DNA from: Podospora anserina
Taxonomy: Eukaryota
Direction of reading: 5' to 3'
DNA length: 64,000 bases
NCBI GenBank assembly: GCA_017654855.1
Contig: CM030334.1
Location: 186,001 to 250,000 of the forward strand
The notes below the pieces were generated by a model. That model was not told the origin of the DNA. It searched no databases and saw only the letters and a program-made list of their open reading frames with translations. The position numbers and the translations under genes were made by a program. Of this stretch, positions 1 through 64,000 are shown piece by piece (positions within the stretch are counted from its first letter, which is position 1; every line of letters begins with the position of its first letter).

Positions 1-1122
1 AAGCTCGTGGGCCCACGCAAAAACATCTATCGGGGTACCGAGCTCGCTCTGGTCGAGGGCCCTCATCTCTACAAGCGGAATGGATGGTATTATCTCCTGA
101 CCGCCGAAGGAGGCACCGGCTACGACCACGCAGTCACCTTTGCCCGTTCCAGGGACATTTGGGGGCCCTATGAAACCCACCCAGACAAGCACATTCTCTC
201 CTCCAAGGACCATCCCCATGCCGCGCTGCAGCGTGCCGGACACGGTGATATTGTCGACACACCCGATGGCAAGACCTATCTCGTCCACCTTGCCGGCCGC
301 CCGACCACCCAGAGGAGAAGGTGCGTTCTCGGCCGCGAGACCGCCATCCAGGAATGCTTCTGGAAAGACGACTGGCTCTTTGTCAAGGATGGCCCTGTCC
401 CCTCCCTCCATGTCGAGCTCCCTGCCGCCCGGGATGAGGATCGGTACTGGGAGACGAAAAAGTACTCGTTCGATGCCGGCGAAGGACTGCACAAAGACTT
501 CCAGTGGCTTCGCACCCCCGAGACGGAGAGAATCTTCAACCTGGACAGCAACAAGCTCAACCTGATTGGCAGGGAGAGCATCGGTTCCTGGTTCGAGCAA
601 GCCCTCGTTGCGAGGAGGCAAGAGCACTTTTCCTACGACGCCGAGACAGTCATTGACTTTTCCCCCACCGACGAGAGAGAATTCGCCGGGCTGACGGCCT
701 ACTACTGCCGGTACAACTTTTTCTACCTCATCGTCAGCGCGCACAGTGACGGGCAGAGGGAGTTGCTGATCATGGCTTCCGAGGCGAGCTGGCCGGTGGG
801 GAATCTGGTCTTGCCGCTGTCGAATCCTGACAGTGTGGTTATTCCCAACGAGGGCAAAGTCAGACTCAAGGTTACGGTGAGGGGGAAGGAGCTGCAGTTT
901 TGGTACGCTCTTGAGGGTGAGCAGGAGCTCAAGAAGATCGGCCCGGTGTTTGACGCAAGTATTGTAAGTGATGAGTGTGGTGGGCATCAGGCTCATGGGA
1001 GTTTCACGGGGGCTTTTGTGGGGGTGGCTGCCTCGGATTTGAACGGGACGGGGAGGGTGGCCAGTTTTGAGGGGTTTGTGTACACGCCTGTGAAGCATGG
1101 TAGCGATCGGTATGAGGTTTAG
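1..1122 (+). CDS. GH43 beta-xylosidase/arabinofuranosidase, 5' part outside the window
   Basis: Open frame from the window edge with EGPHLYKRNGWYYLLTAEGGT, GHGDIV and LGRET motifs, followed by a C-terminal beta-sandwich ending FTGAFVGV. Confidence 0.9.
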   Translation, partial: KLVGPRKNIYRGTELALVEGPHLYKRNGWYYLLTAEGGTGYDHAVTFARSRDIWGPYETHPDKHILSSKDHPHAALQRAGHGDIVDTPDGKTYLVHLAGRPTTQRRRCVLGRETAIQECFWKDDWLFVKDGPVPSLHVELPAARDEDRYWETKKYSFDAGEGLHKDFQWLRTPETERIFNLDSNKLNLIGRESIGSWFEQALVARRQEHFSYDAETVIDFSPTDEREFAGLTAYYCRYNFFYLIVSAHSDGQRELLIMASEASWPVGNLVLPLSNPDSVVIPNEGKVRLKVTVRGKELQFWYALEGEQELKKIGPVFDASIVSDECGGHQAHGSFTGAFVGVAASDLNGTGRVASFEGFVYTPVKHGSDRYEV

Positions 1123-1569
1123 GGTTACTTACCTAGGAACTTGCCATGAGATAAGATCAACACGAGAGCGGTTGTGCTCGCCCCCTTCCTGCCAAGCGTG
1201 ACTATGCATAAACAAATTCCCCTAACAGCCAACATACCTCAGTCTTTGGCGCTTTAGCCCAGTGCAGGAAGAGCTTTTGTACACAGCTTCAGGTGCACTG
1301 GTCAAGGGGCAGGTACCAGGATACTTACCATGACCGGTTTTGGCAACGCACCATCCCACTGCTCATTGCCATGCAGCCGATTCGAGTTTTGTCAGAAAAG
1401 CATGTATCTCCAAGGCAAAAGTTCCAATAATCAGAACTTGGTAACCTAGTCAAAGAATGGTCAGAGACCTCATAAATAGGCTCTCCACCCAACACATCCG
1501 CCCCCTTTCTCCCCTCGTGCTCAGCTCATCATCTACCTCCCACACCTACTCAACCTTGACCTTGCCAAA

Positions 1570-2096
1570 ATGCACCTCCTCACGATCCTCTCCCTGGTAA
1601 CAGCAGCCTCAGCCACCCTATCCCGATGCGAAGGGTGTCGTCTCATGCCCACCGCCAAAAATGTGTTTGAATGCAGCCGGTGCGAAATGGCCAATGGCGC
1701 GCATGGCCCAGCTTGAACTTGGGACGCTGCTACATCAACGCGAACGGGAATTTGATCTTTCAGCACAAGTGCGTGCTCTCACAGACAGACTCTTCTGGGG
1801 TTAATGTTTGACATGATTTGTATAGCGGTGCATACCACCTATCCTGCCATGTGGGCAGTGCGAATGCTGCTTTTGACCTTCCCCGTGGCGATGCTTCGAT
1901 GTGGCTTCCTTGTCCTAGGATTAATGGGCAGTTGCATACGCCGTTGGCTGATTTGTGTGAGTTGATTTGGTTGTCGTTGTTCAGGTCGTTGCTGACTGAG
2001 TGTGGTTTACCTAGTGCTGATGTGAAGGTGGATAATGGGTTTCTTTACTGCCAGGGGGGGTATCCAAGGTCGAAGTCCAGGCGTTGGTTGAACTAG
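1570..2096 (+). pseudogene. Small secreted cysteine-rich CVNH-like protein, frameshifted
   Basis: Signal peptide MHLLTILSLVTAASA and CxxC pairs; the frame closes at ~1714 but LNLGRCYINANGNL continues in a shifted frame; two likely GT-AG introns follow. Confidence 0.55.
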
Positions 2097-2473
2097 GTTG
2101 GGATGTCTTTTGTCAGAGTTGGTGGAGAGAGAACCAAGTTGTGTTCAAGGGCCCCCTTGCTGGAAGATGGCGCAGCACAGTCGTTCCTTCACCATCGATC
2201 TAGACATAGCCGACCAAGCTGGCGTAAGAACATTTGGCATAATTTTAGTGGATATGAACGCGAGAGGTTAGAGCTTCAGAGGACTCGTTGCTTTCAACCG
2301 CTGTGACATTCTCTTGAGTCTAGAATTGTCGGGGATGCGTTGGTCGTCAACATAATGGGAAGTCGGCAGCATTTGGCTCGCGGCAAAGAACTTTGGATGT
2401 AATCTTTCGAACCATCTTTTACTCAGCTAACTACTCCATCTTATTGCCTCAAAGCCATACCTCCATCTCCACC

Positions 2474-3009
2474 ATGCGTCCCCTCAACCTCACCATCTCC
2501 CTCCTCTCCCTAGGAACAGCAGCAACAGACACCTTACTCGAATCATGCCGTGACTGTCCCCTCAAGTCCAATGAAAAGAACATTCTCCAATGCGGCAGCT
2601 GCCAAATGCGAAATGACAAATGAAACCGCGGTTCAACGCTGAACCCCGGAAAATGCTACATCAATTCATGGGGATTACTCAAAGTCCAGAAGGAGTTCAT
2701 ATTTTCCCATCCACCCCCCCTTCCTTTCTCAAATTTCTTGTGCTAACAGAGACACCCTTATTTTTCTGATTGCAGCGGGGAATATCATCTCTCCTGTGAT
2801 ATTTCTAACCCCGGGTTCAAAATCACCGCCGCCGTCACCGCCGAAACGTGGCTTCCTTGCCCCGATGACAAGGGCGGTCTGATTGCTTCGAATGTTCTCC
2901 TGCTTCAGTCAACTAGCCTTATTGATATTCTCCTCAAAGTCATCGCTGACAGTGGCTAATCAACATGTTCATAATGTTATGGGCGTTCTCCATTGCAACA
3001 ACTTGTAGG
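2474..3009 (+). pseudogene. Tandem paralog of the CVNH-like secreted protein with an in-frame stop
   Basis: MRPLNLTISLLSLG...CRDC...CGSC..DK*NRGSTLNPGKCYINSWG; the downstream exon GEYHLSC...WLPCP matches GAYHLSC...WLPCP of the upstream copy; 3' end approximate. Confidence 0.5.
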
Positions 3010-3486
3010 ATGAGCGTGGCGGGAAATGGGGGCTTCGGTCCGATGTCAAAAAACTCAGTTGAATAAAGAGTCCATCGTTGAGATGGACCGATGGTATGTG
3101 TGGGCCGCTATAGTTGAAGGTATTGGAAGAGATATTGGTGCGCACACCAGATGGGCCCTGCTGATACATGTTTAGGTAGTTGAACAGCCTTATCATTGCA
3201 GTACATCGAGCTAAGCTTTTTTGGTTGATATATTTCATCAACCGACCATGACACATATTGCCCTCCCACAAATATCATCCCAGAAAAAGCTGCTGGCTAG
3301 CTAGATCATCGGGGCTGTTCCATCTCAATGGATCTGCAAAGGCAGCCGTCGTGTATCAAAGCCGCAGCCTAACCTCTGGCTGAAATCGTTCTTCCCAGGG
3401 TTTGATTAGCGTCTCCAACCTGGAGCCTTTGGTGCCCTGACCCTTCGAGAGTTAGTCCAGATCATATTTGGACTTCTGAACACAGA

Positions 3487-4405
3487 TCATGCAGGCAGCG
3501 GTGCATAACTCGGCGTCTGAAGGTGGCGCACCCGGATTGCGTGAAGCCACGGGGCATAGACTCGGAGGTCGCACCATCCATCTCCCTTCGCAACAAAGTT
3601 GAGGCCTCTCTTCATCGACGCAGCCAAGGCCTTTGAAAGCGGAAGAAACTCTTTGTCGCCCAGTTTCAAGGCTGTCTCGACGCGACCATACCGCAGAAAG
3701 AGCTCCCGCCCAACCCCTTGGGCGACAACCTCGGCCAAGACGCGGGAACTTTCAAAAGAAGGTTTAACATCAGGTGGCCAGTTGTCCTGAAAGATTCGGC
3801 CTGGACGGTCCCGGCCGAGATTACAATACGCCACCGGAGGCTCTGCATTCGTCGTCGAGACGCGGTGCTTGAGGGTGGGATTCCCAGGGCGACAAAGCTT
3901 CTTTCCAACCGAACTGAGCACGGGTGGGGTCGAGCACAAGCTGTCTGGCCGAAGACAGGGTGAGACGTAGGACATTGTGACCAGGCATCCCGCTGAACTC
4001 GACGCGGTCTGGTGTCATGCGGCAGACGGGTATGTTGATATTTTTGGGTCTGAAATGAGCCTCTGTCAGGTCCATAAAATGCTCCCAATCTTCCTCGTAG
4101 AGCTTGACGACGCGGCTGATTTGTCTGTGCTTAGGCCAGGGTTGAGCTTGGCATGTCCGGTCGCAATAGAGTGTTCTGATGGTCTCGTGGCTGCAGTTGT
4201 CGCCGTTCTTGATGAGACATGGAGAGCACCGCATGGTAGCGCCCTGCTTGCCGCATGCTGCGCAGCTGTCTCCCAAGAGTCCCTCAGGCAGAAGGCTGTG
4301 ATCGGTTTCCGGGCCTGTTACGGGGGGCTGGTTGGGCAAAGAATCTTCCTTCCGACAGCATGTGATCCAAAGGCAGAAGCGAAGGGCCTTGGCTTTGTTG
4401 CTCAT
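3487..4405 (-). pseudogene. MYND-type zinc-finger gene, apparently frameshifted
   Basis: CAACGKQGATMRCSPC...YCDRTCQAQPWPKHRQ; coding-like sequence is split over several overlapping minus-strand frames. Confidence 0.5.
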
Positions 4406-4550
4406 ATCGTCGGAAGAAGGGGGACATTTGAGCGCCAGGAGCGCTACCTGCTGGAGAATCCAGAGCGGCTTCGACTCATTCACCTCGCCGTTTCCAAGCG
4501 CCTCACTTCTGAGCGCCTCCCAATGCCCCATCAAGCTTCTAAAAAGGAAT

Positions 4551-4652
4551 AACTGCGCCTCTCTGTCGGAACCTGCGTCTCTCTGTCGGAACCTGCGTCT
4601 CTCTGTCGGAACCTGCGTCTCTCTGTCGGAACCTGCGTCTCTCTGTCGGAAC
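4551..4652. repeat. 20-bp minisatellite, 5 copies (ACCTGCGTCTCTCTGTCGGA)
   Basis: Read directly; the first copy is slightly diverged. Confidence 0.97.
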
Positions 4653-6538
4653 ATGGTTTGTTTAGTATTTGCACGGCGTATCGCGAGCCGACGTACTGGA
4701 TTTTCGACCAGAACTCTTTGTATCCTCACGTAGTCGTCATATGTGGGGAGGTTTTCAAAGAAGTTGTCGACTGGGTCGTCGGTGATGTCGAGTCGCTTGA
4801 TCGCGTCAAGCAGAGTTTGGTCGCTGGAGATGTTGGATCGCGCAGGATGTCGTCAAGCAGATTTTGGCCGCCAGAGCTGACCATTTTTGCAGAAGCCGGG
4901 TAGATTGAAAGGCGGATAAGTCGAAGTGATGCTGAGAAGGAGAAAGACAGGCAGCATTGTAGAGGGTTCAACTGGCAACGGGGTCTGTCGAAAGAAGTTT
5001 GACGACGGGATTGAGGCAGGAAAAGAGTATCACGGAGTCGATGGGGTAAACAAGCAGAAAATTCTTCGAAGCCAGTCTCTGCAATCTGAAAGAGAGAGCG
5101 AAGGTACATACGGTGACCGTACCTTGATAAAAAATGAAAAAAACAACCCCTCTGAATGGCTGACAAGGTCATTTCACACAGTTGAGAACAGCAAAAAAAG
5201 CGTTTATTGAAGAGGCATATTTATCAGACCTGAATCTCCTCAGGGGTCTCGTTTGAATCTCGCTCTTTTGTGGAGGATCGACTGATGTCTCCTATCATCT
5301 CTTTGAAGCCCATCGACCACCCTGTAAGGCCTCTCACCAGTTTTGAAGTGACGGCTTCAACGAGGGTCAAATCTTTGTAAGTCTAGACTTTCTCTACAAT
5401 CTACACCTTTTGCGAAGCAGAGCATGTCAACTGTCAACAGGCAACGGTCATGTTATCACCCTTCCTGCCTGGATCTCATGGTAATTTATGTCTGACACCT
5501 GACCTGACATAGACTTTGAACTGATGCTAGAAAGCTCTAGTTTATTTCACTTTTCACTTCTCAATATCGACCACTCAAGCTCCCGGCGCCTGTCGTTGGA
5601 CACATGATCCGAACACGCTAACAGAGATGCATGGTATTTTACTCGGGGTCTGCTAAGGCTCGCTTGGGTCACACAGCGCAGCTTCCGCTTGCCCAAAACA
5701 ATGACCGATGCAGCCCAGGTCCAATCACACAACACGCTTATAAACAACACCGCGCATTGCATCTCGAGTTGCGTCACGGAGCATAGAATTCGACTTTACA
5801 TCCCTGGGTACGAGAACCACAGGCGAACAACATGACGAACTCCCTCATGCAGTACCATGACCAGCCACGCCCTCTCCCCTCACGGGGCGATTACTGCAAC
5901 GAAAACCCCATCGACTCAAGTCTTGCTTTGCGGGGATGCCATGGCGGGAATTGTCGCATTGGCTTAATTAACCATGCCTGGCAAAGCGGCCCGGCTATGA
6001 CATCGTCGCAGCAGCCACAGCCGCTTCGGAACCACGTCTCCTCTGCCCGCCCTCGAGTGCCGATCGTCCAATATATCGACCGTCTGCACCCCAGGTTGAG
6101 TCATTTATCCCACACTCTCGCGAGAAGGTTTTCCCACCTCCCATTTGCTCGCATGCTGACGTCCCCTCCCGCCGCGGACCTCGTTCCTGCTTTGGACCGC
6201 CGACGAGATCTGGTGATATATTGCATCTGTGGGGCCGCGGCCATCTGACGACGATTAAATGTCGCCTCGTTCCGACTGGGCGGGTCTGGGCATCACTCCT
6301 CGGAGCCGTGTCTCTACGCCAGAATGTCGTATAAGGACGAGGAACCGGCCGGGTGAGGTGCTGTGGTGGTCTGTCGTACGGCAGGTGCTGTGAGGGAATC
6401 CGGAGAACAACTTTGTTCCTCTTTGACCATTCTCCGACTGGAGGTGTGACATCGGACGAATCACATTTTCTCCCTCGAGTTCAAGAAGCTGAGACGTCCC
6501 GAGTGCTCTGCCGGTCTTTCAGCAATCAACATCTCGCC

Positions 6539-8798
6539 ATGGCTCTTCAAACCTTCTTCCTGCTGGCGGCAGCCATGCTGGCCAACGCAGAGACAACAGG
6601 CGAAAAGGTCTCTCGGCAAGCACCGTCTGGCGCTCAAGCATGGGCCGCCGCCCACTCCCAGGCTGCCGCCACTCTGGCCAGAATGTCACAGCAAGACAAG
6701 ATCAACATGGTCACGGGCATTGGCTGGGACAGAGGGCCTTGCGTGGGAAACACAGCTGCCATCAGCTCCATCAACTATCCTCAAATCTGTCTTCAGGATG
6801 GACCATTGGGCATTCGCTTCGGCACTGGTACCACCGCCTTCACACCTGGCGTCCAAGCTGCTTCGACATGGGACGTTGATCTGATCCGGCAGCGCGGTGC
6901 TTACCTGGGCGCCGAAGCCAAGGGCTGCGGCATTCACATCCTTTTGGGGCCCGTTGCCGGTGCCCTGGGCAAGATTCCCCACGGCGGTCGCAACTGGGAG
7001 GGATTTGGCGCCGACCCCTACCTTGCCGGTATTGCCATGAAGGAGACCATCGAGGGTATTCAGTCAGCAGGCGTCCAGGCCAACGCCAAGCACTACATTG
7101 CAAACGAACAAGAGCTCAACCGCGAGACCATGAGCAGCAATGTGGATGACCGCACTCAGCACGAGCTCTACCTCTGGCCCTTTGCCGACGCCGTGCACGC
7201 CAACGTCGCCAGCGTCATGTGCAGTTACAACAAGCTCAATGGCACGTGGGCTTGCGAGAATGACAAGGCTCTGAATCAGATCTTGAAGAAGGAGCTCGGA
7301 TTCCAGGGCTACGTTCTCAGCGACTGGAATGCTCAGCACAGCACTGCTCTGTCTGCTAACAGTGGTCTGGACATGACTATGCCCGGTACCGATTTCAACG
7401 GCCGCAATGTCTACTGGGGCCCTCAACTGAACAACGCTGTCAACGCCGGCCAGGTTCAGAGATCCAGACTAGACGACATGTGCAAGAGAATCTTGGCTGG
7501 CTGGTACTTGCTCGGTCAGAACCAGGGCTATCCCGCCATCAACATCAGGGCCAACGTTCAGGGCAACCATAAGGAGAACGTACGTGCTGTTGCCAGAGAC
7601 GGCATCGTCTTGCTGAAGAACGATGGAATTCTGCCGCTTTCCAAGCCGAGAAAGATTGCTGTCGTGGGCTCCCACTCCGTCAACAATCCCCAGGGAATCA
7701 ACGCCTGTGTTGACAAGGGCTGCAATGTTGGCACCCTTGGCATGGGCTGGGGTTCAGGCAGCGTCAACTACCCCTATCTCGTGTCCCCGTACGATGCTCT
7801 CCGGACTCGTGCTCAGGCCGATGGCACACAAATCAGCCTCCACAACACTGACAGCACCAACGGTGTGTCAAACGTTGTGTCTGACGCTGATGCTGTTGTT
7901 GTTGTCATCACTGCCGATTCTGGTGAAGGGTACATCACTGTCGAGGGCCACGCTGGCGACCGCAGCCACCTTGACCCGTGGCACAATGGCAACCAACTTG
8001 TTCAGGCTGCCGCGGCTGCCAACAAGAACGTCATCGTTGTTGTGCACAGTGTTGGCCAGATCACCCTGGAGACTATCCTCAACACCAATGGAGTCCGCGC
8101 GATTGTGTGGGCTGGTCTTCCGGGCCAAGAGAATGGCAACGCTCTTGTTGATGTTCTCTACGGCTTGGTTTCGCCATCTGGAAAGCTTCCCTACACCATT
8201 GGCAAGAGGGAGTCGGACTATGGCACAGCCGTTGTTCGTGGGGATGATAACTTCAGGGAGGGCCTTTTTGTTGACTACCGTCACTTTGACAATGCCAGGA
8301 TCGAGCCGCGCTATGAGTTTGGCTTTGGTCTTTGTAAGTTCCAGCGGCGGAGTTGGGTTTGATTTCAAGCTTTCCTAACCTGATAAAACAGCTTACACCA
8401 ATTTCACCTTCTCCGACATCAAGATTACTTCCAATGTCAAGCCGGGGCCCGCTACTGGCCAGACCATTCCCGGCGGACCTGCCGACCTGTGGGAGGACGT
8501 TGCGACAGTCACTGCAACCATCACCAACTCGGGTGCTGTCGAGGGCGCTGAGGTTGCCCAGCTTTACATCGGCCTGCCGTCCTCGGCTCCTGCCTCTCCC
8601 CCGAAGCAGCTGCGTGGATTTTCCAAGCTGAAGCTGGCCCCGGGTGCCAGCGGCACTGCCACATTCAACCTCAGACGCAGAGATCTCAGCTATTGGGATA
8701 CCCGCCTCCAGAACTGGGTCGTGCCCAGCGGCAACTTTGTCGTCAGCGTCGGCGCCAGCTCGAGAGATATCCGCTTGACGGGCACCATCACGGCGTAG
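6539..8798 (+). CDS. Secreted GH3 beta-glucosidase (intron 8334-8391)
   Basis: Signal peptide; GGRNWEGF, KHYIANEQE and nucleophile motif VLSDW; C-terminal FnIII-like exon after a GTAAGT...CAG intron. Confidence 0.95.
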
Positions 8799-10204
8799 GG
8801 AGGGTAGAGAACAGGAAGGCCCAAAAAGATGCCATGACTTTCAAAAGTGTTGGCAGAGTTGCAAATGTTTGGTAATGTACTTACGGCCATGCGATGGTGG
8901 ATACCAAAAGAAGATTACATTGAACTATCATCAGCATGTGATGCCATGGAAAAGGCGTGTGGGGGCCGCTATCAATTCAAGCTTCCCCGTAGAGCTTGGG
9001 AAAATTTCTTGTCTTGTTTAGACTTTCGCGCCGCTCCCCCACCTTCTACTCTTGCTCCTGTCCATCGTCACTAGAGGAAGGGCAGCGGGGGTGTCGATGA
9101 TGCAATCGCACAAGGGCCCGGCGCTAGGATGTTGGTCAACGTTGTGAAGTTGACTCTTGAATTAGACTGACACATTGCTATCACGACATATGTATGCATC
9201 ACAAGTGGGTGCATGATCGGGGATTGTGACAAAAAGGGTAGGTGGTCTCGATTCGAAAGTGTCCAGCAGGAATGGAAACTGAGATATCTCTCGGCTTCTC
9301 GGCACAGTTGTTCTTACCCGGTTCTGTGCCTGTTCTAGCGCTTGTGCTACAGAGTCACATGGCGGGCTGGATGGTGGCTTGCAGGTAAGGGTGGTAGTCG
9401 TGCATACTGATATCGTCGATAGTCGAGATATATTTGTTGAACCGCCCTGGCAGCTGATAACCTCAGCAACCAAGATTATTGTTCAACGGACAGCTTCACG
9501 AAACCTTTGTCATCCAGTTATCATACCATTCGACTGCCGGAGCCAGAGATCCATGATAGCCATGGCGGAAATATCTAACCAGCATCACCGGATGGCATCG
9601 CGGGATTTAGCGACCGTTCACAACAATAGGTACAAACAATAAGGTCCGGTTGGCTACAGCAATGCAACCTTAATTCAAGCTGAGGCTAGCAGAGGTGCTT
9701 TTGTCGTGTTGTTGGTTGACCTTCCTATTACGGGAGGAGGTCTCACTACCGAGAGGATCGCCACCGAGATGCGAAGACTCAAATGCCGCCCACATATCTT
9801 GAGAGCTCCCAGATGTGGAAGTGCTTGTGGGGGATAGGGGGAATCGGATGGCGGGTGCAATTGGGGAAGGTAGCTGGATGGGAGGTGGCATCGCGTCGGT
9901 ACCCTGCCTTGGCGATCCGATGAGCCTCCTACCTACCTTGGTGTGATCCGTGAACGTCGCGAGTGGATTGGCCAGGGCCTTTGATGATGCTTGGACATCT
10001 GCTTGCTTTCACGGCGGTTGGGGGGATACTATCGCTGGGATATCGCGCATGAGGGCTGACCCTCGCACCATGGTGAAGGTTGAATGGCTGACGAGTATAG
10101 AAAGGGTGTTGATCCCCGGGTCTTTTGGTGAGAGTTCCCGTTGATCTTCAGTCCCGACGTCAACAACACCGCCGGTACCCAAATCCCCGGATACCTCAGT
10201 CACG

Positions 10205-11585
10205 ATGAAGACCTCCGCCACTCTCCTCATGGCCATGTCGGCCTTGGTCGCCGCCGAGCCCATGTCGGTGCTGCGCCAGAAGAAGCTCGACCTCTGGTCC
10301 GCCCAGAGCGAGGCCGGTGTCTTCGACATCAACCGCTACGCTGCCCAGGCCGCCACCTCTTGCGTCAACGGCAAGGCTGGCGAGTACCAGTGCAAGAACG
10401 TTGACCTGGTCTCGTTCTTGCGCCACCAGGACATGGGCTCCAGCACCCGCCGCGGTAACGACGTCTGGGGTATGCATTCCTCCCAAGACCGTCTTTCGTG
10501 AAAGACTGTGCTAACAACTTTCAGGATGGACCCACGCCGCCTCAGGCCGTGAGTTCGGCGCTGTTGGCCAGACTGACGGTACCGCTTTCGTCGAGATCAA
10601 GGCTGACGGCTCTCTCGTCTACCTTGGCCGTCTCCCCACCCAGACCACGTCGTCTTCGTGGCGTGACATGAAGGTCATCGGCAACCATGTCTACATTGGT
10701 GCCGAGTCCAGCAACCACGGTCTTCAGGTCTTTGACTTGACCAAGCTCCTCACCATCACCACCCCCCGCACCTTCAGCATCACCTCCGACCTCAAGGCCC
10801 GCTTCACCGGCTTCGGCAACAGCCACAACATCGTCGCCCACGAGGAGAAGAACATGATCTACGCTGTCGGCACCGGCACTGCCGCCGGCTGCCGCGGTGG
10901 TCTCTTCATGGTCAACGTGACCAACCCCGCCGCTCCCACCTCGGCCGGCTGCATGTCGGCTGGCGGCTACGTCCACGACGCCCAGTGCGTGGTCTACAAG
11001 GGTCCCGACACCCGCTACACCAACAAGGAGATCTGCTTCAACTTCAACGAGGACACCCTCGACATTGTTGACGTGACCAACAAGCGCAGCCCAGTCACGC
11101 TCTCCAGCACGGGGTACACCGGTTCCTCGTACACGCACCAGGGCTGGCTCGCCGACGCCGGCATGCGCTACCTCCTCCTCGATGACGAGCTGGATGAGCA
11201 GAACCGCAAAGGTCCTGCCGCCAACCAAAAGACCACCACCTACATTGTCGACATCTCCAGCCTGACTGCCCCCAAGTTCACCGGCACCTACCAGAGCCCC
11301 GCCACCGCCATCGACCACAACCAGTACGTCCACAACGGCCTCAGCTACCAGGCCAACTACGGCTCTGGTCTCCGCATCGTTGATGTCCGCAGCGTTACCA
11401 CCGATCCTACTGGCAAGAGCTTCAAGGAGGTTGGCTTCTTTGACTGCTACCCCGAGGATGACTCTGTTGGTGGCCGCGCCGAGTTCACCGGTACCTGGTC
11501 TGTGTACCCTTACTTCAAGAGCGGCCACATCCTTCTCAACTCGATCGAGAGGGGTATCTTCGTGCTCAAGTACACCGGCGCTTGA
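10205..11585 (+). CDS. Secreted choice-of-anchor-B / LVIVD-like repeat protein (intron 10470-10524)
   Basis: Signal peptide; the spliced join gives NDVWGWT; WRDMK, HNIV, YVHDAQCV, YTHQGW, LLDDELDE, IDHNQY and WSVYPYF motifs; strong codon bias. Confidence 0.8.
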
Positions 11586-11972
11586 ACGACTGGGATGGAA
11601 ATGAAGAGAGGAGGGTTGGGAGTAACGGGGAAATTTTGCTGTACATAGCTTCTGAGATGAATGAACATGCCTCTTGATCAAACTCGCGAGATCTGACATG
11701 TTGGGACGTGCAAACGGGGTGACAGCTGATTCAGGGGCTGAGACAGTGCGCAGGATCGGTTCCCATGACAAAGGAACACTGTGCCCATTATTATGTCATC
11801 GCCAACGTGACCAAACCCTCCTCGTCAGCAAAGTGGGCATGCATGTGTTCCCCCAGACCCGTCGGGTGCCCCCGCGTTTTCCAACACTTACTTGTAGCCA
11901 AGACCACCCCAGACATCATCGTGCAGCTTCCCCCTTCTCAGCATCGAAACTTTGATTTCTCTACCAAACAAA

Positions 11973-12777
11973 ATGTCAGCTCAGGACTACTACAATTCGT
12001 ATCAGGGCGGTGGTGGTGGCGGCGGTCAGCAGCAACAGCAGCAGCAACAGGGCTACGGTTATAGCAACTCTGGCCAGCAGACATACGACGGTCAGCAGCA
12101 GGGTCAGGGGTATTATCCCCCTCCTCCTCCTCCTCCTCCTCCGCAGCAGCAGCAGCAGCAGTATTACCCCCCGCCTGGGCAGCCACACCCGCAAGGGCAG
12201 TATGGACAGCAGCAGTATGGCCAACACCAGGGACAGCATGGTCAACACCAGCAACCCCCGCCCTACCACCAAAACCAAGACCCGGTAGCCCACCAAGAGC
12301 AGCAGCAGCAAGGAGGTAAAGATCGCGCCGGGCTTGGAAGTGCTCTGCTCGGCGCGGCAGCCGGCGCTTTGCTTGGGCACTCGGCCGGAGGGGGAGGCAG
12401 CGGAGGCGGATCACTGGCTACGGCCGCGGCCGGGGTTCTTGGAGGGGCGTTTGCGGGGAATAAGCTGGAGGGGGTGATTGGGGATAAGTAAGTTCTTGTT
12501 TTGGTTTTGTTTTTTTAGCGACCTGGGGAGGAGTTGCTGACTCGACTGAAATAGACTTGACAAGCCGAAGAAGGAGGAGAAGAAGGACAAGGACAAGGAG
12601 GACAAGAAGGACAAGAAAGACAAGAAGGACAAGCACAAGGAGGGGAAGAAGGAGAAGGATAATGAGGGGAAGAAGGAGAAGAAGGAGAAGAAGGAGAAGA
12701 AGCACAAGAAGGAGAAGAAGAGTAAGAAGGGGAGTGGGTCTGATTCGGACTCGTCGGATAGCTCTGATTCTGACTGA
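11973..12777 (+). CDS. Low-complexity protein: Q/G/Y/P-rich N-terminus, glycine-zipper segment, K/E/D-rich tail (intron 12488-12554)
   Basis: ATG at 11973; the GTAAGT...TAG intron joins in frame to a KKEKK-rich exon ending SDSD*. Confidence 0.8.
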
Positions 12778-13941
12778 GGGGGTTGGGAATGGGGGTGTTG
12801 ATGTCTTGTCCCTATTGAAAACCTAGCATGCGTTTCTTGCACAGTTATCGGAAGTATCATGTTGCCACAATCATCAGCTCCATGTTGCCGGTCTATGATG
12901 AAACAACAGTTATGAAGTCTGCGCCAAGAATCTCCAGAGGGAATGATCCAACTCGTAGCTACCTTGGGTGTAAATGCGATATGCAACTTTCCCAACCCTC
13001 CAGGCACAACCACGCTGCACATACTACCTAAGAGTTACCTTGAGATTTCAATTTCAACCCAAACCTCCACAACCAACCACCAAACCCAAGCACCCCTCCC
13101 CAATTTTCTCACAAAAATCGTCACAAAGCATGCAAGGCCAGCGGCAATAGACACAACCCTCCATTCACCACCCCGCCTCCTAGCCCGTCACCTGCCACCC
13201 CACCGGCTCACGCTCCTCCTGCAGCCGCGGTGAGGGAGGTCTAGAAGCAGCGAGCCACCGAACGGGCGACCTTCCAGATCTCTGCAGCGCTCGGCATCAC
13301 AGAACTCCATGGCCAAACCGAAATCGACAGCGTAAAGTATGTTCCCGTGCCTGCCGGTTCCCATCAGGAAATCACAAGAAATATTGCCAAGGGATCAGCG
13401 CCAGCTAACCGAAATAAATGCTGCCGTGACTGGCGATGCAAAATCACACGCGTCCGCGATTCCGAGAGACCAACAGATTTTGAACCGGCCCGCTGACCTT
13501 CTCTGGGGTGAACAATTGAGCCAAAACCAATGCTGCAGAGTCAATTATATACAAACCTGACAACGTCTGATTGGTTCTAACACCAATCACACAGAAAAGA
13601 CTCCAAAAAATATTAGTGAAGGAGATTTAAAATCTCTTAGCTCGATGACTCTGCAAAAATGCTCGCCGAAGTTCGTCAAGCTTTGCACTAACACGTTCAA
13701 GAGATCTGTGGCACTTGAAGCCGAGATCCGGGCGTTTGGATGTGGCCAAATGGGGGTTTGAAATTGACTTATTAGGGTATAATTTTCTTGTTCAGACCGG
13801 TGTGACACTAGTCTTAAGCCAGAATCCCGGGCTTGTTTAGTCTTCTAGCCTTGGGCCGGGGCCGGCCGGATTCCGGTGTGGCCTCAAGCCGGGCTCCGGG
13901 CTCGCAAGTTGGTCAGTCCACAAATTGGTGAGAGCACAAAG

Positions 13942-14150
13942 TTACCAGTCAAGCTATTCTACATATGCCACGGATTACCGGTCAGGCCATGCTACATACA
14001 AAGCCGCTTACTGGTAATACACTTGGTCTTCAGGCGACAGTTACCAGTCACGCCGTTCCGTGTACGTCAGGGGTTACTAGTCACACAGTTCCGTGCCCAA
14101 CAAGGGCTACCAGTCATCCCATTCAACAGCGAAGAAAGGGTACTGGTCAC
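13942..14150. repeat. Degenerate 33-bp-period array, 7 units (core TTACCAGTC)
   Basis: Cores start at 13942, 13975, 14008, 14041, 14074, 14107 and 14140. Confidence 0.85.
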
Positions 14151-14616
14151 TGCTGCCCTTGTACATGGAAGCAAACAGGGCCATAGGACATCTGGCACTT
14201 CGTATGATCAAGAGTGAGCAAGCGAAGCGTTAGCGCAGGTGAAGAAGTTGCTGACTTGACTAGAGGTTGAGTACCGAACCTGTATCATAGTAATATTCAT
14301 AGAAACATCTCTCTCTGTACTACAATAAAATTCAGGTTCAGCTTCCGCCTTTAGTGCCTTGAGGACGAAGAGAAGAAAGGTCTTTGCCTTGAGGAACGCA
14401 AGGCTTCTAGAGGACGCGCGAAGAAGGGGGAGCCCAAAAAACCCTACAGACCCGCAAACATTTGACCTTTTTTTGGTCACATGCACACGCGATATGTGCG
14501 TTTCGAGGGGCTCCTTTTGTGTCGTGTGTGTGCCGTGTAAGTCAGTCACAACGCCTGTTTTTCTCTTTCTGCCGCTCAGACCGCCCTACCGCAGACTTTG
14601 AACACTGGAAAGTATT

Positions 14617-14812
14617 TCATATATGTCGCACAACTGCTCTCTTTTTCTTTTTGTGTCTCAATTTTTTGGTGTCTCCCCAGTCCCAGGTTTCTGCGTCCGC
14701 AACGGTCGCTTCACTCAGCTGGTCCAGCCTTTTCTCTGCAGCTGTCATATTCTCGGGCACGATATTGCCGACGAAATCTCTCTCTCGCACCCTGGAAAGA
14801 AGCATGATGCCT
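14617..14812 (-). pseudogene. C-terminal remnant of a PIF1-like (Helitron RepHel-type) helicase
   Basis: GIMLLSRVRERDFVGNIVPENMTAAEKRLDQLSEATVADAETWDW; a second copy at 22264-22420 extends to CRTLDGIMLL, resembling the sequence after SF1 motif VI. Confidence 0.6.
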
Positions 14813-14853
14813 TTCTTCTGCTAATCCCAGGTCCACAATCTATCTGCCTGCCG

Positions 14854-15723
14854 TTAATTATCCCAGAACCCTTTACCTCCGTACTCATTTCCAATAAGGA
14901 CCTTAGACTCGCCCTTCCCCACAACCGTCTCTACCGAGTTGGTTGTCTGGTCGCTGATACGGATCTCACCATGTAGGGCTGCCGCAGTGACAACATTGCC
15001 GAGCTGGACCCTTGCACGTTTCTCTGTTCTGATATCCTTGGCGGAATTCCTTCCCACAATCGCGTCGATCTTCTGCGCAGCCGCATCAGACATAGCTGCG
15101 TCGATTCCCCCCGCCGCATCCTTGAGTATTGTTAGGCTCGCCTCGTCCTCCACCTCTTCAATCTCGTTCTCCGCTAACTTGTGACATACGGCCTCAATAG
15201 GGAAGGCCTTCTCCAGCTCATCGACAAAGCCAGCGACCTGGTCGACTATTTTCTCGAGGCTTTTTCCGTCGTACAATGCCCATGCCGTCTTTTTCGCTAG
15301 GCTCGTCTGTTTCTGTCTCCGAGAAACGAGATCTTTTAGCCGACGATGCAGCGCTCGTCCGATCGGCTTCATATCCTTATCCTCGAACACCACCAGATCC
15401 TGCTGGTCCGCAACGAGCTCGTATCGCTTCGACGTCTTCTGGGCGGACTCGAAGAGAAGCAAGATTTCCTCGACGATCGATTTCGCTAATTGCACCGACT
15501 TATCGATTGGCGCGCTGGAGTGGAAACGTGGGTCGTCGTTGATCTGGACCGCCTCGCCCCATCGGCTCAATCGGACTTTCGCAATGTCCAGTCGGAGCTG
15601 GCATCTCTCGTAATCGCGCCCAAAATGGCGACCCAGCTGGACGTACTCAAAACAGGCAACGCAGTTATTGAAGAGGCCGGCAACGCCCAAGGCGCCAGCA
15701 ACGATCTCGAACGGTTCTGACAT
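14854..15723 (-). CDS. het-S: HET-S: HeLo domain plus prion-forming domain (218-289), 289 aa, het-S allele
   Basis: MSEPFEIVAGALGVAGLF...KIDAIVGRNSAKDIRTEKRARVQLGNVVT...NSVETVVGKGESKVLIGNEYGGKGFWDN; Ala23 and His33 mark HET-S rather than HET-s (Asp23, Pro33). Confidence 0.99.
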   Translation of the reverse strand: MSEPFEIVAGALGVAGLFNNCVACFEYVQLGRHFGRDYERCQLRLDIAKVRLSRWGEAVQINDDPRFHSSAPIDKSVQLAKSIVEEILLLFESAQKTSKRYELVADQQDLVVFEDKDMKPIGRALHRRLKDLVSRRQKQTSLAKKTAWALYDGKSLEKIVDQVAGFVDELEKAFPIEAVCHKLAENEIEEVEDEASLTILKDAAGGIDAAMSDAAAQKIDAIVGRNSAKDIRTEKRARVQLGNVVTAAALHGEIRISDQTTNSVETVVGKGESKVLIGNEYGGKGFWDN

Positions 15724-16114
15724 GGCAGTTTGACGGGAAAGCGAAGGTTGATGTTCCTGTGCGGCTGAACGTGCCCGCTTGCTGCTAAAGGCGGGGTACA
15801 CACCATCAGGCCGCCGTCCACATTGCCCAACCTCCTCGTTGCCCAACCCGAAAGTTGCGCAGTTGGCAATGAACACTTTATTGCGCTGCTACTAATCAGC
15901 TCCGGTCACTCAATATTGAGACATAAGAGCACTTTCATCTAGGCAATATCTATTACGAGTCTGCACAAGCGACTTCCTCTTGCTGCGAACGCCGACGCAA
16001 CCTTTGTTCTCGATCATAACGCACGAAGATGGTAGACAATCTTCGCGGCAATCGCAAGCTGGAGGCACCCTGAATCGATGCTTCAAGCAATCCAACCGCT
16101 TCGTCACTGCCACG
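15724..16114. promoter_or_regulatory. 391-bp divergent intergenic region, probable bidirectional promoter
   Basis: Head-to-head ATGs at 15723 (-) and 16115 (+); promoter activity itself is inferred. Confidence 0.6.
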
Positions 16115-18789
16115 ATGGCAAATCAGGTTCGGTCAATACATGCTGAAGGGCAAGCACGCGTGCATGTCGGCAATAGTTATTACGGCTCGAGCGACTTCCT
16201 CCCGACCGCAGACGATGCAGCCTTCGACTCCCACGCGGAAGAGCATAACGCCCGATGCCACCGCGACACCCGAACCGAGCTCCTCCGTCAGATCAGAGAG
16301 TGGGCAGACGATCCTCACGGCAAGACTATCTTTTGGCTGAACGGCATGGCAGGGACAGGGAAATCCACCATTTCTCGAACCGTGGCAAAGTCGTTCGCGG
16401 ACGACGGCATCCTCGGCGCGAGTTTCTTCTTCAAAAGGGGGGAAGGCGACCGTGGCAAAGCAACCTTGTTTTTCCCTACAATTGCCAGCCAGCTTGTGCG
16501 CAAAATCCCTGCCCTGGAGGCTTTTGTCAGAGAGGCTATCAATAACAACCCGGATGTTGCCAGGAAGGCACTGAGAGACCAATTCGAAAAGCTTATCCTG
16601 CAGCCTCTGGATCGCATTCACCACGCTATAGCTGTGATCGTCGTTGACGCTCTCGATGAGTGTGACGGTGACAACGACGTGAAGGTCATCATCTCCTTAC
16701 TATCACAAGCAAAGGAACTCCGCTCCCCAGGTTTGAGAATCTTCATTACCAGCCGACCTGAGCTGCCCATTCGCCTCGGCTTCAAGAACGTTACGGGAGA
16801 GTATCAGGACCTAGCACTGCATCAAATCCCGGAACCAATCGTCGAACACGATATATCTGCATTCTTGCGACACGAACTCGCGAGAATCAGGGACGACTAC
16901 AACCACCAAGCTCTCGAAGGCATAGAGCTGCTGCCAGATTGGCCCGGTGAACATGCTATTCAAACTCTCGCTCAGATGGCCGTCCCATTGTTTATTTTCG
17001 CTGCAACCGTATGCCGCTTCATTGAAGATCCGGCGTGGTCAGATCCCGCCGATCAGCTGGAGAAAGTCTTGCAGTATCAGATGAAGGCCTACGATTCCGA
17101 GCTCGGCAAGCTCGACGCGACATATTTCCCAGTTCTCAAGCAGATCATTATCGGACATACTAATCCGCAGAAGCTATTAGCTGCCTTCCGAGATGTGGTT
17201 GGCCCCATTGTCCTCCTCGTTCAGCCCCTCTCGGTGTTGTCGCTTGCAAAACTTCTCAACTTCTCCACTAAATCCATATATGGCAGGCTCAACTCTCTCC
17301 ACTCCGTCCTAAGCATTCCCTCGAGGATAGATTCTCCTGTCAGACTCTTTCATTTGTCCTTCCGTGACTTCCTCGTCGATCCAACCAAGCGTGCTGCTGA
17401 GTTTTGGATCGACGAGACAAAATATCACAAGACACTTGCGGACAGATGTATTCAACTGTTGCACCAACACCTCATGAGAGATATCTGCGGTCTACAAGTG
17501 CCGGGAAAGCTGCGGTCAGAGATCGATCAGCGAACTATTGACGCCGCTCTGCCGCCCGAGACCCAGTACGCCTGTCAGTACTGGGTCCACCATTTGAAGG
17601 AGGGTAGAAGCACCGTACAGGATGGCGGCCCAGTCCACAGCTTCCTGACGAGCCATCTACTTCACTGGCTTGAAGCGCTCAGCCTCTTGGGCCGTATCTC
17701 GGAGAGTATCAGCATAGTAGACGACTTATTAACCTTTCTACATGTATGTTACGCGCCTTTAGTAACCTCGACCACACTAACATTGCCACATAGCCCACAA
17801 GTGCTACTGAGGTATATGCATTCCTCTGTGATCTGAAACGGTTTATTTTAAACAGTCAATCGATTATCGACATAGCGCCTCTTCAGATATACGCTTCAGC
17901 ACTTGTGTTCAGCCCGGCCCGCAGTATAACAAGAGGCATATTTAAGCAAGAAGAACGGAAGTGGATTACTAGCGGGCCAATTGTACAAGATAGTTGGAAT
18001 GCGTGCCGGCAGACGCTAGAGGGGCATAGCGATTCGGTCTGGTCGGTCGTATTTTCGCCGGATTCGAAGTGGATTGCCTCAGGGTCAGGCGATTGTACCA
18101 TTAAAATCTGGGATCTCGAAACTGGATCATGCCAGCAGACGCTAGAGGGGCATAGCAGTTCGGTCGGGTCGGTCGTATTTTCGCCGGATTCGAAGTGGAT
18201 TGCCTCAGGGTCAGGCGATTGTACCATTAAAATCTGGGATCTCGAAACTGGATCATGCCAGCAGACGCTAGAGGGGCATAGCAGTTCGGTCGGGTCGGTC
18301 GTATTTTCGCCGGATTCGAAGTGGATTGCCTCAGGGTCAGGCGATTGTACCATTAAAATCTGGGATCTCGAAACTGGATCATGCCAGCAGACGCTAGAGG
18401 GGCATAGCGATTCGGTCAGGTCGGTCGTCTTTTCGCCGGATTCGAAGTGGATTGCCTCAGGGTCAGACGATCGTACCATTAAGATCTGGAATCTCGAAAC
18501 TGGATCATGCCAGCAGACGCTAGAGGGGCATAGCAGTTCGGTCAGGTCGGTTGCATCTTCCCTTAACTCAACATTAATTGCATTCCGATCAGATAACGCC
18601 AACGCCCCGCATTATGAACACTATGGAATAAGCTCAGATTATAGGTGGATTACAAGGGCCTCAAAAAACTGGCTATGGTTGCCTACGGAATACCGGCCGA
18701 ACTGTTCGGCCGTAGCGGCATCGAGGATAGCCATTGGCTGTATGTCCGGGCGTGTCCTAATTATAATATTCCCAGCGGATAATGAGTGA
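16115..18789 (+). CDS. nwd2: NWD2: NLR with N-terminal HET-s-like amyloid motif, NACHT domain and WD40 repeats; 874 aa (intron 17744-17793)
   Basis: MANQVRSIHAEGQARVHVGNSYYG; P-loop GMAGTGKST; Walker B IVVDALDEC; FITSRPE; FHLSFRDFL; the GTATGT...TAG intron joins to APLQIYASALVFSP and the WD repeats. Confidence 0.96.
18013..18555 (+). repeat. 126-bp (42-aa) WD40 tandem repeats: 4 complete plus 1 partial
   Basis: Units start at 18013, 18139, 18265, 18391 and 18517; units 2 and 3 are identical. Confidence 0.97.
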
Positions 18790-18980
18790 TCTCTCTTTCT
18801 ATTTATTTTTCTATCGTAGCGTGCCAAAGGAGGGGTCCGGGGGGCTCCTTTACTTTATAGTCAGTTATAATATGTCACGATGCAAACTACTGAGCAAAGG
18901 TCGTGGAATGGATGATTGCCATTCACAAAGGAGTGAAAGACACGGGTATGCAGTGGAGTCAGAAAGACGTCACAGAAGAC

Positions 18981-19050
18981 GTCATGGAATTGGCGATCCA
19001 GATGATTGAGATCTGTCATGGAATTGGCGATCGAGATAATCGAGATCTGC
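18981..19050. repeat. 34-bp tandem duplication
   Basis: GTCATGGAATTGGCGATC..GAT.AT.GAGATCT at 18981 and 19015. Confidence 0.85.
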
Positions 19051-20139
19051 AGACTGTATATCTTTCGCTAGTATTTCGCTTGCCTCTCGAAAGGGAGAAG
19101 GCAAGCTTTAGTCTCTGTTCAATATACGATCTATCATTGTTTGATGACAGCGCTTCCTACCTAGCCTCTGATTGAGAAATCTTTAATCTTGTTGTAACAT
19201 AACATTCTAGAATCTTCCAAGCCTTATCTTCACCCCTGAATTGCTCTCCTTCGTCGTAAAGACTAATTGGCTCTGGAAGCTAACTGAGAGGCGTCATAAA
19301 GCGGCGACCAATCGGAACAAATCCGAGGTCTGGCTAACCTATCTTTGACATTAGCGCCGCAACCTCAGACGGGTTCACTGACAAAGCAGGGGTAGATGGA
19401 TGGATGGAATTTATTACACGTGTACGCCCGGAGACACTAAGCTTAAAGGGCCTATTGCACGCTAACTACATTCGGTTCATATACTTCCGCCGTTGTCTCG
19501 TCAAATCAAAGCAGGGCACTGTTACTACAATGTACAGGGCTGTTTGAATGGGTTACGGTTTTTTTGGGTAGGCATCTTCGTACACGGCATTTCAGAAGAC
19601 GGACACCGTTTAGGTGTCCCTACGGTGTGTGTACCGCGGTTCTTCTGGATGCAGGACAGAAAGCTTAGGGTGAGTTTGATAATTGAAAAGAAGTTCAAAT
19701 AGAGTTTGTTCCATTTCATGTTGTATTCCCAGGTTCTCACCTGATTCCCCCACTTTCAAACCCTTGTTGATCTGCATCGCGTGTGCCACCCGGGACCCTG
19801 GCCCGGCATCCTGAAACCTGCGGAATGTCAGCCAGTAAAAAGCAGCTGCAATCAGATTGACGAAGATTCACCACAAACAATCCAACATCTTCAAGGTATC
19901 CTGTCATATAGCCTCGTTCCTCAAGGCTCTTTAGGCAAACCGCAACCGGTTTGCGTCTCCTGTTTTTGGTCACATGCACACGCGATATGTGCGTTTCGAG
20001 GGCGTCCTTTCGTGTCGTGTGTGTGCCGTGTAACCCAGTCCCAACGCCTGTGCCTTGAGGAACGAAGAGACGAAAGGTTTTTTGGCGCCGCCCTCGGAAC
20101 AAAGACCCACAAACACTCGTCGGAATTCGTCATGTGTTC

Positions 20140-21017
20140 TCGCGTCCTTTGCGTGTTCTGCTCCGTCAGAGGATGGCACTCTGGAGATCAGCATCCAAAC
20201 ACTGAATTTAATGAGGTATGTTTTTTCTCAGCTCTCTGCATAATCCAGCTGACACTTTAGACACCCTGGCGACGTGGCTGATTTTGACGACTACCGCCAG
20301 CGCTTATCAGAACAATGGTGCCCGATGGTGTCCATCATCGGTTCGGTGCCCTCTAGCGAAAGTAACTCCACGGGCGCCTCCGATTCCCGCCACTTTACTA
20401 TCGAAACATCAGTATATGACCCCTCGAAAACCGCCCCGGTTTATTTCTCGGTAGTTTGCTTTTTGGAAAACACTAAACGATGGCAGAAAGTCAAGACACC
20501 CCCATCGGGAGCCTTTCTCAGTGTTACCGCGAAGCTGGCCGGCCGCACAACCGACACGAATCGTCTGGCCCTTCGGGTTCTTGACCTTACATACCTGCCT
20601 AGACCTAGCTCTGCGATCGCAACGCCGACCCCGGCTGCCACTCCGACTTCGAAACGATCACGTTGGGAAGGTCGAGCGCCTGCATCGACTCCATCGAAGA
20701 AACCACGCACCTCGAGGCCTGTCGATGGAACTACCACGCCTTCCAACAGGAATGACACGCCACCTGAACCGACGCAAGCCGGAACAAATTTGCCACCAAC
20801 AGGAGATACAGCGGAGTCACTATTTGTCACCCCTTCCCCATCAACTACTGTTAACCATGAAGATTCCTCGGTCGACTCTATTCCACCATCGAGCTCTGAT
20901 AATGGGATACGACCGCACCGCAGCCGCCATCCCCCGAAGAAATATGCCGAGTTGGATGACTTCTTTTTTTCCATGCTTTTGTACGACGTCGAAAGCAGCT
21001 TATTTCCCCGAGATTAG
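20140..21017 (+). pseudogene. 5'-truncated gene (intron 20216-20260), possibly an OB-fold domain followed by a P/T/S-rich tail
   Basis: The splice gives DGTLEISIQTLNLMRHPGDVADFDDY...; no convincing start codon; the fold is guessed from the alternating beta pattern. Confidence 0.4.
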
Positions 21018-21078
21018 CCTCGATCGGAGTGTCTGCCTACCAGTCGTGAGCGCTGCTCCGCCAAAGGACTAGCCTTTC

Positions 21079-21651
21079 TTAGCTACCTTCACCATTTTTC
21101 GGCACACAGCTTGTCTTGTGTACCTTCTAATCCGCTCTCTGATGCTCTCTTCCGTAATACGCTGCTCCTTTACACCTCCCGCAATTTATAATTCCTTCCG
21201 TCTTCCCGCATATTCTACAAGATATATGTCCCGCATTTACACTGGACCGTGATGCTCCCCAACCTTGGTTTTCGGCTATAACTTCGGCTATCATTTCCTG
21301 GACGTCCTTCCGCGTCCGGGTTTCACATTCTCCCTTTCCGTATATAGGGTTAACTCATATAGTAACAAAGGGATCCTTCGTATTATCAAGCCAAGACATT
21401 GGCGTCTGTAAAACTCCCGCTGAGAGTTGGCCGCAATTCTCGCAAAACCGTTCGGAAGCGTCGCGACATGCCGCCTCGTGCACTTTAAGGATAGGCTGTA
21501 TGGCGGTGGCAAACCGACTTATGTACTGGGCATCTGTCTGGGCGGCTTGAGGCTGGCCATTGACGAGACTGCTGGGAATATTGTGAATGAACTTCAGCTC
21601 TTCGGCGCCCCCTCGCAAGTGAAATTCGAAGCGAACTGGACGGGTATCCAT
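21079..21651 (-). pseudogene. MYND zinc-finger protein pseudogene
   Basis: Reading through two stops gives CRICGK...CGRCKGAAYYGREHQRAD*KVHKTSC; the stops are consistent with TGG>TGA/TAG. Confidence 0.7.
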
Positions 21652-22013
21652 GACTCACGGCAGTAAAATACGTAGGTTAAGACGGGGCAATGCTGTAGAT
21701 AGAAAGAAGTTTAAAGAGAGTTCGTTTGGATGTGCTTGTAGAACTCGTTTGGATGTGTCCGTATCATATCATATCTCATATATCACCTCCTTTTCTGGCA
21801 ATCCTTATTCGGAAAAATGCGGAGCTACCAGTGATCCTGGCCTCGACACCCCTGAAACCGGCATTGATATAAGCCACTTAAAAAGCAATCTCTTCGCAGG
21901 AACCTGATGAACGAATTTTGCTACAAATATCCTAACATCTTTAATATTCCTGTGTCGTCCATCTTCGTTCCTCAACGCTCTTTAGGCAAACCGCTTGCGG
22001 TTTGCGTCACCTG

Positions 22014-22420
22014 TAGAGGACGCGAAGGGAGGGGAAGCCCAAAAAACCCTACAGACCCACAAACACTTGACCCTTTTTTGGCCACATGCACACGCGATAT
22101 GTGCGTTTCGAGGGCGTCCTTTCGTGTCGTGTGTCGTGTGTATGATGTGTAATTCAGTCACAACGCCTGTTTTTCTGCCGCTCAGACCTCCCTACCGCAG
22201 ACTTTGGACGCTGGAAAGTGTTTCGTTTGTGTCGCACAACTGCTATCTTTTTCTTTTTGTATCTCACCAGTCCCAGGTGACTGCATCTGCAATAGTTGCT
22301 TCCCTCAGCTGCTCCAACCTTTTCTCCGCTGCTGTCATATTCTCTGGCACAGTATTGCCGACGAAATCCCTCTCTCGTATCCTGGGCAGGAGCATGATGC
22401 CGTCCAACGTCCGACACCAC
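22014..22420. mobile_element. Third, 5'-clipped copy of the Helitron-like 5' region with helicase remnant
   Basis: Collinear with 14408-14811 (TAGAGGACGCG...CACATGCACACGCGATATGTGCG...AGCATGATGCC). Confidence 0.8.
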
Positions 22421-22520
22421 GAGATGTGCATGGTGAGGGCCAAGAGCTTTTGCGGGTCGGCAACCCATTTATCAAGGGCATCAATAACCAAGACGGCGAC
22501 CTCCAAGTTCGGCTCCTCTG
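22420..22520 (-). pseudogene. NACHT Walker-B fragment (HET-E/NWD-like)
   Basis: EEPNLEVAVLVIDALDKWVADPQKLL resembles the DPNL..YLIIDALDECV.DL.KLL consensus. Confidence 0.5.
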
Positions 22521-22570
22521 GACCAAAGCATTACCTGACAGACTTTTGGAGCGACTGACGTTTTACACGA

Positions 22571-22940
22571 CTACGCCAACGTTGCTTCGGTCTTCGATCT
22601 CCCTAATTGCCACTTCGAAACCACCTCGACCCTTTTCAGATTCCTCGCTACTTGGTCCCACAGGACAGCCGAAAGAAGCAAGGCCAGAAACAGCACTGGC
22701 AGTGCAGTAGCAAAATACATCCAGAAATTCTTCTGTCCTGGAGAGTAAGTATCAGACATGCTGAACAGGCTGGTGACCCAAGACAACGGCACAAACACCA
22801 GCGCCTAAAAGTCAGCCGGCTAACATTGGCAGCCTCTCGCATCGAGCGACGCGAGTCAAGCAGCGTCACCATCGACGTTGCTACCGGGAGCATGTGCTCG
22901 ATCGAGCGGTTAAAATACTTTAGCTGTGACAGCACGTACT
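22571..22940 (-). pseudogene. CorA-like transporter C-terminal fragment, frameshifted
   Basis: RSMREAANVSRLT / FVPLSWVTSLFSMS...FWMYFATALP two-TM signature. Confidence 0.65.
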
Positions 22941-24104
22941 TGATATCTCTCAGTATTAGATTCCACGGCTATTTATTAGCTTCGTGATATGACTAATAGT
23001 TAATAAACTTAGATTAGAATTACCTTATACTAGCTTTATATACTCCGCCACCACCAACGCTAGAGGTTAATAATATCGTTCAGAGAGCATCTATTATACT
23101 TGCATATGGTGGCGAGGTATGCGGCAAATGGTGTTTTTGTCTCGCTGAGCTGGCTGCTCTCCTGGGATCTTTTTCAGCTTGGAGAACCGCACTCAATCCA
23201 GTATCTTTTGACAAGCTGCTCTGCCTGTTCCTGACAGCACTTCCTGACTAAAACCGTAAATATAATCTAAGCTTAAGAACACCTTTTGCTGTCTTACGCA
23301 GTTAGTATTAGGCTTGGCTGTTTGCATGTCAGTAGCATCTTCGGCTAGGCGCCTAGGCGAGGGCTAGATCGGTTGTTATCATACATCTTAAGAGGCAGGT
23401 GCGTAGCTGAAGAATGTATGGGTTCCATCCGGAGCTTAGGCGGAGGGAACTATGCTGGAAGACATCTATCACGTTCAATGGGGTCTTGGTTACCAGCCAG
23501 TAATGCCTTGACCACCTGGCAGGTGGCTGTCAGGTGCGCAACAGGAAAATCTGGATGGGGGCACAGTTGGCAAAGAACAAGAGAAACAACAGATTCAAGC
23601 AACTGGAGCAATAGATCGTCGATTAGCCAGCGGTTACTAGGAATCTGGGAGCAGTACTTGAGCGTTCCTAGTAACGAGCGTAGCCGTCGCCAGCGTTCCT
23701 AGGAACCTATAGAGTCATATGGAGTGTTTCTAGTACCGAGTGTAGCCGGTAGCCGGCGTTTCTAGGAACCTAGGTTACTAGGCACCACAGCACCGTAGAA
23801 TCAGGTTACTACGCATGTGGCACTGTGGTGTCCAGTAACACAGACCCACAAGTGCCTTGTGTCTAGTAACGCGGACGTTCCCTCACAGGCACCCGCGTTA
23901 CTAGGCATCACAGCCTAAGCGTTCGCTACGGTTACTAGACATCTGCCTGAACCCAAGATGCGGTTACTAGACATCTGCCCAGGATGCATACCCAGGACCG
24001 CCTTGAGCCCGGGATGTAGTTACTAGACATTTGGCTGACCAGTCCGCGGTCGCCCGCGGATCCAGGTTCCCGGTGCGGACCCAGCACGTTTGCGTGTGTA
24101 ATAG

Positions 24105-24287
24105 TGTTGGGCTGGCGACCTAGGAAAGTCACTGGCTGCGAAAATGAGGCTAAAATGGCCAAAAAATGGTAAGCAAATTGGTATTACAGTAGTTGGTTGT
24201 TGGTTAAAAAGTAAACAGTAAGAAAATCCAGCCCCAAGAGCAAACCGGTGTGGGTCTGGGAAAACCTGGGCCCTTTGGTGCCCCACA
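24105..24287 (-). repeat. 3' LTR (183 bp)
   Basis: Identical to 29843-30025. Confidence 0.97.
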
Positions 24288-27200
24288 CCCCCCCCACAGA
24301 CAGCACACCGCCGTCCAAAATGAAGCCATCGCTAATATCCTCCGAAGCCCAATATACGCCCAGATTCTTCCACTTCCTTTGACTCTTTTGCCCAATGCCC
24401 TAGTAGCCTTTTTCCCATATAAATACACGTTCTCCTATATATTTTAAACCGGAAAATCTCGCATTCCTAATAGTTATATAAACTTTACGTACTTCTCCCT
24501 TTATAGTACTTTTATAAATCTATCCGCCGGTATTTCTAACCTAGAAATATATTAAATACTAAATCTTCCTTCCTTCATTTATTTACTTACTTACTTATAC
24601 CGTATATCGATATACCGGGTCCTAATAATATTCTGAGGGTTTAGAATTATAATTTCGGCGTTCTTATTATCGGTATATAGTATATATAGCTTTAGCTATA
24701 GTATACTATAGTTTTTTAATATCTTTAATACTTACTATAGTAAATACTTTATAGGCGTTAGGTTAGTAAACTTTACTTCCGTCGTACTTAAAGTAACGAA
24801 AGTTTATTTTTTATTTTTTTATAATACTAACTTATTAATTATAAAAATAATATAGCTACTAATAGAATATCTTTAAAGTAAAATATTTATATATAAAATA
24901 TTTACGAATCTTATAAGTTTTATATTTTTTATCGAAAACTCGGAGCCTTTTAGTATAATATATAGCTTCCTAATAGTAATTAAGTACTAAAAAAATATTT
25001 TATTAATTTTAAGTAATATAGTAAGGGCTTAAAATTACTTCCGTAAAGGTAGTTAACGGTAAAAATAATATTGGACCGAGTACCGGTAAATAGTTAATTT
25101 AATATACCGGTCTTCCGAATATATTCCTTTATTTTTACGGTTATTTTCTTTTATATAAAAGGGAGTTTTAATTTAGTTAATTACGGTATAACTACGCCGG
25201 CTATATTTTTATAGCCGAACTTTTCGAGTAAAGTATTAATATAGGCTACCTAAGATAAATAAATTTACTTCTTCCTGCGGTTCCTTATAATATTAAAACT
25301 TAAAAATCTTTTTAATTCGTTTAGTTTTTTAATACTATATTTACTTTCTAGCCCGATAATAATATCTTTAATAATTTTTATTATAGGTACTAATATAAAT
25401 AGATTATTTACGTATAAGACTACTAAGGTACTTATTTTTTTATAACGAAATAAATAAAGGTTTAATAAAAAAATATCGAAGTTTAGTTTAATTATTATAG
25501 GTTTCACTATTTCGTATTAGTAAATAAGTAATTTCTTTAAGCCGTATAATACCCTTTTAAGCTAGTATACTTTATTTAATAATTTATTTAAATTATTTAA
25601 TAATCGTACGTAATATTATATAGTATTAGGGATTTTAATATTAAAAAATATTATTTTAAAATCGTATTAAAGGTACTTTTAATTATTTATAACTATAATA
25701 ATCTAAAAGTATTTAACTACTATACTATTTATAATAGTAACGTAAACGTTTTATATAATTTAGAAATCCCTATTAAAGTTATTATATACTATTTATTTTA
25801 CTTTAACCTTTACTTTATTAATTTAAGGGTCTATCTTTTTATTATATATTTATTTATTTAGTAAAACGTTATAACTTTTCGGTATATTTATTAATTTATA
25901 AACGTTTTTTTTTAATAAATTAATATTTTACTCCTTTATAATAAATAATTAATATTTATAATAATTTTCGAGTTTCTTTATTTATTAATAATTCTTAAAT
26001 ATATAAAATTTATTAATAGTTTATAAAAAGTAATTAATTTTAATTATAAATAAAGCGTAAATTATTATTTTACGTAATTATAGATTATTAAAATATATTA
26101 TAAAAAAACTTTAATAAAGGTATTTACTTTACTATAGTTTTTTATAGAAACCTAATCCCTAATTTTTTATTATTATTTTATAAAGCCGCTCTTAAGTTAA
26201 CGGAAAAACTACCGCTTCTTTTATATAGCCTATATTAAACTCGAAATCGTTATTAAAATCTTTAATTAAGTTTTTCGTATTTAAATTTAATAATTTATTA
26301 TCGGCTTAATTATTATTAGGCCCCCCTATAACCTTACCCTCCTCTCCCCCTATTAACCTTATAAGGGAAGTAAATTCTTTTATAGTAAGAAAATTAATAA
26401 TATAAAACGTTTAATTATAGTTTAATAAAATAAATACTTCGGACTATATATCTTTTATTTTTTTAATATCGAAAAAGTTTTTTATATTTAAAGCTTTAAA
26501 TAATAAAAATAATATTAATAACGGTATAACTTTCGGAATAAATAAAATAGTTTATTTAGGGTTTTTAACCTTTTTTATTTTAATTATTAAAATACTTTAT
26601 TATAAATCGGGTTCCAGTATAATAATAAGTTTATTATCGAAAGTAATTTTTTTTCTTAAAAATATTATTTTATTAATAATAATATTTTTTTCTTCGGCTA
26701 TAATATTATTAATAAAAACTATTTTATACTTAATATCTTTATATTTATCGTCGTTAAATCTATAAAAATCGTTTTTATTAAACTTTATAACGTTAATTTT
26801 TATAACTTTATTAATAATTAAGTTCTAAACTTAGTATATTTTACTATATATATTTACGTAACTAATAAATTTTTTTTTTTCCACTCTAGTAATAAACTTA
26901 TCCGAATTAGCCCGGTAAACCGGCTTAATATAGTAATACGCGTTATAAAAGTATAAACGTAAATACCGAATATATAATTTCCGCTCGCCTTTAAGTATAT
27001 TAAGCTTTATAGTATACTTTTTATAAATACTAATATCTCCCTTATTAACCTTCGAAGGTAGTAAATTATTTACATAAACTATAAACTATATAATAAATAG
27101 AAATAATTTCTTTAATACTTTATAGGCTAATATAATAACCCTAGTACGGTTAAGCGTAATCCTCGCGGCCCTCTCTACCTTTCTATTTATTTATAGTAAA

Positions 27201-29842
27201 TAAAATACGGTTTTAAGGATAGTAATACCCTCCTAGTCGGCCCAGGCGGCTATACGGCTATCGTTAAAGGTTTTAAAGCCCTAAATAAATTCTATACCGC
27301 TATTAAAGCTAATAATACTAATTTTATACTCGGTTTAACGCACGATTTTCGTTTCGAAATTTTTAATTTTATCGAATACTTACTTTTTCTTTATTATAAA
27401 GTTAATCTATTTATAATTATTTTATATATCTATATATTAAATAAAATATTTATAACCTAAATATTTAGGGTTTTTATAAGTAATAACGTTAATATAAATA
27501 AAATCGAACGGATTATTAATTTACGAAAGGGTCGATAAGTTTAATTAATTTATTATTTTTATTATTATATAAAACTCGTAAAAAAAGTTATTACCGACGA
27601 GCTTAATATCCGCTTACGTATAAACCTTATAAATATTATTTTTATTAATATATATTAAATAATAATATATTACCTAGTAATTAATAAATACTATTACGGC
27701 TTTAATAAAAGTTTTTATTAAAAATATTTTATTAAAATCGGCGCCGGATATTATATTTATTTAATATATATTATTATTTTTAATTAATTTATATATTATT
27801 TATTTAATACTTTTAAAAACTAAATTATAACTCTTTTAATCCTAAAAAATATTTTTATCGAATAACTTATTTATTAATATTAAATTAACGAGCGTTTATA
27901 AATAATATACCGCTTCTTTAAACTTTAAAGTAATAACCTAATTATTTAAAAGGGTAGATTATAGCGTTACGGTACTTTAATAATTATACTTTATAATATT
28001 TCTTAATAACGAAAGGAACCTTTTTTCTTTCTTTTTAAATAATAAATAAAGTTCGGTAAACTACTTTAATTTATTAAATATAAAATCTATATATCCGGAG
28101 TCGTAATATATATAGTTTTTAAATATTTCGACGGCCTATTAGACTTTAAAGGTATTTATTAACGAGAGTATTACCTTTAAAGGCCGAAACAAAAATCCAA
28201 TTAATTATCGTTATAGTAAGTAAAAAGTAATATATTAATAAAGTTATTAAATAGTATTAAAGTACTGTAGGTAAGTTAGTCCTTCGAAAACTTAATATTA
28301 ATAACGTTATTAATATAACTTTAAAGAATCCTTATTAACGAACTAATATTTTATTATTTTTTTTACTTATTCGTTTATATTTTTTTTTTATATTCCTAAT
28401 CCTTTAAAGCCTTATTAAAATTATATTATTAATAAGTTTTACTTTTCGGATAATAACGATTATAATTTATATAATATTAATTACTTTTCTTTAAGCCTTT
28501 AATATATTAATCGTATTTTTTTATTAAGGTTAATAATATAGTAAATAAAAGTATAGTTACGGCCAAGGCTTTAATAGTCTCGATAATAATTTTAAAATAA
28601 ATTAATATAGTTTCCTCTATAACGGCCTTAGCGTTATACTCCTAATAAAAAAGTAATTAAATTATAGTACCGTCTTTTATCTTCCTTATTAACCGGTCGT
28701 ATAAATCGAGGTATACGGTTTTAATACTATTTAGGGTAACCTAAAAATAAACTACGTAACCGATCTTAATTTCTATTATATTAAAACGATAGCGAAGGAC
28801 CTCGAACCGGTTAAAGTAAATTTAAAATAAAGCGAAGTTAATACGTTTAAAAGTAAAATACTCCTTTAAAAATATATTAGCGATATCGAAAGTACCGCGC
28901 TATAAAGTTTAAATAATTTTTTAGTATAGATTATAGGTATTAATACTATTAATTTTTTAATTTAAATTAAAAATTTATTATTAAATCTCGGGCTTTTTAA
29001 CGGAAATTATTATTAAATTTTAAATATTTAAGTTATTAATATATTATTAATTAAAAGTAAATATCCCTTTTTCCGTTAATAACTATATATTAATCTTAAT
29101 ATAGTTTTTTAAATTATAGTATATAAGGGACTAAGTTAATTAAAATTTTTAGCTAGAAAAATCGGTCTTTAAATTTAAAGCCGGTAAAGTTTAAAAGGTT
29201 CGTTATTTAACCGTAATAACGGTATTAATATTCCCTATAATTTTTATAAACTCTAAAAACTAAACTATAATAACGTTAATACTAATTATTTTAAAAAAAA
29301 AACTAATTAAAAAAAAGTTATAAAAAAGATATTATAAAAAAGACGTTAAAAGAAAAACTTAAAGAAAGGCGTTATTTAACTTTATAACCGCTAATAGTAA
29401 ATTAAATTAATTTAGGTAAAAGGCGAGATACTTACTCCGCTATCGGTTTTCTGATAAGGCAGGATAGAGTTCTCGATTACTACCGGAAAATAATAATTTT
29501 TTAGCTAAAAGGTCGTAAAAATAGTAGAACTAAGGAAACTTAGTTAGAAGAAGGTTAGCGCCGTAAACTACATTTTTATCGGTAAGGGGTAGTCGGTCGC
29601 TTTAACTTTTCGTTAAAATAAGGGTTAGGGTTAAAACCAGGCTTCTATTGATTAGGAAGTTAGTTAACTCTCTTAACGCCTCCAAAATCGCCGTCGAAAG
29701 GTCCAATTGCGTGATATTGGCCTAATAAGGGTCGAAAAGTTATAAGGTCCAGTATGGTATTCGGCCTTGCGAGGTCGGGTTATCAACGAGGGCATCGACT
29801 TCGGTTTACTTAGTGATTTAAGCGTCAAAAGAGCTCATAACC

Positions 29843-30025
29843 TGTTGGGCTGGCGACCTAGGAAAGTCACTGGCTGCGAAAATGAGGCTAAAATGGCCAA
29901 AAAATGGTAAGCAAATTGGTATTACAGTAGTTGGTTGTTGGTTAAAAAGTAAACAGTAAGAAAATCCAGCCCCAAGAGCAAACCGGTGTGGGTCTGGGAA
30001 AACCTGGGCCCTTTGGTGCCCCACA
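29843..30025 (-). repeat. 5' LTR (183 bp)
   Basis: Identical to 24105-24287. Confidence 0.97.
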
Positions 30026-30197
30026 AATAGCGACGGTGCGCTTGCTATCCGCGTTCCTAGGAACGGTGCACGCCTATGGCCGGTGTATCTGGCTTCCGCG
30101 GTACTTGCAACCACACGCGGCCAGGGCTTTAGGTAGCCCTACACGTATATATAGTAGCACGGCCTCACCACCACTTTTAGATGTTATTCTTACAATA

Positions 30198-30348
30198 ACG
30201 TGCGTGATAAGTAAGTTGACTACCTTAACTGGATTTTGTGGCATGTACATATATATACGTTAGTAAATTGTTAGTGGTCTTATCAACTGCTTATCGTATT
30301 TTCGATACCAGATCTCGGCAAGGTGGCCAACTCCCTTATCACGCACGT
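30198..30348. mobile_element. 151-bp Tc1/mariner (Fot1/pogo-like) MITE
   Basis: TIR ACGTGCGTGATAAG (14 bp perfect, ~29 bp with 4 mismatches) flanked by TA on both sides. Confidence 0.85.
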
Positions 30349-32213
30349 TAATATCTTTTTGACATTTCGGTTTCCCTTATTCTGGGCAGCTGGGTTTAGC
30401 ATCCTGATGGCTATCGATAAAAAATTGTACTGAAACGGATATCAACACTATTGATCCGTTACCGCCTGTAATTAAATCACTCCGGCAGCTCCATATTACG
30501 CAAATTCGCTGCCCGAGAGCAAAGGTAGGATACGAAAACATTCCCGCGAAAACAGAACAGCCCAAAAACCATATATCAAAAAGGCGAGCAAGGGAAAGCC
30601 AGTAGTACTACTACGATCTCCGGGCTCATCAGACAGGATGTGGTTACCTTCTTTTGCCAATTACTTTGAGCAAGCCCTAACGTTAGCGGATTGGATAACA
30701 ATACTTACAAAGACAACAATGCATAGCAGTATAACAAGCTCGGATCTCCATATCATAACTGCGTTTAGATTACTGGATGGGGCTAGAACTGGTAAAGATA
30801 GCACACGGTCTAGGTTTGCTTATATTTAGTTGAATCGGTCACTTGAACAGATTATTGCCTCCAATCGGGAGAATAGAAGGCTTCTGAACCGATGCTCGGG
30901 TTATCGCAACGCAAGTCTCGCCATCGATGTCTATGCCAGCGCTCAGGAACAGATGAATATCTCAACGCGGGAGGTAATTAATACAGCTCTGGCTGGTTAC
31001 TTGAAAGCAGAAGATCCTCGGTAAAGATCGAGGCGGCTAAAGGCGAACTATAGTCGAACTTGGCTAAGAAACGCGTCCATATCGGGGACGAAGGAGAGCA
31101 TGTCGGCGACAGCGGCGTAGAGATTAAGAGGATGTTGGTCATACACAGACTTAGCATCCAGCCATCGATCATGAAACTTGACACTCCCACCCATTATGAG
31201 AGGTATTGCTGTCCGGTGCACATGTCAATTTTGGAGGAAAATAGTTTCGACAGAGAACTAAAGCATGTTCCTGGTGTTTGAAAGTAGTATGAGTGGTTCC
31301 AAGAGACACCCAGTAGGCCCAGAAACGACTCCGTGACGAGTTCCAACTAGGACGTAATCTCCAAGCAAAGCCTCCTCGAGTCTCACCGACGTTGGAGATC
31401 CTCGCCTCCGCTGCCGTAATTCAAAGTGTGCCGACCAAACTCATTGAGACATCTCAGCGCCTCACGGCAATAGCAGAGTTGGCAACCAGACCAGATACGT
31501 CCTTTGATAAGCAGGGGTTTGCTGTGGAGGTGAAGATGGACTTACCCGAGGAGCGAATGGAAAGTCATAGAATCACCTAAAGCACCGTACTGTGTGCTTC
31601 GGTGGAAAGCTACATAGTCCTGGCAAAGCGCGCTGTAATTTTTACTGTGTACATCATGACGAGCGATACCATTTAAAGCCGGAACAGTGCTGCTTACCGG
31701 AGCGGCCGGCCGACATTTATGGAAAGGGGGGTATCTCTTGGAACCGAAGTCGGACATGGATATTAGCCCGTAATTCATCTCTGTCACATGCAGTATTGCA
31801 ACCGCGAAAGCCAAGATTAACGTCACTGACACGCGATGCGGTGTGAAAGTGGATGGCGAGTTTAGCTCTGTGCATATGACGCCTCGGTCCTCCTTCCTCT
31901 GGTATTTCGTTTTCTTCACGCTTCAAGTTGAACACTAGCTGCGTACAGTTCTGTCCACGGGGCTGGTATGCGTGGTCTACTAAGGAATAAAGTGAGCTAT
32001 GATCAAACATCTCCGGTGTCCGTTGAGCAGTTTGCCAACCGGCTTGCATGTGTCAACTCCCTGGTGAGATGGGCCATCCGGGGCTAAGCAACCATCTATA
32101 TTCCAGTAAGATGTACGATATGATTGTCCCCTAGTTGGCCTTAAACCATTCCGGTGCGAGGTGCACGACACAAAGGATGCAGTGATTGAAATGACATAAA
32201 TTTAGTAGCAACT

Positions 32214-32926
32214 TTATGCTTTACCCGGTCGCAGCTTAACTCCATGAACGCTTTCCACATGATTCCTGAAATGATCCAAATGCTTCAGCTTCACCCCCTC
32301 CTCCTTGCACTTAGGATGCTCGCAGAAGATTAGATTCTCACGCTCCATTTCTTTCATTCCCCCTAAATGCTCGCGGTCGAAATGGTCGTTTATTACGGCT
32401 GTTCGGCAGTACGGAAAAGTCCTTTCCTCGTATGACTGCCTCTCGTCTCCAATGCAGCGAGAACATTGAGTCTTTTCTATAAAAAGGGGGAATAGGTCCG
32501 GCCCGGGAGACTTCTCTTTTACGTTAGCCTATACCCTCTGCTGAGTACGCTTCCGTTTTACTATCTTTAGCTTATTATTCAGGGCGGTTATAAGCTCGGC
32601 GGATCGGATACGTAACCGGAGAAGCTCCTCGCTACTTAGGCCCTCCGGCTGGTTAATAAGGATTTCGACTAACTCGGCCCGTTCTGTAATGTGGAGCTTA
32701 ATGGCAAGTACGATATATTTTACTCGGCCTCTTCTTCCGCCTCGCCGCTAAGCTATCTTTTGATATCCTAGGTTGGGCGGTTTTGGAAGTAGTACTTGCG
32801 GTATCCGATCTTTATATTTTTCTTTCGCTACCTTTCTTTATTCTTAATTAGTCGACTGAGGTCTCGGATCTTGTTCTCGTTATTACGTCCTTAGATTCGG
32901 TATTAAACGCCCTTTAGCTCTGCGCG
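32214..32926 (-). pseudogene. C-terminal relic of a probable Starship captain (DUF3435-associated tyrosine recombinase)
   Basis: Manual translation through stops and one frameshift: YRKYYFQNRPT*DIKR*LSGE...ERAELVEILINQP...FPLFIEKTQCSRCIGDERQSYEERTFPYCR...DHFDREH...CEHPKC...LKHLDHFRNHVESVHGVKLR. Confidence 0.7.
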
Positions 32927-33560
32927 CTAGCGTACTAGATTAAGACCGTCCCATCTCATTAGCCATCCTATGGATGGGAACCCCCAATCTTTCGTCGCGG
33001 GTGTTACAAGGTAACGCCTGATGCAGACTGTAGCTATGCTAAAGTTTGCATCCAGTGCATTGAGAATTCCAAAGTTGTTTCCGGCAAAAAAGGCGTTCGG
33101 ATGTAAAAGGAATTCGCGCACTGTTTGGTGAATGATTTGGACCACTTCTTTCCCTACAAAAGTATGTTAGTAGGGCTTTCTAAGCGCAGTATGTCATCTT
33201 GTCATACAGAGTAATTCCAACAACAGGGAGCATCATACTCACCCCCTTGCTCTTTGATTTCTAAGAGGTTTCCTGCGCAGGAAAGGACACAATGCTCAGT
33301 GGCAATTCTCTTTCTAAAAGATCCTTTCGAGGGCAAAAACACGGCTTCGAGGTCGTCTGGAATTACAAGAACATGCAAGAGTTCCCGGACACCCAATGGC
33401 CGCCTGCTAAATAACACAAGCTGGAACATCCTTTTGCGGACGGGTCTGTTTCTAGGGCTCAGGGGATGCAAAGGGGTATCGCTCCACAATGAGTTTTGGC
33501 ATCCAAGAAAGAAGCGTGGTCCATCCGCTCCATCGATGGTCTGGTCAAGCTGTCTCTGTA
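32927..33560 (-). pseudogene. NACHT-type NLR relic (helical/winged-helix region)
   Basis: LFSRRPLGVRELLHVL, CVLSCAGNLLEI and VQIIHQTVREFL motifs in broken frames. Confidence 0.65.
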
Positions 33561-34543
33561 CCTGACATCCCAGCTATCCTACCTTTCGTGAACCCAGGGT
33601 GCCACAATACCTATTCTCAGTCCAAAGTAATACTGGGGACAGTCCTTACCAACTTAATTCCTGCCTCAATCTCACGCTGCCGCTTCTGCGAGAGGGCTGC
33701 CGGCTTGTCCGCCACAGGCCACTGCTCCAGGAGAGCCTTGACCGCAGCCGCAGCTCTGGGGGTTGCCATGTCTTGTTCTTGTGACTGTCTGCGTAATAGC
33801 AGACGGTATACCAATTCCTCCTCGCTGCAACCGAGCTCAGCATATGATGTCTTGGTAGGATTTCAGGGTCCGCGGCACAGGCATGACAGAGAGGGTCATC
33901 TTGCAAACGATGTTTATGGCGATACTCCGGTGGAAATAGATTGCCTTGAGCCGGGCCGGGGAGCGGTAGCTACGTCCACGTCCCGGCTGACGGCCATGTA
34001 TTGTAGGCTCCTGAGGTATTCTGCTGCCTTGTTGCGTAAATGGTTGCTCCCATGCTCACTTTCAGTTGCAGAGCAGAAGATTGTGCATATCCTTGCTAAG
34101 ATGGTCGCATATAATCAGCCCCAGTGTTTGGCTGAAAGCGCGTATTTGTTGAAGAACCATGTTCATGTCAGTATGCCATGGCTGAGGATATGTGTCGCTC
34201 GTGGGCATCAACGGTGATGGGATACGGTGTGCTCGGATTCGAGTTCTGATAGCCACAGCAGATGTGCAGTCGAAACAACGACAAGTGTCCAAGATAGGCG
34301 TAGATGGCAGACAATGTCAGTTCTGAAGTGCGGGGGGCTTTGCTTTTCCTCTGTTAGAGGATTGTGGAGGGAAGGTGGCCAATCACAGTGTGCTGCATTT
34401 TGGACATGGCAGCAACAGATCAATACATATTGACATGCTGGCACTTGACAGCAGAAGGATGGGCCTTCCACAGAAGAGACAGCAATACTCTATACCGAAT
34501 GGCCCATCCTCATTGAACAATAGACCCTCGTGCTAACCAAAAG

Positions 34544-34939
34544 CAAGGCTGGCAACAAAGCAAATTGATTCAATCAAATCGATATTTTTCCATATTTAAT
34601 TTGCTTTAAGTATATTTAAGTACGCCTCGCCCCATACTGGTTCACCACATCACCCACCAATAGCCATGCACAACCCTAACCCTAACATTGTGCGCCGCTA
34701 CACCACTCCTCACCACCACCCTCACCGCCACCCTCACCATCACCACTCTCACCATCACCACCCTCACCACCACCCTCACCAGTGCCTTAGGACCCTATAA
34801 TGCGTGGTAGCCGGGCCCGTTCAAATATATTCAAAAGAAATCAAATACTAATCAAACATGACCTTTTCCATCTCAAATCAAATCAAATCAAATCAAGTCA
34901 GGGCCATATCTAATTTGATTTACTTTATTGCCAGCTTTG
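34544..34939. mobile_element. 396-bp non-autonomous hAT-like element
   Basis: CA...TG ends; imperfect TIR CAA(G/A)GCTGGCAA(C/T)AAAG(C/T)AAAT; perfect 8-bp TSD ACCAAAAG (34536-34543, 34940-34947); internal TCAAA repeats. Confidence 0.85.
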
Positions 34940-35411
34940 ACCAAAAGGCCACCAGGCACGACGCAAGAGGTTTGTTGGATACCTGAATAACAATTAACAC
35001 AGCTCGTAACAGAATCAGGACCATCCGAGGGCAGTGAGAGTCCCTTCCTCCACAGATTGCGTAACTTTCGCGAAAAGCCACTTCCTGCCTCTTTCGATGA
35101 TGTCTAAAGTCAACAATCATTAGTAATATGGTCGTCTCGAAATGAGTCACGTGCCGGAGTGGCGGACTCGCCAAGGTAACGATCCCCACCTGTTGAAGCC
35201 CCACATTCAGATAAACTGCTTATCAACCAGCGCGCGGGGCAATTTTCTGTCAAAATTCTTGAGAAAGCAGCGCCCCGCCAGCAGTCCCCAGTTCGCCGTC
35301 TTGCTGTGCAAGTCCCACCATATCTATAACTGCGCTCTCTTCAGGCGGTACACCTTTTCCGAATACACAACAAACCCAATACCCAGAGAGACACAGATAA
35401 ACACGGAAATC

Positions 35412-37019
35412 ATGGATCTCGACACTCCCATGGGTATGGCCCCAATGCTGGGCACAGCGCGCACTGGCGCAACCATCTTGTGCTGCAACTGTGGCTCTCC
35501 CATTGATGGCACCTCTTCCGCCGGTGCCATGTGCTACGACTGGTAAGTTTTCCTTTGAATTGCTAGTCATGGCGCCTGGACTGATAAAATTGTCTCCAGT
35601 ATCAAATTGACAGTCGACATCTCGAAAACCATCCCCCGCGAAGCCCATATCCAGTTCTGCCGTGACTGCGACCGATGGCTGATGCCCCCCAACACCTGGG
35701 TCAATGCTGCGCCCGAGTCCAAAGAGTTGCTGGCTTTGTGTTTGAAGAGGTTACGAAATATCACCAAGGTCCGCATTGTCAACGCAGAGTTCATCTGGAC
35801 GGAACCACATTCGCGAAGAATCAAGGTCAAGATCACAATCCAGGACTCAGTGGCTGATGGTGTCCTCATGCAACAAAGTTTCGAGGTGGTCTACGTCGTG
35901 GGTACACAGCAGTGCAAGGACTGCGCCAAGTCATACACAGCCAACGTTTGGAGAGCGTCAGTACAAGTCCGCCAAAAGGTGCCCCACAAGAGGACCTTTT
36001 TGCTTTTGGAGCAGCTTATCCTCAAGCACCAAGCGCATCGGGACACGATCAACATCAAGGAAGAAAAGGGCGGTATCGACTTTTACTTTGCTCACAGAAA
36101 TCAGGCCGAAGCCTTCCTTTCTTTCCTCAAATCAGTCATTCCCATTTTTGTCAAGGACTCGAGGCAACTTATTTCGCAAGACAACCACACAGGCGACAAG
36201 TCATACAAGTTCAACTACTCCGTCGAGATTGTCCCCATTTGCAGAGATGATTTGGTGGCCCTGCCACTCAAGTTGGCCCGGTCGATTGGCAACATTACGC
36301 CCCTTGTCCTCTGCCACAGGATAGGAACGTCCGTCAACCTTCTCGACCCCAACACTCTTCAGACAGCCGAAATCAGCTCCGACGTCTTCTGGCGCGCACC
36401 ATTCCAGCCTCTTGCCGGTACACCCGACTTGGTCGAGTTCATTGTCATGGACGTCGAACCAACAAACGTCCGCAAGGGCAAGTGGGTTCTGTCAGAAGTG
36501 CAAGTTGCCCGCGCCGCCGATCTCGGTGTAAACGACCACACCTATTTCACCAGAACTCATCTGGGCAACCTGTTGCATGCTGGAGACTCGGTCCTTGGTT
36601 ATATGCTCTCGGGAACAAACTTCAACTCTTCCGCTCTGGACGCCATTGAGAACTCTCGTGCGTTCGGGTCGACGATTCCAGATGTCATTCTGGTCAAGAA
36701 GCACTACCCCAACAGGCGCAAGAACAGGAAGCGCAACTGGAAGCTCAAGCGCATGGCCAAGGATGAGGGCGAGTTGCTGCCCAAGGCGGCCGATCAGGAG
36801 AAGATGGAGGCCGAGTACGAGATGTTCTTGCGGGATGTGGAGGAGGATGAGGAGTTGCGGGCCGCGTTGGCGTTGTACAAGAACACCAAGAAGAAGCAGC
36901 AGGATGCGGACGCGATGAGCATTGCCGAGACGGAGATGACGGGTGTGGATGATGGGCCGAGGATCAATATGGATGAGCTGCTGGATGATTTTGATGAGTT
37001 GGGCATTCATGATGAGTAG
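35412..37019 (+). CDS. NMD3: 60S ribosomal export adaptor Nmd3 (intron 35543-35599)
   Basis: CxxC zinc motifs, WTEPHSRRIKVK, VQVRQKVPHKRTF, C-terminal NES-like ELLDDFDEL. Confidence 0.96.
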
Positions 37020-37215
37020 GGGATTAGGCTGTGAAGTTTCATGGGGTGAATGGGTTGGAGTGGAAAAATATACCATTTTTGTTTTGTTTGATGAGAACTT
37101 CTTTGATACTTTGCTGTGTTCCTTCTGTGTATTGTGAGTATCGATAAATACATGCTGCATATTTGTTGCATGACGGAACTATCTTTCCTCTTTATCCACC
37201 GTAAACCGCAACCAT

Positions 37216-38763
37216 TCAATGCTCATCCCCACAACAGCCACAAACTAGCTTTCTCCACGATCCCCCTTCCCGCTCTTCTTCTCTCTTGGGCGGTCTGTCC
37301 ATCCTCCGATCATCACCCCTCGATCCAGACTTGGCTCTCTCCCGCCTGTGACTCTGTTGATGAGTTTGTGACGACTGAGATTGAGACTGAGGCGAGAGTC
37401 GAGTCACGGGGACGATCTCAAAGTCGGGGGTCATGTCCCTTTTCTTTCCTAGGCACAGATTATCGATCAGGTCCTCACGAGGAGAGGAGTTGGGTTTTCC
37501 GGTTTTGGTGATGGTTGGGTCGTGTGGAGGGCTGTTGAGCTGTTTAGGTTTGGTGATGGGTAGGTTTGGGGGAGTGGGTGAGCGATGGGTTGGAGGTGCT
37601 GGGGGCGCAGGGTTGGGATGAGGCAGACGAGGATGGGTGTCTTTGCGCTGGACGTGATGGCTGTAGCTGGCGGTTGAGTCGGATGTGCGCCGGGGACGGG
37701 GGAGGTTTAGCGGGGCGGGGATGATGTCGGTCACGCTGATGCGCGCAGAGGGTTTGCGGCTGGGTGTGGTTGGAGTGGTGGTGGTGTCCATTTTTGGGAT
37801 GATGCCGTTGCTGTAGGGGGTGCTAGGGCAGACGAAAGATGGGGTGTTACGGGAGGTGGGATGGGATTCTGGGTACCAGGTGCGGGTGCGGTAGGATGAT
37901 GTTTTGGTACACTCCGTAACGGTGTAGTCGTGCATGTCGTGGTTGTTTGGAGTGAAGTCCCAGTTTGGTTTGTTCGGTGTAAGGGGGGAGCACGGCGGAA
38001 ACGCGAGATGAGGTGTCAAAATCGGAGAAGTTGCCCTGGAGCTGCTTAATGATCGTGGTCGGGGATGAGCCAAAGGTAGTGAGTATTGCCGCTCAACGAT
38101 GGGGGGGTATTTCCTGCCTCGTGAGCCGGGACCCGGATCCGACCCGCTGCCATGAAAAGAGGGTGTTCTGAGAGGCGAGGATAAATTCAATCTAGAGTGA
38201 CGTCGAACATAAAGCGGGCCTGGGGGTGGACTGCCTCGAAACCCCTGATTGTCGAATCCTCCGTGATATATCTCCTTGCTGCAACTCGGTGTTGGTGTTC
38301 TCGATGAAACACTGTCGAACTTGTGGTCGCGACTGGTGCTGCTTCCTCTGGATTTGCGGGTGGATGTACTCTCGCTCTCACTGCCGTATCCCAAGCCGGC
38401 TTGTCCTGTAGCTGCATAAGAGCCTGTGGCAGCAGAAGCATTGACCGGAAGGCAGACCGAGATGAATGTGGACAAGTTCAAGCCATTCCGCACTGCTTCC
38501 ACACACCTTGCGAACGCAGGCTCAACACTGATGACGGGCTCCTCTTTCCATATACGCAAGTGCTTCCAGTCCTTTTGGTATCGGTGCATGAGAAGGGATT
38601 CGACGGGATATCCCTTGGGAAAAGCATTGTCTTCGTCTAGAAGCCGCTTGATGTAGCCTTGGAGCTCCGCTGCCTCTTCGCGAGAGAGTCCCAGCTTGCG
38701 AATTGCTGATTCCACGCTCTGATGATACCCAGTGTCGGGGCCATCTGGATTCGAGAGACCCAT
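37216..38763 (-). CDS. Hypothetical S/P/T-rich protein, 515 aa
   Basis: Long ATG-initiated ORF between conserved genes; C-terminal VCGCCG. Confidence 0.7.
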   Translation of the reverse strand: MGLSNPDGPDTGYHQSVESAIRKLGLSREEAAELQGYIKRLLDEDNAFPKGYPVESLLMHRYQKDWKHLRIWKEEPVISVEPAFARCVEAVRNGLNLSTFISVCLPVNASAATGSYAATGQAGLGYGSESESTSTRKSRGSSTSRDHKFDSVSSRTPTPSCSKEIYHGGFDNQGFRGSPPPGPLYVRRHSRLNLSSPLRTPSFHGSGSDPGPGSRGRKYPPIVERQYSLPLAHPRPRSLSSSRATSPILTPHLAFPPCSPLTPNKPNWDFTPNNHDMHDYTVTECTKTSSYRTRTWYPESHPTSRNTPSFVCPSTPYSNGIIPKMDTTTTPTTPSRKPSARISVTDIIPAPLNLPRPRRTSDSTASYSHHVQRKDTHPRLPHPNPAPPAPPTHRSPTPPNLPITKPKQLNSPPHDPTITKTGKPNSSPREDLIDNLCLGKKRDMTPDFEIVPVTRLSPQSQSQSSQTHQQSHRRERAKSGSRGDDRRMDRPPKREEEREGGSWRKLVCGCCGDEH

Positions 38764-38997
38764 CTTGTCGCAACGTTATTCGAAATGACAGCACCTGGAA
38801 ACCATAAGAACGAGCATTTGACATACGAGAAGGCCAGAATTATAGATGTCCTAAGAGCAAGCATCGGCACATTTTGCTATGCAGCACCACAAAGCCCTGT
38901 TGTTCCAATCACTATACGAATTGAGGTGTTGGGTGCTAGTAAAGGGTATACGCACATGCAAAAGAGATGCCGAACAATAAAAAGGGGGCTTCAACGA

Positions 38998-40054
38998 TCA
39001 AAAGATCTTGCTGAGCACTCTTTGCACATGCTCTGGCTGGTCCTCCTGCTTCGTCTTCTTTGCCAGCGGTACCTGTGCAAACGTCCTCCTCTTCTTTTGA
39101 GAAACCCCTTCTTGGACCGCACTGCCGCCTCCATATTCCTTCTTCTCGTCTTCTGTGGCCTTTTTCCGCTTGGCCGCAGCCTTTGCTTCCATGCCCTGCA
39201 ACACCTTTGCCCTCTCCACGTTCCGCACAAACTCCTTGTTCTCCTTGGTGGACTTGCTGATTTCGGCGCGCATTCTGCTGGCTCGTTCGGCGTTCTCGGC
39301 GGCGATTTGCTCTGTGAGATGGTGCCTGTTGGCTGTCAGTATGGAGTTCCCAGATAATCAGAGAGAGAGAGAGAGGGAGGGGGGTGGGGTCCCACCATTT
39401 GAAACCATTCAAATACTTCATGGCCCACACATCATCTCTGTACCAACTCGACTTCTTCCCACCAATTGTTTGCGCATTCAAGAGATCGACCACCTTTTTA
39501 GCATCCTTCTTCTTGATAAACTCGACCCATCCCTCGCCGTAGGACCGCTTCTTGTTACCTCCGGCGTGGACGCGGCGCGCGTGGACTGCTGGATCCTCGG
39601 GGGCGAGGAATATCCTGTTGATTTGGCCGTATGGTTCGAGAAGTGATCGTAACTTCTGGGGCTTCATGAATGGCGGTACGCGCGATAGGTAGATAACACC
39701 TGACTTTTTGATGGCAGCTTCGGAGACAACAAGGTTCTTCTTGAGCAGTGAATTCTTGACGCCGGGCAGTTCGACCTTTGTCTTCTTCGGTTTCTTTTCT
39801 TTGGAGTCTTTCCCTTCCTCTGCCTCGTCGCCGGACTCTTGGGGTTCTCCGTCGAGCTTTGCGCCACCATCCTCGTCTTGGTCTTGGTATCGCTCGTCGT
39901 CGGTAATGTCTTCAGCCTCGCTATCCTCGTCGTTTACTCTTCTGCGCTTCGCGCTGGGGCCACCCTTTTGGAAATCATCTTCTGAGCCATAATCGCGGCC
40001 GACATCTTCGTCACTATCGCCGGCGTCGAGAAAAGCGTTTCTTTTATCAGACAT
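38998..40054 (-). CDS. ESF2: Pre-rRNA processing protein Esf2 (intron 39326-39395)
   Basis: GVIYLSRVPPFMKP, EGWVEF and IGGKKSSWYRDDVW; the splice gives FKWHHLTEQI. Confidence 0.95.
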
Positions 40055-40648
40055 TGTTGTGGGTGGCAGTCGGTGAACTTTTTGAGCTTTGGATCTGGGA
40101 AAACCGCTTTAGTTGGTTGTCGATTAAGTAGATTGGCTGAACCTTTAGTTGCTGTTCCAAAAATTTCTGGAGACTGCCATTGGCCTGTGCACTGCCAAGT
40201 TTCCAGCATTGTAGCTCCCGAGACTCATGGTTGGATCAACCAGGCCAGATAGAGGCCTTGGAAATAGTTCATGTCATCTTTACGGTATAGAAAGATCTAA
40301 TAGAATAATCCCCGCTGTCCGTATACTTTTGCGATATCTGGTAGTGGAAAGCGCCGCATACGCATCTGGGCAAGATACTTGATGGCAGACACAAGGGTGC
40401 ATCCTTGGCTACCCACCGTTATCTTATCTGTTATCAGTGCCGCGGGAGCTTACTGGAAGCTGGACGTCGTTGGAGGGGCAGGGCAGAGGGGCAGAGGGGC
40501 AAACAACAGGCCGCCTTAAGCTTAGAAAGGGATGACGGCGCATCGCAGCTCCTCGCCAATGTGTCACCACTTGATATTCGAGCCCGGGTGATACCCCTAC
40601 ACTTAACATCTTCAACCACTCACTCAGCCATCGTTACCTCCCGTCGCC

Positions 40649-42172
40649 ATGTCTGTCGAGGTCATCACCACCATCTCCCCCACCACCGAGGAACCCATCC
40701 TCACGCGCAACGGCATCTCCACTGAGGAGCTCGAGCAGATTCCCGACATTGCCACCCAGGCGTACAAGGCATGGCGCACAACGAAGCTGGCTGACCGCCA
40801 GATCATCATCAAGAAGGCCCTCAAGATCCTCGCCGACAGGCAGGATGAGCTTGCCAACGAGCTCACCGTCCAGATGGGACGTCCCATCGCCTACACGGCC
40901 AAGGAGGTAGCCACCGCCGTCAAGCGGTCCGAATATCTGCTCAAGATCAGCGACGATGTGCTCCAGGACACGCCGGGTGAGGAGGAGAAGGGTTTCAAGA
41001 GATTTATCCGCAAAGTACCTGTTGGCCCAGTACTTATCATCTTTGCGTGGAATGTATGCGCCTATCTGCTCCTTGTAGACCACGAGACAACGTACTAATC
41101 ACAAACTTGAACACTGATAGTATCCGTATCTGATCCTCGTCAACGCCCTGATCCCCGCGCTGCTTGCCGGAAATTCGGTCATCCTCAAGCCGTCCCCCCA
41201 GACCCCGACCGTTGCGGAACAAGTGGGCAGGGCCTTCCAGGAAGCCGGCTTGCCCGATGGCGTCATCCAATATTTCCACTCAGGATCGCCCACCATCATC
41301 GAGTCTATCGTTCGTAACCCCAAGATCGCGCTCGTCTGCTTTACTGGGTCAGTCGCCGGTGGTCTTGCTGTCCAGAGCGCCGCCTCGGACAGGGTGGTCA
41401 ATGTTTGTCTGGAGCTTGGTGGAAAGGATCCGGCCTATGTCCGTGGTGATGTAGACATTGCTTGGGCTGCTGAAGAAATCGTGGACGGAGCCGTCTTCAA
41501 CTCTGGTCAGAGCTGCTGCTCAATAGAGCGTGTGTATGTGGACGAGAAGATCCATGACCAGTTTGTTGAAGCCATTCAAAAAGTTCTGAAGGGCTACAAG
41601 CTGGGAGACCCCTTGGATAAGGCCACTCACCTGGGCCCTGTCGTTTCAAAAAGGTCAAAGGAGACCATCGAGGCCCACATTCAAGACGCGTTGGACAAGG
41701 GCGCCGAGAACCTCACACCCGATAACGAGACATTCAAGGACCTTCCTCCCAAGGGCAACTTTGTCGTGCCAACGCTCCTCACCAAGGTCGATCACACAAT
41801 GAAGGTCATGAAAGATGAGACTTTCGGGCCCGTGATCCCCGTTATGAAGGTAAAGAGCGACGAGGAAGCGGTGGAGCTAATGAACGACAGCGAGTTTGGT
41901 CTCACTGCCAGCATATGGACCAAGGACACAGATAAGGGATATGAGCTATGCGAGCAGGTTGAAGCGGGAACCGTTTTCGTCAACCGTTGTGATTTCCCAA
42001 GCCCTGTAAGTCAGAATGCCCCGTGTGGTGTGAATGCCACTGACTGAGAGACATGCAGGACCTGGCCTGGACTGGATGGAAGAACTCCGGGAAGGGTCAG
42101 ACATTGAGCAAATACGGTTTTGATCAATTCGTCAAGTTGAAGAGCTATCATTTGAAGGACTACCCCAAATAG
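40649..42172 (+). CDS. Aldehyde dehydrogenase (introns 41054-41120, 42006-42058)
   Basis: AWNYP, FTGS, LELGGKDP, NSGQSCC and ETFGPV motifs. Confidence 0.95.
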
Positions 42173-43180
42173 AGGTTTGGGGGTGCCCTTGATCTGCAGC
42201 AGGCAACCGGAACCACTCTAGGGAGGGCTTCAGCAAGGGCATTGCTACGGCGCGTCCACGAGGCATTCGGAGACATGAAAATTTGACATTATTCAGCGGC
42301 AGGCAAAGCAAATCGATTTCCATTCATTTCTTCAAGGCTCTGCAAGAACAAACTGGCGGCTTGTCTCGGGGGACAATTTCCAACCTGTTGTCAGCATTCC
42401 ATCACTGGGGAAAGGAGGTGCGGAAACGGCATGAGGCTTTCTCGCTTAAACCCCCCGTCTAAATTCCAAGACAGTCTTCTTCTCCCTCTCTGCAGTTCTC
42501 TGCGAGGGGCCATCATGAGTCGTGATTCGTCCTGCATATCTCGCCACTGCCTGACGGGCAACTGGTTGCGAGACGTGCCTTTCAGGAACACGTTCCAGCA
42601 GTTTGGAACAGGGTCGATCCGATGCGGCAGAAGCATCATGTTCTTTTATAAGCCTGTCCCAGCTGTCTTCTGCTTCTTCTCGCTTCCCAGCCTCTTTTCT
42701 TTGACGAAGACGGCACAGGTTCGTTGTCTGGACGTTGCCACCGGCCTTGTCGGATTCTATACTTGCTCACCTGCCAGTCCCCATGACACTCCTTTGTCTT
42801 TGTATTTCTTGATCTTTGTCTGCTCTAGACACCACACTCGCTTCTCACTGGCTTACCGAGGAACTGGTTCGGTTCCGCTTCACTTGTTCTCCCACGTCAT
42901 TCGTTCGAATTCGCATCATACACGGCCTCGCTCTTGTTCTTAATACTTTCCGGATCCGTCAGGAACTTCTCGGCCCTACCTCTGTCCCCGATTATTATTC
43001 TTCCAACCATCTAATCTGTCTCCTCGGAGACCTGTCGTCCGATTTTCACATCACAGACTTTTCTCCTCCAACACTCGAGTATACCTCACACGTTAATCTC
43101 TTTCGCCATTTTCACTTCAGCAATTCGTCTCGTTTATCTGTCTGATCCAAAAGCAATCGTTGGATATTTATCTCAGGAAA

Positions 43181-44115
43181 ATGTATCTCTGTTCGGAAAT
43201 GAAGAGGTTATACACCTCTTTTCAGGAGATGATCACCTCTCGGAAAGGGGCACTCAGGAGAAATGGTAGAGGGGGCTCAAAACGCCCGTTGGTGATTGTG
43301 AGTATCATTCGTCATCCACTCATCGCATCATTTACTAACAGAGAACACAGTCAGCACCATACAATTTTGAACAGATCCCAGTCACGCTACCAGGTCTCAC
43401 GCCAGAAGAGTATGCTCCCTCTTCATCAGTCCAATCTTTCGCTTCCATTGCTAACATCACTTTCAGGATTCTGGTCCTCCGTGAGAAGGCCGCAGCCACC
43501 AGACTAGGAATCCACGCCGACTCACCACCATCAATACCGACCTACTCTGTGTCTGCTCCGAGTTCATCCTCCAACTCCAGCACTCCCAACCCCAACGTCA
43601 CAGGCGTCCTGCCACCGTCGCCTCCTCCCATCATCACCAACCTCCACACCTCGGGCCCTGGCCGTTCCTCCTCCAGAGCTGGGTCATCGATGCGCAGCTC
43701 CTCCGCCCGCTCAGGCACCATCTCCCGTTCCGAATCGATGGCCAGAATTCCCTACCCTAGCAACCTCCGCCACTACGCCAGCTCAGAACAGGTGAAGCCG
43801 ATGCCGATTCCTTCCGGTGGTGGTCTCCCAGCTCAGAGCAATCACTCTCTCCTGTTGTTGGGTGATTTGGATGACGATGTCATCTTGCCTCTGGAACTTG
43901 ACTCACATTCACGACCGGGTAGCAGAAGCAGGGGGCACGTCAACAACAATGTCGATCCTGTCGGCATGTTCCCGCTTGACCTGGACTTTGAGCACCTCGA
44001 GAGGGAGTTTGAGCTTGGCAGCCCGATCAGCCCGTTGAGTCCGCCGAGCAAGAAGAATACGCCGAGGGGGAGTCCGAAGGGGAGTGTGAGTGAGAGGGGA
44101 GCGATCAGGATCTAG
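43181..44115 (+). CDS. Hypothetical Ser-rich protein with a CRIB-like motif (introns 43298-43350, 43410-43466)
   Basis: Two canonical introns join three ORFs: ...RPLVI|SAPYNFEQIPVTLPGLTPE|EILVLREKAAATRLGI... Confidence 0.65.
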
Positions 44116-44469
44116 CAGGGGGGGGAGGCAAAACAAAAACAATGACGACAAAAATAATAATGCAGCAGGCATGGTTCAGCTTGTAGGATAAGGCTGTCTT
44201 TTTTGAACTTTTTGAAGCGAGCAAGCGGGTAAACAAAAGAATGGATGAACTAAAAATCAATGCGAGGGTGGAAAGGAAGGATAGCGAAAGAAATTAATCA
44301 TTGTGTTGTTTGTGCTCATGCTGGCATGGGCTTGGGCAACTACAGCAGACAAATGTCGAAACAGAATGGGAGCTTGACAACCTTCCGTTGGCATTTTCTC
44401 TTGATCTGATTGGCGTGTGATGATGATATTGAATCATCGGTTCTATATAAGCGCTCATCTGTTGCAACA

Positions 44470-45868
44470 TCACAACTCCTGCCACCTCCCCCCATCCCAG
44501 CTCTCCAACCTCGCCCCCTCCACCTCCCCCAACACATCCAACAACCTCGCCTTCACCCCTTCCCTCTGACTATACTCTCCCAAAAACCTTTCGACTCTCC
44601 CCACCGTCCCCTCATCATCCCTAATCACCAACGCCGCAGCATCATACCCCCCCGCGCCAGGAACCACACTCCCCACCACCCCCTCCAGCCCCTCCAGCTC
44701 GTCCAGCATCTTGGTCTGACTGTCCGGCTCGATCTCGGCCCCGCTCTCCACCCCCATCCTTTTCATCAACCTCCTCACCTCCCCCATTGCCCTTTTTATC
44801 GCCTGCCCATCCCCGACTTTGAGCGCCCCAGCCAAAACCTTCACCTCCCCCTCCAGCTCGGCAAACAACCCATCCGCCTCGGCCTTGTTCCCTTCCCTCC
44901 AGGCGTTGACCAGCTTCACCATGCTGACCGTTGCCGTCCCCCCCGTGACATCCACCATTCTGATCTTCAGCCCCTCGGCAAGATCAGTCTCCTCTTTGCT
45001 GATTTCTTGATCCCAGTCGGGGGAGTTGACCGTCTCCACGACGGCTCTCCCGAACCCTCTCGTCCCTGGGGGTGGGAGGGCGGATAAGAGGGAGGGGGAA
45101 AACCGGCGGTAGACGCAGCTGCCGTAGACGGCGCTGGCGACGTCGAACCCGGAGCCGATTTTCCCCTGGGCGGCGCAGTGGGCTGCTTGGGAGAGGTTGT
45201 GGAGGGTGCACCGGCCTGAGGGGGTGGAGAGGTCGAAAAGGGAACGGGGGAGGTAGTGGGAGAGCAAGCAGCCGGTTAGGGAGGTTACCAGGGCGGCGGA
45301 GGAGCCGAGGCCGGTTTTGTTGGCTTTGGAGATTGTTTGCCCGAGGTGGCGGAAGCGACGCTGGGGGGTGGAAGGGGAGGTGGTGGTGGTGGTGGAGTAA
45401 TAGTCGTTGTCGGCGAGGATGGTGAATTTGGCGGGGTGGATGGAGGAGAGGGTTTGCTTGGCGGGGAGGGAGACGATGTAGGAGAGGACGTAGTTGAGGG
45501 TTGTTTCGACGAAATGGTTGGGTTTGAAGGGTTTGGTGCCGCTGGGGGAGGTGTTAGTGATGAGGTGTGACAAAAAAAAAAGGGGGGGGGAGAACATACG
45601 GGTCGAGCTGGGTGACTTTTACACCGCCGTGACCTTCCACAGGGGTGTAGCCGTACACCCAGGAGTCATCGTCAAACTGCGGACTTTCGACGACAATCTC
45701 GGTGAGATGAACGCCCTGGGTGGGCTGGATGGGGTGAGAGACGACGTTGATGCGGGCGCTGAGGCCAAAGACGAGGCCGGAGTAGTCCCTGTCGAGGACA
45801 ATGTAGCCGCCTGCGAGAAGAACCTTGCCGGGAGCGGAGACAACAGATGAGTTCTTGTGTTCGGGCAT
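44470..45868 (-). CDS. ERG8: Phosphomevalonate kinase (intron 45542-45599)
   Basis: SAPGKVLLAGGY, KTGLGSSAA, AQGKIGSGFDV and PGAGGYDA motifs. Confidence 0.96.
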
Positions 45869-48333
45869 TTTGAATGTGAGTGAGAGAGGAAGAATCTCAC
45901 GATAGCTTCAAGTGTGAGTTTGTTGACGAGTGCAAGCGTGAGCTCTCATGAAGGTTGAATGAGAGCCCCTGAATGATGGAGGGGTAGGTTCAGGCAGGGG
46001 CCCACTTATGCGAGCTGTTGTGGGGCACAACCCTGAGGTTTGTTTTTTGTCTTTGTTTTGGAAAGAAATCGTGCGCTTTAACCCTGACTTCCAAGGTCGG
46101 CCTTGACGGCCACAAAGAACACAGAATTTGTCACCGACGGTGCCGCTTGATTACACAGACCTAATGATGTATTGGGGGAAACAAATCTCAAGGTGTTCAT
46201 CTGAACCAGCCTCACGTTTCAACAGAGTACCCTCGTAACCCGACAGCCTAGGCACAAGTTTATGCCTTCCGCCTTGTGAAGTTCTCAAAAGTAAGAAGAG
46301 AAAAAAAAAAAAGCCAAAGCACGTAGTTCACGTAAGGTACCTTGGTCTATAAGAGACACGTCAAGTTTTCGAACATATTATGCCTCTGAAAAACATGTTC
46401 AAGATGTCACTGGGTAGGCATTTTGTCTGCAATGTGAGTTTCGACATGTTGTCATATCTTGTCTTATACATCTCTTGTCCTATACATCTCTTGGCCACAC
46501 GTTGAACAAGTTCTAAAAAACCAAAGCCCACAGTATATCAAAGATTTGAATGAGAGCTATGAGACTTCCAAACGTTGTGACTTGAACCCCATTTTGACTG
46601 AACATTATCCCCTTTAGCGAGCTTGAACCCTCAAGTAAGAAAGATAGCGGTGGCGATCATAGATGGCAGATGCTGCAGTGTGATTCATGACTACCTACCT
46701 GGTAGATGCAATCGTGCACTATACATAATCAATTAGGAAATGCGATCCAGGATTGGCCGCGGCCCGTACTCGGTGGCCGAGGATGCTCGGTGATAAGGCA
46801 GGTCGGGAACAAGCCGGGACGGAGCAGCGGCGGGTCAAGGGCTCAGCAAACGGCGGGCCGGGCACTTTTGGCATGGCAGTCCAATCATTGGCTCTGGTTT
46901 TGGTTGCTTTTCATGCACATGTGACTGTTTGCTGGCTTTCCTTGGATTCCCTGATATTATCAGATGCAACTCATCCTGTTTTCGATCGTCGATCAGAGAT
47001 TGATTGAGCTATTCCAGCTGGATATCGTGCACTGCCATCTCACGCACTCGTATCCTCTTCGATGTGGCATACCCCGTTGAATGACTGCAATCGTGTCTCA
47101 ACCGATGCCAAATGCTAGATAGAGACAGTTCGAACCGTAAAGAACGATTGATAACAGTGAAGAGTGGATTGCCAAAGCCGGAGTACCGTCAAAAGGAAGC
47201 ACTGCTTTTTGTGTGGACGCTAAAGTTTTCGAGAAATGTCTCAACCCATGTAACGGTAACGTTCAAACGCCCAAAGTGGTCAAGTGCTGTTCCTGCAGCT
47301 GTCGGGGTTTGGAGCGGTGCGAGCTCCGAGGGCTCGGCACTGTTAGCGATTGGGCGGGACCACCGGTATTTGACTAACAGTTAAGATCTGAGATGAACCC
47401 CGGGTTATCTGGTCCGGGAAGTCTTCGTTGACGTGCTGGAGCAGAGTGTCCCCGCTCAACCCGCGTCCGAGCCTTCCGCCAAGCCACCGCCATTCGTCAT
47501 CGGCCGCCCAGCAGCTCTGGGGGAGCATGGGGCAGCATGTCGGGACGTCCACTGACAGACGGCCGCCGACGATGATGGAAGACGGTGAGCAGAGAACAGC
47601 CCGGGCCATGCCAGAGGATAGGTAGAGGCAGCCATCCCATGTGATACTAGGGTTAAGGGTTATGGACCAAGGTGTGTTAGTGGTTGATGTGTTCTCTTCT
47701 GAAGTGTTCCATACGCCGCCTAAGGCAACGGTTATTACGTGGACGTCCACATCATGGATGCTATGAAACAAGTGTCATGAATCGACGACGATGGGGGGCT
47801 GGGATTTTCCTCAAGAAACAAAATGGAGAAGAAGGGATATAATTGTCTGTATATCCGAGAATTAATACACATATCTCCGTGTTTTGTGTCGTTGACTGAT
47901 GAGCGAGGTTCGCTCTGACTAATCCCGCGCACCCATTCCGAATCCACCCGGCTAAGGACCCCGGTGACCTGGCACAGGCTTAGCTTTCGCTTCTCCAGCG
48001 CGGCGAGGGAAAAAAAATCACAGCTACCGGTGCTTTAAGACAATATTTGAGCTGCAGTCACTCTCCCTTCCACGCCTCAGCCCTTCGCCCTTTTCCCGTT
48101 TCTCGTCCATCCACCACCAACATTATACCAATCACCCCCCAAGGTCAGCGCGTTTGTTTGACGGCTTCACTGTCGTCAAATGAACCTGCAATTGCGCATA
48201 ACCCCTTCACTCCTTGTAAGTCAATTGCTTGACCCCGCCACGCCTGACTTGGCTACCTTTGGTTGAAGCTATTCGCGTCTGACACCCCGTCTCCGTCTGG
48301 GAACAGAACCCCTCTCCGCCTGGTGTCTCTTAA

Positions 48334-51300
48334 ATGCCCGCTTTCAGTTCGACTGTTTGGCAGAGCTTTATCCGGCAAGGATTTACCAAGTCCATCACCC
48401 AAGGTTACGCCCAGTCGGTCGTTGCTGCCACCCACCCTCATGTTCTAAACTCACAGAACCGCCCGTCCTTTGGGCGCCGCAACCATGCCCGTATCGGTCG
48501 CCGTCTTTCGACTCTTGGGCTCCAGTCTGCTTTCCACACCAGCAGCTCGACCGTCGCCGCTGGGCCTGTTGAGCCGCAACGTTTGGGCAAGGCTGTTAGC
48601 ACCAATGGCGGCCTAGATGCTTACTTTGAGCAATTGCAAAAGACCCAGCAAGTTGCCGAGGAAGGGGCCGTGGAAGAGGTGGAATCCGACAAGGAGTGGA
48701 CTCAGTTCCAGTTTCAGCAGCGCATCGAGTGGAAGCCAACCCCGGCTTCCATCCTTCTCGGTTCCGATGCCAGCAAAACCCTCGCCCTCGATGTCGACCC
48801 CGCCCAAGTCACCAAGCGCGATGCCTCCCCAGCCATCACCCCCGAGGCCGAGGCCGCCCTTGCCCACATCGATGCGCGTCTCGCCGAGGAGATTGAGGTT
48901 CGCAAGCAGCTGGATGCGTTGGAAGAGGAGGTGGAATCCCTCCGCGCCACGTCTCCAGCTCTGGCCGAAAAGCTCGAGGAAGAGATTAGGTCGCGAACCA
49001 TCACTCCTGTTTCCCATATCCGAACTCCCGCCAGCCTCGTCCGCACGCCTCCCGTCGATCCCCAGTCCCAGTCCTACGCCGACCACCTCGTGAAACTCGC
49101 CGACGGCGGACGATATGTCGAGATTCCGGCAGTCTTCGAGGCCATGCTTGTCGCCGGCATCAAGCCCATTGCTGCCGCCTACAATGTCTTGCTTACTGCC
49201 GCTTTCCAGCTGGCACCAGACAAGTCCGAGGTGGTGAACAAGGCTCTGGATATCTACACGGATATGCTTAGACGCAAGGTTGCCCTGGACAGCGAGACAT
49301 ACAACATTCTTGTCAGCTTGCTGGCTTCTCGTTCGCTCGAGGTGTCTGCGCTGCAAGAGGCTCTCGAGGTGAAGCGTGTGCGGTTTGGTGGCATGGATGA
49401 GCCCGGCAAGTTCATGTTTGCCTCTCATGAGCTTGAGCTTGCCATCTTGGGGGAGGAGGAGCGTCTTGACCTTGCCATCAAGTTGTTCGAGAGCTCTGTC
49501 TCATCCAACAAGGCCGGTTATACCTCGGAGACCTACCACCAGATGATCTCAGCGTGTGCCAAGGCTGGTCGCGTGTCCAATATGCTCGAGATGTTTGAGT
49601 ACATGGAGTGCAACCAAGCTGTCCCTTTTGCTGCCACTTTCCCTGCCATGATCACAGCTTTCGCCAAGTCCGGTGATTTGATCAGCGCCGTGGAATGCTA
49701 CAACGAGTACCGCAACCTTGCCATCGCCAACGACAATGGCGAGCCGACGTTGTTGAAGCGCGCCGATGCTCAGGTGTACGCCTCTGTCATCAATGCCTAC
49801 GTCATCTCCGACAAGCTTCCTGGTGCCGTGAAGTTCTACAAGAAGATCCTGCAGGAGTATGGTGTAACTGCTGCAGAGATCAAAGACGCTCTGCTTGCCG
49901 GTGGCTTTGTCAAGGGCTTCATCAAGCGTGGCGTCTACTCGGAAGCTCTTCAATGGGCTCAAAGCATCGAGAGCGAGATTAGAGGTCGGGCCATGAACGA
50001 AATTGCCACGGTTGCTGCCGACAATGGCGACAAGCTGACTGCGGTTGCCGCCTTTGCCAATGCCTCTCCTTCCTCTGAGATGGTTTCTTCCGCCATGGCC
50101 TTGCTTGCGATGAGCATCCGCGCCGGTGATCTCGGTGCGGCAGCTCGGTACTGGGATATCCTCTGTGGCTCTGGCTTCAAGTTCACCGTGTCCTTTGTTG
50201 AACCGGCAGCCATGTATGCCGTGGCCATGATTGGTTCCGGGCAGGTGATGGAGGGTTTGACTCAGTCTGAGTGGATGTTCCAGCGCATCCGCGAGACCGT
50301 TCCCGCTGCTCAGCTCGAAGGTGAGATTGAGGAAGCCACCGAGTTCATCTCTAGGTTCATGGCCGTTCGCGGCATTGTGGATCCTCGTGAAGCTTCTCCC
50401 GTCTCTTATGCCCCTTCCCAGTCTTTCGCCCCTTCGCCATTCCCATCGACTCCAGCTGTTGCTCACCATGAGGAATCCTTTGACCCCTATGCCCAGAACA
50501 CCGACTTCAAGGGATCTTCATTGATTTCGGATGAGTTGGAGGGCGCCCACGGTCGCAAGGGTCCCAAGCTGAGTGATGCACTCAACCGTTTCCGCAACAT
50601 CCGTCGTGCTGGTCGCCATCCTCGGTACATCACTTACGCCAAGCTCATCTCCGCCGCCTCCAGGGAGGGCAAGATCGATCTTTGCCACGAAATTCTCGCC
50701 ATGGCCCGGACGGATGTGCCTCTGCTTCCTCAGTACCCAGTGGTCCGCTACGGTTGGTCGTCCATTCTGGACGCCATGGTTGGTGCCTGCTTGACTGTTG
50801 GTGACAGAGCTATGGCCGAGCAGTTCCACCAGGAGCTCCTCGCCATGGGTGCTACCCCTTCGGCCAACACCTTTGGTCTCTACATCACCACCTTGAAGGA
50901 GTCCACCAAGACCTTCGACGAGGCCACCGAAGCTGTCCGCGTGTTCCACCGCGCCAAGGCCGAGGGAGTCGAGCCTACTTCATTCCTGTACAATGCCTTG
51001 ATCGGGAAGCTGGGCAAGGCGCGTCGCATTGACGACTGTCTCTTTTACTTTGGCGAGATGCAGACGCTCGGTATCAAGCCCACATCTGTCACGTACGGCA
51101 CCATTGTCAACGCTCTCTGCCGCGTCAGCGATGAGAAGTTTGCCGAGCAGCTGTTTGACGAGATGGAGGCCATGCCCAACTACAAGGCTCGTCCGGCTCC
51201 CTACAACAGCATGATGCAATTCTTCCTCATGACCAAGAGAGACAAGTCCAAGGTTCTCGAGTACTTTGAGCGCATGAAGGCCAAGGGCATCGCCCCTACC

Positions 51301-51909
51301 GCCCACACGTTCAAGCTCCTCGTTGACACCCACGCCACTTTGGATCCTGTAGACATGGAAGCTGCCGAGTCTGTCCTCGAGATGATCAAGGCTACTGGTC
51401 AGAAGCCCGAAGCCGTCCACTACGCCAGTCTCATCCACGCCCGCGGCTGTGTCCTTCACGATCTCGAGGGTGCTCGCCGCGTATTTGACGCAGTCGTCAA
51501 GGAGTCTTCGGTTCCTCTCGTTCCCTGTCTATTCCAGGCTCTTTTCGAGGCCATGGTTGCGAACCATCGGGTTGTCGAGACCGAGCCTGTGCTCGCCATG
51601 ATGCGGTCGAATCGTGTGGAGATGACTCCCTATATCGCCAACACCCTCATCCATGGCTGGGCAGCCGAGAAGAACATTGCCAAGGCCAAGGAGATTTACG
51701 CCACTGTCAGCGCCACCAAGCGGGAACCTAGCACTTACGAGGCCATGACTCGCGCGTTCCTTGCCGTTGAGGAGCGCGAGAGCGCCAAGGGGGTGGTTAC
51801 TGAGATGCTCGGCCGCGGATACCCAAGCGCCGTCGTCAACAAGGTTCTGGAACTCCTCGGTGGCGGCGGAAACGCTGCCCCAGTCGAGGCTGCCGCCGCC
51901 GCTGCGTAA
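48334..51909 (+). CDS. cya5: Pentatricopeptide-repeat mitochondrial translation regulator, Cya5-like, 1191 aa
   Basis: Several PPR motifs (YNALIGKLGKARR, YGTIVNALCR) and a presequence-like N-terminus; orthology is by recall. Confidence 0.8.
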   Translation: MPAFSSTVWQSFIRQGFTKSITQGYAQSVVAATHPHVLNSQNRPSFGRRNHARIGRRLSTLGLQSAFHTSSSTVAAGPVEPQRLGKAVSTNGGLDAYFEQLQKTQQVAEEGAVEEVESDKEWTQFQFQQRIEWKPTPASILLGSDASKTLALDVDPAQVTKRDASPAITPEAEAALAHIDARLAEEIEVRKQLDALEEEVESLRATSPALAEKLEEEIRSRTITPVSHIRTPASLVRTPPVDPQSQSYADHLVKLADGGRYVEIPAVFEAMLVAGIKPIAAAYNVLLTAAFQLAPDKSEVVNKALDIYTDMLRRKVALDSETYNILVSLLASRSLEVSALQEALEVKRVRFGGMDEPGKFMFASHELELAILGEEERLDLAIKLFESSVSSNKAGYTSETYHQMISACAKAGRVSNMLEMFEYMECNQAVPFAATFPAMITAFAKSGDLISAVECYNEYRNLAIANDNGEPTLLKRADAQVYASVINAYVISDKLPGAVKFYKKILQEYGVTAAEIKDALLAGGFVKGFIKRGVYSEALQWAQSIESEIRGRAMNEIATVAADNGDKLTAVAAFANASPSSEMVSSAMALLAMSIRAGDLGAAARYWDILCGSGFKFTVSFVEPAAMYAVAMIGSGQVMEGLTQSEWMFQRIRETVPAAQLEGEIEEATEFISRFMAVRGIVDPREASPVSYAPSQSFAPSPFPSTPAVAHHEESFDPYAQNTDFKGSSLISDELEGAHGRKGPKLSDALNRFRNIRRAGRHPRYITYAKLISAASREGKIDLCHEILAMARTDVPLLPQYPVVRYGWSSILDAMVGACLTVGDRAMAEQFHQELLAMGATPSANTFGLYITTLKESTKTFDEATEAVRVFHRAKAEGVEPTSFLYNALIGKLGKARRIDDCLFYFGEMQTLGIKPTSVTYGTIVNALCRVSDEKFAEQLFDEMEAMPNYKARPAPYNSMMQFFLMTKRDKSKVLEYFERMKAKGIAPTAHTFKLLVDTHATLDPVDMEAAESVLEMIKATGQKPEAVHYASLIHARGCVLHDLEGARRVFDAVVKESSVPLVPCLFQALFEAMVANHRVVETEPVLAMMRSNRVEMTPYIANTLIHGWAAEKNIAKAKEIYATVSATKREPSTYEAMTRAFLAVEERESAKGVVTEMLGRGYPSAVVNKVLELLGGGGNAAPVEAAAAAA

Positions 51910-52849
51910 GCCTGGGCGTGTTCCTGTCCTTTTGGTTTTCCTTATGTTTTATAATATTTCCTCTGTCTCTGCTTTCTCTGCGTTCTTGGCATGATACCCC
52001 CTGTGTGCAACTATGGATTGATGGATGGGGATGTGATGGGTTCAATGGGAATGGACTCGGATTTAAAAAGGGGGGTGTTTATCTCAAGGATCATTGGGGA
52101 AAACAACGGGCAAAGACTCAACATGGGAGCAAAAGCATTTGTTTTATCTTTCTTTCTCATCATGGGAAGCGGGCGGCGTTCAAGGGTCCTTTTCTGGGAT
52201 AGATATCATGACCGGGGGCCCCGGCGTTTTTGCTAGCGAGGCTCGGTCTTATGGATGGTGGGTTTCACATTTTTTTTTTCATGGGAGAGAGGGATCTAAT
52301 TGATGGGTTGGGATGGACGCGAGCCCGGAAAAGAGGCGGCTGCTGGTTGCCTATGGCAAGATAGAAGATATATAACTCCACTCTATAAAGACACAATAGA
52401 AGCGTTTTAGCGTATAATCTGTCTGGATGGATTATGTGACTGTGTGACGTCGCCTCGCTAAGACATCCAATGAAAACACAAACGATTAACGCAATGGAAT
52501 ATGGATGCCAGCTCAGTCTATCAACCTTTACTCTATCTCTAGCCAAGCTTGAACTTTGCGTTTCCTCTACTGTACATATGACGTATAAAGGTAGGTACCA
52601 GACCTCAGCCTTAACAACAACAATAACAACATGACTTGGCCTCTCCTCCTTACTGATTACTAATCCTTTCTATACTCTTATGCGTCTACTCTCATATGTT
52701 CCAGAGATATTCGGCAGCCTTTGTACTGGGACTGACTTTGATATGACTGATGCCACTGCCCCTGCCCCTGTTGCTGGCTCCCGTATCGTTGTGGGTAATA
52801 GGCCTGAGCGTTGGCTGCCTGCGTCGTTGCTGGGTAGCCTGCAGGGGGG

Positions 52850-53296
52850 TTATTGAGAGTTTTGTGAATACAAAGTCTGAGCATACTGAGCAGTGTTTGC
52901 GTACACGGCTGAGGACAGCGTTGTTGTAGGCGAGAACGCGCTCGATGTGGTGGAATACCCAGCTGGATGAGAGGATGGAGCAGGAGGACAACTGGTGGTA
53001 GTTGGGTACCTGTAGTAGGAAGTGTGCGTGTAAGAAGCTGGGGAGTACGGGATTGGTGCCTTGTGGTTGGAAGCCCGAGCTTGTTCGGCCTTGTCCCTTT
53101 CATGGGCTGCTTGCCTCTGCCTCGCTTGATCGGTGAACTTTTTCCGCACCTCGTGGGCAATCTCACGGTCCAGCTCGACTATTTCTCTTTCCACAGGATC
53201 TCTCTCCTGGGTCACACGGTCGCTGTAATTTTCTGGTCGGTCGCCGTAGAGGTAAAGGGCGTCGTTGTTGCTGTAGTGGTGGGACGGGTCGGTCAT
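52850..53296 (-). CDS. Hypothetical protein (coiled-coil, then Y/S/T-rich); 3' structure uncertain
   Basis: ATG-initiated ORF with protein-like composition; a Q-rich continuation in another frame runs to ~52680. Confidence 0.4.
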   Translation of the reverse strand: MTDPSHHYSNNDALYLYGDRPENYSDRVTQERDPVEREIVELDREIAHEVRKKFTDQARQRQAAHERDKAEQARASNHKAPIPYSPASYTHTSYYRYPTTTSCPPAPSSHPAGYSTTSSAFSPTTTLSSAVYANTAQYAQTLYSQNSQ

Positions 53297-55135
53297 TCTG
53301 ACTTGCTTGTTTTGTTTTGTAGGGCTGTCGGGAAATTTGTCTGGATCGTGGGTGGTAAACAGTTGGTGGGTGCCTGCTGCACCAGCACCCGCCGCCGAGA
53401 AGCAATATCAAGATCTTGAAGAGCATGGAGGTTAGTAGCAAGGTCGCTGGTTGAGGAGTCCAACTGAGAGCACATGAGTAGGTACCCGTACCTTTATAGT
53501 TAGTTGGACTCTTGCAAAGTCTACCTTGGCTTTGCCTTCCAGGAATAGGCTGAACAACTGAATCTTGCCACCCTTCTACATGCCTCCATGATCATTCCGG
53601 AGTCGACCAGGTGTCGTAAGTTCAAAAGCACTTTTGTGGCACGTTACCAAACTTGTTTCGGGTTGTGTCATGGGTTTAGCTACCGAGGGGGCGTGTGGTG
53701 TTTTCAGTGAGACAGAAACATCGAGTACGGATCAAATAACTGCAGCTTGCAATCTGCCGAGACTCATGGATCTGACTAGTCTGAGCTGCATAGATCTCAC
53801 TCTACACACTTCTCGTGCCCAAACTAATGCAATTACCCTGATGAGTATGTCACGTATGACAGGCGTAGACAAAGATAAAGACTGCCTCTTAGCACAGGTG
53901 CCTTTAAGGATAGCTAGCTGGCTTCAGCTGAACAGTGTAGTATATAGGTGTTTGAAAATTAGTAATAGGCCCTCTAGGATAGTCAATAGACCCTTGAACA
54001 TGGTTGATAGGTTTTTAGAGATGGTTAGTACACCTTTGAGCCGGAGCCGGACTCGGTCTGTCTCTTGTCCGCTGTTCTCTTGTCCGCTGTTCTCTGAACA
54101 TGGCCACGGGCAGCGGAAGGAGGGAAGCTCCTGCCCAAGATGCAATGCTAGTTCTCCGGGCGTTTTGCAGCGACGCTCTTTTCCACAGGTCCTTTGTGGA
54201 TCCATCAGGTCGGCTGCCTGTCTGATACTGGGCTCAGGACGGGAGAGACTGCAGAGCTCCATCCCTGTGTCAGTTTTATGCTTTGAAAGATGGAAACGAG
54301 ACACTTTTTCTTTTCTTTGGGTTTCTTTCTATGGAAAAGAGCCAGCCGAGTTGGCGAGAGAGGTCCCAGGCCGGGCTCTGACATCTTTCGTTGTACTCAA
54401 TTTCCTGAAGGCCTAGTAACCCTTAGTCAACAACTTGTCGCCATGTGTTAATGCCTATCCACCATATTTCGACGCTTATTGATCAGCTTTGAGGGAACAG
54501 TTTATCAACTAGATCTCTGCACTTCATACTAAATTTCACAAGGTCCGCCAAGCCATATCAATTCAATATTTGAAGAACAGCATAACCATCTAACATCTAA
54601 TGATAGGTATAAGCTTTATGATGGATGGAGTTGTGGAGAGGTATTGTCTAAACTTTCTACTGGACATCAGGAGAACAACATTAGTCAGACTCCAGAATAT
54701 GGCCATCTGATAATTAATTAAATCCTGATATCGCCATCTCACGTCTAAAACATGGCAGGACCACCCGATACCTATCCAAGGCATGACCATCAACATTCCG
54801 CCAGCTCTGTGGCACGAGGCCAAACAGCTGTGAAACTCGATCACTCGGCCTTGAATACTCCTCTGGTTCCTCCATCCCCCCCGCGTGGTCTTACACCTCC
54901 AACACCCAACACCATTTCACCAAGCCTCGGAAGACCGGCAACACCCCACAACCCAAAGCAACCAAGACGCACCACTACCTCACGATGCCTCCAACCCAAC
55001 AGACAGACCGCACACCGGCGGCCAAAGTGGAAATTGAAGCCACACGCACCACATATCGAGAACTCCACCAGCTCCTCCAAACCCACGTCAAAGACAATTG
55101 GGGAGTACAGGCAGACATGTCTCCCTGCCCACCTG

Positions 55136-55149
55136 CTCTCTCTCTCTCG

Positions 55150-55182
<33 letters not shown>
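55136..55182. repeat. (CT)n(CA)n compound microsatellite
   Basis: Read directly. Confidence 0.9.
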
Positions 55183-55183
<1 letters not shown>

Positions 55184-55494
55184 TCGCACCCCCCAGGTTC
55201 TAACAAGCGTTCAAATACCTTTCCCAGCTCAAACGAGACGTTTGGTTTCATTTCAAGTGCAGGTCACAAGTCACAAGCATCATCAACAAAGAACAGTGGC
55301 GTAAGGTCAAAAAAGCTATGCATCAATTTATATACGGCTGAAGCGAAGGAAAAAGGAAAAAAAGCAATATGTACTGTTGTCCCCAATCCAGATGCAAGTT
55401 TCGAAACAAGTAACTATGTACAATTCATGCTCACGACACCACCACCACAGTCAACCGCGCTGGCCCCACCAGAGACGTGTGTTTCCACACGCGC

Positions 55495-57156
55495 TTAGAG
55501 GCACTGGCTGTACCACTGGTTGCTGACGACGCAGGTGTAGGGGGCAACGCACTGGGTAGGGCCGGTGTAGCCCTGGCCGCCGCACTGGCCCCAGCGGGGG
55601 ACGGTGCCACCAGGGGCGCTGGTGGGAGTCTGGGCGGCGGTCGAGGTGCTGCTGACGCGGGTCGAGGTGGGGGTGGTGGCGGTGGAGGAGGAGATGGGGT
55701 TGGGGTTGGTGCTGCCGCTGTTGAAGGTCGAGCCGATGGGGCCGAACTTGATGTTGGAGAAGGCAACGTTGGAGTTGGGGGCCTCGGCCTCGACCTCGGA
55801 GGGGACACCCGAGGTGGTGGGGCAGGCACCGCGCTCGGCACCGGGGCGGCCGGCGGCGTCGACGGGGTAGGTGGAGTCGAGCCAGAGCATGTGGGCGGCG
55901 TGGTCGTTCCAGATGGACATGACGAGGACCATGGGCTTGTCGAGGGCAAGACCCATCTGGCGGAGACCGCCCTTGGCGGTGTTGTCATCCGGGTCGCCGA
56001 AGGCGATCTTCTGGGCGTCGCACCAGTCCTGGGTGATGGAGTTCTGGTTGGGAACGCCGGGGATGCTGGAGACCGAGTTGGGGATGACGACACCGTTCTG
56101 GACGTAGAAGCGCTTGATCTCGGAGAGCTCGCCGGCGGCGTTCTTGAGGAACTGGGTGACGACGGTCATCTTCTTGGTGGTGTCGACGGTCTTGCCCTTG
56201 CCGTAGAACTCCTTGTTGCCCATGCGGTACGAATTGAAGTCGCATCCGTCGGGATCGCAAACACCGCCATAGCGGTCAGAGCTGTAAGTGCCACCGCAAG
56301 ACTCGCCCTCGCACCTGCTCTGGTCGAGGATGGTGCAGGAGTGAGGAGTGTAGGCAGTGGCCATGTTGTTGGCCTCCCAGATGTCCATCTCGGAGCAGCA
56401 AGTACCGTAGCGGCCGGCACCGGCGTTGACATCGTTGGTGGAGGGGTTCCATCCCTCGATGTTGGCCTCACCGTTGATGAACTTGATGTCACGGGGGCAC
56501 TGGGCATCGCAGTAACCGGTGCCGTACTTGGCACCAGCCTTGTTGCCAGAGTACTTGGCAAGACCGCCGTCAAGGTCCATGGAGACGAAGTAGAGGGCAC
56601 CGTTGAGACCGCAGCCAATGTTGGAGACATCGACATCGAAGGTGAACTCGTTGCCGAGGAGGTTGAAGCCTGTCAGGGGTCGTCAGCCAAGATGATCGAC
56701 GCGGGTGTCACTGTGGAAGAAGAAGAAGAAAAAAAGAAGCTTACCCTGGTACTTGGTGGCGTTCTCCATGAGGTAGGTACGCGAGCCAACGTTGGTCGAG
56801 TACTTGCCCTCGGTGACGAACTTAAGGTTCAGCTGGTTACCGCTGGTGGTGATGCCATAGGTCGCAGCATACTCGGCACCCTCAACGCAGCAGTTCTGAG
56901 CGCACTTGGTACCGGTGGTGCAGATGGAGGTATCCCACTCGTTGCCAGAGTAGCAGTTGGTGCTGCCCTGGAGGGTGTGAGTCCAGCGCCAGTTGGAGTC
57001 GAGGGTGACGGAGCCGGCGACGTTGGTGCAGGAGCCACCAGCCGAGCATCTTTGCCAGGTCAGAGGGGGGTGAGACTCGGGAGTGAGCGAGCACACCTGC
57101 TGAGCAGAGGCAGAGGCCACAAGGGCAGCGAGAGCGGCGAACTTTGCGGAAACCAT
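55495..57156 (-). CDS. cbh1: GH7 cellobiohydrolase I with linker and CBM1 (intron 56670-56744)
   Basis: Signal peptide, LDSNWRW, catalytic EMDIWE, S/T linker, [15 protein letters not shown]...WYSQCL. Confidence 0.97.
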
Positions 57157-58605
57157 TATGGCGATCTGGAGGGTTGACTGGGACCTGTAGATGCAAGGCG
57201 TGCTTGATGTCGAGGGTGGTGAGATCCAGATGGGTTCGTGAGGCCTTGGGAAGCCGACTTATATAGAGATGTGTTCGACACCCCTTCCGCCCTTGGACCA
57301 CCCTGTCGGCCCAATTTCCTTTGCTTCATGGTGCTGCCACGGCGAGATCAGCGACACTGCGGATTCACGGCACCCTTTCCTCCATGCAGCTGAGGTTGCC
57401 ACAAGGGGATGGCATCGCTGGTCGCCTCATGGGAAACGGCTCCCGGGCCGTCAAGGCTCGAGCGAGGACCCTGGATCATGCACCGGTCCTGGACTATGGG
57501 AGAGGCAAGCGCTGGCGCGGGGTCGACTGGGAGGAAGACATCTCCACGATGGGAACGCGCACACTGGTGGTCCGGCGGCGACAGACCCAAAGGGTGAAGC
57601 GTCACCGCAACCAAGGACGACGATGTGACTTGACGACCGGGGCGGTTGGAGGCTGGCCGAAGCACAGACGAGGGAATCGTGGAGCCGAGGACGACGGGCG
57701 ATGGATCAGATTGAGGCTGCTGGATGGGACGACAGGGGGCAACTGCCGCTCATTGGAGCGGGCTTGGGAGCTTGTCCAGGACATCACGGAGGGCATCCGC
57801 CGAATGCAACCTGTCTCCATCCTGGTGACCGTTGTGTGTGTCCAGGGAACATGGTCGAACAGCTTCAACATTTTGCGATCCGAGTTGCCGCGCGCAGCAA
57901 GGTATGGAGTACGTACTGCGCCTGATGTACTACAACACGTGTGTCTGGCAAAGAGTCGAAGAGGGCGGCTCGTTCTGGGGAATGCCTGTGACCCCGGTTT
58001 TTCCAAGACTTCCCCACATTCTTAGCACCCGTTTTATTTTTCTGCTCCCCTGTGAGCTTGCATGGTTCGTGAGATTGGCTTCAGTGTGCATGTCGAGGCC
58101 CGACAACCCGAGAACCCGGATTCCATGTGGCCGTCAACCGGGTGACCGGTCACCAGCGTCATCAGTGGTGCCGGCGTGTTCCGTCTTAAATGGGCATGTG
58201 AGAGCTGCTCAAAATAGAAGACAGTGGTCGAATCCAGGCTGAGGCTCAACAATGTAAATTAACACACGGTGCTGGCGGGCACAGCAAAACCGGGAAACAG
58301 CAGTGTTTTGCAATTTGGCTATATTACCAGCCGTCATGCTGTCCGGGAGCGTGGTCGCTGTCGAGAACGCCGAGCCGCCAGATCAGGAAAGGCGGCTTCC
58401 CCACACAAACTGGGAGGTGGGTTGTCGAAGCGGATCTAGGGCCGCCCTTGGCACGATCGCAGGTGGGGATGCTTGGCATCTTGAAGGATCTCGTCCCATC
58501 TTTTGTTGGTGTTCAACGGCTGGCAATTCCGGAGACAACCCAACACCGCCCGACCTGTTTGTTGACTACTCCACTCCGACTTCAAGATCGATCCATCACG
58601 GACAG

Positions 58606-58658
58606 CATGGGATGGGATGTGATGGGATGTGATGGGATGTGATGGGATGGGATGGGAT
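58606..58658. repeat. GATGG/GATGT 5-10-bp tandem repeat
   Basis: Read directly. Confidence 0.85.
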
Positions 58659-58974
58659 ACTTGCACTCAGCCACTTTTGGGCAACAAGAGAACTGAACCA
58701 CCTTCGATCGAGACCTCGAATGATTTACTTCCAGGTTGTAGGCCCCGAAATGCCATCTGCATCTTCGGACCTCACCATGCAAGCGTAAACCTTCCCTTTC
58801 CTCACCGGACATGGTGAACCTTAGCACGCCCAATACGAGGAAATGATGAGCTGATGATGTCTGCACATTGGGGCTGTCGTTTCTGCTGGGGCATTATGCT
58901 TCTGTTCTCTTTTGCTCAGGTCCCGATATCACGGCACCTCGCAGCACCAGCACGACAGCCAGAGACAATGCAAG

Positions 58975-60048
58975 ATGGGATATGAGTGGAATGGGGACCC
59001 TACCATCCTCATCGTAGTCATTGCCTGCTCGGTATGCTTCGGATGGGTGCCCATCATCACCGTCGTCAGCATCGTCCGCCACTGCCGTGCCCGCCTAAGG
59101 GCAAAACGAGGCTCGAATGGTACCAATTCTGATGCCGAAAGTCAGGGAGGCAGACCCAGCACCGCTCCTGATGTGCCCAAGCCGCTCCAGACATATCACC
59201 CCAGCTCAACCAAGGGTCTCGAGAGGAGCGCGTCAAGTCGGACACGCAGCTCCGCTGATGGCTACGACCTCAAACGTGTCGACACCAATTCTTCCTGGAA
59301 TCCCATCCGTCACTCCTTTCACTACGACAACGAATCGCTTTGGGGAGGAGACGGGCTGTCCAGGAGCAACAGTCGTCATCGGCCCCCGTACTTTCCCACC
59401 CACGTACACAACACCACACCTTCACTCAGCCGCCCAGCCTCCATCCGCTCTGTCGCATCGAGCCATCGGCAACAGAGCCGGAGCCGCCGAAGCTCAATGG
59501 CCAGCAACTCTGACAACGCACCGGCAGCCTTCCAGATCAATGACACCTACTACGACACTACACCGCTACCAAATGTGACGAGGACTGTAAACCCTGTCGT
59601 CGCCAGCAGTAGTACGCCCACCTCGTCAAAGGGGCCAGGACAAGCTCCACAGCAACGTCAACAGAAGCAGCCAAAGCAAGACAATCCACACCCACCGCAG
59701 CGCAACCGCCGCACAAGGCACTCTCTTGACGCCCGCGGGGATTCGGATTCTCTAACCCGGGACATCTCCAGACCCAACACCTCCATGACAAGACGAGAAG
59801 TCGAAGAATACGAAGACCTCGACAACCAGAAGCAAAAGGCCACCCACCGTAGCCACCGACCACCCCGGCCAGGATCAGCATCACGGCGTGGCAGCCATTC
59901 AGCACCCGGCGGCAGCGAAGAGACTGACGATGACCTCTCCATGGCCGGGGCCTTGCCGCCTGCCAAGTTGCCCCCGAGGCGAGCATCGCTCCATGCACAA
60001 ACATTTGAGCGTCCGGCATGGCTGCACGAGGAGCCCCACGCCATGTGA
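58975..60048 (+). CDS. Hypothetical single-pass membrane protein with a disordered S/R-rich tail
   Basis: N-terminal hydrophobic ILIVVIACSVCFGWVPIITVVSIV followed by a basic stop-transfer segment. Confidence 0.75.
   Translation: MGYEWNGDPTILIVVIACSVCFGWVPIITVVSIVRHCRARLRAKRGSNGTNSDAESQGGRPSTAPDVPKPLQTYHPSSTKGLERSASSRTRSSADGYDLKRVDTNSSWNPIRHSFHYDNESLWGGDGLSRSNSRHRPPYFPTHVHNTTPSLSRPASIRSVASSHRQQSRSRRSSMASNSDNAPAAFQINDTYYDTTPLPNVTRTVNPVVASSSTPTSSKGPGQAPQQRQQKQPKQDNPHPPQRNRRTRHSLDARGDSDSLTRDISRPNTSMTRREVEEYEDLDNQKQKATHRSHRPPRPGSASRRGSHSAPGGSEETDDDLSMAGALPPAKLPPRRASLHAQTFERPAWLHEEPHAM

Positions 60049-64000: not shown

What the first reader, a model, noticed from the sequence alone, without database searches (positions are those of the whole stretch)
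14355..19962. het-S and nwd2 appear to be cargo of a non-canonical Helitron-like element
Seen: the pair is bracketed on the left by TGCCTTGAGGAACG (14385, with a second TGCCT terminus at 14355). On the right come its 13-bp inverted copy (19915-19927), an 8-bp stem-loop and CTCCTG (19962). A helicase-like remnant starts about 40 bp after the het-S stop, so the het-S 3' UTR would be transposon-derived. Recalled: asymmetric inverted repeats with a 3' hairpin define Helitron2/HLE2, and TGCCT...CTCCTG are the termini I remember for some Fusarium FoHeli elements. Inference: the whole prion/NLR module was captured and moved by rolling-circle transposition. I am not aware of this being reported.
Basis: partly seen in the sequence, partly recalled or inferred. 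Interest (0 to 1): 0.85.

Follow-up and report, generated by a model that had tools for sequence, protein, structure and literature searches.

The report
het-S/nwd2 between real Helitron ends
The classic Podospora prion/immune-receptor gene pair het-S and nwd2 lies between a genuine left end and a genuine right end of a rolling-circle transposon (Helitron) family, so the pair looks like the transposon's payload, although whether it ever moved that way could not be shown.

Summary
The motifs are the ends of a real RepHel-encoding Helitron2 family of the FoHeli3-5 type.

Evidence for the family:
- The same 14-nt terminus and the same 3' module (inverted copy, 8-9 bp hairpin, CTCCTGT) flank intact 8.8-12 kb RepHel elements in fungal metagenome contigs.
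- The last 50-60 codons of RepHel survive next to two 5' ends in the window.

Layout of the interval 14385-19963 (5,579 bp):
- about 434 bp of Helitron 5' region, whose RepHel remnant ends 36 nt or less from the het-S stop codon;
- about 4.9 kb with no Helitron homology, holding het-S and nwd2;
- 232 bp of Helitron 3' region.

The interval sits in a head-to-tail nest with two further family pieces. One is an internally deleted element at 20051-22014. The other is a third 5' fragment at 22015-22440. Its 3' junction lies at the same T-run of a family 5' region where an autonomous relative is inserted in another organism.

What is not shown is movement. The unit is single copy in this genome. No further copy of the laid family segments (at 80% likeness or more) was seen, so no autonomous partner. 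No empty site or relocated copy could be examined.

I rate "payload of a composite Helitron" at about 0.55, "transposed as a unit" at about 0.4, and "resident genes flanked by decayed Helitrons" at about 0.33.

The parts
14355..14384 (+). 30-nt stub of a Helitron 5' terminus (TGCCTTGAGGACG...AAAGGTCTT), directly in front of the full 5' terminus
   Evidence: Sequence. It is 91% identical to the first 33 nt of the element at 20051. The same stacking, a stub ending ...AAAGGTCTT followed by a new TGCCTT terminus, is seen in metagenome locus L034.
14385..14818 (+). Helitron 5' region 'A'. It holds the terminus TGCCTTGAGGAACG, a terminal 6-bp hairpin (14386-14404), a T-run with a CACATG box, and the 3' part of the RepHel gene on the opposite strand.
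   Evidence: The first 62 nt are 89.7% identical to a family 5' end in L024, L026 and L034. Positions 14408-14811 are 88% identical in aligned columns to copy C at 22014-22401.
14677..14818 (-). Remnant of the last ~50 codons of the RepHel transposase. The rest of the gene is missing.
   Evidence: BLASTP E 2e-19 to residues 1694-1742 of the 1743-aa protein P0003, which has PF14214 and PF05970. tblastn. blastn to 19 of the 42 loci.
14854..15723 (-). het-S coding sequence. It encodes 289 aa with HeLo and HET-s_218-289 domains and His at residue 33, which is the het-S type. The stop codon is at 14854-14856.
   Evidence: ORF. Pfam E 1.7e-56 and 1.7e-24. The role of residue 33 is from passages of PMC13449251.
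16115..18789 (+). nwd2. It encodes an NLR with an N-terminal HET-s-like motif, NACHT and five 126-nt WD40 units, is transcribed divergently from het-S, and has an inferred 50-nt intron at 17744-17793. There is no repa/yeti insertion.
   Evidence: ORF. Pfam NPHP3_N, NACHT and HET-S motif. Repeat family D1. The intron is read from the sequence (inference).
18790..19731 (.). 942 nt downstream of nwd2, with no recognisable content and no Helitron homology
   Evidence: No blastn or tblastx hit to the 42 family loci. Single depth in contigs.
19732..19963 (+). Helitron 3' region. It holds the inverted copy of the 5' terminus (19915-19927), the hairpin (19935-19954) and the terminal CTCCTGT (19957-19963).
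   Evidence: blastn to L024, L026 and L034 over 19732-19962, and to 11 further loci over the last ~50 nt. Alignment with the second 3' end stops exactly at ...CCTGT. Hairpin covariation.
19964..20050 (+). Fragment 'B'. It is 87 nt of a family 5' region, matches positions 82-174 of copy A, and begins inside its T-run.
   Evidence: 93% identical to A and 92% to C. It is homologous to the right flank of the autonomous element in L007, L009 and L030.
20051..22014 (+). Element 'E2' (1,964 bp), an internally deleted non-autonomous family member. It holds a 5' terminus at 20051-20064, the family accessory ORF (20325-21017, 230 aa), a MYND-finger ORF on the minus strand (~21100-21651), and a 3' module (21966-21978, hairpin 21986-22005, CACCTGT 22008-22014). 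It has no RepHel.
   Evidence: Four E2 segments, about 1.4 of its 1.96 kb, match internal or terminal parts of autonomous elements: 20050-20162, 20157-20957, 21364-21653 and 21839-22014. ORF230 has homologs in 14 of 42 loci.
22015..22440 (+). Helitron 5' region 'C'. It follows the E2 3' end head to tail, with its terminus degenerate or truncated. The RepHel C-terminal remnant lies on the minus strand at 22267-22440.
   Evidence: The same adjacency of a 3' end to this type of 5' region is seen in L024, L026, L034 and in L007, L030.

Best explanation
The interval 14385-19963 is a composite, non-autonomous Helitron2 element of the FoHeli3-5 type, and het-S and nwd2 are its payload.

It keeps the two cis-acting ends of the family:
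- The 5' end has the terminus TGCCT..., a small terminal hairpin and 434 nt of 5' region. The transposase gene reads towards that end, as in FoHeli4 and FoHeli5.
- The 3' end has an inverted copy of the 5' terminus, a conserved hairpin and the terminal CTCCTGT.

The 8-11 kb body that holds RepHel in autonomous relatives is replaced by about 4.9 kb of unrelated DNA. That DNA carries the two complete, divergently transcribed genes.

Inferred mechanism: the body was replaced during a capture event, by template switching or end bypass during rolling-circle transposition. A RepHel supplied by an autonomous relative then nicked at the 5' terminus, unwound to the 3' hairpin and terminus, and pasted the single strand into a T-run inside the 5' region of another family member. 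This built the present head-to-tail nest.

A side effect is that het-S is followed, 36 nt or less after its stop codon and on the same strand, by the tail of the transposase gene. Its 3' UTR and terminator are therefore probably Helitron-derived.

The family now looks extinct in this genome, so the unit is fixed in place.

Shown: the identity of the ends, the family, the layout and the single-copy state. Inferred: the capture, the transposition of the unit, and the use of the 3' UTR.
For: 1. The terminal motifs are those printed for FoHeli3-5: start TGCCT, end CTCCTGT, 13-16 bp ATIR, transposase ORF reversed in FoHeli4 and FoHeli5, multiple 5' termini common.
2. RepHel C-terminal remnants lie beside two of the window's 5' ends.
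3. The family link holds in 42 metagenome loci fetched with a related RepHel.
   - 22 loci reach the RepHel C-terminus, and 18 of these have 350 nt or more downstream.
   - 14 of those 18 carry a TGCC... terminus (2 mismatches or fewer) on the opposite strand within 2 kb. It is the exact 14-mer in 9.
   - 13 of the 23 loci with 3 kb or more upstream of RepHel carry the 3' module.
   - Several loci are near-duplicates, so roughly 8-9 lineages are independent.
4. The 3' hairpin is kept through compensatory changes at 4 of 9 pairs in 15 sequences.
5. Within 14385-19963, homology to the family is confined to 14375-14446, 14660-14818 and 19732-19963. The 942 nt downstream of nwd2 and the intergenic stretch also gave no tblastx hit.
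6. Homology between the two 3' ends in the window stops exactly at ...CCTGT.
7. The 3' junction (CTCCTGT, then TTTTGGTCAC...) lies in the T-run of a family 5' region. An autonomous 12-kb relative in L007 and L030 is inserted at the homologous T-run of a homologous 5' region. The stub-then-terminus stacking at 14384/14385 is repeated in L034.
8. There is a precedent. FoHeliNA1 keeps only 27 nt of the 5' end and 166 nt of the 3' end around unrelated DNA.
Against: - No second copy, empty site or relocated het-S/nwd2 was seen.
- In contigs of two runs, 18786-19953 and E2 are at single depth apart from two small local excesses. The extra depth over B and C is largely accounted for by the window's own copies A, B and C. 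So there is no sign of mobility and no autonomous partner at 80% likeness or more.
- The two flanks of the unit do not form one uninterrupted family 5' region. The left flank ends at about position 30 and the right flank starts at about position 82. One extra event is therefore needed, either a deletion between T-runs or a collapse of an 81-nt direct repeat.
- 0 of 42 family loci hold a HET-S homolog. The one NWD-like gene, in L015, lies outside its Helitron.
- Published work places het-s/nwd2 as an old locus with trans-species polymorphism across the species complex and does not mention Helitrons. Any movement would therefore be ancient.
- Capture of two whole working genes is uncommon for Helitrons, and the FoHeli study found little capture.
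Confidence: 0.55

Rival explanations
1. het-S and nwd2 are resident genes flanked by Helitron debris. One family member inserted downstream of het-S and another downstream of nwd2, both in the same orientation. Each later lost the part next to the genes through a deletion. What remains is a 5' fragment on the left and a 3' fragment on the right, which only mimic one element. At most the arrangement could be mobilised by end bypass, but it never moved.
For: - The unit is single copy and the family is otherwise absent from the genome.
- The locus is old and shared across the species complex.
- The family makes many truncated and stacked fragments, including stubs and solo 5' regions, in the window and in the metagenome loci.
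- The flanks of the unit are not one clean split target.
- Copy C shows that a 5' fragment cut at nearly the same point in RepHel can exist without any 3' partner in the window.
Against: - It needs two separate Helitron clusters 5 kb apart in one orientation. It also needs two deletions of 8-11 kb that each removed exactly the gene-proximal part, one ending 36 nt or less from the het-S stop codon.
- The family's habit is to insert into or next to its own 5' regions, which gives one cluster rather than two.
- Fragment B begins exactly at the family's T-run insertion point. The only matching left half (positions 1-81 of that type of 5' region) to its left is at 14385-14467, on the far side of the genes.
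Confidence: 0.33
2. The payload was captured in place and never transposed. A resident Helitron at this site suffered a break, and its body was replaced by DNA copied from the original het-S/nwd2 locus elsewhere (filler-DNA repair). The original copy was later lost. The genes are inside a Helitron, but the composite itself never transposed.
For: It gives the same layout as the best explanation. It also explains the single-copy state and why the flanks need not form a clean target.
Against: It requires loss of the donor copy, and two copies of more than 4 kb would have been exposed to RIP in the meantime. Neither the genes nor the Helitron pieces show a RIP signature: A versus C has 31 transitions and 14 transversions, symmetric in direction. 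The 3' junction sits at a typical insertion point of the family, which fits an insertion event.
Confidence: 0.1
3. The motifs are a chance resemblance and no Helitron is involved.
For: None beyond the shortness of the individual motifs.
Against: - The motif count is far above chance.
- RepHel remnants lie beside the 5' ends.
- The same ends occur around intact RepHel genes in 14 of 18 testable loci.
- There is 78% identity over 801 nt between E2 and the interior of autonomous elements.
Confidence: 0.02

Closest known systems
FoHeli3-FoHeli5, the non-canonical Helitron2-type elements of Fusarium oxysporum (Chellapan et al. 2016, PMC5148889; passages read)
   Same: - Start TGCCT with a small 5' hairpin, end CTCCTGT, and a 13-nt asymmetric inverted repeat.
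- The transposase gene is reversed relative to the ends, as in FoHeli4 and FoHeli5.
- An extra ORF without known domains lies upstream of the transposase and opposite to it, as in FoHeli3.
- Stacked 5' termini and head-to-tail copies occur.
- Autonomous relatives are 8.8-12 kb, against 9-11 kb for FoHeli3-5.
   Different: - This family has a conserved hairpin between the inverted repeat and the 3' terminus. The paper describes FoHeli3-5 as lacking a 3' hairpin.
- The host is Podospora, which the paper's main text does not name. Its genome list is in a supplement I could not open.
- The window copy has lost RepHel and carries two host genes.
- Phylogenetic placement of the RepHel remnant within FoHeli3, 4 or 5 was not tested.
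FoHeliNA1 and FoHeliNA2, non-autonomous FoHeli1 derivatives (same paper)
   Same: They are short elements that keep only the terminal cis-sequences. NA1 has 27 nt and 166 nt around 637 nt of unrelated DNA. NA2 is a plain internal deletion, like E2 at 20051-22014.
   Different: They derive from the other FoHeli group (TCAG...ATTTT ends). They are multi-copy with signs of recent transposition and hold no complete genes.
Helitron gene capture by end bypass or filler DNA, as in maize, bats (Helraiser, PMC4778049) and Pleurotus (PMC4289320). I saw these only as search listings and abstracts and as cited.
   Same: Host DNA lies between intact Helitron ends, and the transposase-coding body is replaced.
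   Different: Captures are usually gene fragments and are found as several copies beside a parental gene. Here two whole, working, functionally coupled genes are present once, with no parental copy.
Enterprise and Starship elements of Podospora and other fungi (PMC8092012, passages read; PMC9156397, search listing only)
   Same: They are cargo-carrying mobile elements in the same species that move conflict or immunity-type genes such as Spok.
   Different: They are moved by a tyrosine recombinase, are 100 kb or larger and make target-site duplications. No such features are present here.
The repa/yeti LTR insertion in nwd2 of het-s haplotypes (PMC3321046 and PMC13449251, passages read)
   Same: It is the only transposon so far described at this locus.
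   Different: It is an LTR fragment that interrupts nwd2 in the other haplotype. It is absent here, where nwd2 is intact, and is unrelated to the Helitron ends.

Membership tests
Helitron2 / FoHeli3-5 group | The 5' terminus begins with TGCCT | tested here: met
   Found at 14385 and 20051, plus a stub at 14355.
Helitron2 / FoHeli3-5 group | The 3' terminus is CTCCTGT | tested here: met
   CTCCTGT at 19957-19963 and CACCTGT at 22008-22014. Homology between the two copies ends there. CTCCTGT ends 8 of the 13 distinct 3' modules from the loci.
Helitron2 / FoHeli3-5 group | Asymmetric terminal inverted repeat of 13-16 bp: the 5' terminus repeated in inverse, subterminally, at the 3' end | tested here: met
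   14386-14398 against 19915-19927 is complementary at 13 of 13 positions. 20052-20064 against 21966-21978 is complementary at 12 of 13.
Helitron2 / FoHeli3-5 group | The ends belong to elements that encode a Rep-helicase (Helitron_like_N plus PIF1) | tested here: met
   Remnants are in the window. Among intact elements, 14 of 18 testable loci have the 5' terminus and 13 of 23 have the 3' module. The Pfam domains of P0003 are as precomputed.
Helitron2 / FoHeli3-5 group | Hairpin pattern as published for FoHeli3-5: a 5' hairpin and no 3' hairpin | tested here: not met
   The 5' hairpin is present at 14386-14404. A conserved 3' hairpin is also present, with compensatory changes. This differs from the published description, so I file the element as a relative of the group and not as FoHeli3, 4 or 5 itself.
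Helitron2 / FoHeli3-5 group | No target-site duplication, and insertion at T-rich sites | tested here: inconclusive
   No duplication is seen at 14384/19964. The right flank starts in a T-run, and L007 is inserted at the homologous T-run. [quoted passage not shown]
Mobile (transposed) Helitron copy | More than one copy, or an empty site, or a different location in a relative | tested here: not met
   The unit's 3' part and E2 are at single depth in contigs of X1 and X9, and no joint skips the unit. Only the same haplotype was available: all 20 holders share 0.98 of the words. Other species could not be examined.
Chimeric Helitron with captured genes | Non-Helitron DNA between a 5' end and a 3' end in the same orientation | tested here: met
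   Between 14819 and 19731 the only blastn hit to the 42 loci is from the WD40 repeats, to an unrelated NLR gene in L015. The two flank stretches tested by tblastx gave nothing.
Chimeric Helitron with captured genes | A parental (donor) copy of the captured genes elsewhere in the genome | not testable with these tools
   No whole genome is held. het-S itself was not in the laid stretch.

The most novel reading that the evidence does not exclude
The HET-S/NWD2 amyloid-signalling pair is a mobile two-gene immune cassette. A Helitron picked up the NLR and its pore-forming executioner together and delivered them to this site. Helitron transport of such pairs would then help explain why HeLo/NLR pairs stay adjacent yet are patchily distributed among fungi. 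That would make them a eukaryotic counterpart of transposon-borne defence islands. It would also mean that the 3' end of the best-studied fungal prion gene is a domesticated transposase terminator.
Probability: 0.15. Interest if true: 0.85.

Novelty: new member of a known kind. Interest (0 to 1): 0.62.

Why it matters
het-s/het-S is the textbook fungal prion and allorecognition locus, and NWD2/HET-S is the model for amyloid signalling by NLRs. If the pair sits inside a transposon-bounded unit, three questions become testable with assemblies that already exist:
- how the locus arose;
- why the two genes stay glued together;
- whether such modules can be moved or transferred horizontally.

The finding also documents a FoHeli3-5-like Helitron family in Podospora. 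I found no mention of one in searches of the held paper library. It further shows that two ORFs next to nwd2 (20325-21017, and the MYND-finger ORF at ~21100-21651) are Helitron genes and not host genes.

Even under the rival reading, the stretch directly after the het-S stop codon is transposase-derived, which bears on het-S expression.

Tried and rejected
**Steps that could not be run or gave nothing**
- Whole-genome search of the window's assembly: none is held.
- Sequencing runs as a source of other haplotypes or species: all 20 holders carry 0.98 of the sampled words, so they are the same haplotype. No empty-site test was possible.
- Run X22 laid no reads and is no test.
- The 1990 repa paper is not held.
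- Supplements of the FoHeli paper were not opened. They hold the list of 102 genomes and the termini tables, and they may show whether Podospora was surveyed.

**Ideas dropped**
- "A carries three stacked 5' termini." The first 62 nt of A are contiguous in L024, L026 and L034, and 14386-14404 is the terminal hairpin. Only the stub at 14355 is extra.
- "E2 is a second gene-capturing element." Its ORFs are family ORFs: ORF230 in 14 of 42 loci, the MYND ORF in 3 of 42.
- "The stub at 14355-14384 plus B form one clean split target." They share only a T-run plus GG with the E2 5' region across the junction, and about 50 nt of a standard 5' region would be missing. This is left as equivocal.
- "Divergence among A, B and C is due to RIP." The substitutions are symmetric, with 31 transitions and 14 transversions.
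- "The 5' and 3' ends of the unit can be paired by subfamily." The best hits (L024 type for both ends; L007 type for both ends of E2) are suggestive, but the identities are too close to decide.
- [quoted passage not shown] There is no Pfam hit at E of 1 or less. Only a 36-nt paralogous piece appears in reads.

**Searches that found nothing**
- tblastx of the unit's non-genic parts and of both outer flanks against the loci.
- Further 3' modules or termini elsewhere in the 64 kb.
- A RepHel body elsewhere in the window, by tblastn.
Full report
**What is in the interval**

The window holds the Podospora het-S/nwd2 locus.
- het-S is a 289-codon ORF on the minus strand (14854-15723). It has HeLo and HET-s prion-domain hits and His at residue 33, which published work uses to define the het-S type.
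- nwd2 runs divergently on the plus strand (16115-18789). It has an N-terminal HET-s-like motif, NACHT and five 126-nt WD40 units.
- nwd2 is not interrupted by the repa/yeti LTR reported for het-s haplotypes.

**The observation**

- The 14-mer TGCCTTGAGGAACG (one mismatch or fewer) occurs three times, against 0.05 expected by chance.
- The hairpin pattern occurs exactly twice.

So there are three 5' ends (14355 stub, 14385, 20051) and two 3' ends (19963, 22014), all in plus orientation.

**Are these Helitron ends?**

The published description of FoHeli3-5 matches: start TGCCT with a degenerate 5' hairpin, end CTCCTGT, a 13-16 bp asymmetric inverted repeat, a length of 9-11 kb, and a reversed transposase ORF in FoHeli4 and FoHeli5 (passages of PMC5148889).

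Two stretches on the minus strand next to 5' ends, 14677-14818 and 22267-22440, encode the last 50-60 residues of a RepHel protein. BLASTP gives E 2e-19 and 2e-22 to residues ~1680-1742 of a 1743-aa Gaeumannomyces protein with Helitron_like_N and PIF1 domains.

With that protein I fetched 42 related loci from metagenome contigs.
- 22 loci reach the RepHel C-terminus, and 18 of these have 350 nt or more downstream.
- 14 of those 18 carry a TGCC... terminus on the opposite strand 161-1512 nt downstream. It is the exact 14-mer in 9.
- 13 of the 23 loci with 3 kb or more upstream carry the 3' module.
- Several loci are near-duplicates (L007/L009/L030, L019/L027, L024/L026/L034, L012/L013), so perhaps 8-9 lineages are independent.
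- The 3' hairpin keeps pairing through compensatory changes at 4 of 9 pairs in 15 sequences.

One difference from the paper is that FoHeli3-5 are described as lacking a 3' hairpin, while this family has one.

**Anatomy of the nest**

Self-comparison and comparison with the loci give the following order.
- A 30-nt 5' stub lies at 14355-14384.
- The unit 14385-19963 follows.
- Fragment B lies at 19964-20050 and matches positions 82-174 of a family 5' region.
- Element E2 lies at 20051-22014.
- The 5' region C lies at 22015-22440. It follows the E2 3' end head to tail and ends in a RepHel remnant.

E2 is not a gene-capturing element. Its 5' end, an 801-nt block with a 230-codon ORF, part of a MYND-finger ORF and its 3' end all match the interior or ends of autonomous relatives. 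The 230-codon ORF has homologs in 14 of 42 loci, always between the 3' end and RepHel on the opposite strand. This fits the extra ORF reported for FoHeli3. E2 is an internally deleted, non-autonomous copy.

Head-to-tail junctions and stacked 5' stubs like those in the window are common in the loci: L014, L018, L019, L024, L026, L027 and L034.

**The unit that holds het-S and nwd2**

Within 14385-19963, homology to the family is confined to 14375-14446, 14660-14818 and 19732-19963. The remaining ~4.9 kb gave only WD40 hits, to an unrelated NLR gene in L015. The non-genic parts tested by tblastx gave nothing.

Relative to an 8.8-12 kb autonomous element, the whole body is therefore replaced by the two genes. 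About 434 nt of 5' sequence and 232 nt of 3' sequence are kept. That is more than the 27 and 166 nt that FoHeliNA1 retains.

The clear RepHel homology stops 36 nt from the het-S stop codon, and a weak extension reaches to within 3 nt. It lies on the same strand as het-S. The het-S transcript must therefore run into the tail and downstream region of the former transposase gene. This last point is inferred, because no RNA data were examined.

**Was it moved?**

Points in favour:
- The 3' junction (CTCCTGT followed by a T-run and GGTCAC...) lies at the T-run of a family 5' region.
- In L007 and L030, a 12-kb autonomous relative is inserted at the homologous T-run of a homologous 5' region, and both halves of the target are recognisable there.
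- The stub-then-terminus junction on the left is repeated in L034.
- The only left half (positions 1-81) that could go with fragment B lies at 14385-14467, on the other side of the genes. This fits insertion of the whole unit followed by collapse of an 81-nt direct repeat.

Points against:
- The two flanks as they stand are not one clean split target.
- The unit's 3' part and E2 are at single depth in the contigs of two runs. The extra depth over B and C is largely accounted for by the window's own copies.
- No joint skipping the unit was seen, and no autonomous partner at 80% likeness or more.
- Only the same haplotype was available.
- 0 of 42 family loci carry a HET-S homolog.
- Copies A and C differ by 11.8% with symmetric substitutions, so the difference is not RIP. 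It may reflect subfamily differences or age.
- The published trans-species polymorphism at het-s implies that any movement predates the species complex.

**Verdict**

- I rate the reading "payload of a composite Helitron" at about 0.55. Within that, actual transposition of the composite is about 0.4.
- The main rival, resident genes between two decayed Helitrons, is at about 0.33.
- Capture in place without later movement is at about 0.1.
- Searches of the held paper library for Helitron together with Podospora, het-s, nwd2 or heterokaryon incompatibility found no report of this. The FoHeli paper's main text does not name Podospora, and its supplements could not be seen.

The decisive test is a comparison of the locus across existing Podospora and Sordariales assemblies. 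I could not run it.

Noticed in passing
window 24105-24287 and 29843-30025: Two 183-nt direct repeats, 100% identical, bracket a ~5.5 kb block of 19-22% G+C that looks like a RIP-mutated transposon. The repeats themselves are not AT-rich.
   Followed up: no
window 13940-14149 and 23620-24040: Clusters of short repeats are present: GTTAC[CT]AGTCA-like on the left (4 copies of a 45-nt unit) and GTTACTAG-like on the right. They lie just outside the Helitron nest on either side and may be subterminal repeats of another transposon. blastn found no match between the two sides.
   Followed up: partly
window 22455-22490: A 36-nt stretch directly after the RepHel remnant of copy C reads ...VLVIDALDKW... 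on the minus strand, like a NACHT Walker B. It attracts 54-56 Hi-C reads and contig pieces from elsewhere in the genome, with loose ends on both sides. There is no Pfam hit.
   Followed up: partly
window 22676-22804: 129 nt are 86% identical to a piece of another contig of the same genome (5612 nt in X1 and 7287 nt in X9). The content is unknown.
   Followed up: no
window 20325-21017 and ~21100-21651 (minus): The 230-codon ORF and the MYND-zinc-finger ORF next to nwd2 are Helitron-family ORFs and not host genes. ORF230 has homologs in 14 of 42 loci. The first part of the MYND ORF has homologs in L024, L026 and L034 only. Neither ORF230 nor the first MYND exon has a Pfam hit at E of 1 or less; the zinc-finger exon was not scanned, and its MYND motif is read from the translation.
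   Followed up: partly
L015 12631-14057: An NWD-type NLR gene lies about 540 nt outside the 5' terminus of an autonomous Helitron in a metagenome contig. Its NACHT C-terminal part is 35% identical to NWD2 and its WD40 repeats are 65% identical at DNA level. It is a neighbour of the element, not its cargo.
   Followed up: partly
window 17878-18633: In one Logan contig (X1), the stretch between copy A and 18640 is 378 nt shorter than in the window, which equals three 126-nt WD40 units. This is either assembly collapse of the repeats or real length variation.
   Followed up: no
window 20525: There is a single T>C difference in run X9 (contig) and in all 11 Hi-C reads of X21, but not in X1.
   Followed up: no
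window 11973-12740: The gene left of the nest is highly repetitive. It has a Gln/Gly/Pro-rich ORF followed by about 15 overlapping copies of a 9-nt Lys/Glu/Asp-coding unit.
   Followed up: no

What the first reader, a model, noticed from the sequence alone, without database searches (positions are those of the whole stretch)
14854..18789. Two-gene amyloid signalling module: an NLR with one amyloid repeat facing a HeLo pore-former with two
Seen: NWD2 residues 3-23 (16121-16183) NQVRSIHAEGQARVHVGNSYY align without gaps to both HET-S prion-domain repeats, R1 NSAKDIRTEKRARVQLGNVVT (14986-15048) and R2 NSVETVVGKGESKVLIGNEYG (14878-14940). They share the initial N, alternating hydrophobics, (A/S)(R/K)V and GN at positions 17-18. 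The NLR has no other N-terminal effector domain, and the genes are head-to-head 391 bp apart. Established: the HET-s beta-solenoid fold converts HET-S into a membrane-disrupting toxin, and NACHT proteins oligomerise on ligand binding. Interpretation: receptor oligomerisation stacks the single motifs into a template that folds the HET-S prion domain and triggers cell death. I recall this NWD2/HET-S system as already described in P. anserina, so it is the key system in the window but not new to the literature.
Basis: partly seen in the sequence, partly recalled or inferred. Interest (0 to 1): 0.92.

Follow-up and report, generated by a model that had tools for sequence, protein, structure and literature searches.

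The report
Known het-S / nwd2 amyloid signalling locus
This is the well-studied Podospora gene pair in which an immune-type receptor carries one copy of a short amyloid motif that can switch on the neighbouring pore-forming cell-death protein carrying two copies; it is real and intact here, but already described and tested in the literature.

Summary
14854-15723(-) encodes a 289-aa HeLo + HET-s-prion-domain protein. Residues 1-227 are 100% identical to the solved P. anserina HET-S domain, with A23 and H33, so this is the toxic het-S allele. 391 nt away and divergent lies nwd2: exon 1 16115-17743, a 50-nt intron 17744-17793, exon 2 17794-18789, 874 aa. The intron is spliced out in contigs of 4 of 4 runs laid. 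NWD2 is a 21-aa motif (res 3-23), a NACHT domain and five WD40 repeats, with no other N-terminal domain. The motif aligns without gaps to R1 (8/21) and R2 (7/21). None of 100,000 shuffles reaches its score, and it is the top non-self 21-mer of 64,597 in the window. Seven of 120 NACHT homologues carry the motif directly after Met. One laid run carries the other haplotype (P33, nwd2 interrupted and frameshifted), matching the published het-s/het-S dimorphism. Only allele-level details are specific to this window: the five-repeat WD array, a 348-nt flank repeat and 5' uORFs. Novelty: already known. Interest is low.

The parts
14854..15723 (-). het-S coding sequence, 289 aa plus stop, no intron
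   Evidence: ORF. Pfam HeLo PF14479 at residues 7-199, E 1.7e-56, and HET-s_218-289 PF11558 at residues 218-282, 86 bits against a cutoff of 32.2. Residues 1-227 are 100% identical to PDB 2wvo.
15127..15705 (-). HeLo pore-forming domain (residues 7-199). Codon 33 (15625-15627) is His and codon 23 is Ala, the HET-S specificity residues
   Evidence: Codon 33 read from the sequence. The role of residues 23 and 33 is from PMC3531502.
14857..15072 (-). Prion-forming domain, residues 218-289
   Evidence: Matches PDB 2kj3/2rnm/2lbu (HET-s 218-289), E 6.5e-41, with 3 differences at residues 235, 253 and 274.
14986..15048 (-). Amyloid pseudo-repeat R1 (residues 226-246)
   Evidence: In 102 homologues, position 1 is N in 94, position 17 is G in 102 and position 18 is N in 74.
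14878..14940 (-). Amyloid pseudo-repeat R2 (residues 262-282)
   Evidence: In 102 homologues, position 1 is N in 97, position 17 is G in 100 and position 18 is N in 75.
15724..16114 (.). 391-nt region between the two divergent start codons, presumed to hold a shared or bidirectional promoter and the 5' leaders
   Evidence: Contigs of RNA-type runs cover it (table 8), but contigs show neither strand nor transcript ends. The promoter function is inferred.
16115..17743 (+). nwd2 exon 1 (543 codons)
   Evidence: Pfam NPHP3_N 107.6 bits and NACHT 33.8 bits, above its cutoff of 26.7. The ATG has A at -3 and G at +4, with no upstream in-frame ATG.
16121..16183 (+). r0: a single HET-s-type amyloid motif, NWD2 residues 3-23
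   Evidence: statistics. Pfam PF17108 at residues 2-23, 23.7 bits against a cutoff of 24.3, and PF11558 at residues 3-22 aligned to the R2 part of the profile, E 8e-4. The 11 residues named in PMC4344463 (V5, R6, I8, H9, A10, G12, R15, V16, V18, G19, N20) are all present.
16289..16783 (+). NACHT/NPHP3_N NTPase core (residues 59-223). Includes the P-loop GMAGTGKS at residues 77-84 (16343-16366) and a VVDALDE Walker B stretch
   Evidence: and the translation.
17744..17793 (+). 50-nt intron with a GTATGT 5' site, an ACTAAC branch site and a 3' AG
   Evidence: Sequence. The joint 17743->17794 (GT..AG, skips 50) is present in contigs of 4 of 4 runs laid, from 4 studies (table 5).
17794..18789 (+). 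nwd2 exon 2 (331 codons plus a TGA stop)
   Evidence: WD40 PF00400 E 6.1e-65, 5 stretches.
18004..18551 (+). Array of 126-nt (42-aa) near-identical WD40 repeats: 4 full units (units 2 and 3 identical) plus the start of a fifth, degenerate unit
   Evidence: TRF finds period 126, 4.3 copies, 96% matches. The repeat finder family D1. Repeats read from the translation differ at four main positions.

Best explanation
The window carries the het-S haplotype of the Podospora anserina (or a very close sibling species) het-s locus. It holds the HET-S pore-forming cell-death executioner and, 391 nt away on the other strand, an intact nwd2 gene for its cognate NOD-like receptor.

Mechanism. The WD40 array of NWD2 binds a still unknown ligand (inferred). 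The NACHT domain then oligomerises (inferred from the STAND/APAF-1 paradigm). This brings several copies of the single 21-residue r0 motif (residues 3-23) together, so that they fold cooperatively into a HET-s-type beta-solenoid. Published work shows this for the peptide, for the 1-30 GFP fusion and for ligand-switchable chimeras.

The resulting amyloid surface templates R1 and R2 of the HET-S prion domain into the same fold (shown). The HeLo domain then partly unfolds, its N-terminal ~34 residues insert into the membrane, and the cell dies (shown in vitro and in vivo for [Het-s]-seeded HET-S). In short, it is a two-gene receptor/executioner module in which the signal is passed on by amyloid templating.
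For: Domain anatomy matches: HeLo plus prion domain, and r0-NACHT-WD40. HET-S residues 1-227 are identical to PDB 2wvo. They differ from HET-s (2wvn) at 11 positions, including H33 vs P and A23 vs D. The prion domain has 3 differences from 2kj3.

The r0 similarity is far beyond chance: 0 of 100,000 shuffles reach it, and it scores about 7.5 sd above the window's 21-mers. r0 is kept directly after the start Met in 7 of the 120 listed NACHT homologues, all among the 13 best hits. Each has 5-8 of 21 identities to its partner's R1 and R2.

nwd2 is intact and transcribed. The exact 50-nt intron is spliced out in contigs of 4 of 4 runs.

The alternative haplotype appears in run X20. It has T>G at 15626 (H33P) and listed differences in 13 of the 14 codons that separate HET-S from HET-s. 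Foreign sequence is inserted at 16244-16248, and there are 2-nt and 1-nt deletions in nwd2. This matches the published statement that nwd2 is a repa/yeti-disrupted pseudogene only in het-s haplotypes (PMC3321046; PMC4344463; PMC13449251).

Experiments I read as passages in PMC4344463:
- NWD2 chimeras induce [Het-s] only with the cognate ligand.
- NWD2(1-30)-GFP induces the prion, is incompatible with HET-S and relocates it to the cell periphery.
- NWD2(3-23) fibrils seed HET-s(218-289) and infected 68 of 68 transfected strains.
- H9P, R15P and G19A abolish activity.
- Solid-state NMR indicates a HET-s-like fold.

Membrane damage by seeded HET-S, and protection of residues ~1-35 in liposomes, are from PMC3531502.
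Against: The natural ligand is unknown. The frequent nwd2-8 allele showed no prion-inducing activity in the three het-c backgrounds tested (PMC4344463). Activation of HET-S by native full-length NWD2 has therefore not been shown.

The allele here has only five recognisable WD40 repeats. Whether such a short array folds into a working sensor is unknown. My single-sequence AlphaFold model was confident only for the four canonical repeats (mean pLDDT 59.2). The repeat number could also be under-assembled.

By Pfam's own thresholds the r0 match is just below cutoff: PF17108 23.7 vs 24.3 bits, and PF11558 19.7 vs 32.2.

Four gene pairs showed no pair-specific co-variation of r0 with R1/R2.

The Fig. 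1 legend of PMC4344463 gives 0.6 kb between the ORFs, whereas I measure 391 nt. I cannot explain this.
Confidence: 0.95

Rival explanations
1. The module is present, but this particular nwd2 allele is a weak or dead receptor because its WD array has only five repeats. In this strain HET-S would then act only in allorecognition, triggered by the [Het-s] prion of a fusion partner, and not downstream of NWD2.
For: There are five WD40 stretches. AlphaFold is confident only for residues ~80-250 of exon 2. HET-S/[Het-s] incompatibility does not need nwd2 (PMC4344463 passage). From memory, with no call behind it: in the paralogues het-e and het-d, short repeat arrays are inactive in incompatibility.
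Against: Natural het-S strains carry nwd2 alleles of 4 to 12 repeats, and the commonest have six and seven (PMC4344463). The reading frame is fully open and the gene is transcribed and spliced. By contrast, the het-s-linked copy has decayed (X20).
Confidence: 0.12
2. The N-terminal resemblance is an evolutionary relic or coincidence with no signalling role, and NWD2 acts through another effector.
For: Only the sub-threshold Pfam scores for the 21-residue motif.
Against: The permutation and window-wide controls. Conservation of the motif at the extreme N-terminus of orthologues that are 67-96% identical. No other N-terminal domain is present. Published gain- and loss-of-function experiments.
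Confidence: 0.01
3. Translation of nwd2 starts downstream (Met78), so the motif is not part of the protein.
For: Two short upstream ORFs (16029-16073 and 16078-16146, the second overlapping the ATG) could reduce initiation at 16115, if they lie in the mRNA. Five database models of homologues begin at the P-loop Met: P0021, P0028, P0039, P0045 and P0050.
Against: Met78 lies inside the P-loop, 19 residues into the Pfam NACHT-region match. A start there would truncate the NTPase. The 16115 ATG has a good context and begins an ORF whose first 23 codons are conserved in orthologues. RNA-type contigs cover the region upstream of 16115.
Confidence: 0.02

Closest known systems
NWD2 / HET-S amyloid signalling pair of Podospora anserina, het-S haplotype (Daskalov et al. 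2012 PMC3321046; 2015 PMC4344463)
   Same: Same genes, same divergent arrangement and same motif positions (3-23, 226-246, 262-282). All 11 NWD2 residues named in the 2015 paper are present. The HET-S HeLo domain is identical to PDB 2wvo, and nwd2 is intact.
   Different: Only allele-level detail. This allele has five WD40 repeats, within the published range of 4-12, and I could not see Fig. 9 or S1 Table to name it. The ORFs are 391 nt apart, against 0.6 kb in the paper's legend.
het-s haplotype: [Het-s] prion protein plus nwd2 pseudogene
   Same: Same locus. The prion domain differs at only 3 of 72 residues.
   Different: HET-s has P33 and D23 and is not a pore former, and its nwd2 is interrupted by a repa/yeti LTR. 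In run X20 I see exactly this: H33P, an insertion at codon 44 and two frameshifts. That haplotype also lacks 14441-14788. The window is the other allele.
Other fungal NLR/effector amyloid motifs (sigma motif sesA/sesB/HET-eN; PP motif) and metazoan RHIM
   Same: The logic is the same: a short motif at the NLR N-terminus is repeated at the C-terminus of an adjacent effector (PMC3321046 passages). RHIM is reported as distantly related to the HET-s motif (PMC4262963, abstract in the listing only).
   Different: Different motif families and effectors. Here the motif matches the HET-s family profile and not those.
All-in-one HeLo-NACHT-WD NLRs and other NWD paralogues (HET-E/HET-D)
   Same: The NACHT and highly conserved WD40 repeats are homologous. 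Many of the 120 hits carry HET, Goodbye-like or RelA_SpoT N-terminal domains.
   Different: In those proteins the death domain is fused to the receptor. Here it is on a separate gene and coupled through the amyloid motif.

Membership tests
HET-S/HET-s protein (HeLo + HET-s prion-forming domain) | N-terminal HeLo domain | tested here: met
   PF14479 191.7 bits against a cutoff of 23.2, residues 7-199. 100% identity to PDB 2wvo over residues 1-227.
HET-S/HET-s protein (HeLo + HET-s prion-forming domain) | C-terminal prion-forming domain with two 21-residue pseudo-repeats | tested here: met
   PF11558 86 bits against a cutoff of 32.2. R1 is 226-246 and R2 is 262-282. 69 of 72 residues are identical to PDB 2kj3.
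HET-S/HET-s protein (HeLo + HET-s prion-forming domain) | HET-S (toxic) rather than HET-s specificity: His33 and Ala23 | tested here: met
   The alignments show H33 and A23 here, as in 2wvo, against P33 and D23 in 2wvn. The role of these residues is from PMC3531502.
HET-S/HET-s protein (HeLo + HET-s prion-forming domain) | Membrane insertion and permeabilisation after templating | not testable with these tools
   Shown for a protein whose residues 1-227 are identical (PMC3531502).
NWD2-type NLR (r0 motif - NACHT - WD40) | NACHT NTPase with a P-loop | tested here: met
   PF05729 33.8 bits against 26.7, and PF24883 107.6 bits. GMAGTGKS at residues 77-84.
NWD2-type NLR (r0 motif - NACHT - WD40) | C-terminal array of highly conserved 42-aa WD40 repeats | tested here: met
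   PF00400 E 6.1e-65 with 5 stretches. TRF period 126, 4.3 copies, 96% matches.
NWD2-type NLR (r0 motif - NACHT - WD40) | A single HET-s-type 21-residue motif at the extreme N-terminus and no other effector domain | tested here: met
   Permutation and window-wide controls. All 11 residues named in PMC4344463 match. No other Pfam domain lies before residue 48. Caveat: the Pfam profile scores are just under threshold, PF17108 at 23.7 vs 24.3 bits and PF11558 at 19.7 vs 32.2.
NWD2-type NLR (r0 motif - NACHT - WD40) | Immediately adjacent to, and divergently transcribed from, het-S | tested here: met
   Searches show a 391-nt gap and opposite strands. Stated in PMC3321046 and PMC4344463.
NWD2-type NLR (r0 motif - NACHT - WD40) | Open, uninterrupted reading frame (functional allele, as in het-S strains) | tested here: met
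   543 + 331 codons with no stop once the 50-nt intron is removed. The intron is confirmed in 4 of 4 runs.
NWD2-type NLR (r0 motif - NACHT - WD40) | Ligand-induced oligomerisation | not testable with these tools
   The ligand is unknown (PMC4344463; PMC13449251). Oligomerisation is inferred from the STAND paradigm (PMC3321046).
Amyloid-templating signal transduction | r0 forms a HET-s-like amyloid that seeds the effector's prion domain | not testable with these tools
   Published for a peptide spanning the same residue range. I could verify 11 of its 21 residues against the paper's text (PMC4344463).

The most novel reading that the evidence does not exclude
The haplotype-specific features seen here may matter for regulation or specificity. 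They are a five-repeat nwd2 allele with two identical central repeats, a 348-nt dispersed-repeat segment 66 nt past the het-S stop that the het-s haplotype lacks, and two short uORFs in front of nwd2, one overlapping its start. For example, the uORFs might keep NWD2 translation low to avoid autoactivation, or the short WD array might define a distinct ligand specificity. None of this is described in the passages I read.
Probability: 0.1. Interest if true: 0.3.

Novelty: already known. Interest (0 to 1): 0.1.

Why it matters
The system is the founding example of amyloid (prion-fold) signalling between a NOD-like receptor and a pore-forming executioner. It has parallels in mammalian RHIM and ASC signalling and in bacterial NLR-associated motifs. 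For this scan, the value of the finding is as a positive control. A reader working from raw sequence recovered the correct genes, motif boundaries and mechanism. The tools independently recovered both known haplotypes, het-S with intact nwd2 and het-s with broken nwd2. It opens no new question. The long-standing open question, the natural ligand of NWD2, is not made more testable by this window.

Tried and rejected
1. The genome search 'own' returned that no genome is held. I therefore could not look for further HET-s-type motifs elsewhere in the genome.

3. Deleu 1990 (repa, PMC331976) is not held. I could not compare the window's repeats with repa.

4. A 21-nt terminus of the element inserted in nwd2 of run X20, copied, has 0 matches in the window at up to 3 mismatches. 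The dispersed repeat at 14408-14811, 22014-22401 and 19959-20051 therefore does not contain that terminus of the element. Pfam on its ORFs gave nothing below E 0.02.

5. The second-best 21-mer, at +22411 with score 41, lies in that repeat. It has no start codon or NLR context, and I treat it as chance.

6. AlphaFold2 on exon 2 without an alignment gave mean pLDDT 59.2. The flanks (1-76 and 256-331) are below 50, so the number of propeller blades cannot be read from it.

7. In a co-variation mini-test on 4 gene pairs, r0 was no closer to its own partner's repeats than to the others'.

8. No RNA holder is listed for the stretch. The runs I laid are only guessed to be RNA, although their contigs lack the intron.

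9. All runs are Logan contigs. Transcript ends, strand and expression level could not be read, and neither could collapse of the WD repeats. I left the WD array out of the laid stretch.

10. I did not run complex prediction. This is a textbook pair with solved HET-s fibril structures, so a pass would not have changed my odds.

11. One search had a term-syntax error and timed out. Both were corrected and repeated.

12. Supplements are closed. S1 Table and Fig. 9 of PMC4344463, which would name this nwd2 allele, were not seen.
Full report
**Observation**

The minus-strand ORF 14854-15723 encodes 289 residues. Pfam assigns HeLo to residues 7-199 (PF14479, E 1.7e-56) and the HET-s prion domain to residues 218-282 (PF11558, 86 bits against a cutoff of 32.2).

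The plus-strand ORF starting at 16115 runs 573 codons to a stop at 17836. However, the sequence holds a textbook fungal intron at 17744-17793, with a GTATGT 5' site, an ACTAAC branch site and a 3' AG. Removing it joins 543 codons in frame to a further 331 codons ending at the TGA at 18787-18789.

They are NWD2 residues 3-23 and HET-S residues 226-246 and 262-282. The gap between the divergent start codons is 15724-16114, or 391 nt.

**Is the similarity more than chance?**

- Ungapped identities are 8/21 (r0-R1), 7/21 (r0-R2) and 5/21 (R1-R2). The receptor motif is therefore closer to each repeat than the two repeats are to each other.
- None of 100,000 shuffles of the NWD2 21-mer reaches the observed BLOSUM62 score against R1, against R2 or against both.
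- I scored all 64,597 stop-free 21-mers of the six frames against R1+R2. The mean is -37.8 and the sd 15.8. The NWD2 motif scores 80, third after R1 and R2 themselves. The next best, 41 at +22411, lies in a dispersed repeat with no gene context.
- Pfam independently aligns NWD2 residues 3-22 to the R2 half of the HET-s_218-289 profile (E 8e-4). It aligns residues 2-23 to PF17108, the small family built on this N-terminal motif, at 23.7 bits, just under its 24.3-bit cutoff. By Pfam's own thresholds this is sub-threshold, and I say so. The permutation result and the conservation below carry the weight.

**Anatomy of the receptor**

After the motif there is no recognisable domain until the NACHT region, which gives these matches:
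- NPHP3_N at residues 59-214, 107.6 bits.
- NACHT at residues 73-223, 33.8 bits against a cutoff of 26.7.
- P-loop GMAGTGKS at residues 77-84, and a VVDALDE Walker B stretch.

Exon 2 carries five WD40 matches (PF00400, E 6.1e-65). They lie in a 126-nt tandem array of 4.3 copies with 96% matches. Units 2 and 3 are identical, and the units differ mainly at four positions. This fits the four hypervariable codons described for nwd genes (PMC4344463, section 15).

A single-sequence AlphaFold2 model was confident only over the four canonical repeats, with a mean pLDDT of 59.2. It does not tell whether the domain closes into a propeller.

**Which allele, which organism**

HET-S residues 1-227 are 100% identical to PDB 2wvo. 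They differ at 11 positions from 2wvn: residues 6, 13, 23, 33, 50, 60, 70, 73, 130, 165 and 186. Both chains are deposited as 'small s protein'. The match to 2wvo appears in the protein database as a Podospora anserina chain (P0130, 100% identity).

The prion domain differs from the HET-s(218-289) structures 2kj3, 2rnm and 2lbu at residues 235, 253 and 274.

The window has His33 and Ala23. According to PMC3531502 (passages), a change at 33 converts HET-S to HET-s behaviour, and changes at 23 and 33 together convert HET-s to HET-S behaviour. In 102 full-length homologues, position 33 is His in 67 and Pro in 1. (Eighteen of the 120 hits were dropped because their length fell outside 270-330 residues.)

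The 2026 study of the species complex reports trans-species polymorphism at this site (PMC13449251). I therefore say P. anserina or a very close sibling, het-S haplotype.

**Relatives and conservation**

The best NACHT-region homologue is 96% identical and has an identical r0 (P0001). Named hits include 'NWD2 protein' from Rhypophila decipiens (78%) and from Staphylotrichum tortipilum (71%).

Seven of the 120 listed homologues carry an r0-type 21-mer directly after the initiator Met: P0001, P0002, P0004, P0008, P0009, P0012 and P0013. An eighth, P0035, has a partial one. The others have HET, Goodbye-like or other N-termini, or truncated gene models.

Three r0-bearing receptors share contig length with a HET-S homologue, and two of the three pairs also share a named organism. 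The pairs are P0002/P0122, P0009/P0124 and P0013/P0152. I infer from this that each pair lies on one contig. In each pair r0 shows 5-8 of 21 identities to the partner's R1 and R2.

In the HET-S homologues, the key positions are conserved as follows:

| Motif position | R1 (of 102) | R2 (of 102) |
|---|---|---|
| N1 | 94 | 97 |
| G17 | 102 | 100 |
| N18 | 74 | 75 |

A four-pair test showed no pair-specific co-variation.

**Public reads**

Twenty of the 24 listed runs hold the stretch. They come from 8 studies, and 7 rows are flagged as possible sources. None is on record as RNA.

I laid four runs guessed to be RNA, from four studies, on 14300-17990. All four have a contig that joins 17743 to 17794 and skips exactly the predicted GT..AG intron (table 5). 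These contigs therefore derive from spliced nwd2 transcripts. Three runs (X15, X17, X19) match the window with 0-1 differences.

The fourth run, X20, is the other haplotype:
- T>G at 15626 changes codon 33 from His to Pro (read).
- The listed differences fall in 13 of the 14 codons that separate the window's protein from the HET-s PDB chains. Codon 70 is not among the 40 rows shown, and 24 rows were not shown.
- In nwd2, one X20 contig stops matching at 16248 and the other starts matching at 16244. Each continues into unrelated sequence, and the 5-nt overlap looks like a target-site duplication flanking an insertion at codon 44.
- There are also 2-nt and 1-nt deletions at 16921 and 17340.

This matches the published picture. 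In het-s strains nwd2 carries a repa (yeti LTR) insertion of about 0.5 kb and premature stops, while het-S strains keep a functional gene (PMC3321046; PMC4344463; PMC13449251).

**Mechanism and what is shown**

The model was proposed in PMC3321046 (abstract and section 6). Ligand binding to the WD repeats drives NACHT oligomerisation. [quoted passage not shown]

PMC4344463 (passages) reports the following:
- NWD2 chimeras with HET-D or HET-E WD domains induce [Het-s] only with the cognate HET-C ligand.
- Point mutants of r0, including H9P, R15P and G19A, abolish activity.
- NWD2(1-30)-GFP forms foci, induces [Het-s], is incompatible with HET-S and drives it to the cell periphery.
- A synthetic NWD2(3-23) peptide forms fibrils that seed HET-s(218-289) and infected 68 of 68 transfected strains.
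- Solid-state NMR shifts of six residues match those of the HET-s repeats.

PMC3531502 shows that seeded HET-S perforates liposomes and that residues ~1-35 become membrane-protected.

Three things remain inferred. The natural ligand is unknown: the frequent nwd2-8 allele did not respond in the three het-c backgrounds tested, and the stimulus is still called unknown in 2026. Oligomerisation of native NWD2 has not been shown. Whether this five-repeat allele is an active sensor is also unknown. Published alleles range from 4 to 12 repeats, and the commonest have six and seven.

**Start codon**

The 16115 ATG has A at -3 and G at +4, and there is no upstream in-frame ATG. The next in-frame Met is residue 78, inside the P-loop. 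Orthologues conserve the 23 codons after the ATG. RNA-type contigs extend upstream of it.

Two short uORFs (16029-16073 and 16078-16146) would lie in the leader if transcription starts far enough upstream. I could not determine this.

**Comparison and verdict**

This is a member of the known NWD2/HET-S system, and indeed the type case. Every testable defining feature is met. The only sequence-level caveat is the sub-threshold Pfam score for a 21-residue motif.

Two things differ from the papers. The spacing is 391 nt against the '0.6 kb' of a figure legend, which I cannot explain. The allele also has its particular WD array. Supplements and figures that would name the allele were not available.

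Novelty: already known. Interest is low, although the finding is a clean positive control for the scan.

Noticed in passing
window 14408-14811, 22014-22401, 19959-20051: A dispersed repeat starts 43 nt beyond the het-S stop codon. The copy at 22014-22401 is 82% identical over 411 nt, and a partial copy at 19959-20051 is 92% identical. The two larger copies bracket the het-S/nwd2 pair as direct repeats. The het-s-haplotype contig of run X20 lacks 14441-14788 (348 nt, with non-splice ends AC..GC), so this is a haplotype-specific indel. There is no Pfam hit, and it does not contain the terminus of the element inserted in X20's nwd2.
   Followed up: partly
window 16029-16073 and 16078-16146 (+): Two short upstream ORFs lie ahead of nwd2, of 14 and 22 codons. 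The second is out of frame and overlaps the nwd2 ATG at 16115. Whether they lie in the mRNA leader is unknown, because contigs cover the region but show neither strand nor start.
   Followed up: no
window 15724-16114: The ORF-to-ORF distance is 391 nt, whereas the Fig. 1 legend of PMC4344463 states 0.6 kb. The X20 haplotype differs here by only two 1-nt insertions, so haplotype does not explain the discrepancy.
   Followed up: partly
window ~24500-29500: A block of very low G+C (19-22% in 1-kb windows, against ~50-60% elsewhere) with no ORF of 150 aa or more between 21 and 33 kb. It looks like RIP-degraded repeat DNA.
   Followed up: no
window 6539-8362(+), 35682-37019(+), 38936-40054(-), 48334-51909(+): The neighbouring ORFs are ordinary housekeeping-type genes: a glycoside hydrolase family 3 protein, the NMD3 ribosome export adaptor, an RRM protein and a large PPR-repeat protein. 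Introns were not modelled.
   Followed up: partly
window 12550-12738: A 9-nt periodic purine-rich tract (AAG/GAG/GAC repeats) inside an ORF region. It would encode a lysine/glutamate/aspartate-rich low-complexity segment (family D2).
   Followed up: no
proteins P0021, P0028, P0039, P0045, P0050: Several database gene models of NWD2-like proteins begin exactly at the P-loop Met (MAGTGKST...). This suggests truncated annotations that would hide N-terminal amyloid motifs or effector domains.
   Followed up: no
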